A stretch of 63,771 nucleotides of DNA, counting the filler. It is 14 parts of 14 records of this genome, joined end to end, with 100 filler letters (N's around TTAATTAATTAA, not from the genome) between each part and the next. Parts side by side here need not be neighbours in the genome. Positions count along the whole stretch, not along the records: positions 46,952 to 51,971 come from SRR15195285_9388; 13 more parts are not named here. One strand, written 5' to 3'. Position numbers and translations under genes: made by a program. Positions within the stretch are counted from its first letter, which is position 1. The number at the start of each line of letters is the position of its first letter. Under the pieces are notes generated by a model, which saw nothing but the letters and a program-made list of their open reading frames with translations, made no database searches and was not told the origin of the DNA. Positions 1 to 63,771 of this stretch are shown in pieces.

Positions 1-2
1 CG

Positions 3-29
3 GAGCCAGAGCCAGAGCCGGAGCCAGAG
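3..29 (+). repeat. (GAGCCR)n coding repeat = Glu-Pro dipeptide run at the contig start
   Basis: gagccagagccagagccggagccagag; similar runs at ~12510-12560, 46822-46851 and 52072-52100. Confidence 0.9.
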
Positions 30-3000
30 CTGACGAAGAAGCAGAAGAAGGCTGCGGCGAAGGAGGCAGCCAAGCTCGACGCCGAAACGGGGGGCGCCGC
101 GAGCCCGAAAGCCACGGTGAGTGCGAACGATCCAAAGGTCATCTGGGAGGGGGCTGTGCAAACGGAGGAGGATAGGAAGGGCAAGCTCAAGTTTCTCAAG
201 ACCTATGCGGTCGTCTACAACGGCGGCCTGGACACGAAGGCCGGCTGGCGGCCACGTCTCGAGATCTACGAGAAGGAGAAGGACAGGAAGGACGGTGCGA
301 AGGAGCCACTGCACACGATAGATCTGAACGGTGCCCTCGTCGGCGCAGACAAAGAGAAAGAAAAGGGGAAGACTTTGTTCTCAGTGCTCGACGCCAACGG
401 GACACCACTGGTCAAACTCAAAGCGTTTAAGAAGACGGAGGATGAGGTGGACGAATGGACTACGCGTATCGACGGTGTTGCGCAGCCGAGCGACACGTTC
501 AATGCAGCAGCGGCCTTCTCAAAGGAGGAGGATGAGGCGTTAGCCGCAGAGGCCACAGCCGCTAAAGAAATGGAAGATATTGTGGTCGCACAGGGCGTCC
601 TAAAACAGGCAGAGGACAAGGTCGAGGGGTTGAAAGTAGAACTTGCCGATGTGGAGAATTTGAAGCAGGAAGCAGCTGATGATCCCGATCTGCTGGCGGA
701 GATAGTCGCGGACATCGAACGCCTTAGCAGAGAACTGAGCGAGGCAGAATCTGCCGTGGCGCATGCTAAGTCCGAGTTGCAGCGCGAAATAGCGGAGGCG
801 GCAGCGGCAGAGGAGATCGCCCACAGGGAACGTGCGGAAGCCGAAGAGGCTCAAGAGAACTATAGCAAGGTGCGAACGGCCGCAGAGGAGCAACATGCAG
901 CAGCAGAGCAGCAGCTACTCGCCCAACGTGACGAGCAAGGGGCCGGTGGAGTTGGGAGCACAGCGCTCGATGAGCTATCCCATGTGCCAGAGGAGCGGCG
1001 GTCATATCTGCAGTGGTTGTTTCAGCACAAATATGATGCGGAGAACCGCGGAAGCATCGAGACTAGCTTAGTCGAACGTGTGCTGTGCGTTGCCTCGGAA
1101 TTCTGCAAGCTGGCTGCAATGCACACACTACTGCTAGCTCATACTGTCAGTTCGGCCAGCGCGGTGCCCTACAGCTATAATACATTGTTGGGTTCGGGCA
1201 TGGTTTGTGCAGGTACGACGTCGGCATTATCCCCCGCAGCCGTAGGGTTGCTCCTTACCTCGCTGATCTGTTGGCCAAGGGAGGACGATACCGTGATGGC
1301 GTCTCCGATGTGTTGCTTGCAAACATTGCGCACCAGCAGGAGGCCATCCATGACGCCGAACTGCTGAAAGAGAAGGAAGGAAAGGCAAGCTTCATGGCGC
1401 GAAATCTCGAGCTGAAGCTAAAGGATGATATTGGCAAACTCCCAGCCGATGCGTCTGAAGTCGCTGACTTACGGGCACAGATGACGGAGGCAGCGAACAA
1501 AGTCCACGCTGCAGAAGAGCGCGAGGCAGTTGCACAGCGTGCACGGATTGTGGCAGAAGAGGAGCTGCGCAAGGCTAAGGCGGAAGAAGCAGAGGATCGA
1601 ATCTCCTTCGCCGAGTTTGATCCATGGTTTTCAGAGCACGAGGCGCTCCTCTTCGAGGAAGAGATCCGATCACTGTCTGTCTACAGCGAAACGATTCGGT
1701 CGGCCATAATGCACTTCCAAGAATACGACACAGATTTGGTTGGCGAGCTGCCGCCTCAGGAATTTCGTCTAATGTGTGAGTCGATGAAATGGGAGCCCGA
1801 GGACATTGAGGAAAGCGTTGAGATGATGCGCCGTACCGAGGATGGTCGGATCTCCTTGCCGCATTTTGTGAGTTGGTACACGGACGACGGAATGATTCAC
1901 AACGTTTTCGCAGCATTTGACAGGGATGATGACCAGAAGTTGCATTTTGACGAGTTTGCGGAGCTCTGCGAGCACCAGAGCACGGTTCAGTTGCGCCCTG
2001 ATGACGTGCAGGAACTATTCAATGGCTACGACTGCACACAGAGTGCCGCGGCCTCATCGGACGACTCTCTGCCTGTTGGCGAATGGCTAGAGGGAGTTGG
2101 GTTCGCTGAATACGCAGAGGCGTTCGTAAGTCAGGGATTCGATACGCTTGCGTCTATCCGTGGCGCTGGGTTAGATGATGCTGATCTACGTGATATTGGT
2201 GTCGGAAAGCTGCGTCACCGCAAAGCAATTCTGTCGCTGGTATCGCAAGAGGGGTACCTACAGCCGCAGGATTTGAAGCGATTATTTCTAAAGGCACAGC
2301 AGAGCAAGGTCAATCGCGAGCAGCTGCAGCTACAGATGCAAGGGCAGCTAGAGCGCTGGTTACCCGCAGAGGAGCAGTACCGGGATGGCACCCGCTGGAA
2401 ACAGTGCTATGTCACTGTATGGCTCGCAGGGGCCGCTGCCAAGCTCACTATCTACGAGAACGAGGAGACCTACAAACAGCTCTGCGACAACGTCATTGTA
2501 CAGTGGGTCGAAGAGCCGCCTCCAGGATCGCAGCCAGGGTTACGCCCCGGAGAGTCGATGGAGCTCATACATGCCTCTGCCGCAGCGGTTGTCACCAGAC
2601 AGACGCCATCCGGCCCACAGGACGTGGCAGTGCCCCACGGGGCCATCAGCGCTGAGCACAGGCTTTTTGTTGTAGAGGATCGCAAAAATGGGACCAAGAT
2701 GAAGTTTCGTATGAGCTCATCTCAAAGTTTGCTGAGTTGGGTCCGAACGATCAACGACGTTGCAGTCCGAGGCACCGCCGGTTACGAGGAGGTTGAAGCG
2801 AGGATCATAGGCGGACGACGCGCTCAGCAAGAGCGGCGCGAGAGGCACAACCACAGCCATCATCACCATCACCACAGCTCTCGGATACATGAAGGCAGCA
2901 GTAGTCGATCAAAGAGTAGATCCAGTAAGGATCATGCATCTCGTAGGCAACACGGTGACAGCAGTCGACGGCGAACTACGAGTCGGAGCAGCAGCAACCG

Positions 3001-3034
3001 CGGCGGAATCATGTCACACGCCGACCACAGGTAG
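3..3034 (+). CDS. Multidomain signalling/scaffold protein, 5'-truncated: (EP)n - PH - coiled coil - EF-hands - SAM - PH - His/Ser/Arg-rich tail; intron 1085..1212
   Basis: ORFs 117..1367 and 1205..3034 join in frame across a GTGCGT...TGCAG intron (ERVL|YDVG). PH-like start and end (VIWEG...KTYAVV...EVDEWTTRI; WKQCYV...LLSWVRTI), EF loops DTDLVGELPPQE and DRDDDQKLHFDE, SAM-like VGEWLEGVGFAEYAEAFVSQGFD...DLRDIGVGKLRHRKAIL. Confidence 0.75.
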
Positions 3035-3725
3035 GCAATTTCAATTGTTGTGCGCTACATCCCCTGTGGTTTTGTAAATTTGAACGCTCTTTTGATCATG
3101 AGGCTGATGTCGAGTCGATGTATCGCGTGCGAAACTCTTGGTGATGTGATGCGATCCTGTTGTTCTACGACGTCCAACAGCTATAGCAACCCACCGGAAG
3201 GACATCCACCTCCCTCGGGGGCATCAAGTCCTGTGTCCGATTCACGACGCCGATCACGACACGGAGGCGTTGCTGGTACGTCGCGCAGCCCATACCCTGA
3301 ACCTTGAACGTGTGTGCGCTGAGAAGATCTGTGTGGGCTCTGAGAAGATCTTATTCGCGCTTTATCTGTATCATTGCTTCTTCCTGTGGCTGATCAGGGA
3401 CGCCGCGAGACAGTTTACGTGGGATGGGACCCCCGATGATGCCGCCCACTCCCGGAGCGTTTGATGCCGCTCGACAGGCCAGAGCTCAGCCTGATCATGA
3501 TCCGCGGAGGCGCAGCAGGCACGGTGGCGGCGGCACGCCACGCAGCGTGACTGTGGAGCAAGTATCTTTCTACTGACTTGACCGGCACTGGCTGCTGCCT
3601 AGGAGACCTCTTAGCATAGGCGCTTGGCCAGTTTAATGCGCGCTGGGCGAGTGTCGCATTTTCATTGCAGCCGTCAGGCACTCTGCCATCGTACTGCCAC
3701 TTGCCTGACTGGTGTCTCAGTCAAA

Positions 3726-4803
3726 TCAGTCCTCTGACCCGCCCCTGAGCAATAGCTCCAGCTGTGCATGTATCTTTGGTCCTATCCTCGACGCTAACTC
3801 CAGCATCTCAACCATCACTGTAGGCTCCAGTGCACCAACCCCTGCAAGACAACCATCGCCAGCAGAGCCAGCAGTTAACCGCCAAGCACCCACGCGGGAA
3901 GGACGACCGACATGGAGTGGAACCGCAAATCATGTGACGCACCGCGTTTCTGGACGCCTGCTGGATTTCCGCTCGGCGACACACCTACAGACAGCTGCGC
4001 CGACGCGACAGCTTCCTCTTCTAAGCTCGCGTCGGCGATCGTCCGAGTGCCGACCCTGCTGAGAGTGATGCACAGCGGGAGCTGGTTCTCCGCCGCGCCG
4101 TCTACGACTCCTGGTGTCGGCACGAGCAGTGTAGAATCATAAGGATCATCGGACACCTCCAGCTCTGCGCCACCTCTTCTGCCCTCCTCGCTGTTCTGCA
4201 GCACCGTGACCTTCGGGATCCGAGTATCGCACAGAGCAGACTTAACCGCGATACCAATGTGGTCAAGCAGATTTCCACCCGTCTCCAGCACAAGCACATC
4301 TACGTAGACCACCCAGACCTGCGCGTTCTCCACGATGCAGAGCTTCGTGAGGTCGATAGCCGGGCTGTCCCCATAGATGCGCTCGAGGATATGCTCGAGT
4401 TCACTATTGATGTCGTCCACATTCCGGCCCTGAAATTCTGGCGACGCCACTGCGCAGCTGCGGGCAGGAACAATCGGCGTTGAGCGCACACTGCACGGGT
4501 GACAGTGCCCAAGACGGTTCGCGATGGCGGTGGAGCGCACCAGTCGACGGAGAAGTTGAGGTAACCCTCGCCAGGCTGCTCGCGCTTGGGCTCGGCGATC
4601 TCGAGCTTAACACCAACCACGATGTCGGTCTGCGAATGCGGGCAGCGCAGCCTCGCGGAGCCATTAGTTTGCGGCGCAAGGCCCGTCTCAACCTCGAAGC
4701 TGCGAAAGTCGTGACGCCCCCGCCCATCTGCGCGCAGCCCTTGATCCACCCCGCGCAGCAGGAACTCGCGCTCGCTCGCAGACAGCCGCACGCCGCCACT
4801 CAT
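3726..4803 (-). CDS. RRP42: Exosome complex RNase PH-like subunit RRP42/EXOSC7; introns 4458..4540 and 3842..3942
   Basis: LSASEREFLLRGVDQGLRADGRGRHDFR, TNGSARL, IVVGVKLEI, SPEFQGR, WVVYVDVLVLETGGNLLD, IADASLEEE. The introns restore one frame ending ...LLRGGSED*. Confidence 0.9.
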
Positions 4804-5169
4804 ACCGCCCCCGCCCCCGCCAATGGCCACTGCCTGCCCCTCAGCTCCAGCTAGCAGCCTATCCGGCTGGCGTTCCTCCGAAAGCTCGCTCGCTGCCCCC
4901 GGAGCGGCCGCTCAGCTTAGCACGCGGGCAAAACAGTAGGGGCCCGCAACACCGAAAACACAGGCCCGTAGCGCCTGCAGCGCACGTTGGGCAGGTACCG
5001 TCTACACTATACTCTGGAGTAGTGCAGTCCTCTTCGATGAAGCCCCCCCGGGCGGCTGGTATCCAGCGGCAGCGCGCCTTATCTTCTAATCTGTTCATGC
5101 ATGAGATGCCCGGCGCCGAGGCTCGGTGCACCGCCCACTAGCGATACTGGCCGACGTGATTTGGCGGTA

Positions 5170-5269
5170 NNNNNNNNNNNNNNNNNNNNNNNNNNNNNNN
5201 NNNNNNNNNNNNNTTAATTAATTAANNNNNNNNNNNNNNNNNNNNNNNNNNNNNNNNNNNNNNNNNNNN
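5170..5269. other. Artificial contig spacer (44 N + TTAATTAATTAA + 44 N); first of 13
   Basis: Identical spacers at 8362-8461, 13040-13139, 16763-16862, 19870-19969, 26204-26303, 33296-33395, 39794-39893, 42910-43009, 46852-46951, 51972-52071, 56817-56916 and 60321-60420. TTAATTAATTAA gives stops in all six frames. Confidence 0.98.
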
Positions 5270-5299
5270 GAGCGTTCCAGATTCCAGGCTCTGATGCAT
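5270..5299 (+). repeat. Left arm of a perfect 30-bp inverted repeat bounding contig 2
   Basis: GAGCGTTCCAGATTCCAGGCTCTGATGCAT; the exact reverse complement is at 8332..8361. Confidence 0.95.
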
Positions 5300-8200
5300 A
5301 TCGCTGGCCGGGCCGTCGCTACCGCTGTAGTACGACGCGCCACTTGAGGGGTACGAGGCGCCACTTGAGGTCCCAGACTCGAGCATCTCAAACATGGATA
5401 GGATTTTCCTCGCAACATGAGCGGAGTTGGAATCCGACGTGCCCACCACGGCGAGCTCGCGGCGCTCGCCGTCCCACATTCTCTGCACCGGCAAGCGGAC
5501 CTCCCAGCCGCCCTCCTCCCATCGATCTAGCAGTTGGGTTGTGAGGTGGCGTCGTTCTTCCGCTGTGCTTGCACACACGATCCTGTCAAAATGACCGTCG
5601 CGCAAGTTCTTGTCGATGAATCTTTGAGTGTTGGGCGGCGCAGCCGAGAGCTCACCCACTGTTGGCCAGAGATCTGTACCCACTCCTCCCTCGATCAGAC
5701 GAATGTATTCCAAGAGCTTCTGCGTGCATTCGGTGTCAATATCATCCAATTCTTCTGTTAGACTGACTTCCTCCCTCTCACCGATTAGAATCCGACTAAT
5801 CGGGTCTGCCAGCATTAGCCCCCGGCTCTCTAGAGCACCGTAAATGTGCGCCATAAGTCGGTCCCTGTCGCCCTGGCTCGTATACGACGTCGGCGAGGTG
5901 GCTAACTTTGCAGCGACGCGAAGGGTAGTGTCGCACTGCTCCAAGGCACGCTTCGCTTGCCGCTGCCTTTCAGGCGTGCGCTCGACCGTCTCGACAGTCA
6001 GGGACAGAATGTGACGAAGAACGTGGGTGTCTTGGATGTCGGCATCAGCAGCCACGACCTGAATGTCGCGCTCGCCAGCCCAGATGCGTTTGATGCCTTC
6101 CCTTATGCACCAGCCCTGCCGCTCCAGGTCTGCAATTAGCTCCATCATCACCGCGCCTTTCTCCGCTTCGACTCCACCGGGACAAAACCGTGGATTAGTT
6201 GCTTTAGCGACAGCTGGAACTGCTAGCTGCGCAATGCGTTTCCATTCTACCTCACGCCGAGTAATAAGGTCTTTAGTCACCTTGGTGGGCTCTGCCTCTG
6301 CCTCTGCACCAAGCAGCACTTCCCACTTCGGCCACGTTGGTGCGAGACACTCTTCCCTGTTGCCAACAAAAGACAACACTTTGCGCACGGCAGCGGCGTC
6401 GATGTGGTCGAGCGATGCGCACAGGCTCTGCGCATCCCTGGCCCCATCGAAAATGCGACTGATTGGTGTGTACAGCTGCACTTGCTGGGCCTCAAAGCGC
6501 TTTTTCACGTGCTGCAAAAGCCCGGCACGGCCTCGGTCACGATTGTCAGAGGGTAGCTCGACTGCCAGACGTGCGGCAACCTGGAGCTCGACCAGCATCT
6601 TGCCGAGTGCCTCCTGTACCTTCTCTGACATGTCCTCAATTTCCTCAATTTCCTCTGGTCTCGTCCGGTCTGGAGGTCGCTCCACTACACCCTCCAAGAC
6701 CTTGCCAATTAGAGCGCGCGTGTTTGCATCGCAGCCGTCGGCGAGCTTATCGAGGTCCCGTTCGCCAGCCCACAAGAGACGCATTGGTCTCAGAAGGAGC
6801 CAGCCAGCCTCCTCTAAAGGTTGAAGGATCTTTGCTGTAGCGTGCTCTCTTTCTTGTACGTGTCCGCCAGGGCAAAATCTAGGCTCAGTAGCGTTGGCAA
6901 CAGCTGGCACTGCCAGCTGCGCAATGCGCCTGAACTCGGCCTTGCGTGCCTCAAACAGGTCCATCACTGCGGGACTCAACTCGCTGACTGACGCGCTGGG
7001 GGCACTAGTATAGTCGCTACATTGTACTTCTAAGAAGAGGACCAGACGCTCCGCTTCAATTGCTCGCACCTCTGGGCTTAATGCCATCTGTTTTGAAACA
7101 GCTTGTTCATAAGGGTCGTCAGCAGCACCTCTCGTGCCAGCCCAGCAGTTCCGCGCGACCTGCAAAAGGGTAGGATCGGTGCTGAGTACACTTTCAAGCT
7201 GCCCCTGCATCTCGCGTCGCCACTGGTCCGTACCAGCTTGGGCCAAGTGCGCGATGAGCACGAAGAGGGGACTGTCGGCTGCCGACTGCTGCACCTGCGC
7301 ATGGTATGAATCACCGACGACCTTGACGAGCTGAAGCACCAGACCAAGAAGTTTGCCGGTGCTCTGATTTACGCCGCGTTGGATTGCACTGTGATCTCGC
7401 GTACCAGCGAAGATGGACTGGATGCCTGACGCGATCTGAAAATGCTCGCTTTCCACAAATCGCACAAAGGTATCAAGTACAAAATTTCTCGCACTTCTCT
7501 CGAGTTTGGAGTCTGTAGTTGTATTCGTGGTCCGTGCAAGCATGGCGATTGCATAGAAGTCTTTATACCGCTCGTCAAACAAAGCTTCGTAGCGTTCTGG
7601 CGACCGATGTGTTTGTGCCGCCTCGATCTGTGAAAGCGGCGAGGCTGCCTTGTCAAGGATATCTACCAGCAGTGCGATAGGTGGTTCAGGAAGGCCAGCA
7701 ACGATGGTGTATAGGTCTATGGGTTCGCCGGTCATCAGCCGCTCGACCCCAGCACTGAGGCATTTCAAGGCAGTGGTAGAATGGGTGTGATGCAAGATCT
7801 TCGCTCTCGCCACGTCCCGGGCCACTCCAGGAGGCCGGTTGATGACCATCGCAACATCTCTGGTGAACCACGCGAAGTCCTTCGTATACATCCTGACATT
7901 AGCATCAGTGTAGTTAACGCGGTCGCGAATGCCCTCTGCCACAGCTGGGACGGAACTTGGCTCTGGACTCAAGCTTTCGCTGCCATCTGAGTACAAGTCT
8001 AGGTCGCCCGTGGACTCGAAGTCGTCTGCGTCATCTTGCTCACGTTCGCTGGTAATTCCCACCATGCTGCTATGCAATCCTCTGTGCTTGCGTGCAGCTG
8101 CAGCCTTCTTTGTACGCTCGACTTGAATCACGAGCTTCTTGGCACAAGAGTCATCAGAATCTTCTTCGCACATCCTAACGGCCGCCGGACTTGTCAGCAG

Positions 8201-8361
8201 GCGTGTAATGGTGCCGTGAAAGCTGATGGCTCCTGTTAGCAAATGAGTTGCGCGCAGCCGCGGTGAGCGTTTGAGAGACGAAATAATGTCTTCGACGGCT
8301 GCCTGTACCGCGCGATGGCCTGGACTACCGGATGCATCAGAGCCTGGAATCTGGAACGCTC
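5270..8361 (-). CDS. Uncharacterised helical repeat protein (>1000 aa, open at both contig ends) with 5-6 'W.GERD'-type repeats
   Basis: ORF 5222..8242 has no stop before the spacer and stays open upstream to 8361 (AFQIPGSDASG...). Duplicated block RIAQLAVPAVA.AT.PRFCPGG. Confidence 0.7.
8332..8361 (-). repeat. Right arm of the 30-bp inverted repeat bounding contig 2
   Basis: ATGCATCAGAGCCTGGAATCTGGAACGCTC is the reverse complement of 5270..5299; the next inner base pair mismatches. Confidence 0.95.
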
Positions 8362-8643
8362 NNNNNNNNNNNNNNNNNNNNNNNNNNNNNNNNNNNNNNN
8401 NNNNNTTAATTAATTAANNNNNNNNNNNNNNNNNNNNNNNNNNNNNNNNNNNNNNNNNNNNCCACTCAACCTGGGCACTGCTGCAGTCTCACCGCCGACA
8501 CCGGCGCGCAGGCGTGTTCGCACCCGGTGTGGGTTGCTATACATATGTACTATTCATAGTCGTATGCTATATAACTGGGCGCGCGCGCGGGGTCGCAGAG
8601 CTCTGTGGCGTGGGTCACGCAGCTGAGCTACGCCGGCCACGCG

Positions 8644-9999
8644 ATGCGTCGATGCTCAGGAGGGGGATTCCAGTGCAGTCCAGCGCTGTGCCCTGCACTC
8701 CGCCGCGCTGCCACACCTGCTGCCTGCTGTGCTGCAGGCTCATGCTTTCAGGAGAACAGCCAGCAGCAGCCTGCACGCAGACCCGCTGCGGTCAGAATGA
8801 GTGGCGGCAGTCAGCGCAGGTGGCTGTCTGCGCTGCAGGCTGGTCCCAAGCTGAGCACGAACCTCTCCTGCGGCCTCGTAGGTCTGCCCAACGTAGGCAA
8901 AAGCACGATCTTCAACGCGCTTACTTCGATGCAAGTGCCCGCGGAGAACTATCCGTTTTGCACCATTGACCCACATGTCGGAATGGTGGAGGTGCCAGAC
9001 AGTCGGCTGGATGCACTGCAGGCGCTGAGCCAGAGCAAGAAGGCGATGCCTGCTGCGATGCAGTTTGTCGACATCGCCGGCCTCGTGAAGGGCGCGTCCG
9101 AGGGTGCCGGGATGGGCAATGCGTTCCTGCAGAATATCAGGGACGTTGATGCGATCCTTCACCTCGTGCGGTGCTTCGACAGCCCAGATGTGGTTAGGGC
9201 AGATGGCGAGATAAAGACGATAGTTGATCCAGCAGGAGATGCTGGCGTGATCGATACCGAGCTACTGCTTAGCGACCTTCAAACAATGGAGCGTGCGCTG
9301 GGTAAACTCAAGCGAAGGGCGGACCCGGAGCTCGCAGGCGCGCTCGAGTATACTCTGGAGGCTCTGCAGTCGGGAGTTCCTGTCCGACACTTGGAACTAG
9401 AACCCGAGGCCGCTCTGGCACTACGTCCGTACAATTTGCTCACTGCAAAGCCGGTGCTCTATCTCACAAACATTGGACTAGGGGACGACCCAGACCCGAC
9501 GAACAACGCGCATGTTGCAGCGCTGCACGAGTACGCAGCGAGCGATGGCGGAGGTGCACCTGTGGCAGCGGTGTGTGCAGTGCTGGAGGAGGAGCTGATG
9601 CAAATGGATGATGCAGCCGAGCGCAGCGAGTTCCTCACAGAGCTTGGGCTCCTATCAGAAGGAGATGCCAGCGAAGGTGGAGACGGTGGGAACGGACTCG
9701 CACTAGGCGTGGTCGTCAGGGCTGCCTATAAACTGTTGGATCTGCAGACTTTCTTTACTACTGGGCCGCAGGAATCACGAGCCTGGCGTGTGCGTGTGGG
9801 TGGTGACGCTACTGCAGCGGCATCTGTCATCCACACCGACATAGGGAAGAACCTTGTTAAGGCGGAGATCGCCTCCTTTGATGTCCTAATGGAAGACGGT
9901 GGCTGGACTGAGGCGAAGTCAGCAGGGCACGTGCGCACAGAGGCAAAGGACTACATTATGGAAGACGGAGATGTGTGCCACTTTTTACACAGTAATTAA
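8644..9999 (+). CDS. ychF: Obg-family ATPase YchF/OLA1 with N-terminal extension (probable mitochondrial presequence); intronless
   Basis: CGLVGLPNVGKST, AENYPFCTIDP, FVDIAGLVKGASEGAGMGNAFL, TFFTTGPQESRAW, VIHTD, KDYIMEDGDV. First in-frame ATG is at 8644, followed by an Arg/Ala/Ser-rich leader. Confidence 0.93.
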   Translation: MRRCSGGGFQCSPALCPALRRAATPAACCAAGSCFQENSQQQPARRPAAVRMSGGSQRRWLSALQAGPKLSTNLSCGLVGLPNVGKSTIFNALTSMQVPAENYPFCTIDPHVGMVEVPDSRLDALQALSQSKKAMPAAMQFVDIAGLVKGASEGAGMGNAFLQNIRDVDAILHLVRCFDSPDVVRADGEIKTIVDPAGDAGVIDTELLLSDLQTMERALGKLKRRADPELAGALEYTLEALQSGVPVRHLELEPEAALALRPYNLLTAKPVLYLTNIGLGDDPDPTNNAHVAALHEYAASDGGGAPVAAVCAVLEEELMQMDDAAERSEFLTELGLLSEGDASEGGDGGNGLALGVVVRAAYKLLDLQTFFTTGPQESRAWRVRVGGDATAAASVIHTDIGKNLVKAEIASFDVLMEDGGWTEAKSAGHVRTEAKDYIMEDGDVCHFLHSN

Positions 10000-10019
10000 A
10001 TTGAATTTCGTCAACTTGA

Positions 10020-12841
10020 CTAGCGAAATGCTTCCGCGACGAACTCCAATCCACGAAGCACCTCCTCCGCCTTAGGGCGCGAACCCGGCGCTGAATCCCA
10101 GCACATTTTCACCCACGATTCGTATTCTTCGACGTTGCTTTGAGCCTCCTGCGCTGATCTGCTTCTGCCTGGTGCAGCTGCATTAGTGCTCTGTGTGGGC
10201 AAAGCTGGTCGCCGATTGTCAACACACACCTCTCGTATGTGTTGTAGTCGGCCCACTCTCCCACTACCTGGCTCTGCTGCCGTATAAATTTCCCACAGGA
10301 CAATCCCCATACCGTAAACATCGCCGCGGCAGAAGTCTTCTATCTCCCACCTGGAGCGCGGCCATTCCGCGACCTATGGTGCAGCGCGACGCGCAGAGCA
10401 CAAGCGACAGCACACGGACACAATTAGCCGACGAATTTCATTACTAGAAGCAGCAGGAGTTGCAAGCGGACAAAGAGGAGAAGGCATGCAAGCTTAGCGG
10501 TGCGTACGAGCCCGGCAGACTTACCGCTTCTCTCAATCCCGGCACTTGCGTATCCACGGTGCATTTTCCTGATGCATCTGGCTCAAACCAAGCGACTGGC
10601 ACAGTTGTAGCAAGCAGCTCCGGCGCCATCCACTCCGGTGTGCCGGCAGTCACACTGTCGATCTCATCCTCCGCCTCTAAGTTCAGGCCAAGCCCAGCGG
10701 CAGACATGGCAATGATGCCACCTAAGCCTGTCGCGCCAGCTGAGTCTGCTAATGCCGCTGCTTCCCTGTGTACGGCCGCCGTGAGGCTTTGGACGGCACT
10801 ACCAACTGCTCTGGCCGAGGTACGAGCTGCGGCAAAACGCGATCCCAGGTCAGATAGCGCCGCGCAAAGCATATAGAATCTATGGCTCTAGTCTTGCCGG
10901 TGGATTGATGCGGTTGATGGTTGCTAATCTGCAGCCTCAGTCCGTCTCGAGGCGCGCACCTGCTGCCACAACGTCCGAAGGCGACATAGCGCTGTCTCCA
11001 CCTCCAGCACTAGCGCTGCCTCCTGACAGCAAGCCAGCTACACTGCTTGTACTATTTGAATCTAGCTGTGCGTCCCCCAGGTCGGCAAGCTTTACCGTTC
11101 CGTCAGCCGCCACCAGGAAGTTGTGACTTTTCACGTCACGATGGGCCACCGCCCACCCTCGCCGACCGATACTTCCGCCTGCAGGGCCGTGTAGATGTGC
11201 TAGTGCACGCACAACGTCCTTCGCGTACCCGAGTCGCGTTGCATCGAGTCGAGGCAAGCTTTCAGGGCTACTGCAAGGTTCTAGGCCACCATCGCTGGAC
11301 TGAGCCTCACGCTCCTTGCGAAGGACATCATACAGGGAACCATGTGGACACCACTCTAGAAGCAAGCATAGTGACGGGTGACTGTCACAAACACCGATTA
11401 CTGTGACGACATTTCGGTGGGTGCAGCGATATAGAACCTCAGCTTCAGCGCGCATCTTCCTCCGAACGTTGGCGAAGTCATCCGTACGTTGATTGCGGTC
11501 GGCCCGCATTTTAACCTCCCCCGGTGCGTGCTCAAAGCAGCTGTCGCAGACTGCTTTCATTTTTGTGGCCGGTGGTACCAGTGCCTTGATTTCGTGTGTA
11601 TCCGAAGAGACCCAGCGATCCACTTCCAGCTCTTGTCGCCTACAGCTGCCGCACACTACCCAGCCACAGTAACGGCAGTGGTGCACCTTATTTATCATCG
11701 AGAAAGCGCTATTCTGACACTTGGAACCCAGCATGCACGTTGTGTGATCCTTGTGAGGTAGCCAGACTGGGTTAGCCCGCGCCTCGGCCGCTCGGTGCTT
11801 CAGCGCGATCCCCATGGCATCTGCCGACGTCACGCGTAGATCCAAACGGCCACCTTGATCATCGCTGTCATGATCAGACTGACCATCTCCATCCGGAATT
11901 TCCTCCACAGCATGTCCGTTCCAAATGAAGTCCTTGACAGCAAGTGGGATGGCTTTACCATCCAGCTGGATACTACCACGCATTACTTTACATGATGCGC
12001 CTGCTGCAATCTCTTCGCCGAGCTCGAAGTCTTCCATCGAGTACACGTTCAGCCCACCGCGCTTGGTGGGGGGTGCCGTCCGGCGCTTGGAGCGTCGGCG
12101 CACGCGCGCTGGGTCTGCGCCGCTGCAAGCATCAACAGAACACAAGACGCTGGATGAGCTTCCTACGCAACGGTCTTTGTAAGTACGCGAGGTTTTGAGC
12201 GCGTACTCCTTCAGCACGTGACCTTTCGCCGCTGCAATCTGCTGACGAGTCGCTCCGGGCCCTGGGTCACCAAGGAGCTGCATCTGGCCATTTGGATAGA
12301 CCTTTCCAACTACGGCGCTCGCCCAGCTGCCTAAAGTGACGCTATTGTACTCCACGAGGTCGCCAGGTCGGTACGCATCGATGCTGACCGAACGCTCGCG
12401 TCGCATCGACGACAGCTGCTCGGGCGCGCCCTGTAATCCACCGCTGCTATATTCAGCGGCACGGCGCGATCCTCGGTTGCTGGAGCCACTCTCGCGTTCA
12501 TCGGGGATGGGCTCCGGCTCCGGCTCCGGCTCCAGCATCAGCTCGGGTTCGGGGTCCGCCTCGTACTCGGCCACGCGCGAGAGCTTCAAGAAAGTCACAA
12601 AGTCTACGCGCCCGTCCTCCTCGAGACACTTTTGCGTCAGGCTGCGGACGGACGCAGCAGTCTCGTCGATCTGGCACAGCTCGAGCGCGATACCGAAGTC
12701 GTCCTCTGCGATCGAGTCCGTGCCATCGATCGTGCTCAGCTGCTTGAGCACTGCTTGCAGCTGCAACCACTGCTCATCCGGTAGCTGCAGCGCTGCAGAC
12801 CCAGCCCGCTGCCGCGGCGTGCGCGAGCCGGAGCGCGGCAT
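10020..12841 (-). CDS. TKL-like protein kinase with N-terminal EF-hand-like region and a FYVE zinc finger inserted in the kinase N-lobe; introns 12123..12206, 10827..10959, 10374..10524
   Basis: IAAGASCKV, LAVKDF, RAEAEVL, LLLEWCPHGSL, HRDVKSHNFL, KLADLG, GTPEWMAPE, DVYGMGIVLWE, CWDSAPGSRP. FYVE motif WLPH...C...C...KVHHCRYCGWVVCGSC...VCDSC. Confidence 0.85.
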
Positions 12842-13652
12842 CCAAACTCGCGCCTAGCTGTACAATTCCAGCGAGCGAGCAGCCACCTTCGCTCGCAGGG
12901 AGCGGCGCCACTGGCTGTCCTACACCGTGATCGACACCCGCGCGCGCGCAGCAGCAGCTGGCGGCACACAGAGCAGATCTAGAGCACCAGCTCCGTCCCA
13001 CAGCGTGCTCTAATGCGTGCTGGCCGCATATTCTGTATGNNNNNNNNNNNNNNNNNNNNNNNNNNNNNNNNNNNNNNNNNNNNTTAATTAATTAANNNNN
13101 NNNNNNNNNNNNNNNNNNNNNNNNNNNNNNNNNNNNNNNATCCCTCAATTGATCCCGGATATACCGTACATGTATCAATGGTGAATAGCATTATAGCAAT
13201 GCGTGAGCCAACGTGGGTGCCATCAATCTCTGGCCTGATGTTCGATACTACTACCGTAGTAGTACTAGTATACGGTACTCGGAGTACCGCGGTAGTTCAC
13301 GCCTGCATGCAGTGCATGGTGCAAGCGCTGCGCCAAGCACGGTGTACTGCGAGTACCGTGATCCGTGTACACTGGGATACCGATACTGTACCCGTGTAGG
13401 TGTACGGTACTACTACTAGTATAATAGCGTATCCCGCGGTATGCGTCCTCGCGCGCGCGTCCGTCGCGCCGACCTCGCGGTCGTCACGGGCCAGAAGCCT
13501 GCTGAGAACTAAACGCCGCGCAGCTCCACACACGGCAACCACCATCGCAGCAGGCCACGTGGAGTGACGCGATCAGCTAGGTCGGTCGAGCGTCTGCTCT
13601 GCTCGCATATCCTCAGTATACTGTAGCCGCCAGTGACGCACCGGCCGGACAA

Positions 13653-14995
13653 ATGGACACGGAGGCACCAGCAGAGAGGATTGCTGGTGATGTCGCAGTC
13701 CCACCGCACCCAGTGCCAGAGCCCAAGCCGGCGCTCGCCAGCGGCACGCCGCCAGCTAGCGGTGGGACGATCCCCTTCCGAACAATCACCTGGGGAGACG
13801 TCGGGGAGGGGATCAAAGCAGCGCTCAAGCCGGACGTTGAGCCCAAGGTCGTGGCGGGCAATGTGGTTTTTCTGCTGGTCATAGTCGCTCTGACGGTCTG
13901 CAAGGCCTGGTCGCTGGCTGCGTCTGGTCACTGCGGTAAGATTTTCCAGAACGTGAGTCTACACACAGCCACAGACGGTTGTGCCACGTCCGCCGTCGTG
14001 TCGGCCCGAGCTGCTCACAGAAATGAATGTGTCGTCGGCGCTCTCGCACAACAACAGACTGTCGCGTGCTCCGCTCGCCGTCTGCATGCTGCCCATATAG
14101 TTGATGGTGGTCGTCGGTGCGTCGTGTGCGTGTGTGTGCGTGTGCATGCGCGTGCGCAGATTACCGACCTCCTTATTTTCATCCTGATCGGGGGCTATTC
14201 GTTGTGGTTACTCCAGTTTCTGAAAGGGCAGCATCCACCAGAGGTCCAAAGTGCCTTCTCGATACCATCCCTGGTGGTATGTCCACTGCCCACGCACAAC
14301 TGCACTGAATAGACGCTCTGACACTCGCTGTTGCTGGCTGGCAGTATCACACAATTGTCGGCAACGCGGCTCCCTTAATGTGGGATGTCATGTCAAAGTT
14401 CACGCTGGCTTACTTCTTTAAGGTTCAGGCCTGGAAGCAGGCCCATCAGGATGGCCTATCGGGTCTAGACGTGGTGTTGCTCATTGTCCAGGCCCTTAGC
14501 TACCTCGCGCTCTGGATATCCATGACGGCGGTCGAAAACAGCTACAAGGGCATCAAGTTCATCTGCCTCGTCTCATCGCTTCAGATGCTGATCCACCTCC
14601 TCAGTTCGATCGCACAGCATGTGATTCTGGTTCTTAACCAGAACGACGTCTCCAACGTCTTGGCCGGCCAAGACCCAACCATGGACTGCACGTTTGGCAC
14701 GGGCGAGTACATTACGTCTCGGATTCTGTCGTTTGGCGCGTTCATCGCAGTCCGCTTGACCTGCTTCCAGTTTTTCGGCTTCAAGCGCAAAAGCCCGTAC
14801 CTTGCGTATTGTAAGGATATCAAGGAGACTGTGGACGCTCTGTCGTTCACGCCACAGAATGAAATCGACCGTGTCAAAGAGCAGGCACGGGCGGAGGAAA
14901 TCAATGGATTCGGTGGCTTGGCGTCGCCTGCAGGAGAGATACCAGCCGCCCTTAACCGGCTCGTCTCGCGTGAGGAACAACTACAGCGCCCTTGA
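13653..14995 (+). CDS. Uncharacterised multi-pass membrane protein; introns 13953..14159 and 14277..14344
   Basis: Several hydrophobic segments. GTGAGT..GCAG and GTATGT..GCAG introns join ORFs 13653..14312 and 14378..14995 in phase 0. Confidence 0.55.
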
Positions 14996-15373
14996 GGAAA
15001 CGAAACGAAATACCGATGCTCAGGACGGCCACATGCAATCAAAACAGATCAGCAAAGCTCTTACTTTCTCGCTCCCACTTATAATGTATTGCATATGCCA
15101 ACCTTCCACACACACGCCATATCTTGATAATCTCGCAGATTGCTTGTGCTCGCTCTCAGCTACGCGTACTTTGAGCCATGCTCGGTCGGCTGGCGGCTGT
15201 GTTGCAATGAACGCAACGCTCGCCTGGCGTGCCTCTGTTTGTTCTGGTTAAAATTGCATTATATCGAAAGCTTGCATTCATCTACAATCATAGCGACGTA
15301 CGTGCTACTCGCCCAAATACTTCCTCGGAGCAGTTCATCCAACTCACCGCCAATGTTGAAATCTGCTACAAAC

Positions 15374-16414
15374 TTAGATGAGCGAACCGGTCCGAGGCCT
15401 TTTGTGAGCAGGGCCAGTGGCCGTCGCACCGGTTGTGTTTGTGTCACGGCCGTATGGTACGCCCTGCGCATTGCAGCCACGCGTCGTGCGTACAAATCTG
15501 AAACCCTGCTCTCGCATGTTCACTACTATCTTAGCTGTGTTGCGCGCATCAACCAACCCAGAATGGGCCCGCCCGTCGAACGTTTGCCCGGTAGCCTCTA
15601 CACAGGCTTGCAAACCGCCGCGAGCCTCACGGCAATAATGTTGTGCATACAGGGGTTTTAGATTGACCCATGAACGAAACCACCAGGACCGAGCATGATG
15701 CAAACCCTTCCGCTCGCACTCGGTATACAACTGACTGCCCAAATCAGCGTCAGACCAGGTTACCAGCGCAAATCGCGGCCAATCTGGACCTGCTCGATTC
15801 TGTTCGCCACCCTCGGGTAATGAGGATGAAGCTATTGGCGGCAGTAGCTGCTGCTGCACAAGCCATTCGCGGTATTTTTCAAGCGCGATTTCTAGCCCAA
15901 TGAGCCCACTGTCAACTTGGGCCTGCGTGATCCCAGTTAGATCTTTGCAGAAATTTGTTAGGGCAGGGTTCCGCTCAGGTCGCACATAGAGCTGCACCTC
16001 GGCCACAATCTCGGAGATCCCACCTGGTTTCAGCCGTAGCAGCACCGACGGGAACTCAATAATCTCTGAGCCGCCAGCTAGTATGCCCGTATCGTCACAA
16101 GTCCACTCAAAATCCAGGACCACCAGGTAATCGAATTCTGGCAAGCTTAAGGACCGACGGCTTTGTTTCCTGGGCCGATCGTGCGCTTGGCTTCGCCGCA
16201 AGGGCCCCAACAGGTTCGCCGATGAGCCAGCCTGCGAAGTTGTTTGTTGAACTGGCGCTGCTATGCAACCTCCCGCCGTGGTACCTTGACTGGCGTGTAC
16301 CTCCGGGCCTGTGGATGCATGGGTCTCGCGACCAAGGCAGCTAGCTGCGTGTGACTCCACCAGCTTTTCATGAAAGGAGCGCTCGCAGAGTGGGCATGCC
16401 ACCAGCCGGCTCAT
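15374..16414 (-). CDS. ERI1/ERI2-family DEDDh 3'-5' exonuclease with N-terminal UBZ4-type zinc finger
   Basis: YLVVLDFEWTC, EIIEFPSV, YVRPERNPALTNFCKDLTGITQAQVD, FDGRAHSGLVDARNTA; N-terminal VACPLCERSF....VESHAASCL. Confidence 0.88.
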   Translation of the reverse strand: MSRLVACPLCERSFHEKLVESHAASCLGRETHASTGPEVHASQGTTAGGCIAAPVQQTTSQAGSSANLLGPLRRSQAHDRPRKQSRRSLSLPEFDYLVVLDFEWTCDDTGILAGGSEIIEFPSVLLRLKPGGISEIVAEVQLYVRPERNPALTNFCKDLTGITQAQVDSGLIGLEIALEKYREWLVQQQLLPPIASSSLPEGGEQNRAGPDWPRFALVTWSDADLGSQLYTECERKGLHHARSWWFRSWVNLKPLYAQHYCREARGGLQACVEATGQTFDGRAHSGLVDARNTAKIVVNMREQGFRFVRTTRGCNAQGVPYGRDTNTTGATATGPAHKRPRTGSLI

Positions 16415-16436
16415 CTCCTCTACTTTCTGTTTCTCG

Positions 16437-16484
16437 AGAAGCCAGAAAACAAGCGGCTCAGAAGCCAGAAAACAAGCGGCTCAG
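16437..16484. repeat. Perfect 2 x 23-bp tandem repeat just upstream of the ERI start codon
   Basis: AGAAGCCAGAAAACAAGCGGCTC at 16437..16459 and 16460..16482. Confidence 0.9.
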
Positions 16485-16862
16485 TCCTACCAGAGACGCA
16501 GGCCGCGAGCACAGCGCCAACCTCCGTCAAGAGCAGCGACGCGGATCCGTCGCGTGGCGGCCGCGGCGCGCGAGCGGCCGACGACGGAGCGCCCGCCAGC
16601 CAGCACGTTTATAGTGCCAACAGCCAGCCGCTACAACGATATTGGCGCTGCATCAATGCCGACGCCTCGGGCTCGAGACGAACCGTAGCGCGGACGCCGT
16701 CCGCTCGTCGACGTCGCCGCGATCACTCGCCAGCAGTCTCTGCGTGCATGCACTGCGATCCCNNNNNNNNNNNNNNNNNNNNNNNNNNNNNNNNNNNNNN
16801 NNNNNNTTAATTAATTAANNNNNNNNNNNNNNNNNNNNNNNNNNNNNNNNNNNNNNNNNNNN

Positions 16863-18350
16863 TGCCTTCCCTGGCAGCGTGGTGTGGCAAAGCGCCTACC
16901 CTGTCATCACCTACAACACCTGGAAGGCCTACGGCGACATGCAGCTGATTAGCCGCCACTGGGATGGACTGGTGGCGCTGTCGGACTACTGGTCGCGGCA
17001 GCCTTGCGCGCAGGACCACCAGAACCTCTGCGGTGGACTGGGGGATTGGGTGGACACAAGTTGGCCGGCTCGAACCACCGATGCACAGGTGTGTGTGAAG
17101 GCCCACAGGTCGCCCTTGCTCGCCTTGTCTGCCTCACAACTTCTCCGTCCACAAGGGCCCCCCTCACTGTCTATTTGTTCAACACGCGGTGTCTGCTGCA
17201 CCAACACCACTATCGGTCGTGTTGTTGACCGTGTGGTTATTCCTTGCGCAGGCCACCTCGTCATTCTACAACAGCCTCTCGGTGGCATACATGTCCGAGA
17301 TTGCGACAGCACTCGGCAGGGATGACGAGGCTGCGAAGTACGCGGCCCAGTTCGACACTATGACCACCGCCTACTACAGCTCCTGCAAGTCCTGCACAGC
17401 CTGGGCCAGCTGCTGTGGCGCCAAGCTGGAGAACAGCTCGCAGACCGCCTCGATCATGGCTCTGGCCCTCAACCTCGCTGCACCACCACTCTCTAAAACA
17501 CGCGGCCCTATTCCGGCAGGCATGGTCGGGGCGGTGGTGGGCAGCCTGGTCGAGAGTATCGCCTTGGCTGGCAACCACACATCCTCCGGTATTGTAGGCT
17601 CTACGTTCGTGTTTGACGTGCTGGTGGCTTATGGGCGGGGCGCGGTGGCGATAGAGATGCTGCTCAAAGACGATCAGCCGAGCTTTGGCTACATGATTTC
17701 TCAGGGGGCAACGACCCTGTGGGAGAATTGGCAGGGACAGCTTCCAGGAGGCGCGGTCGGGTCCAACAACCACGTGAGCGCAAACCCACACCCGAGTCGT
17801 CTACGACAGCCACGACATCGTACTGCAGCGATGCAGCGAACTGTGTATCAGGCTGGTAGCTAATTGGCTGCGTCGTCACTACTGCGCCCAGATAATGTTC
17901 GGTGGCAATGTCGGCACGATCACGTACCACGCGTTCGCAGGGCTGGCCAATGCCGGTGTGGCGTGGCGGTCGATCCGGATGCGCCCTCTCCCAGCCGCGA
18001 TCGAGCGACTTGGCCAAGCTAATGCCTCCGTGCTGACACCAAACGGCCTGGCTGCCATCAGCTGGCGCTGGCTTGAAAAGCGCGCGCTCGTCCTGAACGC
18101 GACAGTGCCCTCGGGCTCGACAGCCAAGATCATCGTGCCCGTGACACTATTCGGCGCGAGCAAGATCTCGAGTGTCACAGAGTCTGCGACGGTCGTGTGG
18201 AGCCATGGAAAGTACGCCGCGCCACCTGCTGCGGCGGCCTTCATGGACTTCACTCACGAGGTCTCGCCGCACGAGGCCCTGGCCTTCGTTGTCGGCTCTG
18301 GCAGGTTCGTGTTCGCTGTGGCATATGATGGACCGAGTGCAGCCGTATAG
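16863..18350 (+). CDS. Alpha-L-rhamnosidase (GH78), C-terminal part, 5'-truncated; introns ~17089..17250 and ~17773..17891
   Basis: GLGDWV, SQTASIMALAL, PSFGYMISQGATTLWENW, SNNH|IMFGG, TPNGLAAISWRW...LNATVPSGSTAKIIVP. Confidence 0.88.
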
Positions 18351-18423
18351 TATAGCAGCACGGAGTACAGCCGCACGGAGTCATACCGAATGACACTTTA
18401 TTCGTCAACGTTGTCAGCCTTGC

Positions 18424-19776
18424 TTACTCGTACTCGAGTGCGATGATAATGGACCCGGCATGATCCGCGTATTTGCAGTTAGTGCACGCGCAGGCGCCCT
18501 CGCCTTTCGCTGGGCATTTCGTGTACTCTGCGCAACCCTCATCCTGTGTCTCCAAGTTCACGGCGACATTGATGTGAGTCAGCTGGCCCACGGTGTTGAA
18601 GTGCAGGTTTGGGCGCTCCATCGTGCTGTAGCTGTGGGTCGTGCCATCCTCGTAACGAACCTCATGTGTGTACCTACTCCAGCCAATATGCGATGTCAGC
18701 CTCTTATTGTGGAGAAAGTTCCTTCAATACATACGAATGATTCACCGGAGCAGGTACGGATATACGTCAGGCTTGACCATGTGCCAGTCCTTCCCATCTT
18801 TGGAGAATATATGAGCGGACAGTGTCGAGTTACTGCAATTCTTGTACTGCCGGGTGTCAAATGCGTGGTTGATGATGTGCCAGTTTCCCTTGCTATCGAT
18901 GTACATGACTGGAAGCAAAGGCACCAAGCGGGGAGGAAGCACCAGCATCTGTGAGATCTGTTTAGCCTGCAGCTCTCAACTACAGGCGCATTGCACTATC
19001 AATGCGTGGTTTCACTACTCACAGGGGTCCTCTTGATGCACGCCCGGACCACCCCCAGTGTGGACATATCCAGAGAGTTTCGGCGTAATACTTGAGTAGT
19101 GTGTCCATGGCTGTCCAAGCTTCGACGTCGTGACCACCTCTGTAGTAGTTTGAGTCGTTGCATACCACACACCGTTGAATCGAAGTGGGGCGGGGTTGCC
19201 ACCAGGTGAGTCTCCGATCGAATCAGCAAATGGACCGTCAGGGTTGGACGCAACCCGGACGCCCTTCGCAAATAGCGCGAAGTTGTTATCGCCACTTTCG
19301 TCAGTGTACTGCACCGCTGCTGGGTTTGAGCCCATATTTGGCCACTCTTCCCATCTGTACGGACCAGTAATGTTGGTGGCAACACCGTGCAGCATGGCCG
19401 TGGTCTGGATCAGCGACCCCTTTTTGTACAGTGGATTGTACATGTGGTACTTCCCGTTTACAGGGCCGACAATAGGCCCGTTCCAGGTGTTGAGGGCGTC
19501 ACAAGTGTAGTGCGGTGGGTTGACGCAGGGCTTCAGCGGCCCTGCCGTGTTATTGAACGGGTATAGATCTTTGGCCGAGAGCGGCTGGTTTCGCTTGTAC
19601 TGGAGCACACCACATGCGCGGCCACCCCAAGGCTTGTCACAATGGCAGGTGCCATCGGTGCAGACGCCGTTCAGCGAGCAGTCGAGCTCCGTCTTGCAAG
19701 GCGTCGTGGCTACAGCTGGTGGCTGGCATGAAAAAGCCAGCATCATGAGTGCGCAAGCCCACGCGCGTGCACCCAT
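18424..19776 (-). CDS. Secreted EGF-like + five-bladed beta-propeller glycoside hydrolase-like protein (GH43/62/32/68/117/130 superfamily); two introns
   Basis: Signal peptide, CKTELDCSLNGVCTDGTCHCDKPWGGRAC, TWNGPI, ATNITGPY, spliced QEDPFMYIDSKGNWHIINH, FSKDGKDW, MERPNLHF. Confidence 0.65.
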
Positions 19777-19969
19777 TCTCTCGCCTGGCACGCGTGTCGG
19801 TAGCAGCGCAGCGCGATCGCGAGGGCGCGCGCGCGGCGCCGCACGAGCAGTCAATAACTGGGCGTAATTNNNNNNNNNNNNNNNNNNNNNNNNNNNNNNN
19901 NNNNNNNNNNNNNTTAATTAATTAANNNNNNNNNNNNNNNNNNNNNNNNNNNNNNNNNNNNNNNNNNNN

Positions 19970-22900
19970 CGTCCCGAACATGGTGAACGGTATTCAGACT
20001 CGCGTCTGTGGCACCTTCTTCGATACCTGTGGCCCACGGTGGCAAATTACTGACTCGCATCACCCAGACTGCAATATGTGGACTCTCACGGCGCATCCAG
20101 AAGGGTGGCTGGGTGCAACGGTCCGCATTGTGGCCGATGATGATGGACAGGTACAGATTGATGATTTTCGATGGCAAGAAGATGCGTTTGGCGTCGACAG
20201 TTTCCTCGGCTCTGCCGAGAACCCACTCAGCCTCGCCCAGCGCACTTTCGCTGAAAGTGGCGCAGCGGAGATCTGTCTTCATCCATCTGAATGTTACACC
20301 ATCACGGTGCAAGGGCCTGCGACGGCTAGGTGGACACTGCAAGATGCTGTTGGTGAGACTGTGGCGGAGGGTACTGGCCCGGACGTGCAGCAAGTGTGTC
20401 CATGTGGGCACAACGGCGCGCCACAATGTCTCACTTGCTCAGTGGTGGTTCCTAATGGGGGTACGCTGGGCAACTGTCCGACTGATGGTGAGCTAGCGCA
20501 TGGCGCGTCATGCACTGCACAATGTAGTGGCATCTCTGTGCTGCCAAGCACATGCTTGGACGGCGAGCTGTTCAGCCCTTCGAGTTGCTGCAGCTCCGGT
20601 GAATTCTGGGATAGTGGACAAAATGAGTGTCAAGCCTGCCCTTCAGGAAAGGTGGATTCGGACCGCGACCCATTGACACCGTGCGAGGCGTGTCCGCCAA
20701 GCACTTACAGCAGCACAGGGGCTGCGGAGTGTACCGTATGTACAGCAGGCCGGTCGGCAACTTTGCCAGGGATGCACGACTGCGTTTCTGGGTGGTTCGC
20801 AGCAGATGGTTCACAGCGGATTGAAGGGGTCGCTGATTCTCAGCCGAGCTTTCGAATCCCGGAGCTCTCATCAATAGATGCAGATGGTTATGAGGTGGGG
20901 CCATGTTATGCGTTTACTCTTAGTTACGAGCTGTACGAAGTCCGTGGAGTAACGGTTCCGTGTGGGAGCCTGAACATTACAAGCAGTCAGTTTCGGTCGT
21001 GTCTTCCTGTTGCTGTTGATATTGGTGGCATGGGAGATCACGATAAAGCAGATGTTGTCATCGAACACAGCACGTTCGAGCAGAATGAGAAGGCAATTTC
21101 GATAGCACTGGGATCAACACTTCGAGTCTTTGCTTCTCAATTCTCTTTCAACGGCAACTTTGATGATGCACTCAGGGTCACTCAGGGCGGTGCATTGCAC
21201 GTATTCGGCAGAGCATCGGTGACTATTGAGGCATGTCAGTTCAGCAACAATAAGGCAGCATCGGGTGGAGCCATATACATTGAAGGAGGTGGTTACTATG
21301 GCACAGCCTCTGTATCCATTCTCCACACGCAGTTCTTCAACAATGTTCAATCATGGTGGAATGATTTATCGGCAGGGGGGACGCACATCTGGGCGGCCAG
21401 TCGGCCCGAGAGGTTTTACCTTTACAACAGCAAGATGTTACCCTTCGATGATGGGGCTGTTGCGTTGAACGCACCGTCAGGGTGCGAGCAGTACCCGTGT
21501 GCGCAGGGAGAAGCGTGCTCTTATCGGCACTACTCGCTACTTTGCACTCCCTGTGCTACGGGAACCATCAGTAAGGACGGGTTAACGTGCACAGTGTGCC
21601 CTCCTGGCGAAGGCCCTAATCCAGAGCAGAATGATTGTGTGGAGTGCTTTGGCAACACCGTCTCCGCGTCTGGGTTTGAATGTGCAGAATGTGGCCAAGG
21701 GACAGTGGCGAACGACGATAATACCGCATGCATTGACTGTCCTCCTGGGACAGTGTCTGTCGGCAGGAACTGCGTTTGCGCAGATGGATTCTACAATAGC
21801 AGCCACGGCAAGAACATTCTCAAGTGCTTTTCTGATGGTGAGCCGTGGGTCTCACTGCCTCGTGACGGGTCCACAGACTGCATATCGTGTGCAGATTCTG
21901 GCTGTCCCTCGCAAGCGGTTGGCTGCACCGGGGGTGAAGCACGACTTCTCCCGGGATATGCGTTGAGTGAAACTGCAGCTGCACAAGCAGTCCCACTGAA
22001 TGATGTTGTTGGGCAACGAAACATCTTCGCCTGCGATACCGACGGATGTCTAGGCGAGCATAACGACAGCGCTCCAATTTGTAGTGCAGAGTACAGTGGT
22101 CCGCTCTGTGACTATTGCGCTGACGGGTACTCGCGCCCTGGCTTCGAAGGGGAGTGTACTAAGTGCGCAGACGGGACGAACAGCACCTGGCTAGTCATCG
22201 CTGGAGTTTTGGCAGTGCCGCTGTTAGTAGGCGCTCTGTGGGTGGTGTCGGCTGTTGACTCTGAAGCTGGAAAGGCTGCCGTCGTTGTCACGTGCGTAAA
22301 AATTGCTATCTCGCTGGTGCAGGTGCTCACGCAACTTGAGTTCGCGTTGGACTTAGTCTGGCCAGGGTCGTTTCGGTACGCGCTCACTTTCTTGCCATCT
22401 TTCTGCTCCGCGTGCTGGACTGCTGGAAGGACTGCGACAGTAGATAAGTACTGTGCTTGTGGTGCTGACAGGTGGTTTGTGAACCTCTTGAAGGCATTCA
22501 ACTTGGACCTGCTCGGATTTGTTGATGTTGGCTGTGTTTCCACGTTTACATTCACGAAGAAGTTCGTCTTTGCCGTGCTCCTCGCTCCTGTCTTGCTCAC
22601 AGCCGTGGGCATCGTGTTCCCGCTACGCAAGAACGTTGACGGAATTGTCAACCGATGTGTCAAGATGGCACTATCCATCTTGTTTCTGATCTACCCTTTC
22701 GTGTCGCAAACCGTCTTTCAGTGAGTGCAACCCTTTCTTCAGAGCGATGGATTGTGTTGTCGTGTTGAAGCCTGTCTAATGGACTTCACTCGGAATATGC
22801 ATGTTTGGGTCATAGGAGTTTTTCGTGCCGTCAGCTCGATGAAAATGAAGAATGGCTCGATGTCGACTTTCAAATCGACTGCAACAGTGACAGCTACAGC

Positions 22901-23704
22901 TCCTTTTATGGAATCGCAGTGGTCGGTGTGTGCGTATATCCTATTGGAGTTCCAACTGTGACGATGCTTTTGCTCATGAAGAATGGCGGCGATATAAAGA
23001 AAGGCGGCCCTGGGCGTGAACGTTATGAGTTCCTTGTAGCTGACTGTAAGTAACGTGTGTGCGACCGACCACGTCTGGATGTATACCGAGCTGGATGGTC
23101 TGACACCGACCTTGGTGGATGCAGATCAACCAAGCTATTATTTCTGGGACTGTCTCGAGATGCTCCGCAAGGCCACACTCACGGGGCTGTTGATATTTTT
23201 CAGGAAAGGATCGTTGTTTCAGCTTGTCGCTGCCATGACGTTCTGCCTCGGGTTCCTCTGTACCACCGCTTGGATGCAGCCATACGCGAGTCAGACAGCG
23301 AATCTCTTCAAGGTAGGATCGGAGGCCTCACTACTCGTCACTTTGATGTTGATAGTGCTACTCAAGATCGACCTAGAAAAGGAAGACATTCCCGGCGGCG
23401 AGAGCTTCGTGGGGAGTCTGTTGTTGCTGTCCAACACCGCGATTCCCGGCGGTTCGATCGTGCTGGGGATGATCTGTAAGCACAATCCTAGTCAGCATTG
23501 ATGCATCATGCTCGCCCTCACGCGTCACCGTTTCTAAGGATGCATGTGCCGCGACTGGTTGACACAGACTACGGTTTCGAGACCGTCTTGGACGATGACA
23601 CTGAGGAAAAGAAGGTCGAGGTGGAGTTTGATGACAATCTCGTGAGCGTGAACCCTAATGCCAAAGACGAGGGCGTTCGCGTTCAACAGGTCGACGATGC
23701 TTGA
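19970..23704 (+). CDS. Large receptor-like membrane protein, 5'-truncated: Cys-rich TNFR/ephrin-like repeats, Pmp-like GGA(L/I) beta-helix repeats, C-terminal multi-TM (TRP_C-like) domain; about 4 introns
   Basis: C..CP.G repeats; FSFNG..QGGALHV, FSNNKAASGGAIYI; GPLCDYCADGY; WLDVDFQIDC, YPIGVP, YYFWDCLEMLRK, WMQPY. Confidence 0.75.
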
Positions 23705-23782
23705 GCACGGACCCAGGGGGATAGATGTGGCTGTAAGACTTGGTATCTGATTGTACATCATCGCGTCTACCATCGCAATATA

Positions 23783-26068
23783 CTACAACAGGTCCCGTTT
23801 GACGAAAGCCATCAGAGTGTCTGGCCGCGCGTACGGTGCAAGACAGCTCCCATCGCACTGCTGCGGGTTGAGAAAGCACTTGTACTGACCCTTTTCAAGC
23901 TCGTGCAACACAACGCTGACACAGTACGACGTCGCACAGCAACGCTTGCGGCATGCCTCAACGTCTGCCTCTCCCAACCCGCTCGCTGGAAAGCTCGCCA
24001 CAGCGGGGCCACCACCACCGGTTTTGTTGCGGACCTCCCAGCCTGGACTCCCTGCCTGTCCAACACACGGTCCAAGCGGTACTGGAGGAGATGGCGGTGA
24101 AGGTGTGGCACTGACATTCCACGGGCCCAGAAAGTTGCCTCGGGCCGCAGCAGCAGCACAGCAACCGGCGTCATCAGCCGCTGGATTGAACTTCGGCGGG
24201 TGATATGAGGTTGTCAATTCCTCAAAGCGTGCAAGCATACTCTGGAGAACAGCTGGCTCTGCAACCGACATGTCATACCGTTCCGATTCGTCTGCTGTGA
24301 GGTTGAACAGACAGTGGTCGTCGCACGCACGGCCTCCGAACGCGTTGGAAGCTGTCCCGTTTGAGAAATTAGTCCACTCTCCACCATTGGGTCCTTTCAC
24401 AAGCTTCCACTCCCCCTTAATGATCGCGCCAACCGCGTAGTCAACACCGAAGTGGTTGCACCCGGTCCCTGCAGTAGAGAAGTTGGCTAAGCAGTGGTCC
24501 AGGACAATTTCGGTGCGTACTGGCTGAATATCAGGGCGGTTGCCTGTGATGAGATCCCATTGGTTGAGGCCATCATACGGGATGGTTGCCGAGACGCTGT
24601 CGGCGAGTGGAGTCCCATGTGCATCTACCTGAATGGCGGAGATAATCGTAGGCAGCCAGTCGGACACATGAATCAGCGTCGACAACTGCTGCCCACGTCG
24701 GCCTAGTGGCAGTGCCCCACCAGCAACTATAGCAGGCACTCTGCATCCACCTTCGAAGTTTGAATTTTTTCCTAATCAACAACGTACAGATCAGTCGAAC
24801 GGTGGATCCATCGGTAGAGCATATTTGGAAGGTTAGATATGCGCACCTCCTCTAAACGGGAAGTTCGATCCACCACCACCCAGTGGCGCCCCATTGTCGT
24901 GGGTGTAAATCAAGAGAGTATTCTGGTCCGACGACAATTGTCGCGCAGTGTAGTGGGTTGGAGTTGAGGAAAAACACAGTGAGAGAAGAGCAACAGACAG
25001 TGCACATTCAACGTCGAGCAACCGTAGAGCAACGCAAATCGCACCTGCCACGTCCCTGGTCGAGCCTTCAACGCGGCTGTCAGATTCCCTACTGCTTCGT
25101 CAACGACGGACACCATGCCATTGAAGACTTCCAGCTTCTTGTTGCCTGGGAATTTGTAGAGGTCTGAGTACTGCAAGGGTACCTCGAACGGCGCGTGAGT
25201 GTTTTGCAGCCAGTAATTCAGGAAGAACGGTTCCGGAGCTTCGTTGGCGACAGCTACCGCCTTGGCATTGTACATCCAGCCGGAGTAGGTGCCGTTGTCG
25301 CCGTGTGCAGGCCGCGCATCGGACGTCAAGTCGACCACGCTGCGACATTTGATCATGCTACCGAGCTCCTGAGTGAAGTGATCCTGCATCCCACCAAGGT
25401 ATCCGAAAAAGGTATCGAAGCCTCGGCCGGTCGGCATGTAAGACTCGTTGTGAAAGCCTAAACTGTGAACACACGAGGCATGACCGGCTGTGAGAATGTG
25501 TGACTCAGAGGCAAGCATCCAACATAATTCTACAGCGTGGGCTGGGGATGTCGAACGTACTGCCACTTGCCGACATGGTGAGTGGAGTAGCCCAGACGCC
25601 CGAGGCGGAGTGGAAGAGTGTCGAACCCAAGCTCCAGACCATCCGGTCGTGACCAGGGTATGAAGTTCGACCGGGTATTGCCCGTTCGGAACGGGTACCG
25701 GCCGCTGAGAAAAGAACCCCGTGTGGGACTGCAGAACTTGTACACGTAGTGCCGCGAGAGGTACAGACCTTCGTCGCGTAGTTCGTCCACACGTGGCCCC
25801 TTCACTAACGGGTTGTTCGACTGGATCCCTCCGTGACCAAGGTCATCCTGCGTGCAGGGCCAAGATAGGCATCGAACGGGCGAGGATGGTGAACAACTGT
25901 CTACAGCAGGTAGAATGACTTTTCGGTTCTGCACACCACGAGAATCATGACGATGTTGAACTTCTTGCTGCTTGCCGCAACTGCACTCAGCTCTCCCGTC
26001 ACCACTAGCAGCCCGAGAATCAGCAGCAGTGCCGATGGCAGTGGCCGCGTCAGCCTTCCGTGCTGCAT
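23783..26068 (-). CDS. Secreted S1 sulfatase (arylsulfatase B-like) with C-terminal PAN/apple module; several introns
   Basis: Signal peptide MQHGRL...ALLLILGLLVV, FNIVMILV|DDLG, formylglycine motif CSPTRGSFLSGRYP, GYSTHHVGKW, PTGRGFDTFFGY, DNG..GGSNFPFRG|KNSNFEGG, HVSDWLPT, CRKRCCATSYCVSV. Confidence 0.9.
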
Positions 26069-26883
26069 CCAGGATCGATATCCTCGCAGCGGCTAGCAGC
26101 TGTCCAGCGCAGCGCGCAGCGGCCAGCATCGCGCGCGTGCAGCTCATGCTGCAGCTGGCTAGCCAGCAGCTATGGCAACCACAATGTGATTCCTGGGTCG
26201 GCGNNNNNNNNNNNNNNNNNNNNNNNNNNNNNNNNNNNNNNNNNNNNTTAATTAATTAANNNNNNNNNNNNNNNNNNNNNNNNNNNNNNNNNNNNNNNNN
26301 NNNGAAGTCTCAGATTATGGGGAACGCACAGTAGTACCGAGTACTAGTACAATCCATTCAGTCGCTGACCGCGGGGTGACTGAAGATTTTCGAAGCACTC
26401 GATCACCGACGGTCAGCATTTTAGTACATTACGGAATTGGGATACTGTACTCGTAGCCGTCTGTAACCAAAACAGTGTGATTGTCCGACTGTCAGAATTG
26501 TCACCCGGTTTGGATTTTTGCCACATCACTGAAGGCGATTGAGTGAGGTCATCATCGGCACGTTCGTGATTCGACACATCCCGGTGCGTACGGTACTATG
26601 TTATACGTGTATTATATATACTGAACTGCAATGTATTGCCATTCTGGCGTTCGATTCGGCTGCCAGTGCCGGCGGCTCTTCGCATTCGCCCAGCCACGCG
26701 GGCGCGCCGGCGCGCGGCCGGCCGCCGCTAGCGCGGCCGCCGCACGCGACGCGATGCATTCTCACAAGCACATCGATCCGGCGGCATAACGCGAGTCGTG
26801 GGAGTCATCGCGCCACCAGACGCACTGACAGGCTGGACGTGGGCGTACATTGCGACTCTACGTGCTCGGCTGGAGGAGCTAGG

Positions 26884-29800
26884 ATGTCAACAGAGGGCGG
26901 CAGTGATTCTACTGTGAAGTTCCTTGTGCTAAAGTTCGGCGGCACTTCCGTCAGCACTGCAGAGAACTGGAAGCGCATCGCCGCGATCATCAAATCGCGC
27001 GTCGCCGCCGGAGGGGACAACCTCAAAATCGTGGTGGTCCATTCTGCGCTGAGCGGCGTGACAGACAAGTTACAACTCTGCCTTGAACAAGTCCTCGAGC
27101 GACGGCGGTCAAGTGACACTGGAAATGGCCCGCACGACGCACAGCAGCCGGCTGGAACACACAAGCGCACGCTGGCGGCCATCATGGCACAACACCTGGA
27201 GCTGTCCAAGGCCCTGGGCATGCCGGAAGCCGAAGCACAAGTCATGTTGGCTCCTTACCACCAGGAGCTGCAGCGCATACTTGAGGGCGCAAGCCTCATT
27301 GGAGAAGTCTCGAGTCGCACCAAGGCTCGTGTCGTCGCAATGGGCGAGCTGCTCTCCACGACGATCGGAGCGGCTGCACTCAGCACAATGCTGCCCGACG
27401 GTATGTCTTGTTGGCTTGAGGCGCGGGAACTTTTGCGATGTGCCAAGGTCTCAACGAGCGTACGACTGCCGGAGGAGCAAACGTACTTGAGTGCCGCTTG
27501 CGACTATGATCCTGATACCGAGCTGCAGATACGGCTTGCGACCGATTCGTCTAGGGTGTTTGTGACGCAAGGCTTCATCGCATCCAATCAAGATGGGGAC
27601 ACCGTGCTGCTCGGGCGTGGCGGCTCTGACACGTCTGCAGCCTACTTCGCAGCAAAGCTCGAGGCATCGTACCTGGAAATCTGGACAGACGTCCCCGGGA
27701 TGTTTACTGCCAACCCTCGGCTCATCCCGGAGGCCAAGCTGCTGTGCACTCTCTCATTCTCAGAAGCGCAGGAGCTCGCGTCGACTGGTGCAAAAATTCT
27801 TCATCCACGCTGTATCGGTCCAGCTGTGAGTGTTCTTCCTTGCACTTTCGTTCCATACAGGTATACCATAAACTGATCAATCGTGTGGATATGGTAATGC
27901 TCAACGTGTTCTGCGTCAGGCTAAACACAACATCCCCATCAAAATTTGCGACACGTTTCGGCCACATCTACAAGGTACTGTGATCACGGCAACCTCAAGA
28001 GATAGTGGCGTCGTCAAAGCAATCTCTGTGCGGCATGGAATAACAATTGTCAATCTGGAGTCACTTGGCATGTGGCAGCAGGCTGGTTTCCTGGCAGATG
28101 CTTTCCGTGCGTTCAAGGCTCAGTCTATCTCTGTTGACTTAGTCGCGACGTCCGAGTCGACAGTAACGGCCTCTATAGACCCGGAGACGATTACCGAGGT
28201 GTGTACATCCTCACGTGCACGCTCTTGCACATCAAGAGAACATTGCAGACATATACCACGAGCGTGCGAGCAAACGCAGCGATGAAATTGTTGAATGCTT
28301 ACTCTGACTTGAAGGTTGCCTACACCATATTTGCAGGGTGCTTTAGACCGCGTCTCTAGCGACCTTGCCGACATGTGCTCAGTGAGCTTCACACACAACT
28401 GTGCATCGATATCTTTGGTTGGGCAGCAGATTCGAGCCACACTCCCATCTCTGGCCCCTGCTCTCTTGGCTTTCCGACGACACAAGGTCCACATGCTGAC
28501 ACAAGCCGCAAATGACCTAAACCTCACATTTGTGGTGGATAATGCGGTGGCTGACGATATTGCTATCGAGTTGCACCATAACTTGATCGAGCAACCGCCA
28601 GCAGAGGTTACGACCATGTGTACTTACGGAATGACTTGGAGTAATCTCAGCTCACCGAACTCATCCCCGCCCAACACCCCAAGGCAAAGCAGCTCCGAGG
28701 ACGTTCACACCGGAGACGTTGAGGATCAAGCGACACAAGATCCTTCTGCTTCTGCAGACACTGTAATGCGTGTAGGGTTTGTAGGGTGGAGAGGAATGGT
28801 TGGCAGCGTTCTACTGGAACGGATGGCAGAAGAGGGCGACTTTGACGGCACCTTCGAGCCGGTGTTCTTCACCACATCTCAGGTGGGCCAGCCAGGTCCA
28901 GTGGTTGGCACAGGTGGGCGGCACAAATCGTGCCCGTTGGTCGACGCAACTGACCTGGAAGCGTTGTCCGGCTGTGCAACGATCGTCAGCTGCCAGGGAG
29001 GCAGCTACACGGAATCCGTTCATCCAAAGTTACGCTCTACTGGCTGGAACGGCTACTGGATTGATGCTGCCTCGACATTGCGAACCCACGACAATGCCGT
29101 AATCGTGCTGGATCCGGTGAACGGACGCGTGATCGACGATGCGCTGGCAGGGGGAAAGATTCGCGATTTTGTTGGTGGAAATTGCACAGTCTCTCTGATG
29201 CTAATGGCACTGGGAGGCCTATTTGAGGCTGGCATCGTCGAGTGGGTCTCATCCATGACGTACCAATCCGCATCTGGAGCTGGAGCAAGACACATGAAGG
29301 AGCTACTGGAGCAAATGCGCCACCTCGGCAAGTTTGTCGATACTGCTGAGGAGCAGAACTGGTCAGCCCTTGAGCTAGAGCATGCTGTGCATGCCTGCAT
29401 GCGTACTACAGGGGAGGATGGAGACAGTGCTGGCGAGATCCCTTTCCCTGCCACAAATTTTGGGGCGCCGCTTGCGTGTTCGCTGCTCCCGTTCATCGAT
29501 AAACCGATGGAAGATGGGACGGGGCGATCCAAGGAAGAGTGGAAGGGAATGTTCGAGACAAACAAGATTCTCGGCCGAGGCTTAGCAGGAGCAGACGGTG
29601 ATGCTTCACAGCCGCAAATCCCAGTGGATGGTGCATGTGTCCGAGTTGGCGCGCTCCGTTGCCACTCCCAAGTAAGAATGCCCTACCCCCTTCGCCCGGC
29701 GACCCAGCCTCCCCCAGCGTCACCATATGGATGCAAGTGTCACCATACACATGCAATCGAATTCTGGTGACTTTTCTTTGAAAGCATATCAAGTACAGCA

Positions 29801-30139
29801 CATACTTATTGTGTTTGCACTTTCACTGCCGGCTTGCTTTGCCCGCAGGCGATCACTCTGAAGCTCAAGTCGCCTGTCACCCTGGATGAGGTCGAGCGAC
29901 TGATCCGCAACCACAACGAATGGGTTGACTTTGTTCCGAACACAAAGGAGGACACGCTGCAGCGCCTCACACCGTGCGCAGTTGCAGGAGGGCTGACGGT
30001 CGCGGTTGGGCGAGTCCGGCGGATGGCAATTGGGGATGAGTACCTCACGGTGTTTACAGTTGGTGACCAGCTGCTTTGGGGAGCTGCAGAACCGGTGCGC
30101 CGAGCACTTCGGATTGTGCTGGGCCACGCACGCAAGTGA
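26884..30139 (+). CDS. Bifunctional aspartokinase (with ACT domains) :: aspartate-semialdehyde dehydrogenase fusion, 948 aa; introns 27826..27919, 28199..28336, 29672..29848
   Basis: AK motifs: [55 protein letters not shown]. Asd motifs from 28766: [68 protein letters not shown]. The junction lies inside one stop-free exon. Confidence 0.93.
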
Positions 30140-30502
30140 CAGTGACATGACAGAACCTCAGCGGCAACGCTGATGACAAAGAGTGGAACCTGAGATCTCG
30201 TGCTAGGACATTCAACACACTGTTCGGTGAAAATGTACTACAGCGTTCACGTAAGCGCCAACTGAGCAAAGGCGACCGGTGATGCTAGGCACTCTTCGCC
30301 ATCGTTAGCACGAGTACCTGAGGTAGCGTTTCTGATGGTTTGTGCCTTGTCCCTATCTAACCGTGTGAACTAATGCATACATTCTTTGGGTTTATGATAG
30401 AGGGCACACTGTTTCATTGAGCATCTTGCGCGAGCTCTTGCAAAGACAACGCAAATTGAATAGTCCCAGACTCTAAACAATGCAGGAGCCATAATTTTAT
30501 CA

Positions 30503-32550
30503 CTAGCGACCGTGTGCGACCCTGGTGTTTGCGCCAGTCGCGAACACCTCAACCAGCACCGCATCGTGCGGCTGCAGTGTCGACTCCAAAGCTAGTGTAC
30601 TAGAAGAAATGGGGTTAGCGTCCCGCCAAAGTGCCCGAGACTCAGCTGGAGGACCTTTCAGCCCGAGAGCTGACCATGGGGCTTTGACTACCGTCGCAGA
30701 GTCTCCTAGATTGAACATCGCCACGATCCTCGCATCTGCACGTTTCGAGCTTTGTGCAGCCCACACCACGCTCTCATTGGTGGATACTGATGCTAATAGG
30801 TGGTTGCGGCAGGTAGTCTCTTGTACTTCTAGTGCAGCTTGATCAGAGAGTAGTTCGAGCGTGCTGGCGTTTGAGCGAGTCGGATCGCCCCCCCAGATCA
30901 ACGGAGCCCTTGATATGATCCACATTGTCATCATCGCCCGTTGTTCTTGCACAGTAAGAGTTGAATATCGTGGACCAGTGCCAACGTGTGCAATCCATCC
31001 CATCGGCAACATGTCCTACGCAGCAGCGCCCACATATTTTCAGGGCAATTGCGTTTGGCCGAAGGGAGCCCCGAATTGCAATTCTACTATTCAAAAAAGC
31101 GCCGATGACAACGGGAACAGACACGGTGGGCTCAGATGGATCCCATTGTCCAGTCTGAACTTGGGGCAGCAGACACGTCGCACCAGGTCCGGGGAGAAGA
31201 GCCGCGTACTGTACTGCTCAAGCTCAGCTGCATACGCAAAGTGAGCCTTCAGCTGACCCCACACGTCCCAAAAATCACCAGTCAGCCTTGCCATGATTGG
31301 TTGGCCCAGGCTGCTGGCCATGTCCCGGGCCGCCGCTGCCAGTGTTGCATTCGGTTGTGATGAGCCGGGAGAAAGTGAGATCACTATCGGACGATGCCGC
31401 TTCTGCAACGCTTCGATTAGTCGTCTTACGAAGGTCTCTCCTCGGAACCAATCCTGCATTGAGCGGTGCACCCAGTTAGATGAGGACGGTCCATGCGTTT
31501 CAAAACTGGTTCGATTGGTCATGCCAGAACTTCTGTTTGGTCCATTGGCAGATCGCACCTGACCGAAAACGCAGTCAACTTTCAAAAAGTCAAGCTTCCA
31601 CTCGGTTGCATACAGATCGGCCAGAGAATCGATATACTCCTGTGCGCCTGGGTGGCTCATATTTATCCCGTGTACCTGCCACAAACAAGTCCACCAGAAA
31701 CTATAAGGGGCTATTTGCTGCATAGGGTAGGCACATGCATAGTCGACAGTGAGCCTACGAGCCAAGGGTTCCACGGGCAGTCCATTGAGCCGGTTGCTTT
31801 CCCTTTGTGTGGTGGCTGGCTCGGATCATCCCCAACGATGGCAATGTCCGCAGCCGTGAAGTTTGAGCCCTTGATTTTGCTCTTGGCTTCCACAGCCATT
31901 CGTGGCACACCACCCATGATCCAGATCCCAAACTTCAGGCCGTGCGCGTGAATCTTTGCGCCCAAAGGCGCAAACCCAACGCCGCCGGCACTCGATGGAA
32001 ATTGCGTGACATTTGGCGTGAGACGACCGAAGTCGTCGATGGTCTGCGTGCCGTACCTTAGTGCAAACCACAACCAGTTCAAACAGCACACTACCACCAC
32101 CACCCCGATTCCCCAACAAATACACTACGCAGAAATCGCATCGACAATTACTGCTGTGTTTGGTCTGCTGCTACTGCTGGGATGCACATACTTGTTGTCT
32201 TCACCGAACCATCCACTGTCCAGAGTGAATGTGTCGTAACCGCGAGGCAGCAGCGTGGAGGCCAGCTGGGCGGCGTCGCGCAGCGCAACAGCTTCTGTTG
32301 AGGCCTCCGTGCTTCCGTCGGGACCGGTCCACGGAGGCGACGAGTCATAGCTGTTCCATCCACGTGGGGGTGCACGGAGCTCTGACGGTGTGCACAGCGT
32401 GCCGAAGCCTGTGGGTTGCGCCGCGCCGGCTGACGCTGTCAGCAGCTGATTTCCGCGCATTAAGCCCGCCAGCAGCAGTAGAGACATGGGACTGTTGCGC
32501 CGCAGATGCCTTGCCCGGTACAATGCCGGTGTGGTGCCACTAGCAGCCAT
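30503..32550 (-). CDS. Alpha-galactosidase (GH27), secreted, multi-exon (start at 32550 or 32487)
   Basis: PPRGWNSYDS, FTLDSGW, DDFGRLTPN..FPSS, IHAHGLKFGIWIM, DFLKVDC, IVISLSPG, RLTGDFWD, PDL|DMLPMG, MTMWIISRAPLIWGGD, VAMFNL. Confidence 0.88.
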
Positions 32551-32624
32551 CGTGTCGCACTGACAGACCGCGTCCGGTCGCACTCGCTGCCAGCTTGACG
32601 CGGCCGCCGCTAGCGCGTCGTCGG

Positions 32625-32654
32625 GCGCGCGCGCGCGCAAGCGCGCGCGCGCGC
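32625..32654. promoter_or_regulatory. (GC)n tract in the divergent promoter between GH27 and SLC35A
   Basis: gcgcgcgcgcgcgc-aa-gcgcgcgcgcgcgc between head-to-head ATGs (32550/32487 and 32692); similar tracts precede many other genes. Confidence 0.5.
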
Positions 32655-32691
32655 GTCGCCGCGCCGGGTCGAGTGCCTCCACGATCTAGCG

Positions 32692-33295
32692 ATGGGCGCT
32701 GGGGCAGAGCGGCTGCCTGCAGCGCAGCGGACGATGTTGGTGTGTGCAGCTGCGGTCTGTATCGCGAGCAGCGGTCTGCTGGTGAAGGCGTCACAGGTGG
32801 GCGGTATGACACCGTACAGCAAGTTCTCAGTCACTGTAGTTACTCCGCTGAATGTCCTCTTGCTTGGGCAGTGATCAGTTCTGCATATTCGTTACTGTTT
32901 GAACTGCTGCTCAAGTTTTTTTTTGTTTTCGTCGGAGCAGGTACTCGCAGAATCACTCAAGCTCAGTATCGCTGGCACTCTGTGGTTGCGGGAGATTCGC
33001 AAACAGCGCCACTCCGGCACGCCTGCTTCGCCATCGCTCGAGGCGCGCGACGCTGCAACGTTCACAGTGCCTGCTGTTCTCTACGTTATCGTGAACAACA
33101 TCCGCTATCCGATCCTCGAGCGCATCAATCCGGCTGTCTATTCTGTGGTGTGGAATCTCAAAGTCATCGGTGTAGCGGGACTGTTGTCGTGCGTGCTCGG
33201 ACGGCCAATCTCGCGACGACAATGGTGTGGAGTGCTCCTGCTGATGTTCGGTTCGTCTCTTGCGGAAGTCTCTCAGTGGAATGCAGCCGCAGAGC
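32692..33295 (+). CDS. Nucleotide-sugar transporter (SLC35A, UDP-Gal/CMP-Sia family), 3'-truncated
   Basis: SVT|VLAESLKLSI, FTVPAVLYVIVNNI, PAVYSVVWNLKVIGVAGL...LGRPISRRQWCGVLLL. Confidence 0.85.
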
Positions 33296-33395
33296 NNNNN
33301 NNNNNNNNNNNNNNNNNNNNNNNNNNNNNNNNNNNNNNNTTAATTAATTAANNNNNNNNNNNNNNNNNNNNNNNNNNNNNNNNNNNNNNNNNNNN

Positions 33396-36300
33396 CGCTC
33401 TCACCTGCGCCTGCGGAAGAAGGCCATTTTGGTGGTGCCGTACGTTAGTATCGTGCGCGAGAAAGCGAAGTGGCTTGACCGTGTGCTGGGGTCGCACGGG
33501 ATACGTGTGCAAGAGTTTCACGGAATCACCGGCGGTGACATGGACAAGGCAGACATGGCAGTCTGCACGATGGAAAAAGCGAATGCCTTAGTGAACCGGC
33601 TCATGGCTGAAGGGCAGATGAATCAGATTGGCATCGTCGTCGTTGACGAACTGCACATGCTTGGCGACCAGTACCGAGGGTACTTGCTGGAGCTGCTAAT
33701 GACAAAAGTGAAATACGTCGGTCGCCATGATGAGATTCAGTTTGTTGGGATGAGTGCTACGCTGCCGAACATACAGGAAGTCGCGGACTGGATGGGGGCG
33801 GCGCTGCACGAGTCTAACTTTCGGCCAGTGCCGCTCGACGAGTACATCAAGTGCGGAACAAGAATCTTCCAGCACATCGGCGGCGGTGTGACTGTCCATC
33901 GGGCTGACCTGCCCGAAGCCCATCCCTCGGACAGAGATCATGTCGTTGCTCTATGTGTTGAAACGCTAAACGACGACAACAGCGTGCTTGTTTTCGTCGC
34001 CAGCAAAAAAGGTTGTGTGTCCACAGCACAGATGATTAGCAAGGTACTACCTCAGGTAAATCCGAACCCGCACTACGAGACAGACCCGAAGCACCTTGCA
34101 CTGCAGCAGAGGCGACTGGAGCTGGTCGACTCATTGAAACGCACGCCTGGCGGTTTGTGTCCTGTGCTCGAAAAGACGGTCCCTCACGGCGTTGCGTATC
34201 ACAACGCTGGGTTAACTGTCGAAGAGCGTGATGCGATTGAGTCTGGCTTCAGGGAAGGCATCATTCGAATCCTGACTGCAACGTCGACTCTCGCTGCAGG
34301 CGTCAACTTGCCTGCGCGCCGAGTCATCTTTCGTTCTCCATATATTGGGATTGAATTTCTTGATTCGACACGATACCGCCAGATGTGCGGTCGCGCGGGC
34401 CGGGCAGGCATTGATACTCGCGGGGAGTCATTCATCATTTGTGAAAACAAAGACTCCGTGAAGATAAACAACCTGCTCGTGGAGCCGGTGAGGGAGCTTA
34501 AGTCCTGCCTCAAAGAGGCGCCGAGTCCAGAGCATGGCGGAGCTCCCGTCACGAATGATGACAAGCGAGGTGTAGGGCTCGAGCGAGCAGTTCTCGAGGT
34601 CATCTCTGCTGGGGCTGTTACCACGGGTGATGAGGTTGAGCTGTGGCTGAAGTGCACCCTGCTCGCGCACCAGAATCCTTATCCGGATGTGCATCACAAC
34701 TGCAAGTGCGCACTGGAGTACCTTGGACGGCAAAACTTTGTATCGTATGAAAGGCTGACAAACAGCTTTTACGCCACTGGTCTGGGTCTCGCGACGTTTC
34801 AGTCGTCACTGCCGCCACGAGATGCCTACCGCGTAGCGGAGGATCTGCTTCAGGCACGAAAGCACTTCATTCTTGAATCGGATCTGCACCTGCTCTATCA
34901 GGTAACACCTGTGTCAGGCAACCCGCCTCTCAGCCAAAGCGTTTGGGAGGCGTATCCAGACCATCTAAATTCCCTCACAGAGTGTGACCGACAGGTTGCT
35001 AGCCACATCGGCATTGAAGAGCAGGTGGTCCGTCGGATTGCACGTCGGCCGCCCAAATTTGGTGCACCGGAAACAGAGGAGATTCTGCGATACAAGCGTT
35101 TCTTTGCGTCAATGATGCTGTCGTGGTTGGTCCAAGAGAAACCGGTTGACTGGGTTGCTGATCGGTATGAAGTGCCACGTGGTGCTCTACAGAACCTCAT
35201 GAGTGCTGCAGCAACGTTTGCCAATCTAGTGTCGAACTTCTGCCAGCAACTCAAATGGTGGGATTTGGAAGTCCTTACAGGCTCGTTCGCGAAGCGGCTA
35301 AATCATGGGTGCCAAGTGGACGTGTTACCTTTATGTGAAATCCCGGGGGTACAAGGCACACGAGCACGGGCGCTGTACAAAGCAGGTCTACGATCAGTCG
35401 CAGCAGTGGCAATGGAAAGCATAGAGAATATTGTAAAGGCCATTACAGCCGACCAAGCCTTCAAGCTGAGAAGCGGTCGGCGTGCATCGGAGGAGCGTCA
35501 AAAGAAATTGACGGAACGACAGAAGAGCGTGGACCTGGCTGCAGCTGTAAAAATTCAGGAGGGCGCAAAAAGTATCATCATGGCGCAGGCCGCTGAACTT
35601 ACGAAGCAATCAGTATATCTTCTCGGAGAAATGGACCCCACAACTAGTGTAGAGGAAACAGCTGGCTCGGCATCTAAAGCACAAGCAACAGCTCCACTCG
35701 CGGCCACGCTAAGTTCCGCAAGAACTGGGGACCCGCACATGCCCGTCGACCATGTGGGTGCTCAAGCTAGCGGTATAAGTGCTGCTGCCGATGCCACCGG
35801 CGAGTGTGTTGACTTCTCGGACATCGTTCGGTGTGGTGATCCTGACAATGAATGCATATGCGTGAAGGTGAAGGGGGACCAGGATTGTGAAAAGCTAATG
35901 CAGACAATGGAAACGGAAAGGCAAAAACGATTTTCTTGGTCGATCGTGCAAGGGTCGCGTCGTGCTGCGGCATTCACTGAAAATGGGCGTGGTGTGGACA
36001 ACAAAGGCGGTGCAGAGGTGAAATCCAGCAGCGTCGTTATTCATGGAATATGCCTGTGTTGGACGGACAAGAAGGTCTATTACGCTGACTGCATTGGCAA
36101 TTCTCAGCTTTGTCTGTGCCTACTCGATTACATCTGCAGCAGCCCATGCCAAAAAATTGCTTACTGCATGAAGTCTGCCTTGCACGCCATTGCGGCTGTG
36201 AGGGGTAATCATCGGCTCAATGGCACACCCATGGATCCGCAGATGGCAGCATGGATGATTGATCCAGATGCCGGAATTTCCAAGCTCGATATGAAGAAGC

Positions 36301-37943
36301 TGCTGAAAAAGTATGGGCTCCCCGCCGCATCAATGACACTTAATCGATGGGTGAACGCGGCTCTGGAGGCTACCTCCGCGTTGGCTCTTATGCAGAAGCT
36401 GGACGCCTTGCTAGAGCAGCGGAACTTGCGGCGGCAGTTTATTCACGGCATGATGCCCACGGTCGCAGTTTGGGTGGATATGGAACTTGCCGGTATTGGA
36501 TTCGATACCCGGCGCTCCCGTCAGCACGAGCAGCAAATTGTGGAGCGCACTGCTGGTTTGGAGCGCATGGCTCATAAGTTAGCAGGTAAGTCATTTGACT
36601 TGAGCTCGCCAAAACAGGTTGCGCAAGTCCTATACCAGCGGTTGGAACTTGAGCCAGACCCGAGGCAAAAAGTCAAAGAGGGAAAGTTGCCAACCACCAA
36701 TGCTGAAGCTCTTGAATACATGATGGAGCACTCGCCTCACCCCATCTTGGAGGTGATTACAAATCATCGGCAGCTGAGCAAGCTTCTAACGTCTTTCATC
36801 AGGCCATTACAACTCCACGCTGAACTCAACAAGACTGTCCAATCTGCTGGACTAGGTGATCGCATCCACCCGAACGTGTTGATGTTTGCAGTACCCACCG
36901 GCCGCATAGCCATGGACGACAACACTAACCTGCAGTGCATTCCGAACCCAAAAGAGCTCAAGCTCACAACACTGCCAGCACCAGAGGCAGATCAGAGTCT
37001 TGCCGATGCCGATGAGGCTGTGATTGAGAATTTCGACATAGCACTTCGTGAGACATTCGTCGCAAGTGAGGGCTGTGTGCTGCTGAGCGCAGACTACTCC
37101 CAGGTCGAACTGCGGCTGATGGCACACGTCTCTGGAGATGAAGAGCTGATTGCGGCTTTCAAGTCTGGTGACGACGTCTTCAAACAGATGGCTGCTCGGT
37201 GGGAGGAGTGTGATGTCAGCGAGGTCAGCTCCGACGCACGCAGCCGTGCCAAGACCTTGTGCTACGGCGTGTTGTACGGCGCAGGCAAAGCCACGCTTGG
37301 TAAAAATCTTGGAATGGACGAAGCAGAAGCAGAGCGACACAAGACAAGCTTGCTTAGTAAGTACCCTCGCGTGAGAGAATTTCACCGAATTGTCGAGTCC
37401 CAGTGCAAGCAGCGTGGATACATTGAAACCCTGGGCGGCCGGCGGCGTGATTTTCCTGCCATCGATTCGCGTAATGCTAATGCTGCAGCCGCTGCCATCC
37501 GCACGGCAGTGAACACCATCTGCCAAGGCAGTGCCGCCGACCTGATCAATGCTGCTATGCTGAAGATCTACCGCCATTTCTGTCACACAGATGAAGCCTA
37601 CACTGCCACCTGCACCACCCACGCCAGTGAGAACGAAGTCGGCAGCGGAAATTCTGGCGTTTCTGCCGCAACAATCGGTACGAATTCGCAGCTTAGTGCA
37701 TCTGGCGAGTCTTCAGCAACAGCAAGCAAGGCAACGGGTGCTGTGAGAATCGTGAACCAAGTGCATGACGAGCTGATGCTAGAGCTGCCAGAACACATGC
37801 TGGAAGAAGTAGCGGTGTTCGTTAAGTGCGCAATGGAAAGTGCAGATGATGACGTAACAGCACTGCGCGTGCCGCTCAAGGCCAACCTCAAATTTGGGAA
37901 GAACTGGGCAGCGCTGCGGGACTATATCAGCGCAAATGCCTAA
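33396..37943 (+). CDS. POLQ: DNA polymerase theta (SF2 helicase + family A polymerase), 5'-truncated, no intron in 4.5 kb
   Basis: VVVDELHML, VGMSATLPN, GVAYHNAGL, ATSTLAAGVNLPARRV, QMCGRAGRAG; polymerase motifs LSADYSQVELR, RSRAKTLCYGVLYG, QGSAADL, NQVHDEL. Confidence 0.95.
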   Translation, partial: RSHLRLRKKAILVVPYVSIVREKAKWLDRVLGSHGIRVQEFHGITGGDMDKADMAVCTMEKANALVNRLMAEGQMNQIGIVVVDELHMLGDQYRGYLLELLMTKVKYVGRHDEIQFVGMSATLPNIQEVADWMGAALHESNFRPVPLDEYIKCGTRIFQHIGGGVTVHRADLPEAHPSDRDHVVALCVETLNDDNSVLVFVASKKGCVSTAQMISKVLPQVNPNPHYETDPKHLALQQRRLELVDSLKRTPGGLCPVLEKTVPHGVAYHNAGLTVEERDAIESGFREGIIRILTATSTLAAGVNLPARRVIFRSPYIGIEFLDSTRYRQMCGRAGRAGIDTRGESFIICENKDSVKINNLLVEPVRELKSCLKEAPSPEHGGAPVTNDDKRGVGLERAVLEVISAGAVTTGDEVELWLKCTLLAHQNPYPDVHHNCKCALEYLGRQNFVSYERLTNSFYATGLGLATFQSSLPPRDAYRVAEDLLQARKHFILESDLHLLYQVTPVSGNPPLSQSVWEAYPDHLNSLTECDRQVASHIGIEEQVVRRIARRPPKFGAPETEEILRYKRFFASMMLSWLVQEKPVDWVADRYEVPRGALQNLMSAAATFANLVSNFCQQLKWWDLEVLTGSFAKRLNHGCQVDVLPLCEIPGVQGTRARALYKAGLRSVAAVAMESIENIVKAITADQAFKLRSGRRASEERQKKLTERQKSVDLAAAVKIQEGAKSIIMAQAAELTKQSVYLLGEMDPTTSVEETAGSASKAQATAPLAATLSSARTGDPHMPVDHVGAQASGISAAADATGECVDFSDIVRCGDPDNECICVKVKGDQDCEKLMQTMETERQKRFSWSIVQGSRRAAAFTENGRGVDNKGGAEVKSSSVVIHGICLCWTDKKVYYADCIGNSQLCLCLLDYICSSPCQKIAYCMKSALHAIAAVRGNHRLNGTPMDPQMAAWMIDPDAGISKLDMKKLLKKYGLPAASMTLNRWVNAALEATSALALMQKLDALLEQRNLRRQFIHGMMPTVAVWVDMELAGIGFDTRRSRQHEQQIVERTAGLERMAHKLAGKSFDLSSPKQVAQVLYQRLELEPDPRQKVKEGKLPTTNAEALEYMMEHSPHPILEVITNHRQLSKLLTSFIRPLQLHAELNKTVQSAGLGDRIHPNVLMFAVPTGRIAMDDNTNLQCIPNPKELKLTTLPAPEADQSLADADEAVIENFDIALRETFVASEGCVLLSADYSQVELRLMAHVSGDEELIAAFKSGDDVFKQMAARWEECDVSEVSSDARSRAKTLCYGVLYGAGKATLGKNLGMDEAEAERHKTSLLSKYPRVREFHRIVESQCKQRGYIETLGGRRRDFPAIDSRNANAAAAAIRTAVNTICQGSAADLINAAMLKIYRHFCHTDEAYTATCTTHASENEVGSGNSGVSAATIGTNSQLSASGESSATASKATGAVRIVNQVHDELMLELPEHMLEEVAVFVKCAMESADDDVTALRVPLKANLKFGKNWAALRDYISANA

Positions 37944-38124
37944 TAAGATGCTGCAGTGGCGATGGCAACAGCTGTTACGCAACCATGATGCTGTGTGCAG
38001 AGATGAGCGGCTGCCGTGGCTGTATAATTATAGCTGGGCTCACTATTCTTGGTTATTTCGACGAAGTACGACAATGAACAACGCAAACCTTCATTTCTTC
38101 AGAACTTCGTGCCACGAGTTCGCA

Positions 38125-39507
38125 TCATCTCACACAGAGATACGTGCCAATGATGGACAAAACGATACCGCACCCATTTGAGGCCGACAGTCGACTTCCG
38201 AAGAACAAAACGCCAACCAGTGTAGCTAGCACGGTGTTTACCCCGCCGCTTACAGTCTTAGGGAGCCCAGGATTTGGACCGCGCTGTATGCATGTGGCCA
38301 TCCACGTCTGCGCACACGCAACGCACCAGAGCCGTGCATTCTAATCGGTTCAGCAGTTGGTGGCATCACGTACTGACATTAGTGAGACCAAAGAGTGGTG
38401 CAGACCTGAGAGAAGTTTCTGACAACAGCGATGCCTGCTATCATGTAGAGCGGGACCATGCCTGGCGGAGCGACCGGCTCGGCACCAGTGCCGTAGCTGG
38501 AATGGCTAGCGTCTTGCTGCCAGCGAGGCTGCTGTAGGCGCTTATACAGCAGCTTCATCAAAGCAACAAGTCCAGAGGCTGCCATCTGAGTCTGTGCAAA
38601 CAGGGATGCATCCGCTTTGTACTTGGTAGTAAGCGCCCGAGCAGACATCTCGACTGACGTAATCAGTGCTGACGTCAGCAACGCAGGGGCGAGCCACCGC
38701 ACGAGCGAGTGTGCCGGCATTTCCAAGGGCAACGCGCCCCCATCCTTTTGCTTCACTTTGGACTGCCCAGCGGAAGTGCACAAAAAGCTGCCGCTGAGGC
38801 TTAGTGCAATTCCAGCGATGTGGTAACTGCGCAGCTTACCACCGAAGACGGCCACGCCCGCAATGGTGGCCCAGACTGTGTTGAGGTTGACTGCCATTTT
38901 CGCAAATCCTGGATTGGGTGCATACTGGATTGCCATAGCCTGCCAGGCGGTCCACTGCAGTCGCCCCCAGCCAAAAAGCAAGGCCCACCACCACGGCACT
39001 GCGGTTATTGCAGCACGAATTCCACCCGGTGCACGGAGAAGTGGCGGCAGCGTGGTGAGCGAGAGCAGAATGACAAGTCGATCGGTGTCTGCACGAGCAA
39101 CGCATGCCGGCAACGCCACAGCGCGTCAACGCACGCATGCAGAGTGGCGGTTGGTCACATGTACGCTGCTGGTGGAACGCAGTGCTTCAAGACCAGGCAT
39201 CCACGGCGAGTGGTCAGCCGGGGGCTCGACTGGCTGCAAAGTCACTCACAGGCGCTGATGTCGGCGTTGAAGTGGTGAAGCAGCCCCTTCCCGACGGAGT
39301 CCACGCAAGTGCTGGCGCTCGCGGACAATACCTGCGCCGGTGAATGAGATATGCGCGCCAAAGCAATGTACACAAATTCCAATCCAACACCGACCGCGGT
39401 AGTCAATTGAAAAGAACGGCACATGTCCGCGCGTCGTATCGGTCGGAACTGCTGATACGTACCGACGGCAGCACCCACTGGAGCAACGTGGAGGCATCGG
39501 CGCTCAT
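38125..39507 (-). CDS. EamA/DMT-superfamily transporter with two internal repeats; about 3 introns
   Basis: Spliced halves align: WVLPSVLSASASTCVDSVGKGL vs WLAPALLTSALITSVEMSARAL, and APNPGFAKMAVNLNTVWATIAGVAVFG vs GPNPGLPKTVSGGVNTVLATLVGVLFFG. Confidence 0.72.
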
Positions 39508-39933
39508 AATTATCGATAGGCGCTCAGCTCACTACGGTTCAGTCGGGTGGAACGGGCGGCGCACGCCCGGGCCAGTCTATGTATACCACCAGAACGGCTG
39601 AGCGCAGCACGTACGTGACGGAGCGTATAGTGGGTACGATGGTACGTAAGGAAACGCGTACTGGGTCACACTGCTGCGTGGGTGTCGCGCGACGCGTCCC
39701 CGTCGTCGCGAATAACGCGCCTCGCGCGAGCGCGCGCGCGCCCCGGGCGTCGCGCCCACTAGCGGTAAAATAAGGATTTTCGAGTCAAACTCGNNNNNNN
39801 NNNNNNNNNNNNNNNNNNNNNNNNNNNNNNNNNNNNNTTAATTAATTAANNNNNNNNNNNNNNNNNNNNNNNNNNNNNNNNNNNNNNNNNNNNCGCCTGG
39901 TTTGCTGGGTTACGTGGGGGCCGTAACGGCGGG

Positions 39934-42448
39934 ATGAATGTGGACATGGAGGAAGAGACAGCGCTGCTGCCGTCCATGGGCATGGCACAGACTGCAGCAG
40001 CAGCAGGTGGAGGAGCAGCCTCCTCGCATGCTGATGCTGATGCTGATGCTGATGTGGATCATGGACGGCATGACACACACCCAGCAGCTGGGCCCTTGAG
40101 TGCGGACATGGCGCTGCTCTCCGTCGACGTCCTTGTCCGCGTGCAGGCGCGCGTCCGAGGCAACCGCGTCCGCAGGGCGCAGCGATGTGAGGACATGAAG
40201 CTGCTTTATCACCAGAAAACTGAGGGCGCGCGGAAGTTCCTGGCCGAGAAGACGAAGGCGCTCACTAAGGGGCTCCGACCGTACGTCAACGTCCACCACG
40301 CGCTGTCCACGCAGACGGTAGACAAGGCGCGTGGGGTGGAGAAGGTAGGCGTCAAGTCGCGGCTCTTCATCGGCAAGACGCACAGCTGCTATCTCGTGGA
40401 CTCGGAGTCTACAGCCTACTTCACCCACATGCGAGGCAGGAATCTCCAGACGCCACCACATAACGCCTTCACATTTTTGATCCCACTGGAGCTCTCCAGC
40501 GACGAGCAGGACGAGCTCCAGCTGCAGATCATGTCTGAGGAGTTCGGCACGGATTCGTTTGTGGGTGTGGCTGTCCTCGACCTGGCTCAAATGCGCCACC
40601 AGGCTGCAAAGTGGTTGGCTGCGGGCGATCATCCGACCATACACTACAGGCATGAGTTCAGTCTCTGGGTCAAGTATGCCGGACGACGACAGGGCAGCGT
40701 CGATTTTGCGCTCAAGCTGCGGCGCTGCCACGATCATCCTCACTCTGGCCGACCCTCTGCTGTTCCATCTCCCGAACACGAGCGCTTGTACGAACATGGG
40801 GTGGTGAGTGACGTACGACCAGAGGCCTGGGGCGAGCGCAGCGTCCTGGCGTGCACGCTCACAGTCCTCAGGACCTGCGGTCTGCGAGATCCTAACGCTC
40901 TGTCCCAGCCACTGTTTGAGATCACAAATGCTCCGCATTATGAGAACCTCTTCCAGGCGATGCTGTACATCGTGCTGTACCTTGCCACAGGTGAGTCGCT
41001 GAGCCACAACCACTACTGTTCTCACCACAATGCATGTTTCACAGGCATAATTATGCTCACACTGTCTATCGACGTGCGCGTTTTGACGGGCGAATGTGCG
41101 TTCTTGCGACAGGCTGCGTGTTCTACTCTTTTGTGCCGTGCGCGCTGCATAGGGGAGACCAAGACGAGTGCGTCACTGCGCCGTTCAGTGATGCGATCTA
41201 CTTCAGCATGGTAACGCTCACTACCGTCGGTTACGGAGGTACCTGGCCCTAGACTGTTTCCCGCGTTGCATGTTTGTGGGCGTCTTGACGAAATATCTTG
41301 GGTTTTTGCCGTCTGCTTAGACATGGGCCCATCAACACCCAGTACTCGACTCTTCACCTGCTTTTTCGGCATAACTGGCGTTGGCCTCGCGGCTCTGAGC
41401 TTGGGCGTGTTCATTGAGGAGATCCAGAAGTATCGGGCGAGGTCAAAATCGGAGCAGCAAGACGTCAACTTTTCGTACCACTTCACTGGTCGGCATTCAG
41501 AGCTGGGCCCACCCGCCTGCAACGATCCTTTTGATGAGCATGCAAGAGCACGGATCGAGTACAATGCCCAGCAGTCAGAAACCGAGGCTGCAGCTCGTGG
41601 TGCAAGAAGGTGGCAGAGGTTCTCGTATTGGTTCACAATGGGTGGAACTGCGGCCGCCCTGTTAGGCATGGCTTTGTGGACTGTGGCTGGGGCGATCTTC
41701 TATTGCATGGAGCAGAGCTGGCTACGGCACGAGGGCCAGGGCTGCGCTCTGGTTGATGCCCTTTACTTTGCAGTGATCAGTTCGACGACGATCGGATACG
41801 GGGATGAGTCGCCCTCCAGTCCGGCGGGGCGCCTCTTCGCAGTGATCTATCTGCCCGTAAGCACGGTTTTCTTCTGCAACCTCATCGGTGAGTTACGTCT
41901 GGGCCTTCGTTCCCACACAGATGCAAATGCATTTCGCGCCCGATGAGCAGCAGCATCCGAGATCAATGTGCATGGCTGCGTGTGCGCGCGCAGGGGCGGT
42001 GGCATCGAAGCCATTCGAAGAAAGCGCGCGCAAGGCGGAGGAAATCGTCCGGGATCAGTTTGGCGACGAGCTCAGTGCGGAGGAGCTGCGTATGCTATGC
42101 AAAGTCGGAGAGCCTTCCTGTACGTTTCATGAATATGCGCTTGCTATGATGGTCAAGGTTGGCAAGATCGACCAGGACGATATCGACGACTGTGCTCGCC
42201 ATTTTCAGAAGCTGGATACGGACAATGATGGCGTGCTGACAGTGAAGGACTTGAACGAGAGGGAGAGGGCGGACTACTCGACAGGCCACGGGGTGCGTGA
42301 GACGAGGAAGGTTGCACAGCACCAGCTCTTTGTGGGGGTTTTGAGCACTGTGTCAAGGGAGGATGCGTGCCCACCTAAGAGCAGTGCCCATGAGGAAGGT
42401 GCAGAGGCGAAAGAACGCACTAAGGAGGAGCAATTGCGACGACCCTGA
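39934..42448 (+). CDS. Two-pore-domain K+ channel (TPK-like) with N-terminal IQ motif and C2 domain and a C-terminal EF-hand; three introns
   Basis: Two pore loops, YFSMVTLTTVGYG|D and YFAVISSTTIGYGD; IQ-like VQARVRGNRVRR; C2-like PYVNV...QLQIMSEEFGTDSFVGVAVLDL; EF loop DTDNDGVLTVKDL after YALAMMVKVGKI. Confidence 0.85.
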
Positions 42449-43159
42449 GTGTCGGAAACACGCCAATGGGTTGGCGCCGGCATGTACGCATGCACATACC
42501 AGTATGTGCATTATCTTCTACTTGCATCGGCTAGAGCCGACGCACTGTAGAGCCACGCATTGCACAACACAAAAACCAAAATTGATGTCGGTAGACTTCT
42601 CGTTTTTGACTTTCTCTCGCTCCGCATTTGAGGGGCGCACTCGCGCAACGTCAGCACTGCCGTAGTGCTTTGCGAGCTTGCTCTCCGAGACGAACGTGCT
42701 GCCTCCGGGTTGCGACCTACCGGGCGCATACAACATTTTTGTCATGAAAAGTGAGTCAGTTTACGGTGAAACATGGTTACTATCTCGGCCTACACAAGAG
42801 AGTGTGAACGAGTGTGACAACTTGTTTAGTGTATGTTTGATAGAGCTAACTAGGTGTCCCTATCTATTTCAAGTCTTGACAGACTCATGCTGAAATCGAA
42901 AAAATCGCGNNNNNNNNNNNNNNNNNNNNNNNNNNNNNNNNNNNNNNNNNNNNTTAATTAATTAANNNNNNNNNNNNNNNNNNNNNNNNNNNNNNNNNNN
43001 NNNNNNNNNCTTCTGAGTTGTTTTAGGTCGTGGTTAGCCTTGCAAGTACATCTACTAGCTACCAGGTAGTATGCGAATAGATCTACATATCGAGTACGTT
43101 AGCGTATAGGTTAGATCTATGATAGAGACGACGGACGATGTATCGTGGCGCGCCCACAG

Positions 43160-43915
43160 CTACTGTACTTTTGGAATGTGCAGACTTCTTCGGACGCAAT
43201 TTTCGTCTGAGAATATCGAGCCATCCCTGGTGTCATCAGCCATTTTGTTGATTGCTACTTCGACAAGCGTAGCATCCTCCAAACTTTCGTGGCGCACGTC
43301 CGTCACTGTCATGTTGAGGTAATCTTGCATGCTGAGTTTCGACCCGATGTGTGAAAACGTGGTTGGAAGATCAGGTAGACCAGCATTGTTCACGAGATGT
43401 GCTATCGATCCGGGGATGACTCTCGCCTGGTTTTCAGGCTTGACCGTACGAAGATATTTGGCTCTGGCCAGCCATGGGTCCTTTGGCCGCTGGGTCAGGG
43501 ATACATCACGCATCGCAATAGGGTGGTCTTCCTGGGGAAGTTCCAGTGTCGGGCGCCCTTGGGTGTAGAGCGTGCTTTGTAGTGTCCCTAACATTTCTTC
43601 GTCTGACGGCCAGAAGTCAGTGTCCAGCGGGGCGAAGCTGCCTTTCTTCGTGAGATATTGCATGCCGATATGGAGTGGGTGGGTCACGGACTCCATCACA
43701 TCTGGCTTCTTGAGTTCTTTAAAACTGCTGTACACTTGGACTTCTGGGAGTTTGGGTGCCTGAGGGCCTTTACTGGAGCGCCGTGCCTTCATCATCGCTT
43801 GTCTAGCTCCCCAGCCTCTTGGCGTCCTGGCTGCCTCCTTCACAGCATCATTCACCATTGAGGGTGCTATCGACTTAAACAATTTCGTCTGAACCGGTGT
43901 ACGACTCATATGCAT
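43160..43915 (-). CDS. Hypothetical protein (~250 aa) with a basic N-terminus
   Basis: Long stop-free ORF, head-to-head with the 44112 gene across a CG-rich spacer; no family motif recognised. Confidence 0.55.
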   Translation of the reverse strand: MHMSRTPVQTKLFKSIAPSMVNDAVKEAARTPRGWGARQAMMKARRSSKGPQAPKLPEVQVYSSFKELKKPDVMESVTHPLHIGMQYLTKKGSFAPLDTDFWPSDEEMLGTLQSTLYTQGRPTLELPQEDHPIAMRDVSLTQRPKDPWLARAKYLRTVKPENQARVIPGSIAHLVNNAGLPDLPTTFSHIGSKLSMQDYLNMTVTDVRHESLEDATLVEVAINKMADDTRDGSIFSDENCVRRSLHIPKVQ

Positions 43916-44111
43916 GATCGGCGACTGACGATCTAACGCGTGACGCGCGCCGACGGTGCACGCGCGCGATGTGCCGGCCGGGCCGCCCACGCAGGAAGCT
44001 GCAGCGCAGACGTAGAGCGGCGAGGCCGACAAACAGCAGACCGTACCCGCCGCCGCCGGCCACGCGGGCTCTCGCACCATAGCATTTTGGCTGCAGAACG
44101 CATTTTGCAAA

Positions 44112-45260
44112 ATGCTATGGTGGCAAGCGTCAGCAGTGGTGGTGTTTGCCAGGCACCTGGTTGACGCTACATGTATGGCTCGCGATCCGTTGCTTCAGCC
44201 GTTCTGTTCGCAAAGCATTTGGAACACACCTGTTGGGGATGCTGCTGTCTACATTGACGCAAAGCTGAACCCGTTTTACCACCTCGGGCCAGATGTGTCG
44301 CATTTTGTAGTTTCGAGCGCAGCAGATCCCCTTGTCCCGTGGTACAAAGTAAAGCACTGGGGTGGTCCACGATGCGACGCCAACATTCCAGGTCTGAAAC
44401 CGTTCATGGACCTCCGTGTACCAGATACATTTATCGTGCCAGATGCGAGCAGTCACCATACTCCAAACGGAGCTGCTACAATCCTGCGGCCAGACGGACA
44501 CACGCTTGTGCAGATGAATCCGGTTTGTCGAAACGTGAGTGGCGGGGCAATTTTCGGCGACCTGACTCATGGCGAGCCCGAGACGTTCGAAGATCTCTAT
44601 GGCATGGGTCAGACGGGCGCCTACGGCGGTAGTGGTCTTAGCGCGCTGGGCGGCAGCATAAGGCCAGGAGAGTGGCAGCACGCTGCAGGCCCTTTGCGAC
44701 ATGCATTGAAGGTGGAGCTGCTGGCTCATCTCTATTACTCGCCAGCCCACCTGCCTGGACAACAAGCGCGCGGGTTTCGGTGGCCCGCAGTCACGTGCGA
44801 CGGCTACGCCTTTGATTGCAGTGGCCCTGTGCGGAAAGATACCGGCATGTCCGCCTGCTACAATGGTTCTGTGCCACAGCTTCAGCCTGGTGCGCTCTTA
44901 GCGGTGCCACCAAACATCACAATCTCTGAACTGGGTCTGTCCAGTCCACCGGCGATCAAGATATTTGCCGCGCTGCAAGACTACGGTGCGTATGTAGTGG
45001 CAGATTCGGCGTGGAACTCAACGAGCATTGCCATGCAAGCAGGAGTGGACGAAGAGTTCGAACAAGCCTTTGGTTTCAAGTTTAGTCAGACAGATCGTCA
45101 CTGTCAACAGCCAAAGGGCTGCGCTTTTCTTCAGGAAATGTGGCGGATCTTCGCGCAGCTGCACATCGTGGACAACAACCACAACAGATCTATCGGAGGA
45201 GGAGGTCTGCCGCGCGTGCCGCCCGCGCTGCCACTAAATGATACCCGCCTGTGCCCATGA
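44112..45260 (+). CDS. Secreted uncharacterised protein resembling a bacterial hypothetical family; intronless
   Basis: Signal-like N-terminus, RDPLLQPF...SIWNTPVG, GAYGGSGLSALGGSIRPGE, LRHALKVEL, FRWPAVTCD, ALQDYGAYVVAD, LHIVDNN...SIGGGG.PR.P.A.PL. Confidence 0.7.
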   Translation: MLWWQASAVVVFARHLVDATCMARDPLLQPFCSQSIWNTPVGDAAVYIDAKLNPFYHLGPDVSHFVVSSAADPLVPWYKVKHWGGPRCDANIPGLKPFMDLRVPDTFIVPDASSHHTPNGAATILRPDGHTLVQMNPVCRNVSGGAIFGDLTHGEPETFEDLYGMGQTGAYGGSGLSALGGSIRPGEWQHAAGPLRHALKVELLAHLYYSPAHLPGQQARGFRWPAVTCDGYAFDCSGPVRKDTGMSACYNGSVPQLQPGALLAVPPNITISELGLSSPPAIKIFAALQDYGAYVVADSAWNSTSIAMQAGVDEEFEQAFGFKFSQTDRHCQQPKGCAFLQEMWRIFAQLHIVDNNHNRSIGGGGLPRVPPALPLNDTRLCP

Positions 45261-45295
45261 ATTGAACGGTCATCGATCGCACCACATTCGTTCGA

Positions 45296-46851
45296 TCATA
45301 CACTGCATTGATAGGCTGGATTACGGTTCGTATGAGATATTGCACTTCTCCGCGTGAGATACGCCTTCGTGGGCGCTATGTTTTTGGCGATAGCGCCTAG
45401 TAGTGGCTCTTGCTGTTGAGCCGTCGGTATTCTCGGCCTGAAGCAGATCACCAAAGCGTCGCTGTCGCGCCACAGTACTAAGTCGTAAACGTCCACGATG
45501 ACAAACGCACAGACGCCGTACTGCCTCGCCAACTGCAGTACCCACAAGCACGCGATTGACCAAAGTGGTGTTTCCGGCGTAGAGCGCTGATTTGCTGTGA
45601 ACTGACAGAGCTTGATATCACGAAGCTCGTTGGCGATGTACAATCCAATGAGGACACGAACACCAGTGTAAGCCAGTCTGTGCCCCTCATTACCTGCACG
45701 GCACGCTGCACGTGGCCCCCATCGCTTTGTCCCATCCAGTGATCGCCGGAGATGGCAGGATTCCAGCAGGCATCGCACCCGAGATGTCCCGCCGGTGTTG
45801 CGGCACAGAGTGCTGTTGCGTTCAGATCATCTGCAAAATCATAGATATAGACGCTGCTGAGGCCGTTGTCAGGTCGTCCTTCGTCACGGTTGCGCTGTCG
45901 CGTGAAATCGGCAGTGGGGAGAAAGAGATCAATCTGATCTGGTTCGAAGCCACGCGTGGGGGCACGCGTGGGGGCAAGGGGTGGTTTGTACAGCAGACAG
46001 CGGCGGCAAGAGTCGCCAGCAATGCGCCCCAGTGCCTACCTCGTGAACCACAGTAGTTTCCCTCAGCACAGTTGGTCAGTATTGTCGAGGCAGCTTGGAT
46101 ACTGAGTAGCGACCATTATGGTACTCAGAGTCGTGCACTGGAACATCGCAACGAGTATGGAACCGATGAGATACGTCATCTTGCGATGCAGTGGAGCCTT
46201 CGGATCGACCACGATCAGCACGGTGCACTGGTGCAAGTTCGCACCCATCTCCTTGGCCACGATCAGCTCCCGAAGTGGCCGCAGCGTGGTCACTCGCCTC
46301 GGACGTACTAAACCCAATTTCCCGAGATCAGCTTGATTGGAACGACACAACAGGATTTCAAATCCACCAAGTAGTGAGCCTCTCGTGAGGGCTGACCATG
46401 CCGGCGTCGGAGTCAGAGTCGGAGTCAGAGTTTGTGGGTGAACACACCACGCCGCATCGCTCAGCGTGGAAGTCCCCAGCGCAAGAGCCGCTCCACGTGC
46501 CCCCATCGAGCACAGTCCCTGCGGACTGGATCTTGGCGGTCCATTGCGTGACGCTGTTGGTGTTGCTGTACCACTGGGTCATATGAAGGGTCGTGTCGTG
46601 TACGACGCCCGTAATCTCGAAAGGCTGATGATGATCGTGGTCAGTCGGCCACCCCTCAACGCAACCAGAAGGCAGCACACGCAGGGTGAACGCTTCCCGC
46701 TCTCGTGATAAACCGTCTTCGTGGTAAGAGTGCCCAGTCGCCAGCCAGTCGCCACTCATCGTGTGAGCGACCCCTGGAGCCAGAACGTCGACTTGGTGAA
46801 GTGAGGGCGAGGTGGGCTCTGACTGCTCCGGCTCCGGCTCCGGCTCCGGCT
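45296..46851 (-). CDS. Uncharacterised membrane protein, 5'-truncated at an (EP)n repeat; multi-exon, boundaries approximate
   Basis: A beta-rich N-terminal module (SGDWLATG...FEITG...HMTQWY...WTAKI...GTWSG...FHAER), then hydrophobic segments and a Cys-rich loop. Confidence 0.5.
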
Positions 46852-46951
46852 NNNNNNNNNNNNNNNNNNNNNNNNNNNNNNNNNNNNNNNNNNNNTTAAT
46901 TAATTAANNNNNNNNNNNNNNNNNNNNNNNNNNNNNNNNNNNNNNNNNNNN

Positions 46952-46993
46952 CACCACCACCAGCACCACCACCAGCAGCACCAGCACCAGCAG
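46952..46993. repeat. CAC/CAG trinucleotide repeat at the contig start
   Basis: caccaccaccagcaccaccaccagcagcaccagcaccagcagc. Confidence 0.85.
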
Positions 46994-47929
46994 CGTAGCA
47001 ATGAGCAAGGCCAATTTCAGAATTTCAGAAATTCGAGCAATGATCCGCACTTGCCACTTCGTACACTTCGCTCTGCACACTGCAGGCGCCGGAGGGTATT
47101 GCTCGTGACCTGGGTGGCGGCGGTACTATTGCTCATGAGGGTATATAAATATCCTATAGTAGATACATTGTTCGTCGACGTGCCGCAACGGGCCAATGGC
47201 AACGACGAGTCGACGACGTGGCAAGCGACACACGACAATCTGCATCGCCCTCACAGTCTGAGGGCGGGCCCACAACGCATCTAGGTACGCAGATCGATGC
47301 GAATGCAGACAGTCAGGTCACAACGATTGACACGAGTCAATCACGTGATGATGGTGACGCTAGCGACGTAGTTAGACCAGCGTTAGATTTTAACACTGTA
47401 TTTAGATCACTCTAGGCTAGCTATAACTAATAGGCACGGTCTGTGCTAAACGGGAAACCTAGCCGTAGATAGAGTTGCGTGTACGCATGTAATTAAAGCT
47501 CTCCTTCTCTCTCACACTTAGGAAGCGCACGGGGTGAGCACTAAAGTACTGAACTTTGATCGGAAGGAGCGCCGTGTGCTATGGCGTTTGCAATTGAGGC
47601 TCTGCCAGTAGCTGCTGGGATTCGGAAGGTAGGGTTCACCCGCGGCCATTTCTGTGCTCAGTACGCCGACGGATCTGGTGCATGAGAACATGCTCTGCGT
47701 GAACGGCAACTACTAATGAAAATCCGACTTTACTCAGAAACGAGGATCCCAAAGGGGACCGTAATCTTGTGCGAGGTCCCTGCTTAGTTGGAGCCAGCCA
47801 ATTGTGGAGCATCTTCGCGATACATCCAAATGCCTTAGTCTGGCGAGGTGGTGCAGCTGCGCCCTCGTCACCTCAAGTCAGCCCGTCTCGCTCGCCACTC
47901 CAGCCTGAGGTGCGCGTCTGCAACGCCAA

Positions 47930-50900
47930 CTACGCATATGGACACCCGCAGTCTGGCAGCACTTGCGGGAATGTTCCTGGTTTGCATACATTTCGAGAAG
48001 CAGGAGCAGGATAGCCGAAACTTTGTACGTTTGTGATCGTCACGTTGTACGTCATGTTCTGTCCGTCCATGCCAATTTTGCACGGCTGGCAGGATGGTTG
48101 GAAGAACTCCCACTTGTGGGTCACCGCGGATTGGACATGACACTTGCGAGTTGCCGTGTTGGCCTTGAAGTATGAGTAGACCCCGTTGATAGTAGACTCG
48201 TTGGAAAAGTATCCAGGCGGCATGCCTGCAGTGCCCTTCTTTGCACTCGCGAAGCCTGCGCCAATATCAGCGGTAGTCTCGCAGCCATAGCCATACAAAT
48301 CACGAAGGTGAAAAGCACCATTCTTCTGTGTGTGTGGCCCACTCATGAATGCTGCTTTCCCATCACGGCAGGTGATGTTGCGACCTGTGATGTTGCCCAC
48401 AAAGCGACCAGCGCCCTTTGCACCCGTCTCTGCCCTGAGAGTGACGCCCCCACTGCCGTCAAGATTCTCGAAGTCGATGTAATTGCCAGTCTGCATTTGC
48501 AGCAAACCGTACCCTGGCCAACCTCCGCTGGATGTTATGTTGGAGATCGTGCCATGCGAAGGGCCGCATGTGTGGTCTACAGCGCCAGAATCAAGACACA
48601 GCGCTGACAAGGTGCCTGCACACGGCAGCTTTTCGGCGCTGGTGATATTGTTGGCCAGCAAGACATTGACGTTAGATATGTGGAATAAATTGATGCAGCC
48701 GACCTGAATGCCCCGCACACGCCACGGACACCTAAGAGGCTTTGAGACGTCCATCAAGACGGGCTGTCCAGCTGGGGCAACGATTGAGATGTTGGTGGCA
48801 GAGGTTGCCAACTCTGGATCCCCATCGACGGCAATCAGCCCTGAACGAACAGCAGGCGCGGGAAACAGCACCACGTCTGCGGCGAACTTCCACACCACGT
48901 GTGATGTCGACAACACAACGTCGGCAATCATATAGCGCCCGGCAGGGATGCGGACACAGCCACCTGCTGCACCCAGCTTGTGCTGACAAGTCGCAAATGC
49001 AGTGCTGTCATCATGGTCGCCGTCCCCGTCTGCGCCGCAGTCTGCCTGCAAGTCCAGGCACGCATCCGAGCCACCACCGACGTGTACTAGAGTTGAAGCA
49101 CTATCAGCTGGTGGGATCCAGCTTAGAGAGTATAGACCGATGGCTAGCGAGCCAGGGCCATTCTTCTTGGAGCTGCGAAGCAGATGACAGCACATTAGCG
49201 AAAACAAGAACCGATACTACTTGGCACTATTCACTAGGAAGGAAGTGCGTCTCTCATAACCGTAGTATTCGAACATTCGTACTCACGTTGAGTGCCGAGC
49301 GATGAAATATCGCACAGTCGCAGCGTCACCTGGGACTCCCTCGTAGACGGGGGTAGGCTCTGCAAGAGCATCGCGTGAATCAATCGGCCAGTTAATCACG
49401 AACTGATTGTTGATACGGGATGATATCTTGCAGCTACCGAGTCACACACTCACCACCAGGTGCCGGTCCGTCGTCAGACTTGTTCTGCCAGTTAAGCGCA
49501 CCTGCGTAGGTCCAATTCAAGGCGTGTGGGTCGGTCTTAAGGTCGATGACGAAGTGAGGTGCAGGTCCTTGGGGCATCCCTGGCTTGCCGAATACCTTGC
49601 CGTGAAAGGCACACCAGATGTGCAGCTCGTCGACTCCCAGTGGACCGCGGAAGAACTCGCAATTTTCGTAGCCGTCCGGGTCCCATCCGGGCTGTGGTGG
49701 GAATAGTGGGTTGTTTGGTGCCTCACTGTAGGGTGGTGTCCACGAAGTAGGACTGTGTGGGAGGTAGAGACCTTCAGTGGCCGTGTTGAAGCTCGACACG
49801 CCCTTCGTCCAGTAGCCCTTTTGCCCACCCACGACCATTGCCCTGCCGGAGTCGAGTCGTCGTGCGTTCCAGCCGCCCGTCCAATTGGAAGCTGGGTCAC
49901 TCGTTGGGGTGGCAACAGCAGGAAATAGCCTCTGCCAGGGGCCGTCCGGCGACTTGGCAGAGGCAACAGCCTGAGCGCAAGTTTGCATGCTGCTTTGATT
50001 CGCACCGGAGGCGGAGTAAAACAGGTACCAAAGCTTTTCTTCGTCGCTGTAGATCGCTGAGGAAGAGAAGGTTCCACTATAGTCCCAGGCCTTTGGATCA
50101 CTTGAATGAGGGAGCGCAAGGCCATGTGATTCCCATGGCCCCAGGATCTCGGGCGCACTGTAGTGGTAGAGGTAGGCATCCCAGCCGGGCTTCGTCGAGC
50201 CATTCATGTGGTCCACCCAGAAATGCCAACGCTTGGTGACGGGGTCTTGGACCGCCGCACTCGGGTCGCGCAAGTTGCCGTGAGGATCGAACGCTATGGT
50301 TTTGACAAAGTTGAGCGTAGGGACCCAGTACTTGGAGGGTGGGGGTGGTACGGGGGCAGGACCCGCGGGCACCATGCCGGACGTGCAGTTGGGCCGCCCG
50401 CCTAAGTATTTACCGGCTTTGGCGCTCTTGAGCCAGCACATCTTCTGACCCTGGTATGCTCCCCCCGGTTGGTACATCGTGAACACAAAATGACCACAGC
50501 GTGGGTTGGCGCAGCAGGCTGCCGCGCAGTCGCTTGCAGTCGTGCCAATCATCTCACCTACATCTTTGCCGTTCTCAAAATTCTTTCCGTGGAGGTAAGT
50601 CGTACCTTGCAGGCACGTGCTTGGGGACGGCGAGGGTGGCGACAGGGCGGAAAGCGTCGCCATCTCCGCAGACGTGAGCTCGAACGAGAACACATCTAGG
50701 TCCTCTGTGATGTACTCCGGCTTGTGGGCGGCTGTCACTGCGCTGATGTTTTGCTGGATCAGCCAGCGAAAGGCCACCTGCGCAGCAGAGACCTTGTGCA
50801 CCTTGCCGATGGCGATCACCTCGGGAATATCTAGCACGCTGCTGTTGCTCCAGAGGCCTTGTAAGGGGCTGTACGCACTGTACGCAATCCCATGAGACTG

Positions 50901-51578
50901 GCAGAACTGCACTGTGGCGTCGTCCCCGCCGCCGCGAGTGTTATTCGTGTTGGCGACGGCGTGGTCACACTGGTTTACGGCTGGCACGATCTTAACTCGT
51001 GGGTCCGCTAGCATCGCTTCCAACAACGCTGAGTCAAAATTCGAGACGCCGATGGCCTTGGTAAGTCCTGCTGCCAGGCCAGCCTCAAGCTGCAGCCAGC
51101 GCAAGATGGTGAGCTCGGTGCCGTCAGCAGTCTCAGTGGACCGGCACGGCTCGTGCATAAGTGTCAGGTCCGTCCACGGCAGCTGCAGCAGGGCGTTGTT
51201 GCGTTCCATGCAGTCCTGCGCGTGAGCGCAGGCCATCTCCGGCTTCCTGCTGGTGGCAGCGCACGGCAGCTTCGTTGTGACGAAGATATCTGCGCGTGGG
51301 ATCTCCGGGTGGTCCTTGATCGCGGCCGCAATCTGCTCGTTGATCTGGTCCGTGTATCCGAGCGCCGTGTCCAGGCCCCGACCACCCTGGCGCAGAAACT
51401 CGGAGTAGTTGCTGTAGTGATTGCCCGCGCGCACGGCCTGTGAGGTGCCTCCGCAATTGATGTACGGCATCTGCGCGCCCGTATTGAGGCGGATGGTCGT
51501 CTTGTCCGCGCGGGAGGCGGTGGCATCTCCTGCGCCTGCCATCGCCACTACCACCAGTACGCGCAGGCTGTTCACCAT
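47930..51578 (-). CDS. Secreted polyprotein, 1146 aa: signal peptide - aldo-keto reductase - PAN/apple - GH117/GH43-like beta-propeller - GH82 iota-carrageenase-like beta-helix; introns 49360..49453 and 49173..49286
   Basis: Exons 51578..49454, 49359..49287 and 49172..47930 sum to 3441 nt in one frame; both donors are GTGAGT and both acceptors GCAG. AKR tetrad LDTALGY / TTKL / LMHEP and AIGVSNF; CAAACCANPRC...CWLK; RDPSA, AWDYSGTFSS, WYLFYSA; GYGLLQ, GGVTLRAETG, CRDGKAAFMSGPHTQKNG. Confidence 0.82.
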
Positions 51579-51617
51579 ACGGTTGGATCGGTCGCGTCAG
51601 GAACAAGAACTTTTCGG

Positions 51618-51657
51618 AATGTCGCAGCGTATAGCGGAAATGTCGCAGCGTATAGCG
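51618..51657. repeat. 19-bp direct repeat (period 21) upstream of the polyprotein start codon
   Basis: AATGTCGCAGCGTATAGCG at 51618..51636 and 51639..51657. Confidence 0.88.
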
Positions 51658-52071
51658 AGCGAAGCGCGCCCACGGCGCCACAATGTACGTATGAGGTGCA
51701 CCACCTCGCGCTGAGCGCGCGCGCCGCAGGCGGCGCTACATGCATACTATGAATAGTATGTACAGTACTATAAGCGCGCGCGCCAGCTTGCATGTCCACG
51801 AGTGCTATTATATACTATCGAATATTTGAATTGTATACAGAGGTGAGGCTCGGGTGCAGACCTGCACGCTGCAGACCCGGAAAGGCCTACTGTAGGGGAA
51901 AGCGGCGCCGGCGGAGTACGTATTCGAATAGTCAGTACGCAAATTCAGTAATAATTCACCAGCTGGCACGGNNNNNNNNNNNNNNNNNNNNNNNNNNNNN
52001 NNNNNNNNNNNNNNNTTAATTAATTAANNNNNNNNNNNNNNNNNNNNNNNNNNNNNNNNNNNNNNNNNNNN

Positions 52072-55000
52072 GCTCAAGCTCAGGCTCAGGCTCAGGCTCC
52101 GGACGCAGGCGGACCTGCGAGGCTAGTTGCAGCTGCAGTGCTTTCATGTAAGAGTGCAACTTTGACAACAGTGTTAGGTCTCGGAAACTGAGTACCATGT
52201 GTGTACGTTCTGAAACGTGTAGTGAAACAGATCGCTGGTTCTCTTCAGTCAATACAGCCATCCCTACATCTAATTGGTTCGACAGTAGTAGTGGGTATTC
52301 GATTGCTGAGATTCCGGTCAGCAAATAGTCGTATCCTCCACAGTAGCGGTGAAGTGAAAGCCCGTTCAATTGTATGCTAAGTTGTCTGCCCTGGGCAGAT
52401 TTGGGTACAGCTTCAAACTGCAACTGCTCGATCGTCATGCACACACCACCTCCGATATCAACGACAGGAATATTGAGACACATGTCCGCAATCGTGACAT
52501 CTGTTGTGGGTTTGTTCGATTGAACCGCATACAGATCGATATTGTTGATGCTCAGGTCGACAAGTGGGTCTGCAGATCGGTTGAACAGACTAGGTAGGAC
52601 AGATGCCCGTACTGATAGCAATTGAACGTGGAGCGTCTTTCGTGCGTCTTGTGCTAAGATGACGGGTGGCGGCGGAGCCTGGTAACTCTGTCGTTCACTC
52701 AGCAGACAGTTCGCGACGGCAAGCTGGGTCTGTGCATACTCGAAGTGCTCTTTGGCGTCTCTCAACAGTTGGGCTCGTTTCTGGTCGTCCGTTTGATCTT
52801 GAGGTGCCACTGACTGGCGGATCAGAGCGTCCACAGCAAGTTTCGCATTCTGCAGGTCCTTCTCTTTGCGACGCACCAGCCGTTCTTGAGGTGAGCATTT
52901 GAGCGACTCGGAAACTGCGGCCATCGTTCCTTTCGCCAATATAGCCAGGTTTGTCGCCAGTTCTGGACGTATCGCGACACTAGTCGAGCCTACAATCACC
53001 TCCTTTTGGCCATTAAAAGCCCTCGGTGACCCTTCTTGAACGTCCAAAGATTTTATGGACAGGTCCTGCAGCTGAAACAATTTGCTAGGTCTGCCGGAGA
53101 AAGCTTGCTCGCAGTCTATGATACTGAGTGTCTTAATCTGCGCATTAACTGATCGATCCAGAAAACGCTCTTCCACAGTTACCTCAAAGTCTTGCAGTCC
53201 AATTGAAATTATCTCTTGCATGTCAGTCGAGTCAACGGCGTCGACGTCACCTTGCAGGCACAATTGAATGCTCTGAACGTCGATCCGTAAGACCAACAGC
53301 TTCCAATCTCTCAGTAAATCGAAGACGTATCCATCCCACCAGTATTGAAACTCTTCAAATTTAACAGTTTCGTCACGAGTTTGATCGATGCCTGCATACG
53401 CATAGACGGAATTGAGCAAATCGTCCACATCTTCTTCTGGCTTTCCAACTAGCAGCAATATCTTTCGCATCTCGCTCTTGCTGAGCACACCATCTTCGTC
53501 GGAGTCAAATTGCTGCCACGCCTGCCGTACGCCATCGTTTACCTTACTTGCCTGGCTCTGAGCCACAGATCCTATTTTGGAAGTCGTTTGCGTTATCTTT
53601 GCTGTTTGTATTCTTTTCACGCTGGGTGCTACGTTTGATTTGGCTTGCTTCGCAACTGCGACACTTGAAACTGATTCCAGAACAGACGCACAGATCGCTG
53701 CAAGCGCCTTGATGTTCTCTGTGGACACTGTCAGGCATATATTTGGCAGGATCAACTGTCCGTTGACCTTGGTGGCCGATGGATCAAAACTTTGCTTGTG
53801 GAAAGCGAGGGTACCTTCAATGCCCTTCATATCAATGAGATTGGTCGGGCCGTGTTTAGCAGTGGAATTGCCATTCGAACAAGTGTCCACCCGAACAGCA
53901 ACGTTATCCAATGTAACGCAAAACTGGTTGTAGTCGGCGTGTACAGAGTTTCCCTCACGGATACATAGGCAGCCGAAGTCCACCACCAATGTTTGGCTGA
54001 CTGTTCCAATGACGCACGAGCAACGCTCAGGGATCACCAAGATAGGACCACGAATCGTACAGTCAAGTGTAACTATGCGCTTTTTGAAAGCTTTGGTTGG
54101 CCGCTGCTGCTGACTTAGCAACAACGACACCCCAGCCTTTCTGTCGTCGATCCTATTTTTCGTCTTGATTTTGACATCTTCATTGATGCCGACGCTGTGA
54201 TCGGCCATCGCTATAAAGTCCGTCATTTGATCTACCAGGAAGTGATTCAACACGATTTGTACGGGCATCGTGTTGACCTTGATGTCAATATTGTCCACAG
54301 CTCCTTCACACAACTTGGAGTATTTGAGAGCCAGCACGAACTGGTTGTGTCTTGCCGCAGCGTCATTGATGTGTGACGACAGCAACTTCTTAAACAAAGG
54401 GTGCGTCGTATGATGGTCAACAACAGTCATCTGCTGGAGTGTCACGTTGGCGTTCGTTGTTCCACTGGTCTTTTTGCTGAATGAGACGGCAATTTCATCC
54501 AGTCGCAGGTCAACAAGCAGCTGGTCACGCATGGTCAGTGCAACGTTCACCTGCACAATATCCACGTCTACTCGTAAGCGAAATTTGTCCGGTAGCTGAG
54601 CGGAGACTGCCATGTTTCTTGGCCGAGACATTGCCGGACGAACCCCGATTATGGTCAGCTGCGCATCTGTCATATTCATCTGACTACGGGCCTTGTCTTC
54701 GCTGTAAACGCGCTTCCATGCAACCGTTCTGAGATCAACTAGTGTGAGGTAATCCAGCCGACTTTCCAAATCAGCAATCTCCCTCAGCTCCGACTGTTGC
54801 AGCTTACTTGCTCGGTGTCCGCCCCATTTGCGTACGCATAGCTGTGTGTATCGCTGAGCTGCCTGAAGCGATTGTCGAATGTGAGTCGGTTGAAGACGCA
54901 GCATGCGTACCCTGCGCTTCTGCACCAATGACTTGATGGCAAACTGCCACCATAATCGCCAGTTCACAGCAGAATCTGGTGCGCATTCTGGGCGCGTGGT

Positions 55001-56635
55001 GCACGCTTCGACACCACGATGTTCCAGGTGCACCATTTCAAAACGATGCGCCCAGAGCATTAAGTTGTAGAAACGCTTCAATGTTTCGTGAGAACACGTC
55101 ACATCGATGCTAGGAATCTCCACCGAAGCCTCGCAGTCAGCGCCTTCTGTTCTTTCTTTCCTCCCTTTGGTTCCGCCTGCAAAGCTGCCTTCATTATTAG
55201 TGCTGAACGTTAGCCGGCTTCTCATGCGCTCTGCGGTTGGATCCGTGTCGAGTGAGATTTGTGCGACAAGTCTTTGTGGTCCTATCAAGTACTTCATAGA
55301 CGCCGTCTGCGGTGAAGGTGCTGCCGGAGCAATTGCAGACAACATCTTCTCTCGCCATTCCTGACTTCCTGGCGACTCGTACGGGGGTTCAGGGTTGCAG
55401 TACGCAGCGAATCCAGAATGCTGCGACGATCCATCAGCAAACGCTTGCAACTGCTTCCCCAGCTCGATTCTCTTGTTTGCGAATCTCTGCTCCTCCTTTA
55501 CCGACACAGGCTGCGTAGCGCCTGTCAGCATATCCACAAGAAAGCTGGTCACTTCAAGCCGATCTAGGGTAATTCCTGCCGCAAACATTGTCGACGAGTC
55601 AGCAGCGGCCCAGGATACCCTTCGGGACGAAATATCATCTTCGAACCGCAGGTGCACGTTTTCGATCGTCACCTCGATGTTCTCCATGATTTTCTTCCGC
55701 ATACCGTCCATCTTCTCATCATCGTCTGGGTGGTCTTCCTCCACATTGGACTCACCCGCTGCCTTCCACGCAGCCTCGTGCTTATCCAACTTCGCCTTCT
55801 GCTGAGCCACACGGTCAGTCTGAGGGTTTATCTTCATTGTAGCCACGATGCCGCGGATATGAATGACGACTGGTCTCGATCTGAGGTGCTTGAAAGGGAT
55901 CTCTATGCGGATTCTGTCAACGTGCGACGCAACCAGCTCGATTGGCAGGCCCAGCGAGTCAAATGCATGGGGCAGGAGTTGAAGGTCAGTCAACTCGACG
56001 ATGCCTTGCAGCACATCGATCTCCAAGTTGTCTTTGTCCAGACCCGCGATGTAGCCGCCGAGGATTTGATTGATATGCTTGACGATTTTTTTTTCTATCG
56101 GATTGCCCATTCGATTGGCAAGCTTCGCCCCCAACCCTCGCTTGTGGACAGGTTTTGAGGCATCGCTTGCAAGAGCTTTAGGTGGTTGGGATCCATCATT
56201 TAGCATGAAGCTCAGCACGAGTTTGCCGCTCGCCGTCGTCACCATTCTCTCGTGGTGACGGCGCGAGCTGCGTGCCTGCACGAGCTCGTAATCGGTCCTC
56301 GTACTGGGTTTCTGCCACTCACTGGCAGGCACCCTGATTTCGCCAAGTAAATCGTTCCTGCCCACCAAATCGTAGTCAAAGACCTGGCAGATCAGGTTTC
56401 CACCTGAGTGCGCTGGGCTTGGCAGTTCGAGGTGCAGATTGGTGTCCCATACGGGATTCAACGTCTCGGAACGATGGCTTGTCTCCTGCCGTCGCTTCTC
56501 CGAGCCCTCGAAAAAGATCCGGACAAACGGATCGCTCGATTTCCCATGGTCTGCTGCGCGCAGCCCTTCCGCCTGGTGCACGGTCACCGCAAGCATCTTC
56601 TTCGCAGCAGCGTCCGCCCACCACTGTCTCGTCAC
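52072..56635 (-). CDS. VPS13: VPS13-like lipid transfer protein with a C2 domain before Chorein_N and an internal EF-hand pair; 3'-truncated at (EP)n
   Basis: C2: VTVHQAEGLRAADHGKSSDPFV...TLNPVW...VFDYDLVGRNDLLG. Chorein_N: ILGGYIAGLDKDNLEIDVLQGIVELTDLQL...LPI...IEIPF. Also IENVHLRFED, WWQFAI, LVVDFG, and EF loop DSDEDGVLSKSE. Confidence 0.85.
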
Positions 56636-57263
56636 TAATGTTAAGCAGACGTCATCACACTGTGCGCGAGGTCAAGGCTCCTGCTAGCACCCACATGCCT
56701 TGCAGTACCTGCGCTGCTCGGGTTCAAAAGAGCACCTTGGGCAGCGTTCAACATAGCACAGCGCTCTAATACAACAGATTAGACTGAACAGTGCAGTGCT
56801 CAACGACCGGCGCCGCNNNNNNNNNNNNNNNNNNNNNNNNNNNNNNNNNNNNNNNNNNNNTTAATTAATTAANNNNNNNNNNNNNNNNNNNNNNNNNNNN
56901 NNNNNNNNNNNNNNNNGTAGAAACGCGAACGTATGGCGGTTGGGCCAGTGTGAGTAGTACTCCAGTAGATCTAGGATCCTACCGATCATCGTAATGTATC
57001 CACGGTCGATTGTCGATACTCTGCGAGTATTGGGTTTGGGATTCGGAGCGCAGCCGGCGACTGCGTATGCACCGCGTGCGGAGCGCTGGGGACTCCAGGA
57101 TTATTTAGATCTAACGCTGAATCGTGCATGATCGAGGGCAGCGCAGCGTTCGTTAAAAATTCGGCCTGCTGACCACAGTGCAGCGGCGACGAGGTCAGCT
57201 GCAGTCTTGGGCCGGGCGTGCGGTAGGGGCCTACACCGCGTGCAGTGTGTTCGCGCGCACTCG

Positions 57264-58683
57264 ATGGCAGCAGGCCCGCTCGCGCCGCTGGTGGCTCTGC
57301 TGCTGCTGGGTCTCCTCGGCACTCCCATAGTTTACGCTGCGAGGATCATCGTCTCCGGCGAGCGGTGGAGCGACACTGCGGGCGCACCCATCGAAGCGCA
57401 CGGCGGCTCGATCTGGCAGGATGCGACAACGAAGCTCTACCACTGGGTCGGTGAAACGCGCAAGGGTACGCCTCCGCAGCGGAACGAGGGCGTTGGCCTA
57501 TACTCTTCGCCCGACCTCGTGTCCTGGACAAACCACGGCAACGTGCTGCCAATGGCCGAGATCCAAGCCGTCACGAGCAAGGACTCAGCGTGGCGAGCAG
57601 TTGGTGGCGTGGCAATCATCGAGCGCCCAAAGCTCGCATACAACGCGCCCACACAGAAGTGGGTGCTTTATACCCACCTCGCCGATAAGACGTACGAAAA
57701 GTATGCAGCGCTGGGAGTCGCTACGGCCGATACAGTGACCGGTCCGTACACGTTCCTCCACACGCTCGAGCCATTTGGCGGTACCGAGCACGACCTTGGC
57801 ATGTTCCGCGACACCAATGGCACTGTTTTCCTACTATGTGGCACCCACCTGCCTGGTGTGGACGTCGGTATTGCGGCAATGTCCGAGGACTACACAACGA
57901 TTTCAACCCAGAAGCCAGTCTCCGCCCTCGCTGGCAGCCTGGAGGCGCCAGCGATGGCGCGTGGCCCAGACGGCGCGCTCTACTTCGCGCTCTCGCTGAA
58001 GACTGGCTACCGCAATAACGCGGGGGCACAGTACACCTCCACCAATGGATTACCCGGCCCGTGGACTCACAACGGCGCCATCTCACAGACATCGAACTCA
58101 ACGTTTGAATCACAGTCGACGTATATGCTCGAGCTGACTGCCGCCGACGGCAGCTCCAAGTGGATGTACATGGGCGATCGATGGCTCAACCCCAGCATCG
58201 CTCATGCCGCGTACGTGTGGGCCCCTGCACTGATGACGAAGACTCACATGCTGGACATCCAGTTTCATGAATCCTGGGACCTCGACAAGTACCTGAACTC
58301 TGATTTCTACGAGACGCTATCAGCAGTTGTGCAGCCAGCAGCAGCCACCCAACGGCGGCAGCTGCGAACCTGCCCCCAGCGCATTCCAAAGCCTGTTTAA
58401 CTTGGAGTGTGGCAATGCCCGGAAAGCCAGCAAGGGCGACTGTTTGCAGTGCCTCAGTAGTCAGGCGAGCTTTTCTGGGTACACTCGTGATTGTGCCTCT
58501 ACATTCGACGCCTGGTGTACGGGCACTCCACCGCCACCGCCGCCACCAGAAGTTTGCGATTGTGGGTATTACCGGGACGGTACTGGGTGTTCTCAAAGCG
58601 GTGGAGGGTGTGGTTGCATGGGCACGGGCTACTGTAATGTTGGTGGTCACTGCAAAAAGGTCGGGACATGCCCTGGTCATTGA
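57264..58683 (+). CDS. Secreted GH43_24-type exo-beta-1,3-galactanase-like enzyme with a Cys-rich C-terminal module; probable 46-nt intron 58289..58334
   Basis: WSDTAGAPIEAHGG, YHWVGE, YSSPDLVSW, IIERPKLAYN..TQKWVLY, GPY, DLGMFRD, LEAPAM, TFESQST, MYMGDRW. Confidence 0.85.
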
Positions 58684-58831
58684 GATCATAGATTCTGACA
58701 TTGCGAACAACTATGAATGTAGTTGAAACTAATGGCTAAATTTGTGAGCTATCCTGAATCAGTTGTTTGCTCCAGCACGTGTGCAATCATCACTAAGCAT
58801 CCTAAGCTGGCCCAGTTACGCTTCCTTGCCT

Positions 58832-60244
58832 TCAAAGCTTCGCAGCGGTGGCTGCTGGAGCAACGCCATCGTCGAGCAAGGGACATTTGCGGACCTGTTC
58901 GGACCAGTCAGACCTGCACAACACAGCGCATTAGATGGCATTGTAGTTGGACGGCCTGAGCTCCGACAGCATGCACAGGTGCGCGGCGGTAGAGGTGTGG
59001 TAGGCTGAAGGCATCTGCAGAAGAAAAACAACAGAAGTCGCCGACGGTGACAGGACGCACCACATGTCCGGTAGGTTGCCTCGCTGGACTTCCGCCAGGA
59101 CAGAGTTGTCAATCGTAGGGTCTTCTGTTTTGTAGTACTCGTATATCACGCCGCTACGGATACCGGTGCCACTGTTGCGTCCTGCGGAGTGCACTAACCG
59201 CGAGTGCCAGAAGATCACGGAGCCGGCAGGGGCATGGCACTCCACCGGCTCTGTGTCCGCAATGATGCGCTTCAGCTCCTCATCGTACTCGGGGTTGCCC
59301 ACACGCTTCTACACGAATATGCGCACGCGACGGAAGTGGGAATCAGCCGCTGCCTCGAGCAGTGCCCAGCGGGCAGCACAACGCAAAGGACGCTGCTGCG
59401 TGTTTCGCGCACCATTCCGGGCGGTGCGTTGCGTTTGTCCTGAGCGCTCTGCTCCTCGCCAGGTTCACAGGGTATGAATGACGTCTTGCGCAGTGGGCTG
59501 ATGCGAATATGCGAACCCGGCCAAATGGTAAATGCTCCACCCCCTGGCGGCACATCATCCAGCGTGGTGTTGACACTGACCCGCCAGCGATCGCCGTCCC
59601 ATCCATCGACGTGGCCTCCACTTGCACTCCGGGAACGCAACTCCTCGCGCTCCTCGTCAGTCAAGCGGGGCGGGAAATTGGCGTACACGCCTCGGCAGGC
59701 CTGCCCTGGGCTGCCGATCCCCTGTGCGTTCGCGCCAGGATGCGCGAAGTTCCACTCTGACTGCGTCTCCCCGGCCGGATAGACGAGTGTGCCTTCACCA
59801 CACAACTGCTCAGCCGCGCCCCAGCACGCACGTGGCAGCATATCGAGAAACACATCGGTGCCACCCACCTCGCGACAGCCCCAGTGCAGGCCCCCAGCTT
59901 TGTTCGACTCTGTCCCTGTGCGCTGCAGCTCCTCGGCGTCCTGTGGGAGGGGGGCACGCACACACGCTGTAAGGTCGTAGTTATATGCGTGCACAATCGC
60001 TACCGTGAATACGCTAGGCGTCTAGGCAGTAGTGCGAACGGATGTGCACCGGGCCATCGAAGCCACCGATCCAGCTCTCAGGGTCGTCAGCCCTGACATA
60101 CGCGGAGGGGCACTTCGACCACCACAGCTCGCGCGCCGTGGCAACGAGGTCTGGATCCAGCACGCTCTCTTTCACGAGGTAGCCGTAGGTTTTGAAGAAC
60201 GCCACCTCCTCGTCCGACAGCCGCTCGACCCCGAAGCCACCCAT
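58832..60244 (-). CDS. Phytanoyl-CoA dioxygenase (PhyH)-like Fe(II)/2OG dioxygenase; predicted C-terminal PTS1 (-AKL); three introns
   Basis: LSDEEVAFFKTYGYLV, HVDG (HxD), DVPPGGGAFTIWPGSH, AGSVIFWHSRLVHSAGRN..R. The last exon 58913..58832 reads WSDWSEQVRK...AATAAKL*. Confidence 0.82.
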
Positions 60245-60420
60245 GCTCCCAAGGCACACGCAGCACGCAGTCGGCGACGGCCACAGGAAATCATCACAGT
60301 AAAACTCGTGTTCATTTCTGNNNNNNNNNNNNNNNNNNNNNNNNNNNNNNNNNNNNNNNNNNNNTTAATTAATTAANNNNNNNNNNNNNNNNNNNNNNNN
60401 NNNNNNNNNNNNNNNNNNNN

Positions 60421-60446
60421 TCTCTCTCTCTCTCTCTCTCTCTCTC
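60421..60446. repeat. (TC)13 microsatellite at the contig start
   Basis: tctctctctctctctctctctctctc. Confidence 0.95.
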
Positions 60447-60551
60447 GGTGCACGCCGCTGCCACGCGGCTGTGTGGTACCGCCTCCAGGCGCGCGTATTT
60501 GCGTGCGCTGCGTCTACTCTGACGATTGGTGGATTATTTTTCATGTGACAG

Positions 60552-63500
60552 GTGCACGACGACTTCGCTCACATCGACGAGCGCCACAAGGACGATCACC
60601 ACGACGACGTCAACGACCACCTGATGCGCATCCGGCAGCGCAATAGTGTTCCGCATCCGCCGATCCCACCGCCCTCTCCGCCGCGGACAATCGTCGTGCC
60701 CGACCCGCGCCTCGAAGAGGACCTGCGGACGATGCAGGAGCGGCTGGCCGAAGAGCACCGCGCGCGAGAGGACGAGCGCCGCCGCGCAGAAGAGCTGCTG
60801 AGGGCGCTCGACCGCCAGCGGCCGGACACCGAGCGCCAACGGATAGAGAACGAGGAGCTCCAGAGCAAGCTGCGCAGCGAGCACCGGATAGCGGAGGAGG
60901 TCAAGTCCGAAAAGGACCAGCTCCGGCAGCAGGTGGCAGAGCTCGAGGTCAGCCTCGCCGACGCCCGCGCCGCCGCGAACGAAGCACCCGCGCTGCGGCG
61001 GCGGCTTGCCAGCCTGGAGTCCGACCTGGCCACCGAACGATCTGCGCGTAAGCAGGCCGAGCTGCAGTGGTCAGACCAGCTCTCCGCGCACAAGGAGCGG
61101 TTGACCCATAGTATCGAGTCGAACCAGCGCACGCTGGCGGAGAGGGAAGCCCACCTGGAGGCTGAGGCAAAACGCCTGCAGGTCGAGCTGCAGAAGACGA
61201 CGGATGCGTGCCGCATCGAGCGGGCCGAGCACGCGGATCGTGAAATGGAGTGGAACGCCCAGATGGCGGATGCCCGGGCACAGCTGACGCTTTCCCTCCA
61301 AAAGGAGCACAGCGCAGCTCAGGCGAGAGAGCTGGAGCTGCAAAAGGAGAACAACGAGTTGAAGGATCGTATCGACCAGCTTACACGGGCGGAAGCAACG
61401 TACCAAGAAATGATGTCTGGTCACCAGCAACGCTTCGCAAGGAGTATCGAAGAGGTGCAAACCGCGTCAGCGTCGACAATTGAGGAACTGACTACCCAGG
61501 TGGCCAACTTGTCGGAAGCTATGGAGACGAGTGCAGCGGAGCTGCGTGCAGAACGCGAAGCGGCATCGAATGCTAACGCAGAGAGCGGCGCTACCATCAG
61601 GCGCCTCACAACTGAGGCAAAGCGCAGTCAACACGAGTACGAGTTGCAGCTCCAAAAAGCCAGGGCTGACGTGTTGCATGATGTAGAGAAGTTACAGGCA
61701 CAATGGACGAAAGAGTTTCGAAAAAAGAACCGCGATGGAGATATGATGACGCGCCTCGCTGAGTTCAGGAAGACGAAGGCGAAGAAAAAGGACTTGTTCT
61801 TACACTGGAAAGAGAGAATACTCCAGGTACGAAAGATGAGACATGTTGTGCGAAGGTTGCTAAAGATGCGGCTTCATGCTGGTTTCACAAGATTTGTTGA
61901 GCTGGTGAAAACTGAGAGGCGTCTTCGAGCAGCAACGGTCAAAGTGATCCATCGCATGCAGAAAAACCAGCTGATCAAAGTGTGGAACGGGTGGAGACGG
62001 GGCAACTTGCGGAAGGCTGCTATGGGTAGGGCCATGGCTCGTATTGTTCAATCGATACAAGTGAAGGCGTGGCACAGCTGGGTTGACAGCGTCCAAACTT
62101 CCAGGCGTCTCAGGAGGATTGTTTCAAGGCTGCAGAACGCTCAGACTCGGACTGCATTTGATGTGTTCGTCGACGTTGTGCAATGTCTGCGCTCTGACAA
62201 GCAGAGGTTTGACCACATCATGTCAAAGGTAAGCAGAAGAATGATGAATCGCAGCTTGGTGGCTGCCATTAGGAAATGGCACGACTTTCTTGCACAGCGC
62301 CAGGGGCTCAGACGGCTGATGAAGCGTGTCGTGCACTCACATTTGATCTACGCATGGAACGCGCTGGTGGATATTGTGGTCATCAAAAAACAGCAGAAGA
62401 AGGAGCAGGACGTGATCGTACGACGAGCTTTACAGCGGCTCATGAACGGCTGCTTAGTGGCCGCGTTTGTGGCCCTGAAGGAGCACAGACGACAGGCTGG
62501 TGTCTTGCGTAGAGTGCTCATGCGCAATCAGAACCAACTGTTGTACTCTGCGTTCGCTTCCTTCAGCGATATCGTTCGTGGCAAAGTTGTGCAGAAAACA
62601 CGCGAGATGGTAGTCATCGTGAGACTCGAACGAATCATCTCGCAGAGATTGCTCAGAACTGCTATCGACAATTTTCGAGAAAACAGGCGGCTGATGCAAT
62701 TGATGAAGCGCGTGTTGGCCAGTTTTAGCAAGCGCGCCTTGATGGCAGCGTTCAACCAATGGAGTGAGTCTACTGTTGAGCAGGTGCGTACCAAGGTAAT
62801 CATCGAACGGATCGCTCATCGCTGGATGAACGCCACTGTGATGATGGCAATGGACGGCTGGAAGGATTATGTAGCCACTATCTGCTCAGTTCGCAAGCTG
62901 GTACGGCGAATGCTCAATAATCACATCGCAGCAGCCTACACTATGTGGATAGAATACGTGAACATTTGCAAGCACGACCGTGCACAGGAAAAGTTGCAGG
63001 AAGCCCTCAGTCAAATCAACGCCCAGCAGTCGGCAGCTGCCGCTCGGATCATGAAGCGACTGATGAATGCAAGTATGGCCAATTGTTTTATTGCATGGAA
63101 GGAGCACTGTGAACAATTTCGGCTGGTAAAGCAGCTGCTGGGAAAGAGTCTGCGCAAGTCGTCTAGTAACCTGCGGAGTTCCATATTCTGTGCGTGGGCC
63201 AGCCAAGTGAAGACATGGAAGATGGAGGCCATTGGCTTGAGCAAGGTAGTAATGCGGCTGAAGATGAACGCAGTCGTAGGTGCATGGGACCGCTGGAGTA
63301 CCCTTGTCAAGCAAAAGAAAAGTACACGAAAGATCATCGGCCGCATTGTACTCAGGGCTCAGGCCATTGCTTTCGATACATGGGCTGAGGCTGTCGTGAT
63401 TTTAATCCAAGAGAAGGTGAAAATTGCTCGTTCACTGGCACGGATCTTTCAAAGCGCGTTGGCACAGTCATTTGCTGGGTGGGCTGACAACGTGCAAGAG

Positions 63501-63771
63501 AGGGTGCGTACCAGGGCGCTGCTCAAGCGGGTCGCTGCTCGGTTCAAAATGGCGGCGGTAAGTGCGGCGTTTGGATCATGGATAGAAAAGACGGCAACGA
63601 AGCAACAGCAGCGAGTAATCATATCCCGCGTAGCCGCTAGATTCCGCAATGCAACAGTTGCCAGTGCTTTCACTGCGTGGGCAGATATGGTTGTTGAGCA
63701 GACGTACCAGAGAAACGTCATTCAGAAGATTATGAACCGTATGTTGAATGCCACGATGGGAGCTGCTTTCC
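60552..63771 (+). CDS. Coiled-coil + Sfi1-like Trp-repeat protein (putative centrin-binding fibre protein); internal exon open to the window end and absent from the ORF track
   Basis: After the acceptor GACAG the frame reads VHDDFAH...PPIPPPSPPR, then an E/Q/R-rich coiled coil, then ~26-35-aa repeats such as KVIHRMQKNQLIKVWNGW, RIVQSIQVKAWHSW, RVAARFKMAAVSAAFGSW and RVAARFRNATVASAFTAW. I saw no stop in the stretches I translated. Confidence 0.75.
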   Translation, partial: MHDDFAHIDERHKDDHHDDVNDHLMRIRQRNSVPHPPIPPPSPPRTIVVPDPRLEEDLRTMQERLAEEHRAREDERRRAEELLRALDRQRPDTERQRIENEELQSKLRSEHRIAEEVKSEKDQLRQQVAELEVSLADARAAANEAPALRRRLASLESDLATERSARKQAELQWSDQLSAHKERLTHSIESNQRTLAEREAHLEAEAKRLQVELQKTTDACRIERAEHADREMEWNAQMADARAQLTLSLQKEHSAAQARELELQKENNELKDRIDQLTRAEATYQEMMSGHQQRFARSIEEVQTASASTIEELTTQVANLSEAMETSAAELRAEREAASNANAESGATIRRLTTEAKRSQHEYELQLQKARADVLHDVEKLQAQWTKEFRKKNRDGDMMTRLAEFRKTKAKKKDLFLHWKERILQVRKMRHVVRRLLKMRLHAGFTRFVELVKTERRLRAATVKVIHRMQKNQLIKVWNGWRRGNLRKAAMGRAMARIVQSIQVKAWHSWVDSVQTSRRLRRIVSRLQNAQTRTAFDVFVDVVQCLRSDKQRFDHIMSKVSRRMMNRSLVAAIRKWHDFLAQRQGLRRLMKRVVHSHLIYAWNALVDIVVIKKQQKKEQDVIVRRALQRLMNGCLVAAFVALKEHRRQAGVLRRVLMRNQNQLLYSAFASFSDIVRGKVVQKTREMVVIVRLERIISQRLLRTAIDNFRENRRLMQLMKRVLASFSKRALMAAFNQWSESTVEQVRTKVIIERIAHRWMNATVMMAMDGWKDYVATICSVRKLVRRMLNNHIAAAYTMWIEYVNICKHDRAQEKLQEALSQINAQQSAAAARIMKRLMNASMANCFIAWKEHCEQFRLVKQLLGKSLRKSSSNLRSSIFCAWASQVKTWKMEAIGLSKVVMRLKMNAVVGAWDRWSTLVKQKKSTRKIIGRIVLRAQAIAFDTWAEAVVILIQEKVKIARSLARIFQSALAQSFAGWADNVQERVRTRALLKRVAARFKMAAVSAAFGSWIEKTATKQQQRVIISRVAARFRNATVASAFTAWADMVVEQTYQRNVIQKIMNRMLNATMGAAF

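Follow-up and report, generated by a model that had tools for sequence, protein, structure and literature searches.

The window analysed here (the whole stretch of DNA, 63,771 nucleotides including filler) carries on its plus strand, from 26884 to 30139, what is very probably a single picozoan nuclear gene for a 948-aa bifunctional protein, in which an aspartokinase (AK) and an aspartate-semialdehyde dehydrogenase (Asd), each with its predicted activity, are joined in one polypeptide. The protein is a new form of bifunctional aspartokinase. A natural pairing of AK with Asd appears to be new, as we found no description of such a fusion in the literature. To our knowledge, aspartokinase fusions are known with homoserine dehydrogenase and with diaminopimelate (DAP) decarboxylase, but none with Asd, the user of the unstable kinase product.

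Gene structure

The gene starts with an ATG at 26884 and is composed of four exons encoding 314, 93, 445 and 96 aa, with a single stop codon at the end. All three introns are of the GT-AG type and lie between codons, so that the three phase-0 introns and the 948 aa of the preliminary description were reproduced. Exon 1 (26884–27825, +) encodes the AK catalytic domain (aa 1–314) with the motifs KFGGTS (26932–26949, aa 17–22) and GRGGSD (27613–27630, aa 244–249). Intron 1 (27826–27919, +; 94 nt, GTGAGT...CAG) is followed by exon 2 (27920–28198, +; aa 315–407), which completes the kinase domain and continues through the first predicted ACT domain, and by intron 2 (28199–28336, +; 138 nt, GTGTGT...CAG). 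Exon 3 (28337–29671, +) contains the second predicted ACT domain (28337–28594, +; aa 408–493), the linker and most of Asd.

The motif YGMTWSNL (28625–28648, +; general form [FY]G.[TS]W..L) follows the second ACT domain. It is located past the point where monofunctional lysC ends and is common to the bacterial AK/DAP-decarboxylase family. The low-complexity linker behind it (28649–28765, +) contains 9 Ser, 5 Pro and 5 Asp. The Asd sequence begins at 28766 within the same exon, with GWRGMVGS at its start, and no stop codon separates it from the ACT region. This course from AK and ACT through a linker into Asd had been described before and was confirmed, whereas the earlier linker length of about 45 aa has to be corrected to 39 aa from YGMTWSNL (about 57 aa when measured from where the lysC-type model stops). 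The second part of exon 3 (28766–29671, +) encodes the NAD(P)-binding domain of Asd together with the larger part of its catalytic/dimerisation domain, with GGNC (Cys) at 29174–29185 and RCHSQ (His) ending at 29671. Hence, all four catalytic motifs previously reported as intact were located. Intron 3 (29672–29848, +; 177 nt, GTAAGA...CAG) is in frame but contains a stop codon. Exon 4 (29849–30139, +) adds the C-terminal 96 aa of Asd and the stop codon. The protein has no N-terminal presequence, the kinase domain starting from residue 12.

Comparison with related sequences supports the proposed splice joins through colinearity and conservation. An intronless ORF of about 830 aa from the P0005 cluster is continuous over the joins of exons 1/2 and 2/3, the latter also being colinear with the ORF of P0133. 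The homology of P0274 and P0275 stops after IGPA, which is the site of intron 1, and both run on as non-coding read-through. Likewise, the homology of P0104 stops after RCHSQ at the site of intron 3 (RCHSQ|VRT). In P0409, which is 90% identical, the exons flanking intron 3 are conserved, while the in-frame intron between them is unrelated in sequence. The host contig (26304–33295) is an ungapped sequence of 7 kb that also contains a multi-exon melibiase-like gene, and its GC content is even throughout. An Rfam search of the window yielded no match.

RNA evidence

The exons are covered by contigs of four RNA libraries from three studies, one of the libraries being oligo-dT-based; the cover is fragmentary. 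At the AK-Asd junction, for which the preliminary description had suggested RNA-seq as a check, one metatranscriptome contig spans the linker (28594–28796), but intron 3 is retained in the same libraries. Two records (X14 rec 6 and X15 rec 12) are unspliced through intron 3, and a further one (X14 rec 2) contains the first 36 nt of intron 1. Spliced joints were absent from the fragmentary cover of the four libraries. The libraries may thus hold DNA or pre-mRNA, and the linker-bridging contig is accordingly weak evidence for a single mRNA.

Kinase half

When examined alone, exon 1 matched PF00696 (AA_kinase) with 133.9 bits (cut-off 24.9; E 9.8e-39) and TIGR00657 (asp_kinases) with 210.1 bits, compared to a cut-off of 208.7. 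The AK pieces scored 309 (exon 1), 104.8 and 98.3 bits against PRK08961, with an E value of 6e-92 for its AK part, but only 186.8, 69.7 and 40.6 bits against lysC; ThrA/MetL-type models also score lower on this kinase (189.6 bits). Exon 2 matched ACT_9 with E 8.6e-06 and 25.9 bits, which is below the cut-off of 27; intron 2 splits the ACT region. Full-length AK models cover both predicted ACT domains (PRK08961 positions 283–480, lysC positions 270–451). Exon 2 accounts for PRK08961 positions 283–371, and the first part of exon 3 for PRK08961 from 378 and for positions 370–451 of 452 of lysC PRK09084. In the relatives P0005 and P0276, PF22468 is annotated (precomputed). KFGGTS and GRGGSD are the nucleotide- and aspartate-binding motifs of aspartate kinase.

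The [FY]G.[TS]W..L motif occurs in all four fused relatives and in all 14 aligned AK-DAP decarboxylase rows, and also in the tail of P0276. Judged from these sequence features, the kinase half belongs to the AK/diaminopimelate-decarboxylase (lysAC) type of bacteria. Membership in the AK-DAP decarboxylase family NF006515 was not found, as PF02784 and PF00278 are missing and the pieces together reach about 512 bits, while the family needs a whole-protein score of at least 802. By these values the kinase half is related to that of NF006515 and the protein is a non-member. Homoserine dehydrogenase domains (PF03447, PF00742) were not detected in the four exon translations, and the NCBIfam matches listed (for exon 1 the best 25 of 27, for the two Asd pieces all 11 and all 4) include no ArgB or ArgC family.

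Asd half

The Asd part matched Semialdhyde_dh (E 1.7e-20) and Semialdhyde_dhC (E 2e-21), and exon 3 alone scored 378.9 bits against NF005144, which is above the cut-off of 198. For TIGR01745 (asd_gamma), scores of 360.2 bits for exon 3 (positions 1–275, E 1.1e-107) and 126.7 bits for exon 4 (positions 276–365) were obtained. Neither exon is above the cut-off of 402.9 singly, whereas their rough sum is 487. Exon 4 also covers positions 110–184 of PF02774. On the basis of these matches, the Asd half is complete and of the gamma-proteobacterial type. Comparison with E. coli Asd (1t4b/1brm) gave 315 bits, with identity to 1t4b at Arg102, Cys135, Gln162, Glu241, Arg267 and His274. These are the active-site residues of the E. 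coli enzyme (catalytic Cys and His; substrate-binding Arg, Gln and Glu). An AlphaFold2 model of exon 3, based on a 6-row alignment, was poor as a whole (mean pLDDT 48), so that its very low values for residues 87–141 are no sign of disorder.

Conservation of the fusion and taxonomic assignment

Five other protein clusters from metagenomes extend over this junction, with identities of 47–90%. The order ACT, linker, Asd was observed in P0409 (90% identity), P0104 (72–76%), the P0005 cluster (53%; 12 members, single ORFs of about 830 aa) and P0133 (47–52%). A further relative, P0276 (69% over 103 aa), ends inside the linker, just past the post-ACT motif. The linkers of the relatives vary in sequence and measure 40–53 aa in the four for which the length was determined. 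Met is the first Asd residue only in the window gene and in P0409. R, K or L stands in its place in P0133 and in all members of the P0104 (8 of 8) and P0005 (12 of 12) clusters, which indicates that Asd is not translatable by itself in these three lineages.

In EukProt, one fused cluster is named Picozoa sp. COSAG06, and the name Picomonas judraskeda COSAG03 is given to a cluster with 87% identity in exon 1. The gene is very probably a nuclear gene of a picozoan closely related to Picomonas judraskeda. The fusion is conserved over divergent picozoan lineages.

Rarity of the architecture

The preliminary description had considered the fusion to be rare, which the architecture searches bear out. 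Proteins of 780–2225 aa that share words with exon 3 gave 99 matches at E ≤ 0.001, and AA_kinase, ACT and Asd were combined only in the picozoan P0005 cluster. In the range of 457–1455 aa, 23 proteins passed; the fused architecture was again limited to P0005, besides a frameshifted bacterial contig (P0008). The latter and P0203 were examined as AK-DAP decarboxylase-Asd triple fusions and rejected, since both are frameshift-laden contigs of a bacterial operon. No AK-ACT-Asd architecture was thus found elsewhere in two very large protein collections. A scan of metagenome DNA with exon 3 yielded bacterial asd in all of the best 80 loci, none of which is fused. A single locus among these (L009) has AK beside asd, with asd as the first of the two genes, and in L008 leuB precedes asd. 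In the ESM Atlas, which was covered for clusters of at least 50 members, the nearest clusters to P0005 were AK-homoserine dehydrogenases (scores 0.76–0.78), and none contained Asd.

Phylogeny and origin

In an IQ-TREE analysis of 55 rows, the five Asd halves of eukaryote-like type group together with an SH-aLRT of 60. The COSAG06-type Asd was placed apart from the window Asd in the first FastTree, and a single origin of the Asd halves is weakly suggested. In the kinase tree, the eight eukaryote-like kinase halves fall together outside the starred clade of 75 bacterial rows. The closest bacterial proteins show identities of about 50% (AK) and 59–61% (Asd), and the nearest named bacterial matches of the kinase are partial lysAC proteins (46–51%). 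Because both halves are of bacterial type, the gene was probably acquired by horizontal transfer long ago and gained its introns afterwards. Its kinase part would then descend from a lineage whose bacterial members have DAP decarboxylase attached at this C-terminal position.

Among 80 bacterial loci with lysAC, 23 have an asd gene directly downstream. In these 23 loci, the lysAC stop and the predicted asd start overlap or are at most about 20 nt apart, and a stop codon lies between the two genes in every case. An origin from such a lysAC-asd operon by deletion of the decarboxylase was considered and rejected, as the window Asd does not group with the linked asd genes and the kinase falls outside the sampled lysAC proteins. 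P0379, a bacterial AK of 514 aa, has an FGPTW tail and lacks the decarboxylase. Given this protein and the tree positions of the two halves, module replacement would be no more than a candidate route.

Alternative explanations

An artefact, be it bacterial contamination, a chimeric assembly of two bacterial genes or a decaying pseudogene, would fit with the bacterial type of both halves and with a window made of separate contigs joined by N spacers. We regard it as extremely improbable, since the three GT-AG introns sit at breaks of homology, the ungapped contig is shared with another multi-exon eukaryotic gene and the bacterial relatives are distant (see above). Furthermore, the same DNA stretch recurs in metagenome runs from 13 studies, and the open frame and all motifs are kept in divergent relatives. 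It is also very unlikely, if less so, that the locus yields two products, with an internal promoter or start at Met 28766 giving a lone Asd and the upstream part giving a lone AK. The ATG in the window is positioned exactly at the bacterial Asd start, and a single transcript is only putative given the fragmentary RNA contigs. However, the two halves have no intervening stop in five of five lineages, Asd lacks a start Met in three of them and the RNA-library contig over 28594–28796 bridges the linker. The frame is kept although the linkers differ in length and sequence, which points to selection on read-through.

That one gene encodes a polyprotein, cut in the linker after translation into two separate enzymes in equal amounts, is somewhat less remote and still unlikely. 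The linker is long, rich in Ser and Pro and poorly conserved, which is the kind accessible to proteases, and yeast Arg5,6 is a precedent of processing into a separate kinase and reductase. No conserved cleavage motif was detected among five linkers, though, and the processing of Arg5,6 is coupled to its import into mitochondria, while the AK-Asd protein has no presequence. The bifunctional protein read through from one gene is thus the preferred explanation.

Proposed function

In the bifunctional protein, both enzyme activities are predicted from conserved domains and residues. The N-terminal, putatively allosteric AK, with a kinase and two predicted ACT domains, would convert aspartate and ATP to beta-aspartyl phosphate, which the C-terminal E. 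coli-type Asd would reduce with NADPH to aspartate semialdehyde. The two enzymes would be linked by a flexible tether of about 40 aa. A cytosolic location is likely because a presequence is missing. Since the kinase is of the lysAC type, the protein would supply lysine synthesis via DAP, and possibly threonine and methionine synthesis. A presumed advantage is fixed 1:1 co-expression together with proximity of the active sites. The linker fits a flexible tether that provides proximity at most; as it is not conserved, a structured channel is unlikely. The channelling of aspartyl phosphate proposed in the preliminary description is not supported by a linker of low complexity and variable sequence.

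Comparison with known systems

The bacterial lysAC proteins (NF006515/PRK08961; Xanthomonadales-, Steroidobacteraceae- and Woeseiaceae-type) share the kinase/ACT type, the post-ACT motif and the C-terminal attachment point with the picozoan protein. However, they carry DAP decarboxylase, the last lysine step, at this point, where the picozoan protein carries Asd, the second step of the pathway, and the picozoan kinases are placed outside, not within, the sampled bacterial rows. ThrA/MetL and plant AK-homoserine dehydrogenase (NF006959, NF007003) are likewise bifunctional, with AK, ACT and a C-terminal NAD(P)-dependent dehydrogenase from the aspartate pathway, but they connect step 1 with step 3 and leave out Asd, whereas steps 1 and 2 are joined here. 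In lysC-asd or ask-asd operons (Corynebacterium, Mycobacterium, Staphylococcus), the kinase gene precedes asd and the two are co-expressed. Unlike the picozoan fusion, these operons and the Steroidobacteraceae-like lysAC-asd pair encode separate polypeptides.

Fungal Arg5,6, which is imported into mitochondria and cut, consists of acetylglutamate kinase and N-acetyl-gamma-glutamyl-phosphate reductase, and P5CS of plants and animals consists of glutamate 5-kinase and gamma-glutamyl-phosphate reductase. Both follow the same logic, with an amino-acid-kinase fold and a reductase that consumes a labile acyl phosphate, and the Pfam families of Arg5,6 (AA_kinase, then Semialdhyde_dh and Semialdhyde_dhC) are even identical to those found here and in the same order. 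Their substrates and pathways differ, and the picozoan halves score as aspartokinase and Asd. The AK-Asd fusion would thus complete a kinase-reductase pattern for which the proline and arginine pathways already provide examples. James and Viola (2002) reportedly used separate and engineered enzymes to study whether beta-aspartyl phosphate is transferred directly from AK to Asd, and a natural fusion is a direct test case for this question.

Picozoa are a heterotrophic, plastid-lacking sister group of red algae, and the gene indicates that they retain a bacterial-type entry into the aspartate pathway, which is probably cytosolic. We tentatively propose a wider scenario, which we consider possible yet doubtful: a Picozoa-wide natural fusion makes aspartate semialdehyde, its horizontally acquired lysAC-type kinase having lost or never gained the decarboxylase and having taken up Asd at the same point. 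It would be the first aspartate-pathway counterpart of P5CS and Arg5,6, would pass on beta-aspartyl phosphate with greater efficiency than two unlinked enzymes and would constitute a molecular signature of Picozoa. The AK-Asd fusion may also serve as a picozoan lineage marker in metagenomes. Current automatic annotation labels the pieces singly as 'aspartate kinase', 'diaminopimelate decarboxylase/aspartate kinase' or 'aspartate-semialdehyde dehydrogenase', so that the fusion escapes notice.

Gene model and domain composition

The preliminary description had read an aspartokinase (AK) fused to aspartate-semialdehyde dehydrogenase (Asd) at 26884–30139 (+ strand), and this reading was reproduced from the sequence. 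The ATG at 26884 is the first ATG within its stop-to-stop frame. The four exons at 26884–27825, 27920–28198, 28337–29671 and 29849–30139 (all +) encode 314, 93, 445 and 96 residues, each without internal stops, which sum up to 948 residues. The three introns (94, 138 and 177 nt) start with GT, end with AG and fall between codons, as claimed for phase-0 introns. The passage from the AK/ACT part to Asd was also confirmed to lie inside a single exon: exon 3 is one uninterrupted 445-codon exon, which contains the second ACT domain, then a stretch of low complexity and finally Asd residues 1–302, beginning with Met at 28766.

The joins of exons 1/2 and 2/3 are spanned colinearly by the intronless ORF of the metagenomic protein cluster P0005. 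Of the other proteins found in the searches, P0274 and P0275 depart from the window gene directly past IGPA, and P0104 departs directly past RCHSQ. Intron 3 (29672–29848) has a length of 177 nt, a multiple of three, and contains a stop. At its site, the relative P0409 (90% identical over exon 3) carries an in-frame stretch unrelated to the window's intron, with both flanks conserved; this stretch has no stop and was read as protein by gene callers.

Pfam matches comprise AA_kinase on exon 1 (E 9.8e-39) and ACT_9 on exon 2. Exon 3 matches Semialdhyde_dh with E 1.7e-20 and Semialdhyde_dhC with E 2e-21, and the remainder of Semialdhyde_dhC is matched on exon 4. The NCBIfam model TIGR01745 is matched with positions 1–275 on exon 3 (E 1.1e-107) and positions 276–365 on exon 4 (E 1e-36). 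Judged by these matches, the reductase half is a predicted Asd of the gamma-proteobacterial type and the kinase half a predicted aspartokinase; the NCBIfam matches to Asd and aspartokinase set the gene apart from a look-alike fusion of the arginine pathway. Among solved structures, exon 1 matches aspartokinases, including 3c1m and 2j0w, and the Asd half matches E. coli Asd (1t4b, 1brm/1gl3) with 315 bits. In the alignment, the window Asd is identical to the E. coli enzyme at positions 102, 135, 162, 241, 267 and 274, which we take to be the active-site Arg, Cys, Gln, Glu, Arg and His.

RNA-library evidence

The gene stretch is present in metagenome runs of 13 studies and in six RNA-library runs. 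Contigs from four RNA libraries of three studies were compared with the gene model, and they cover many exon parts; in an oligo-dT library, all three contigs fall within exons. The check across the linker gave a mixed result. One contig (record 4 of run X14) bridges 28594–28796 and thereby covers ACT, linker and 31 nt of Asd, but a spliced joint was not seen in the contigs of the four libraries. Intron 3 is retained unspliced in two contigs (record 6 of X14 and record 12 of run X15), and one contig extends into intron 1. DNA or pre-mRNA may be present in the libraries compared, and transcription as one spliced mRNA is therefore a prediction.

Conservation of the fusion and host lineage

The same junction is crossed by five other metagenomic protein clusters. 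Besides P0409, these are P0104 (72–76% identical, 8 members), P0005 (53% identical, 12 members), P0133 (47–52% identical) and P0276, which ends inside the linker. Members of the P0005 cluster are mostly single ORFs of about 830 aa spanning kinase, ACT, linker and Asd. The linkers of the relatives differ in sequence and are 40–53 aa long in the four measured, while the flanking domains align well. Met is the first Asd residue only in the window gene and P0409. The position is taken by R in the P0104 cluster, K in the P0005 cluster and L in P0133, so that in these lineages Asd can be produced only within the fusion. The sequences show a single frame with both enzymes intact and a fusion maintained by selection.

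The P0005 cluster includes a member named Picozoa sp. COSAG06 (EukProt), and the P0274 cluster, 87% identical to exon 1 of the window gene, includes one named Picomonas judraskeda COSAG03. Eight further relatives of exon 1 show 58–89% identity, and bacterial proteins start at 51% or below. By protein similarity, the organism is identified as a picozoan.

Rarity of the architecture

Exon 3 was compared with proteins of 780–2225 aa by a word-index search with up to 8000 candidates. Among the 99 proteins that had words in common with exon 3 and passed E 0.001, kinase, ACT and Asd occur together in the P0005 cluster only, which bears out the proposed rarity; the remaining proteins are lysAC (bifunctional aspartate kinase/diaminopimelate decarboxylase) proteins matched in the ACT part, apart from three odd run-ons. 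When the Asd part of P0005 was compared with proteins of 457–1455 aa, 23 of the word-index candidates passed, and besides P0005 only a frameshifted bacterial protein (P0008) featured AA_kinase. A HMMER search over 1.84 billion representatives yielded P0104 and P0133 as the only junction-spanning proteins among the best 150 matches. A frameshifted bacterial contig of lysAC and asd, P0203, likewise shows additional sequence ahead of its Asd part.

In proteobacteria, Asd is described as monofunctional, and ask is fused to hom or lysA (PMC1885841). A natural AK-Asd fusion was not found in the literature searched. It is unmentioned in the accessible portions of that paper on the proteobacterial Common Pathway, of the Picozoa genome (PMC8599508), polyamine (PMC12803844) and choanoflagellate (PMC7971027) papers and of a 2026 single-cell preprint. 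We conclude that the finding is real and constitutes a bifunctional aspartokinase variant conserved in Picozoa and undescribed in the literature searched.

Origin of the two halves

On PRK08961, the lysAC family model, the three pieces of the kinase half reach 309, 104.8 and 98.3 bits, compared to 186.8, 69.7 and 40.6 bits on lysC, the monofunctional aspartokinase. The PRK08961 match extends about 22 residues beyond the end of the lysC model. This extension contains the motif [FY]G.[TS]W..L (YGMTWSNL at 28625–28648 in the window), which was found in the alignment in 4 of 4 fused relatives and in 14 of 14 bacterial lysAC rows. Among named bacterial proteins, the closest matches are incomplete lysAC sequences from Steroidobacteraceae, Woeseiaceae and other Gammaproteobacteria. 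These comparisons place the kinase half with the lysAC type. Past the motif, the decarboxylase follows in the bacterial proteins, and linker and Asd follow in the picozoan ones.

Of 80 bacterial lysAC loci, 23 have asd directly downstream on the same strand. These loci (L081–L097, L116, L119, L121, L122, L140 and L141) belong to a Steroidobacteraceae-like clade and derive mostly from Steroidobacteraceae or Gammaproteobacteria MAGs. The lysAC stop is kept in 23/23 and overlaps with the predicted asd start or is separated from it by at most about 20 nt, which looks like a translationally coupled operon. This adjacency suggested that the fusion originated from such an operon via deletion of the decarboxylase module. 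However, the trees give no support to this origin. The picozoan Asd halves stand apart from the operon-linked asd genes; the five eukaryote-like Asd halves come together in a single group with weak support (SH-aLRT 60), and were not joined in a first quick tree. A FastTree tree with one long outgroup unites all 75 sampled bacterial rows in a starred clade and places the picozoan kinases outside it. Furthermore, lysAC-type kinases also occur unfused, as seen from two proteins without decarboxylase: P0379, a bacterial AK of 514 aa, stops shortly past its FGPTW motif, and P0305, a kinase of 498 aa from Rhodocaloribacter that belongs to the same clade, lacks the motif. We conclude only that both halves are of bacterial type, with the kinase within the lysAC lineage.

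A bacterial metagenome contig (L009:486–2869) carries asd and, about 50 nt downstream, an aspartokinase 38% identical to that of the window; the fusion has the opposite order, and the contig end falls inside the kinase. In a study of the choanoflagellate Salpingoeca rosetta, lysAC and asd each appear as a candidate transfer of their own, so that such genes occur in other heterotrophic marine protists (PMC7971027).

Putative function

Aspartate phosphorylation and reduction of the acyl phosphate would take place on one polypeptide. The two ACT domains may mediate feedback control by an end product, for which lysine is the first guess because of the lysAC/lysC kinship. The lack of a presequence points to a cytosolic location, consistent with the organism's lack of plastids. 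Older biochemical papers deal with channelling from aspartokinase to Asd, which had been raised as a possibility for the fusion. Being variable and of low complexity, the tether favours co-localisation and a fixed stoichiometry over a built tunnel. Both parent enzymes are dimers, and with about 40 residues of tether both dimer interfaces would be able to form.

Other genes in the window

The window consists of at least 14 separate pieces with 13 spacers (within 5170–60420, e.g. 26204–26303) of the form 44 N, TTAATTAATTAA, 44 N, in which TTAATTAATTAA carries stops in all frames. The pieces are not one scaffold, and genes on different pieces need not be physically linked. The AK-Asd gene lies on the piece 26304–33295. 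A multi-exon alpha-galactosidase-like (melibiase-like) gene (30503–32685, −; Melibiase_C match on 30506–31015) is located tail-to-tail with it on the same ungapped piece. A long single ORF at 33396–37940 (+) is DNA polymerase theta-like, with DEAD/Helicase_C, POLQ helical domain, DUF7898 and DNA_pol_A. In one ORF at 52019–56671 (−), a C2 domain occurs together with a VPS13-like N-terminal region and a pair of EF-hands; another ORF on a separate piece (49437–51596, −) encodes an aldo/keto reductase followed by a PAN domain. Genes of glycan-degrading enzymes were found at 17099–17860 (+), 23786–26201 (−) and 57132–58397 (+); the set features a bacterial-type alpha-L-rhamnosidase domain, a sulfatase and GH43. 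These genes are in line with the enrichment of polysaccharide-degrading domains in Picozoa stated in the 2026 single-cell preprint.

Follow-up and report, generated by a model that had tools for sequence, protein, structure and literature searches.

The window, by which we mean the whole stretch of DNA that was analysed (63,771 nucleotides, filler included), consists of 14 short contigs joined end to end by 44N-TTAATTAATTAA-44N spacers. One of them carries a gene whose product resembles glycoside hydrolases of family GH82 and, on the same strand, a neighbouring gene (Table 1). The translation of the minus strand between 47,930 and 49,216 shows the GH82-like coding sequence as one open frame, encoding a protein of about 40 kDa, and its GC3 (0.594) can be set beside the 0.56–0.71 of the other genes of the window. 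One database protein (P0158) is identical to the product and another (P0160) differs from it by one residue. A preliminary description had placed the GH82-like domain at 47,933–49,060 of an intron-containing gene. That interval corresponds to residues ~46–421 of the coding sequence. The peptides quoted there (GTISNI, GYGLLQMQTGNYIDFENLDGSGGVTLRAETG, NITCRDGKAAFMSGPHTQKNG, and GCETTADIGAGF) are all present in a single minus-strand frame; the introns, however, found no support, given this single frame, its identity to P0158, and the RNA data described below.

Table 1. Positions in the window of the GH82-like gene, its parts, and its neighbour
Feature	Position	Strand	Description
Contig of the GH82-like gene	46952..51971	.	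5,020 bp; spacers on both sides (N-run table and spacer sequence)
GH82-like CDS	47933..49195	-	one exon of 421 codons, followed by the stop (47930-47932)
N-terminal ~33 residues	49097..49195	-	MCCHLLRSSKKNGPGSLAIGLYSLSWIPPADSAS, weakly resembling a signal peptide; modelled as disordered
Predicted right-handed beta-helix core, residues ~44-315	48251..49066	-	homologous to the iota-carrageenase catalytic domain (profile alignment to 3lmw_A/1h80_A)
G228-Y229-G230-L-L-Q233	48497..48514	-	equivalent to Gly-Tyr-Gly (strictly conserved) and Gln222 in the Alteromonas enzyme
G249-G-V-T-L-R254-A-E256-T-G258	48422..48451	-	R254, sulfate-binding Arg; E256 (48428-48430), Glu245; G258 (48422-48424), at Asp247
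G286-P-H288-T-Q-K-N-G293	48317..48340	-	H288 (48332-48334), equivalent of His281
C-terminal ~106 residues	47933..48250	-	last helix turns and cysteine-rich loops; canonical ~55-residue insertion missing directly after G314
3' untranslated region	47781..47932	-	seen in RNA
Neighbouring gene	49434..51575	-	signal peptide, aldo/keto reductase, PAN domain, and weakly GH43-like C-terminal domain (Pfam)

The N-terminus is poorly ordered in the structure model, with a pLDDT below 50 for residues 1–29 and 31–35. Its maximum 11-residue hydropathy is 1.64; of the 10 clade members compared, the window protein included, 8 reach at least 2.0. From this sequence, secretion or a location in the food vacuole is probable. 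A spliced 5' exon, which would provide a stronger signal peptide, was also considered (GT...AG candidates at ~49,285 and ~49,175); the joined frame runs into a stop, so the annotated start was retained.

The product of the neighbouring gene (100% identical to P0333) is 78% identical to a Diaphanoeca grandis protein and 80% to one of Helgoeca nana, which places the host within the loricate (acanthoecid) choanoflagellates or close to them. Its C-terminal domain matched GH43 in Pfam with an E-value of 0.003, and a PDB sequence search with this domain returned no match. Because other eukaryotic markers, a VPS13-like gene and Pol theta, lie on different contigs of the window, the linkage of the gene contig to the bin is given by composition and by this one neighbour. 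The tetranucleotide correlation of the gene contig with the rest of the window was 0.897, within the range of the 14 contigs (0.761–0.947), while the best of 62 bacterial loci reached 0.676; this k-mer comparison agrees with a eukaryotic host, as the preliminary description had it. YchF, used as a taxonomic marker, at first gave only bacterial or unlabelled matches and became useful through one cluster label. The bin also encodes GH78, GH27, and GH43 enzymes and a sulfatase.

RNA contigs of 150–360 nt matched the gene at 99–100%. They came from four runs of seawater RNA, of which two were oligo-dT or poly-A libraries; such Logan contigs indicate presence in an RNA library and not level or strand, with DNA carry-over possible. 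They are colinear with the genome on 47,781–48,490 and 48,523–48,903, with no joint, and a contig from a poly-A library (X12, record 4) spans 47,781–47,992 with one difference. In these four runs no RNA contig covers 48,904–49,195 or the intergenic region, which we take as neutral.

Similarity to iota-carrageenase and the predicted active site

The Alteromonas iota-carrageenase (GH82) was the sole significant solved relative of the window protein. A phmmer search against 177,635 PDB sequences matched 1h80_A/3lmw_A with an E-value of 2e-13, and a profile built from five relatives reached 2.4e-32 (profile 23–305 against chain 19–289), with the runner-up at 0.003. A first structure model, made from 5 sequences, was too poor to use (pLDDT 59.7) and was superseded by an AlphaFold model built from 141 sequences (pLDDT 85.3, pTM 0.86). 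With this predicted model, the five best Foldseek matches were all iota-carrageenase chains (E 5.9e-16, TM 0.70), while the runner-up fold gave an E-value of 4.4e-07 and a TM of 0.37. Superposition by VIA-align on the iota-carrageenase structure gave a Z of 40.8 and an rmsd of 2.9 over 358 residues (model 34–415, chain 36–476, identity 23–24%), and the next entry had a Z of 27.9. Domain databases were less informative: Pfam gave a weak PF12708 match on the N-terminal cap (E 5.8e-4, under the family cut-off) and, at E ≤ 10, no match to GH28 (PF00295), the NCBIfam search found nothing relevant, and the nearest Protein Atlas clusters were bacterial “pectate-lyase-like” groups, with no gain over HMMER. 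By sequence, by profile, and by predicted fold, the window protein is a GH82-like beta-helix domain, as had been proposed; GH28, GH55, or GH87 did not emerge as a better family, GH82 being the top match by a wide margin.

The catalytic residues were assigned by alignment to 1h80_A/3lmw_A, in which enzyme numbering is the chain index plus 27. The HMMER alignment pairs Q233 with Q222, R254 with R243, E256 with E245, H288 with H281, and Gly-Tyr-Gly with Gly-Tyr-Gly, and the Alteromonas motifs given in the preliminary description (GYGLIQ, ILFRNLHSEGGIALRMETD, IRCSKGLAAVMFGPHFMKNG, and CGSAVRSDSGF) fall opposite the window motifs in it. In iota-carrageenase, the role of proton donor is ascribed to Glu245 and that of general base to Asp247 (review, PMC13514251), Gly-Tyr-Gly and Arg at subsites −1/+1 hold the substrate sulfates (PMC3669377), and Gln222 and His281 stabilise the substrate and the water network (PMC13514251, PMC3669377). 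The equivalent residues Q233, Y229, R254, E256, and H288, together with Gly-Tyr-Gly, are at least 90% conserved over the 141 sequences, and the Gln and the His are invariant in the eukaryote-type, bacterial E-x-G, and canonical groups defined below.

The general base, in turn, is replaced by Gly (G258). The earlier observation that Glu, Gln, and His persist and that ETD turns into ETG is correct; it did not identify this D as the general base. Among 14 eukaryote-type rows this position is Gly in 13; the share is 91% among 43 bacterial E-x-G rows, and all 11 canonical ones have Asp instead. Only D52, D149, and E256 are acids conserved in both the eukaryote-type and the bacterial E-x-G groups. 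With the base missing and no alternative conserved acid to replace it, the catalytic competence of the protein is assumed. A further difference lies between G314 and G328, which are separated by 14 residues in the window protein, 0–15 in the eukaryote-type clade, and 9–15 in the bacterial E-x-G forms, against 63–78 in the 11 canonical rows. The insertion of ~55 residues after G314 is presumably the lid, domain A. The lid, which closes the cleft into a tunnel, characterises the processive canonical enzymes and not GH82 in general. Four cysteines (C46, C53, C70, and C80) are invariant in 14 eukaryote-type members and absent in bacteria.

One reading of G258, strengthened by the lack of another conserved acid, is that activity was lost with the general base and that the protein is a non-catalytic beta-helix binder or structural protein. 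The conservation of E256, Q233, H288, R254, and Y229 across the 141 sequences speaks against it, as does the acid position, still Glu in 203 of the 207 family rows, which include bacterial genes set among sulfatases and glycosidases. Under such constraint on the catalytic constellation a mere binder would not be expected, and we regard this reading as distinctly unlikely.

The E-x-G branch and the eukaryote-type clade

The homology search returned 563 cluster representatives at E ≤ 0.001, of which the best 150 were listed, and 62 related loci, all from the genome_contigs collection, which holds bacterial and archaeal genomes only. Over the 207 family rows, the base position is occupied by G in 162, D in 26, H in 6, R in 3, S in 2, K in 1, and P in 1, with a gap in 6, and D and G switched at least five times on the family tree. 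The canonical clade comprises 11 rows, all with E-T-D and all with the lid insertion, on a separate, distant branch. Judged from these alignments, the lid-less E-x-G form is that of the majority of the family, the rule rather than a lesion. In the ten bacterial E-x-G loci examined, out of 62 fetched, there is a sulfatase nearby in eight, GH2 in four, and a lambda-carrageenase of GH150 in two. Examples of this type are three loci of Flammeovirga pacifica, the Echinicola pacifica protein WP_018473888.1, labelled “GH28-related,” and members from Novipirellula, Latescibacterota, and Opitutales. The genome paper of F. pacifica counts five “GH82” genes (PMC5385347).

These data bear on whether the gene encodes a true iota-carrageenase, with which the protist would degrade red-algal carrageenan or detritus. 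GH82 is treated as a small bacterial family whose characterised members all act on iota-carrageenan (PMC12549532), a lid-less GH82 is described as active on iota- and kappa-carrageenan (review, PMC13514251), and the window protein retains the Tyr and Arg that contact sulfate at subsites −1/+1. In addition, Zobellia uliginosa has three paralogues, with E-T-D, E-S-D, and E-S-G, and for the related Z. galactanivorans three iota-carrageenases are described, among which an E-x-G form may be found. Against this, Asp247 is Gly, identity to the enzyme is that of a distant homologue, and the canonical clade, with its E-T-D and lid, stands apart. Choanoflagellates, moreover, are planktonic filter feeders without obvious access to red-algal walls. 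We therefore consider a true iota-carrageenase highly unlikely, and the eukaryotic carrageenan degradation that the preliminary description had drawn from the gene was not borne out. For the same branch, an iota-carrageenase label on every E-x-G relative is probably wrong.

In the phylogenetic tree, a split supported at 100/99 sets 16 eukaryote-type rows and one unattributed row apart from 34 bacterial rows, and other trees agree. In this final tree, only five of the 16 rows are attributed to eukaryotes, namely four EukProt names and the window protein. The clade takes in Acanthoeca, a euglenid transcriptome, and “Picozoa” single-cell assemblies, and the Acanthoeca spectabilis homologue is 39% identical to the window protein (E 7e-71). 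The “Picozoa” labels may be due to cross-contamination. To bacterial loci, identity was 24–32% over query residues 48–413 (62 loci). Scans of metagenomes for longer eukaryote-type contigs, with an alignment (A1) and a protein (P0196) as queries, gave pattern matches and no confirmed relative, and a scan of IMG/VR found no viral copies that could serve as a vehicle of transfer. Literature searches on GH82 in eukaryotes, protists, and algae with gene transfer, and on choanoflagellate carrageenases, yielded no account of such a clade, although the supplementary gene lists of the choanoflagellate transfer studies may include it.

A contig of only 5 kb, from a family that is overwhelmingly bacterial among the matches listed and whose 62 loci all come from a bacterial and archaeal collection, could be bacterial contamination or mis-binned. 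This would have to be reconciled with an identity of at most 32% to any bacterial locus found, a second gene close to choanoflagellate proteins and bearing a PAN domain, a tetranucleotide composition far nearer to the window than to the bacterial loci, matching contigs in oligo-dT and poly-A RNA libraries, and a clade apart from bacteria; we consider it exceedingly improbable. A bacterial origin of the gene itself is the most economical reading, although the direction and age of the transfer are inferences. Because the eukaryote-type clade is deep, occurs in several protists, and is so distant from bacteria, the transfer would be old. The lateral transfer to a protist proposed in the preliminary description is thus kept as to its bacterial source, but not as a simple recent event, given the depth of the clade, its own cysteines, and the low identity.

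Proposed function and closest known systems

Taken as a whole, the observations are probably best explained by a transcribed, intron-less protist gene for an E-x-G homologue of GH82 that would carry out endo-hydrolysis of a sulfated polysaccharide and would descend from an old bacterial transfer. The gene would be nuclear, its host a marine heterotrophic protist, and its product a right-handed beta-helix glycosidase with an open cleft, acting outside the cell or in the food vacuole. Since both the base and the lid are missing, some sulfated polysaccharide other than carrageenan itself is probably the substrate; we infer endo-type hydrolysis, with a sulfated galactan-like polymer as the most plausible target. 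The protist would take in such material along with prey, detritus, or colloids, and the enzyme would act together with the other glycosidases and the sulfatase of the bin. In the absence of the Asp, the hydrolytic water might be activated by another group or by a water chain. After its transfer from a bacterium, the copy would have diversified in several protist lineages.

The target could instead be the protist's own sulfated matrix (its cell coat, lorica-associated material, or glycosaminoglycan-like polymers), in which case the enzyme would steer morphology or life stage and have no digestive role. Choanoflagellates are described to react to glycosaminoglycan-cutting enzymes and to carry transferred chondroitin lyase genes (PMC7971027), and the clade has long been kept in eukaryotes, with a disulfide pattern of its own. 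However, the bin abounds in further catabolic glycosidases, and the euglenid member of the clade shares phagotrophy with the host, not matrix biology; a role in the matrix is therefore unlikely, and hydrolysis of ingested polysaccharide is preferred.

More broadly, the lid-less E-x-G proteins could form a distinct, uncharacterised enzyme group that acts on sulfated polysaccharides beyond iota-carrageenan, with catalysis without an Asp base, one lineage of which was captured long ago by phagotrophic protists, a proposal that we make tentatively and hold to be rather doubtful. The eukaryote-type clade, for its part, is well separated, has members in choanoflagellates as well as in at least one euglenid transcriptome, and is present in RNA from seawater. 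If the protein is active, heterotrophic flagellates, besides bacteria, would help to degrade sulfated marine polysaccharides, and one more glycan-cutting enzyme would have been acquired by the sister group of animals, comparable to those already described (PMC7971027).

Among known systems, the next-best structures are GH28 polygalacturonases and rhamnogalacturonase A (1RMG), which are inverting beta-helix enzymes with a Z 13 units lower than that of iota-carrageenase. GH28 has a catalytic triad of Asp residues, and in the catalytic turns it has no sequence likeness to the window protein. Cg82Mf is described as a random, endo-acting bacterial GH82 carrageenase without a lid over the groove and is reported to be active on iota- and kappa-carrageenan (PMC13514251); its likeness is taken from this description, which does not give the residue at the base position. 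The bacterial E-x-G proteins share the motif GGVTLR-x-E-T/S-G, the missing lid insertion, and likeness over the full length, but they lie on the other side of the tree and do not have the clade-specific cysteines. Their genes sit in sulfatase/GH2/GH150 clusters, which a eukaryote does not have, and no measured activity was found in the literature for any bacterial E-x-G member. The closest solved system is CgiA of Alteromonas fortis (GH82; PDB 1H80, 1KTW, and 3LMW), with which the window protein has in common the beta-helix, the proton donor Glu, the Gln, the His, the Gly-Tyr-Gly, and the Arg, and from which it differs in the Gly at Asp247, the short stretch in place of the lid, the four extra cysteines, and the eukaryotic host.

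Gene structure and host of the contig

The 14 contigs of the window (3.0–7.0 kb) are separated by 13 spacers, each made up of TTAATTAATTAA with 44 N on either side, and gene adjacency across a spacer is meaningless. The contig of the GH82-like gene (46952–51971) holds two genes only. The VPS13-like, DNA polymerase theta, FYVE kinase and GH43 genes are on other contigs; they show that the bin is eukaryotic, without physical linkage to the GH82-like gene.

The frame of the GH82-like gene is open without interruption across 47930–49216 on the minus strand, and all the peptides quoted in the preliminary description were found in its coding sequence. The database protein P0160 differs from the product by one residue, and P0158, from a eukaryote collection, is 100% identical; as P0158 matches the single-frame coding sequence, the gene was accepted as having one exon only. 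RNA contigs from four seawater runs, whose libraries include one oligo-dT and one poly-A, match at 99–100% to the coding sequence plus 152 nt of its 3' UTR, at positions 47781–48490 and 48523–48903 with no joint, and are evidence of presence in RNA libraries and of colinearity rather than of expression level or strand. The gene had been described as containing an intron; none was seen in the coding frame or in the RNA contigs at these positions, and this part of the description is not supported. Introns are present elsewhere in the bin, for example in the genes split between frames at 3875–4911 and 17099–18350.

By k-mer composition, a check proposed earlier for this contig, its tetranucleotide correlation with the rest of the window is 0.897, inside the range of the 14 contigs (0.761–0.947) and above the best of the bacterial loci compared with the window (0.676; median −0.24, n = 62). 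GC3 of the GH82-like gene is 0.594, and that of six other window genes is 0.56–0.71. The product of the neighbour gene shares 78% identity with a protein of Diaphanoeca grandis over 405 residues and 80% with one of Helgoeca nana over 381 residues, both species being loricate choanoflagellates, which places the organism among or near the acanthoecid choanoflagellates.

The reductase-PAN protein of Helgoeca and Diaphanoeca stops at 417–419 residues, against 713 here, and a separate Helgoeca protein of 489 residues matches the PAN and C-terminal part of the neighbour gene at 57%, so either related species differ in whether the parts are fused, or an intron or a stop was missed here. A GGTGAGT is found 20 nt ahead of the stop. 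On another subject, the amino-acid kinase and semialdehyde dehydrogenase frames of one contig could belong to a single, intron-containing fusion gene for two steps of the arginine pathway; fusions of this kind are known in fungi.

Features of the window, with positions along the joined stretch
Feature	Position	Strand	Remarks
GH82-like coding sequence	47933–49195	−	421 codons counted from the first Met
Neighbour gene	49434–51575	−	Signal peptide, aldo/keto reductase, PAN and weakly GH43/GH32-like C-terminal domain; one 713-residue frame
GH78 alpha-L-rhamnosidase	17099–18350	+	Split over two frames
Beta-helix protein	19970–22724	+	932 residues, PMP-type repeat
Sulfatase fragment	24910–25842	−	
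Amino-acid kinase	26533–27876	+	
Semialdehyde dehydrogenase	28313–29770	+	N-acetyl-gamma-glutamyl-phosphate-reductase type
GH27 alpha-galactosidase	30503–31015	−	C-terminal domain
GH43	57132–58400	+	Near exo-beta-1,3-galactanases; PDB 6euf, E 1.4e-39; 7bys, E 2.9e-31
Spacers 1–7	5170–5269, 8362–8461, 13040–13139, 16763–16862, 19870–19969, 26204–26303, 33296–33395		
Spacers 8–13	39794–39893, 42910–43009, 46852–46951, 51972–52071, 56817–56916, 60321–60420		

Homology, fold and active site

A better match in another beta-helix family had been named as the result that would speak against GH82; the search was run and gave no such match, iota-carrageenase being the best by sequence, by profile and by fold. 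The protein alone retrieved it from 177,635 PDB sequences by phmmer (E 2e-13), and a profile built from it together with four relatives did so at E 2.4e-32 over chain residues 19–289, the next match being at E 0.003. Structural comparison used a model built on a 141-sequence alignment (pLDDT 85.3, pTM 0.86), which superseded a poor model from five sequences (pLDDT 59.7). The top five Foldseek chains were all iota-carrageenase (E 5.9e-16, TM 0.70), followed by a next-best fold at E 4.4e-07 and TM 0.37. Superposed with VIA-align on the Alteromonas iota-carrageenase CgiA, as had been suggested, the model aligned over 358 residues (34–415 against chain 36–476) with an rmsd of 2.9 and a Z of 40.8, compared with a Z of 27.9 for rhamnogalacturonase A, the next-best structure. 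No Pfam or NCBIfam model catches the protein, the sole signal being a match of PF12708 to its N-terminal cap, below the Pfam threshold.

The Alteromonas motifs given in the preliminary description were accurate, and they face those of the window protein in the HMMER alignment to 1h80_A/3lmw_A, for which enzyme numbering is the chain index plus 27. In this alignment, the window protein retains every one of the three binding residues and all but one of the four catalytic ones. The proton donor Glu245 corresponds to E256, and Gln222 and His281, with roles in substrate stabilization and the water network, to Q233 and H288, while the general base Asp247 is lost, its position being occupied by G258 (roles as outlined in part of a 2026 review, PMC13514251). 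The Arg243 that contacts sulfate at subsite +1 is R254 here, and the Gly-Tyr-Gly whose Tyr contacts sulfate at subsite −1 is G228-Y229-G230; in a portion of PMC3669377, these are called strictly conserved and are said to touch sulfates at the two subsites.

E-x-G forms and the eukaryote-type clade

In an exhaustive profile search, cluster representatives reaching E ≤ 0.001 numbered 563, with 137 of these at E ≤ 1e-30, and the best 150 were listed. The listed matches of at least 300 residues, the eukaryote-type members and the named bacterial loci made up 207 rows, a sample tilted towards relatives of the query. Glu occupies the acid position in 203 of them, and at the base position 162 rows have Gly, 26 Asp, six His, seven another residue and six a gap. 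At least five changes between Asp and Gly are required on the tree. The motif GGVTLRLET is found in 62 named bacterial loci, 24–32% identical to the window protein, whose hosts are degraders of marine polysaccharides (Flammeovirga, Echinicola, Formosa, Cellulophaga, Zobellia, Aquimarina, Novipirellula, Opitutales, Latescibacterota, Pontiellaceae and others). Similarity to the window protein is lowest in the 11 rows of the canonical E-T-D clade (Zobellia, Cellulophaga, Wenyingzhuangia and others), bar four still weaker Actinomycetota loci matching no catalytic motif. Only these 11 have 63–78 residues between G314 and G328, compared with 9–15 in E-x-G bacteria and 0–15 in eukaryote-type rows, an insertion that probably represents the lid (domain A) of the processive enzyme. 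P0016, a protein of 663 aa from a 26-kb contig, placed by the tree outside the eukaryote-type clade, has two tandem GH82-like modules, both E-T-G, with a lysine-rich linker between them.

The nearest relatives of the window protein are marine sequences with 89% and 80% identity. The wider clade also includes a protein of the choanoflagellate Acanthoeca spectabilis (39% identity, E 7e-71), one from the transcriptome of the phagotrophic euglenid Ploeotia vitrea, and Picozoa-labelled proteins of single-cell co-assemblies. Four cysteines (C46, C53, C70 and C80) are invariant across the 14 clade members, and the bacterial rows lack them. A hydrophobic N-terminal segment is found in eight of 10 members, that of the window protein being weaker (1.64).

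Phylogeny with the bacterial GH82-like forms, also proposed earlier, kept the eukaryote-type rows separate. A quick IQ-TREE of 81 rows had 14 of them as one group (98), and FastTree, with 207 rows, grouped 21 together with two unnamed rows (97). A careful IQ-TREE of 51 rows, with fragments shorter than 300 residues excluded, set 16 eukaryote-type rows and one unnamed long-branch row against 34 bacterial rows (100/99), a split that recurs in 100% of 200 bootstrap trees at a bootstrap correlation of 0.986, not fully settled. With midpoint rooting, which may not give the true root, the neighbour of the clade is an E-T-D group including Actinomycetota, long branches being involved.

Five proteins labelled 'Picozoa sp. 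COSAG02/06' in EukProt (P0009, P0189, P0201, P0357 and P0362) cluster closely with relatives of window genes, at 90% for a YchF relative and 63% for a relative of the neighbour gene. In one Picozoa assembly, YchF is in the 90% cluster of a sequence 90% identical to the YchF of the window. Given this closeness, and the 78–80% identity of the neighbour gene to cultured choanoflagellates, the Picozoa labels are uncertain and may reflect choanoflagellate DNA in the co-assemblies.

Function, origin and known relatives

Gene neighbours were examined for 10 E-x-G genes out of the 62 loci. At least one sulfatase was present within 6 kb in eight, a GH2 in four and a lambda-carrageenase in two, with GH95, GH88 or sialate-type esterase neighbours at others among the 10. 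In Novipirellula (L002:2217–5075) and Flammeovirga pacifica (L020:2823–5615), the E-x-G gene is the next one downstream of a full-length lambda-carrageenase (matched by Pfam PF25290/PF25292/PF25291, with E down to 6e-191), an adjacency that hints at work of the branch on highly sulfated, non-anhydro galactans. The conservation of the catalytic constellation minus the base, including in bacterial genes among sulfatases, speaks for a catalytic role of the branch, which would act on sulfated glycans. The most fitting description of the window protein is that of an open-cleft form without a lid, within the E-x-G branch of the GH82 sequence family.

The bin is dense in glycan-active genes over its 64 kb, and its GH78, GH27, GH43 and sulfatase genes would fit a function of the enzyme in the digestion of particles taken up as food. 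The main alternative to digestion would be action on the cell's own sulfated matrix, a role for which part of PMC7971027 gives context. As for origin, the lateral transfer to a protist first suggested was kept in one respect: as the family is overwhelmingly bacterial with one deep, patchy eukaryote-type clade, a single old transfer from bacterium to eukaryote would be the economical account. Vertical descent, loss, or spread between phagotrophic lineages could have come after it.

In the literature on GH82 in eukaryotes and protists, on its gene transfer with algae, and on carrageenase and gene transfer in choanoflagellates, no description of the protist clade was found; supplements of choanoflagellate transfer studies may list the gene, and fungal genome surveys name GH82 and nothing more. 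The fold and the family are known, whereas the eukaryote-type clade and the form lacking base and lid, as judged from sequence, appear undescribed. Among bacteria, five such genes were counted as GH82 in the Flammeovirga genome paper, where a passage remarks on their dissimilarity (PMC5385347). Zobellia uliginosa has three paralogues (L065, L071 and L076), of which one is E-S-G (424 aa), another, carrying the lid insertion, is E-T-D (491 aa), and the third is E-S-D (476 aa), a trio that may mirror the three GH82 genes of Z. galactanivorans, described as iota-carrageenases in part of PMC5698469.

Follow-up and report, generated by a model that had tools for sequence, protein, structure and literature searches.

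A Spliced Protist Gene Predicted to Join an Aldo-Keto Reductase, a PAN/Apple Domain, a GH117-Related Propeller and a GH82-Family Domain in One Secretory-Pathway Protein

Introduction

Do two neighboring open reading frames (ORFs), one resembling an aldo-keto reductase (AKR) followed by other modules and the other resembling the iota-carrageenases of family GH82, form a single eukaryotic gene, and what would the product of such a gene do? The question is raised by a locus within a window of 63,771 nucleotides (the window being the whole stretch of DNA analyzed), which is composed of concatenated contigs. The breakdown of sulfated algal polysaccharides at sea is credited almost entirely to bacteria, and both GH82 and GH117 are treated as bacterial in the literature that we found on these families. 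The first-pass annotation of the locus had described one spliced gene for a secreted four-module polyprotein. The reading that we favor, with moderate confidence, is a real fusion gene of recent origin, from a marine heterotrophic protist that is uncultured, in which the removal of two short introns leads to a 1146-aa secretory-pathway protein consisting of a leader, a "secreted-type" AKR, a PAN/apple domain, a five-blade-type propeller distantly related to GH117 and GH43, and a GH82-family domain that apparently lacks the lid (domain A) of the classical iota-carrageenase; this reading includes the mechanism and the three-unit origin proposed below.

Results

Organization of the gene

Both ORFs were found at the positions first described, on the minus strand. 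The ORFs and the segments of the spliced gene are as follows.

49434..51578, minus strand: ORF, 714 aa, ATG start
47930..49207, minus strand: ORF, 425 aa, TTG start
49454..51578, minus strand: exon 1, coding for residues 1-708 plus base 1 of codon 709
49360..49453, minus strand: intron 1, 94 nt, GTGAGT...TTGCAG, phase 1
49287..49359, minus strand: exon 2, 73 nt, with the conserved propeller stretch EPTPVYE...YFIAR
49173..49286, minus strand: intron 2, 114 nt, GTGAGT...TCGCAG, with CTAAT at 49198..49194
47930..49172, minus strand: exon 3, ending with the stop codon at 47932..47930
47881..47929, minus strand: 3' untranslated region, at least 49 nt, covered without differences by a contig of an oligo-dT RNA library running from 48136 to 47881

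The three exons joined by coordinates gave 3441 nt and 1146 aa with one terminal stop, and each of the two introns contains stops in all three frames. The CTAAT sequence noted earlier in the second intron is present, 22 nt ahead of the acceptor. The minus strand contains 12 copies of GTGAGT and the plus strand 18, against 15.2 expected. The splice motif by itself is at chance level; it is homology that raises the gene model above chance. In blastp analysis of the spliced product, five homologues, P0004 (345-754), P0006, P0007, P0020 and P0025, were aligned unbroken over both junctions (708/709 and 733/734), because the conserved last 45 or so residues of the propeller are divided among exons 1 to 3. 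The stretch encoded by exon 2 holds the residues E408, T410, P411, Y413, G419, D420 and R430 (P0004 numbering), all invariant in an alignment of 22 sequences. Ahead of its domain, the downstream ORF offers no start codon, the sole upstream in-frame ATG (49195) being located inside intron 2; the first-pass annotation had likewise seen no convincing start.

Contigs of RNA libraries with at least 99% identity, from four runs of three studies, cover the AKR, propeller and GH82 parts. One RNA-library contig from a relative with about 90% identity matched the window solely at 49287..49360, exactly exon 2, and its loose ends, reverse complemented and translated by hand, resemble the end of exon 1 and the start of exon 3. 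No RNA or DNA read evidence bridged the two splice junctions in the window itself or the joint between propeller and GH82 part, the depth being zero at 48904..49286. An RNA-library contig at 49380..49530 is unspliced: it continues past the end of exon 1 into the 5' part of intron 1. The gene is one spliced frame of 1146 aa, and the earlier observation of two GTGAGT...GCAG introns around a 73-nt exon is confirmed by the single open frame and by the homologues that continue over the junctions.

Modules of the predicted protein

The predicted modules are located as follows.

51516..51578, minus strand: start codon and predicted signal peptide, residues 1-21, judged by eye
50634..51506, minus strand: aldo-keto reductase domain, about residues 25-315, from Pfam PF00248 and PDB aldose reductase
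50376..50618, minus strand: PAN/apple domain, about residues 321-401, with Pro-rich linkers on both sides
49454..50339, minus strand: propeller, part in exon 1, residues 414-708, with RDPS (437-440), DSGRA (576-580) and YENCEFF (637-643)
49109..49172, minus strand: last conserved strand of the propeller, to residue 754, ...LAIGLYSLSW.., sharing exon and frame with the GH82-like domain
49061..49108, minus strand: short linker, residues 755-770, where similarity to the stand-alone GH82-like form starts
47933..49060, minus strand: GH82-like domain, residues 771-1146, from PDB 1h80, the family profile and conserved columns

The order first proposed, leader peptide, AKR with its D/Y/K/H tetrad, PAN, propeller and beta-helix-family domain, was retained, and all four domains were confirmed by sequence comparison. 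The predicted signal peptide has a charged start, an 11-residue hydrophobic run and A-T-A ahead of the predicted cleavage point, and hydrophobic N-terminal leaders are found at the same place in stand-alone and AKR-PAN relatives. The N-glycosylation sequons described as frequent number 18 (N-x-S/T) in the spliced protein, four of them within the AKR; together with 34 Cys they fit a secretory route. The label "polyprotein" over-reads the chain, since it would mean that the modules are cut apart.

The AKR domain was identified with Pfam PF00248 (1.5e-27; 96.8 bits against a cutoff of 24) and with PDB aldose reductase (1.6e-25), and falls in a protist clade of leader-bearing AKRs. Its tetrad D70, Y75, K103 and H142, aligned to AKR1B1, and its cofactor motifs GVSNF and NQ are invariant in 25 of 25 rows, which argues for selection on catalysis. 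At the position of the [IL]PKS motif of canonical AKRs, however, the protein carries VTAAH (281-285). Lys262 and Ser263 of AKR1B1 correspond to Ala-Ala in the protein, and Arg268 to Tyr; these three residues we take to be the NADPH 2'-phosphate site, and by alignment to AKR1B1 they are absent from the window AKR. The Lys of [IL]PKS is kept in all three outgroup AKRs but in none of the 22 rows of the protist clade, in all of which Lys and Ser are replaced. One may then ask whether the AKR works as a redox enzyme here at all, or is a cofactor-free binding or scaffold domain, or is removed by proteolysis at the Pro-rich linker, leaving PAN, propeller and GH82-like domain as the functional unit. 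Such a role would agree with the replaced site, with the sequons and extra cysteines inside the AKR fold and with the AKR profile matching in just two of 73 bacterial GH82-like loci, adjacent to the GH82-like gene in neither; moreover, we know of no obvious NAD(P)H in secretory or extracellular space, nor of a cofactor supply outside the cytosol. Since the tetrad, GVSNF and NQ are nevertheless invariant, and the AKR clade is repeatedly fused with glycan-related modules (PAN, GH31 and the present gene), we consider a non-redox AKR doubtful and retain a catalytic AKR in the favored reading. The phrases "secreted aldo-keto reductase" and "extracellular aldo-keto reductase" were not found in our literature search.

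The PAN/apple domain passed the Pfam cutoffs of PAN_4 (4.3e-7; 30.3 bits against 27) and PAN_1 (1.4e-4; 22.0 bits against 21.4), and its family profile matched the apple domains of factor XI at 9.6e-18. PAN domains are common in adhesion proteins.

The propeller had been labeled "GH117/43-like". As for the GH117 half of this label, the nearest solved relatives are in that family, though only at E of about 1e-6; the propeller was rejected as a member of Pfam GH43 (PF04616), with 15.4 bits (E 0.012) against a gathering cutoff of 32.2. The top eight PDB matches of the propeller profile, with E from 2.2e-6 to 1.4e-3 over about 135 of 323 positions, are all entries that we take to be GH117; the depositors' titles name three of these eight chains (entries 3p2n, 4ak5-4ak7) as anhydro-galactosidases. 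Alignment by hhalign of a genuine bacterial GH117 with the propeller profile gave 93% probability over 187 columns. In it, the Asp of RDPS (D438) and the Asp of DSGRA (D576) fall on the bacterial motifs RRDPS and HDP, which presumably hold Asp90 (the general base) and Asp245, a mapping counted by hand. Both residues, and the YENCEFF motif, are invariant among 22 members of the propeller family. In GH117 the acid dyad is formed by His302 and Asp320, next to Glu303, according to the available part of PMC11574756; the GH117 alignments of the propeller cover blades 1-3 only and end before this region. The propeller probably represents a separate family within the GH43/32/117-type propellers.

The GH82-like domain, described at first as iota-carrageenase-like, is confirmed as a GH82 homologue: the single sequence matched 1h80_A at 1.8e-13 (phmmer), and the family profile, which includes the window sequence, matched CgiA at 1e-90 over chain positions 9-284 and 336-444. 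Between these two blocks, the family profile has nothing that corresponds to positions 285-335 of the CgiA chain (about 52 residues), taken here as the lid, domain A, which suggests that the lid is absent. The residues GYG (953-955), Q958, R979, E981 and H1013 are kept. The accessible text of PMC3669377 lists G, Y, R, Q, E and H as strictly or highly conserved in GH82, at subsites -1/+1 and with Glu as the proton donor, and all of the residues so listed are present in the window protein. The general base of CgiA_Af, Asp247 as given in part of PMC13514251, is replaced by Gly (G983) in the window and likewise by Gly in the consensus ...TLRLETG... of a 40-sequence alignment; Asp247 is not among the strictly conserved residues in the accessible text of PMC3669377. 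In the tree, the protist GH82-like sequences form a clade of their own, set off by a long branch from the 31 sequences of bacteria.

Distribution of the four-module architecture

Apart from this gene, the combination of four modules was found in a single near-identical copy. It was present in none of 16 related metagenome loci, in none of 25 propeller relatives apart from this copy (P0003), and in none of the long GH82-like proteins checked; a search for longer proteins also returned none, but is weak in that known 841-aa forms were missed as well. That the first-pass annotation knew of no description of this architecture agrees with these results. Other fusions involving these modules were detected in protists, including GH27-propeller, PL-PAN-propeller, GH82-like-GHL15, GH31-AKR and PAN-AKR.

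Origin of the fusion

The separate units are still found in relatives. A complete AKR-PAN protein (P0370, 80% identity) ends seven residues after PAN, a stand-alone GH82-like form (P0357, 89% identity) is similar from just past its own signal peptide onward, and a separate PAN-propeller protein is also present. The nearest named relatives of the parts are in acanthoecid choanoflagellate transcriptomes and Picozoa-labeled single-cell assemblies. The gene may have been built by joining AKR-PAN, propeller and GH82-like units, the signal peptide of the last being replaced by the propeller end during the joining. The fusion appears young, and the gene would be a clean example of a very recent domain fusion, because the unfused parents are recognizable at 80-89% identity.

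The same observations could be produced by an assembly chimera, in which the modules are real but the order in one chain is an artifact, the organism carrying separate AKR-PAN, PAN-propeller and signal-peptide-bearing GH82-like genes. The window strings together short contigs, and the gene stands alone on one of 5020 nt; close relatives carry all three units separately; the fused form was found in two assemblies only but the unfused GH82-like form on 18 and at least 24 further contigs; and RNA contigs do not extend over the joints. The GC3 values differ among the parts (AKR 0.78, PAN 0.57, propeller 0.66, GH82 0.60), yet stay near the spread of the other ORFs (0.55-0.72) save for the AKR. A second assembly, however, carries both ORFs on one contig of 4662 nt with single-residue differences from the window, a JGI fragment has the window's allele of the GH82 part, and the reading frame stays open across the joints. 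Furthermore, exon 3, which lacks a usable start, carries the last conserved strand of the propeller directly ahead of the GH82-like domain, and the GH82 part starts exactly where the mature stand-alone protein starts. This retention of the strand and the start at the mature N-terminus are the pattern of a true fusion, unlikely for a random mis-join. We therefore judge a chimera improbable and keep to the fused gene.

Association in bacterial loci

Among 81 ORFs around seven bacterial GH82-like genes, 24 sulfatases, five proteins with lambda-carrageenase domains and five GH2 proteins were identified. The propeller profile matched within 10 kb of the GH82-like gene in seven of 73 bacterial loci, directly adjacent in four; the one such neighbor that was compared with solved structures proved to be a true GH117 (4u6d, 2.2e-153). 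By this analysis, the coupling of an endo-type GH82-like enzyme with a propeller gains independent support from bacterial loci.

Discussion

In the mechanism that we propose, the GH82-like domain would cut a sulfated galactan-type polysaccharide internally, the tethered propeller would trim sugars off the new chain ends, PAN may anchor the protein on a glycan or surface, and the AKR might act on the released aldehyde-type sugar. The last step is the least certain because no source of the cofactor is evident. That digestion takes place in a vacuole or else extracellularly, as given in the first-pass annotation, should be read as its inference. Its proposal of a carrageenan pathway in one chain was an over-reading: the pathway in the accessible part of PMC5698469 employs GH127/GH129-like 3,6-anhydro-D-galactosidases after S1 sulfatases, and the dehydrogenase DauA, and all of these are absent from the 1146-aa chain, which contains no sulfatase.

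The RNA came from plankton libraries of open seawater, a setting that does not readily suggest carrageenan of red seaweeds as the substrate. The gene model may be right but the substrate other than a red-algal galactan, such as exopolymers of prey or phytoplankton, chains containing fucose or galactofuranose, or the protist's own extracellular matrix, in which case the family names mislead. The distant similarity of the propeller to GH117, the long branch of the protist GH82-like clade, the non-conservation of Asp247 and the adhesion proteins in which PAN is common all agree with such a substrate. GH117, an agar-type (L-anhydrogalactose) family, now includes beta-D-galactofuranosidase and alpha-L-fucosidase activities, as stated in the portion available of bioRxiv 10.64898/2026.05.19.726164. 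On the other hand, the GH82 enzymes characterized so far act on iota-carrageenan only, according to the available part of PMC12549532, the Tyr and Arg by which GH82 contacts sulfate are retained, the bacterial relatives lie among sulfatase, lambda-carrageenase and GH2 genes, and an alpha-galactosidase is among the fusion partners elsewhere. We consider such a substrate rather unlikely and retain a sulfated galactan-type polysaccharide in the mechanism.

A broader proposal, which we put forward only tentatively and think likelier to fail than to hold, is that marine heterotrophic protists have evolved a eukaryotic counterpart of the bacterial polysaccharide-utilization locus through gene fusion instead of clustering, with an endo-exo pair of GH82/GH117 type, which bacteria encode in neighboring genes, in one secreted chain together with a member of a hitherto undescribed clade of leader-bearing, glycosylated AKRs. 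Without the NADPH 2'-phosphate site, which the clade would have lost, these AKRs would convert sugar aldehydes inside the food vacuole or extracellularly. If this is true, protists would have a direct role in the turnover of sulfated algal glycans in the open sea; a transcribed protist fusion would show that eukaryotic grazers possess such machinery, probably acquired from bacteria. The gene would be a natural "Rosetta stone", hinting that GH82-like and GH117-like enzymes act on the same substrate and giving a lead on the substrates of uncharacterized bacterial clades. It would also draw attention to a clade of AKRs in the secretory pathway, and to the question of their chemistry and cofactor supply.

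Comparison with known systems

The regulon of Zobellia galactanivorans follows the same logic, an endo-carrageenase, then exo-glycosidases and a sugar redox step, but its steps are encoded by separate genes (GH16/GH82, S1 sulfatases, GH127/GH129-like and DauA-D), as far as described in the accessible part of PMC5698469. Against that part of the regulon, the window gene has a family counterpart for the GH82-type step only, no sulfatase, and an AKR in place of a DauA-type dehydrogenase.

With human aldose reductase AKR1B1 and bacterial DkgA, the AKR module has in common a full-length match of the fold, the tetrad and the nicotinamide-side motifs, but differs with respect to the leader peptide, the glycosylation sequons, the extra cysteines and the replaced Lys262/Ser263/Arg268. 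With CgiA of Alteromonas fortis (1H80, 1KTW, 3LMW), the GH82-like domain shares a homologous catalytic core in which Gln222, Glu245, His281, Gly-Tyr-Gly and the sulfate-contacting Arg are kept, but it is eukaryotic, spliced and fused behind three other modules, has Gly for Asp247 and no counterpart of 285-335, and is cysteine-rich with N-glycosylation sequons in its C-terminal part. Long bacterial GH82-like proteins are multi-modular as well, combining the catalytic domain with binding or sorting modules (CBM96, Big_2, fn3, T9SS), but none of the eight checked carries a second glycosidase propeller, PAN or AKR.

The nearest solved relatives of the propeller profile, with which the RDPS Asp and the blade-3 Asp align, are Zg3615/Zg3597 (4U6D, 4U6B) and the alpha-1,3-(3,6-anhydro)-L-galactosidases AhgA (3P2N), SdNABH (3R4Y) and PpGH117 (4AK5), all of which we take to be GH117 enzymes. 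The similarity is marginal, and the propeller has a conserved C-terminal stretch of its own, EPTPVYE...YFIAR...LYSLSW, outside all GH117 matches. GH117 genes are nevertheless located directly beside GH82-like genes in bacteria, and the same pairing is fused in the window gene.

Gene model of the fused gene

Both ORFs claimed in the first-pass annotation were found as described, and joining the exons by coordinates gave a single spliced frame of 3441 nt, encoding 1146 amino acid residues and closed by one terminal stop, with stops in every frame of both introns. The features are:

51578..49454, minus strand: exon 1
49453..49360, minus strand: intron 1, 94 nt, GTGAGT start, CAG end
49359..49287, minus strand: exon 2
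49286..49173, minus strand: intron 2, 114 nt, GTGAGT start, CAG end, CTAAT 22 nt before the acceptor
49172..47930, minus strand: exon 3

The sequence GTGAGT occurs 12 and 18 times on the two strands of the window against 15.2 expected, which is the level of chance; splice-motif frequency was dropped as support for the introns, and the case for the gene model therefore rests on homology. As judged from aligned sequences, this homology case is strong. The conserved C-terminal stretch of the propeller family (…GEPTPVYE.G.PGD..V.YFIAR…G.L.IGLYSLSW) is split by both introns into three pieces in the fused gene, and the alignment runs unbroken over both splice junctions with five homologues, including P0006, an ORF labelled complete from a source-named transcriptome assembly. 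Within the exon-2 peptide, seven residues are invariant among the 22 sequences aligned. Homology over both junctions and the domain matches bear out the annotated gene model and its four modules, and the fused gene very probably specifies one chain. GC3 and codon usage were dropped as a test for a chimera, as they pointed neither way. At 51657..51616 (minus strand), 38-79 nt upstream of the ATG, a 21-nt unit (CGCTATACGCTGCGACATT plus 2 nt) is present twice in tandem, possibly as a promoter element.

Contigs of the window and their other ORFs

The 63.8-kb window is made up of 14 or more contigs, each roughly 3-7 kb long, and is not one chromosome stretch, successive contigs being separated by a spacer of N x44 + TTAATTAATTAA + N x44 (for instance at 46852..46951 and 51972..52071). 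Gene order across the spacers is therefore without meaning, and apparent neighbours give no evidence of linkage. The fused gene is alone on contig 46952..51971 (5020 nt), and gene neighbourhood was dropped as evidence, the GH43_24-like ORF and other genes lying on different contigs.

ORFs on these other contigs include VPS13-like, GH43_24-like (57207..58400) and PolQ-like ones, and these contigs carry ordinary eukaryotic genes such as those for kinases, FYVE, SAM, teneurin-type EGF and ion channels. The ORF at 57207..58400 (plus strand) contains a GH43 domain (Pfam 2.5e-12), with the "beta-glucanase" 6euf (1.3e-39) and galactan 1,3-beta-galactosidases (7bys, 2.9e-31) as its best solved relatives; it was rejected as a paralogue of the propeller at an hhalign probability of only 51%. 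An alpha-L-rhamnosidase six-hairpin domain (Bac_rhamnosid6H, 1.3e-30) was matched by one of the 20 listed window ORFs, the tally not specifying which, and a Beta_helix match (3.2e-7) lies in ORF 19980..22724. The contig set is rich in glycan-active genes. An acetylglutamate-kinase-type ORF (26539..27876, plus strand; AA_kinase, 1.1e-38) is followed 440 nt further by a semialdehyde-dehydrogenase-type ORF (28316..29770, plus strand), and the pair may represent two exons of a single fused gene similar to ARG5,6. The large ORF at 33429..37943 (plus strand) combines helicase, POLQ helical and family-A polymerase domains, as in DNA polymerase theta.

RNA contigs on the fused gene

RNA contigs from four seawater libraries (four runs, three studies) were placed on the gene. 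Among the 14 placed, 11 match at 99% identity or more, and they cover the AKR (aldo-keto reductase) part at 51172..51546, the propeller part at 49509..49775 and the GH82 part at 47881..48903, one oligo-dT contig extending 49 nt beyond the stop codon. Cover in these four runs is absent at 48904..49286 and 49776..51171, which is neutral with respect to splicing and the fusion joint, and none of the 14 contigs bridges any splice junction or the joint. A contig at 49380..49530 that passes from exon 1 into intron 1 counts against the gene model; it could stem from pre-mRNA, from intron retention or from DNA carried in the library. A contig from a relative, differing at 7 of 74 letters, matches 49287..49360 only. 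Translation by hand of its unmatched ends gave residues like those at the end of exon 1 and at the start of exon 3, and in this way the RNA of that relative marks the exon borders of the spliced model with single-base precision. The seawater or marine labels of 14 runs, including the four placed on the gene, are small-share matches, and the statement on habitat is limited to presence in seawater RNA libraries.

Probable young fusion of three genes

The main new result is that the gene appears to be a young fusion. Residues 27-404 of its product share 80% identity with an AKR-PAN protein (419 aa, complete) that is labelled Helgoeca nana and ends 7 residues past the PAN/apple (PAN) module. Separate PAN-propeller proteins of about 450-490 aa carry their own leaders and end directly past …LYSLSW... 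The exon-3 ORF belongs to a 90%-identity cluster with 11 members. Seven of them, found in all on 18, 24 and a number of single contigs, represent a GH82-like protein that stands alone behind a signal peptide of its own; its identity to the domain of the fused gene is 89% (347/391), and the similarity begins right past the signal-peptide cleavage site. A propeller tail in place of the signal peptide is found in only two members, the window ORF and an ORF on a 4662-nt contig of a second assembly, which also holds a 714-aa upstream ORF with single-residue differences from the window. One further member is a 275-aa fragment lacking the N-terminus and bearing the residues of the 4662-nt contig allele, and another is of 97 aa. 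The existence of separate AKR-PAN, PAN-propeller and stand-alone GH82-like relatives argues that three once-separate genes were joined, and the GH82-like signal peptide was apparently swapped for the propeller end in this joining.

An AKR is present in one of 25 propeller relatives, the near-identical copy, and neither an AKR nor a GH82-like part stands beside the propeller in any of 16 metagenome loci. The long GH82-like proteins examined are bacterial, with CBM96, Big_2, fn3 or T9SS modules. When metagenome contigs were scanned with the GH82-like protein as query, 543 pattern matches came up, none of which was confirmed as a repeat of the fusion; a search for longer fused GH82-like proteins was also empty, a weak result as it missed the 841- and 847-aa forms too, which sequence clusters had brought out. 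By these searches, the architecture seems not to be repeated elsewhere in the databases covered; it is a new combination of parts of known kinds. Protists also combine these modules in other ways: GH27 with propeller, polysaccharide lyase with PAN and propeller, GH82-like with GHL15, GH31 with AKR, and PAN with AKR. The proteins P0183 and P0178 (841 and 847 aa; Picozoa-labelled and JGI records) combine their own signal peptide, a GH82-like domain and, at the C-terminus, a putative glycosidase of GHL15 type (Pfam 1.3e-7), which makes them a GH82-like fusion of a second kind in protists.

Properties of the four modules

The AKR module was recognized by Pfam (1.5e-27) and by its match to aldose reductase (1.6e-25), its tetrad D70, Y75, K103 and H142 being invariant in all 25 aligned AKRs, and in the PAN module both PAN_4 and PAN_1 are over the cut-off. 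The AKR falls in a protist clade in which every stand-alone member has a hydrophobic N-terminal leader, as judged by eye, and a conserved N-Y-S sequon. This clade has VTAA-type residues at the positions of [IL]PKS in three of three outgroup AKRs, positions which, in the alignment to human AKR1B1, match those that bind the NADPH 2'-phosphate in that enzyme, and it keeps the tetrad and the nicotinamide-side motifs. This pattern suggests an enzyme that is catalytically competent and whose cofactor preference has changed. We know of no cofactor supply in the compartment where a leader-bearing AKR would work. In the literature searched, neither "secreted" nor "extracellular aldo-keto reductase" turned up as a phrase, and no paper linked an AKR with anhydrogalactose. 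Yeast aldose reductase may reduce anhydrogalactose. The leader-bearing clade also includes P0275 (475 aa), fused behind a GH31 fragment, and P0240 (397 aa), behind an N-terminal PAN domain, and has distant members in Emiliania huxleyi (P0294, 39% identity).

The propeller is under the cut-off for Pfam GH43. When the propeller-only profile was compared with solved structures, the first eight matches were 4u6d, 3r4y, 3p2n, 5ta7, 4u6b and 4ak5-7 (E 2.2e-6 to 1.4e-3), which we take to be GH117 entries, followed by GH43 and GH32. A genuine bacterial GH117 aligned with the profile (probability 93%) such that the Asp of RDPS and that of blade 3 correspond; the alignment stops short of the region of His302/Glu303, residues whose roles in GH117 are treated in PMC11574756.

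The GH82-like module matched iota-carrageenase at 1.8e-13 as a single sequence, and a profile of the domain with 10 relatives matched almost all of the chain of CgiA from Alteromonas fortis (1e-90), the exception being about 52 residues, presumably the domain A lid. At E≤1e-3, 416 representative GH82-like sequences were collected; 12 eukaryote-like ones, so labelled in this analysis with eukaryote names on one cluster only, group in a single clade (SH-aLRT 100), separate from 31 bacterial sequences. Every residue that PMC3669377 lists as strictly or highly conserved across GH82 occurs in the module. Asp247, given as the general base of CgiA in the review PMC13514251, is replaced by Gly in the fused gene and in the family consensus.

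Predicted function and bacterial GH82-like loci

Literature searches on eukaryotic GH82, GH82/GH117 in protists, choanoflagellates with carrageenase and Picozoa CAZymes found nothing relevant. The proposal of a carrageenan pathway in one chain lacks support in its stated form, as the pathway described in PMC5698469 needs sulfatases, GH127/GH129-like enzymes and a DauA-type dehydrogenase, and GH117, a family of the agar side, has several activities according to bioRxiv 10.64898/2026.05.19.726164. The best-supported mechanism, held at about even odds, is that the chain acts on a sulfated galactan-type glycan by endo and exo action.

Bacterial hosts of GH82-like genes are marine Bacteroidota, Planctomycetota, Verrucomicrobiota, Kiritimatiellota, Latescibacterota and others. 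Around seven of these genes, the 81 ORFs of at least 250 aa include 24 sulfatases, five ORFs with lambda-carrageenase domains and five GH2. GH117-type genes directly adjoin GH82-like genes in Puniceicoccaceae and Pirellulaceae genomes (loci L028, L043, L053, L063), and propeller-profile matches lie within about 7 kb of the GH82-like gene in Victivallales (L068) and Latescibacterota (L037). Altogether, the protist propeller profile matched 12 ORFs in seven of 73 bacterial GH82-like loci. Pfam GH43-type matches were found in all eight of these ORFs examined, and the L028 gene, the one compared with solved structures, is a true GH117 (4u6d, 2.2e-153). To our knowledge, the substrate of 4u6d is not known. 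Four of the 12 ORFs directly adjoin the GH82-like gene (raw count), and the pair fused in the protist gene is therefore a pair of neighbouring genes in some bacteria.
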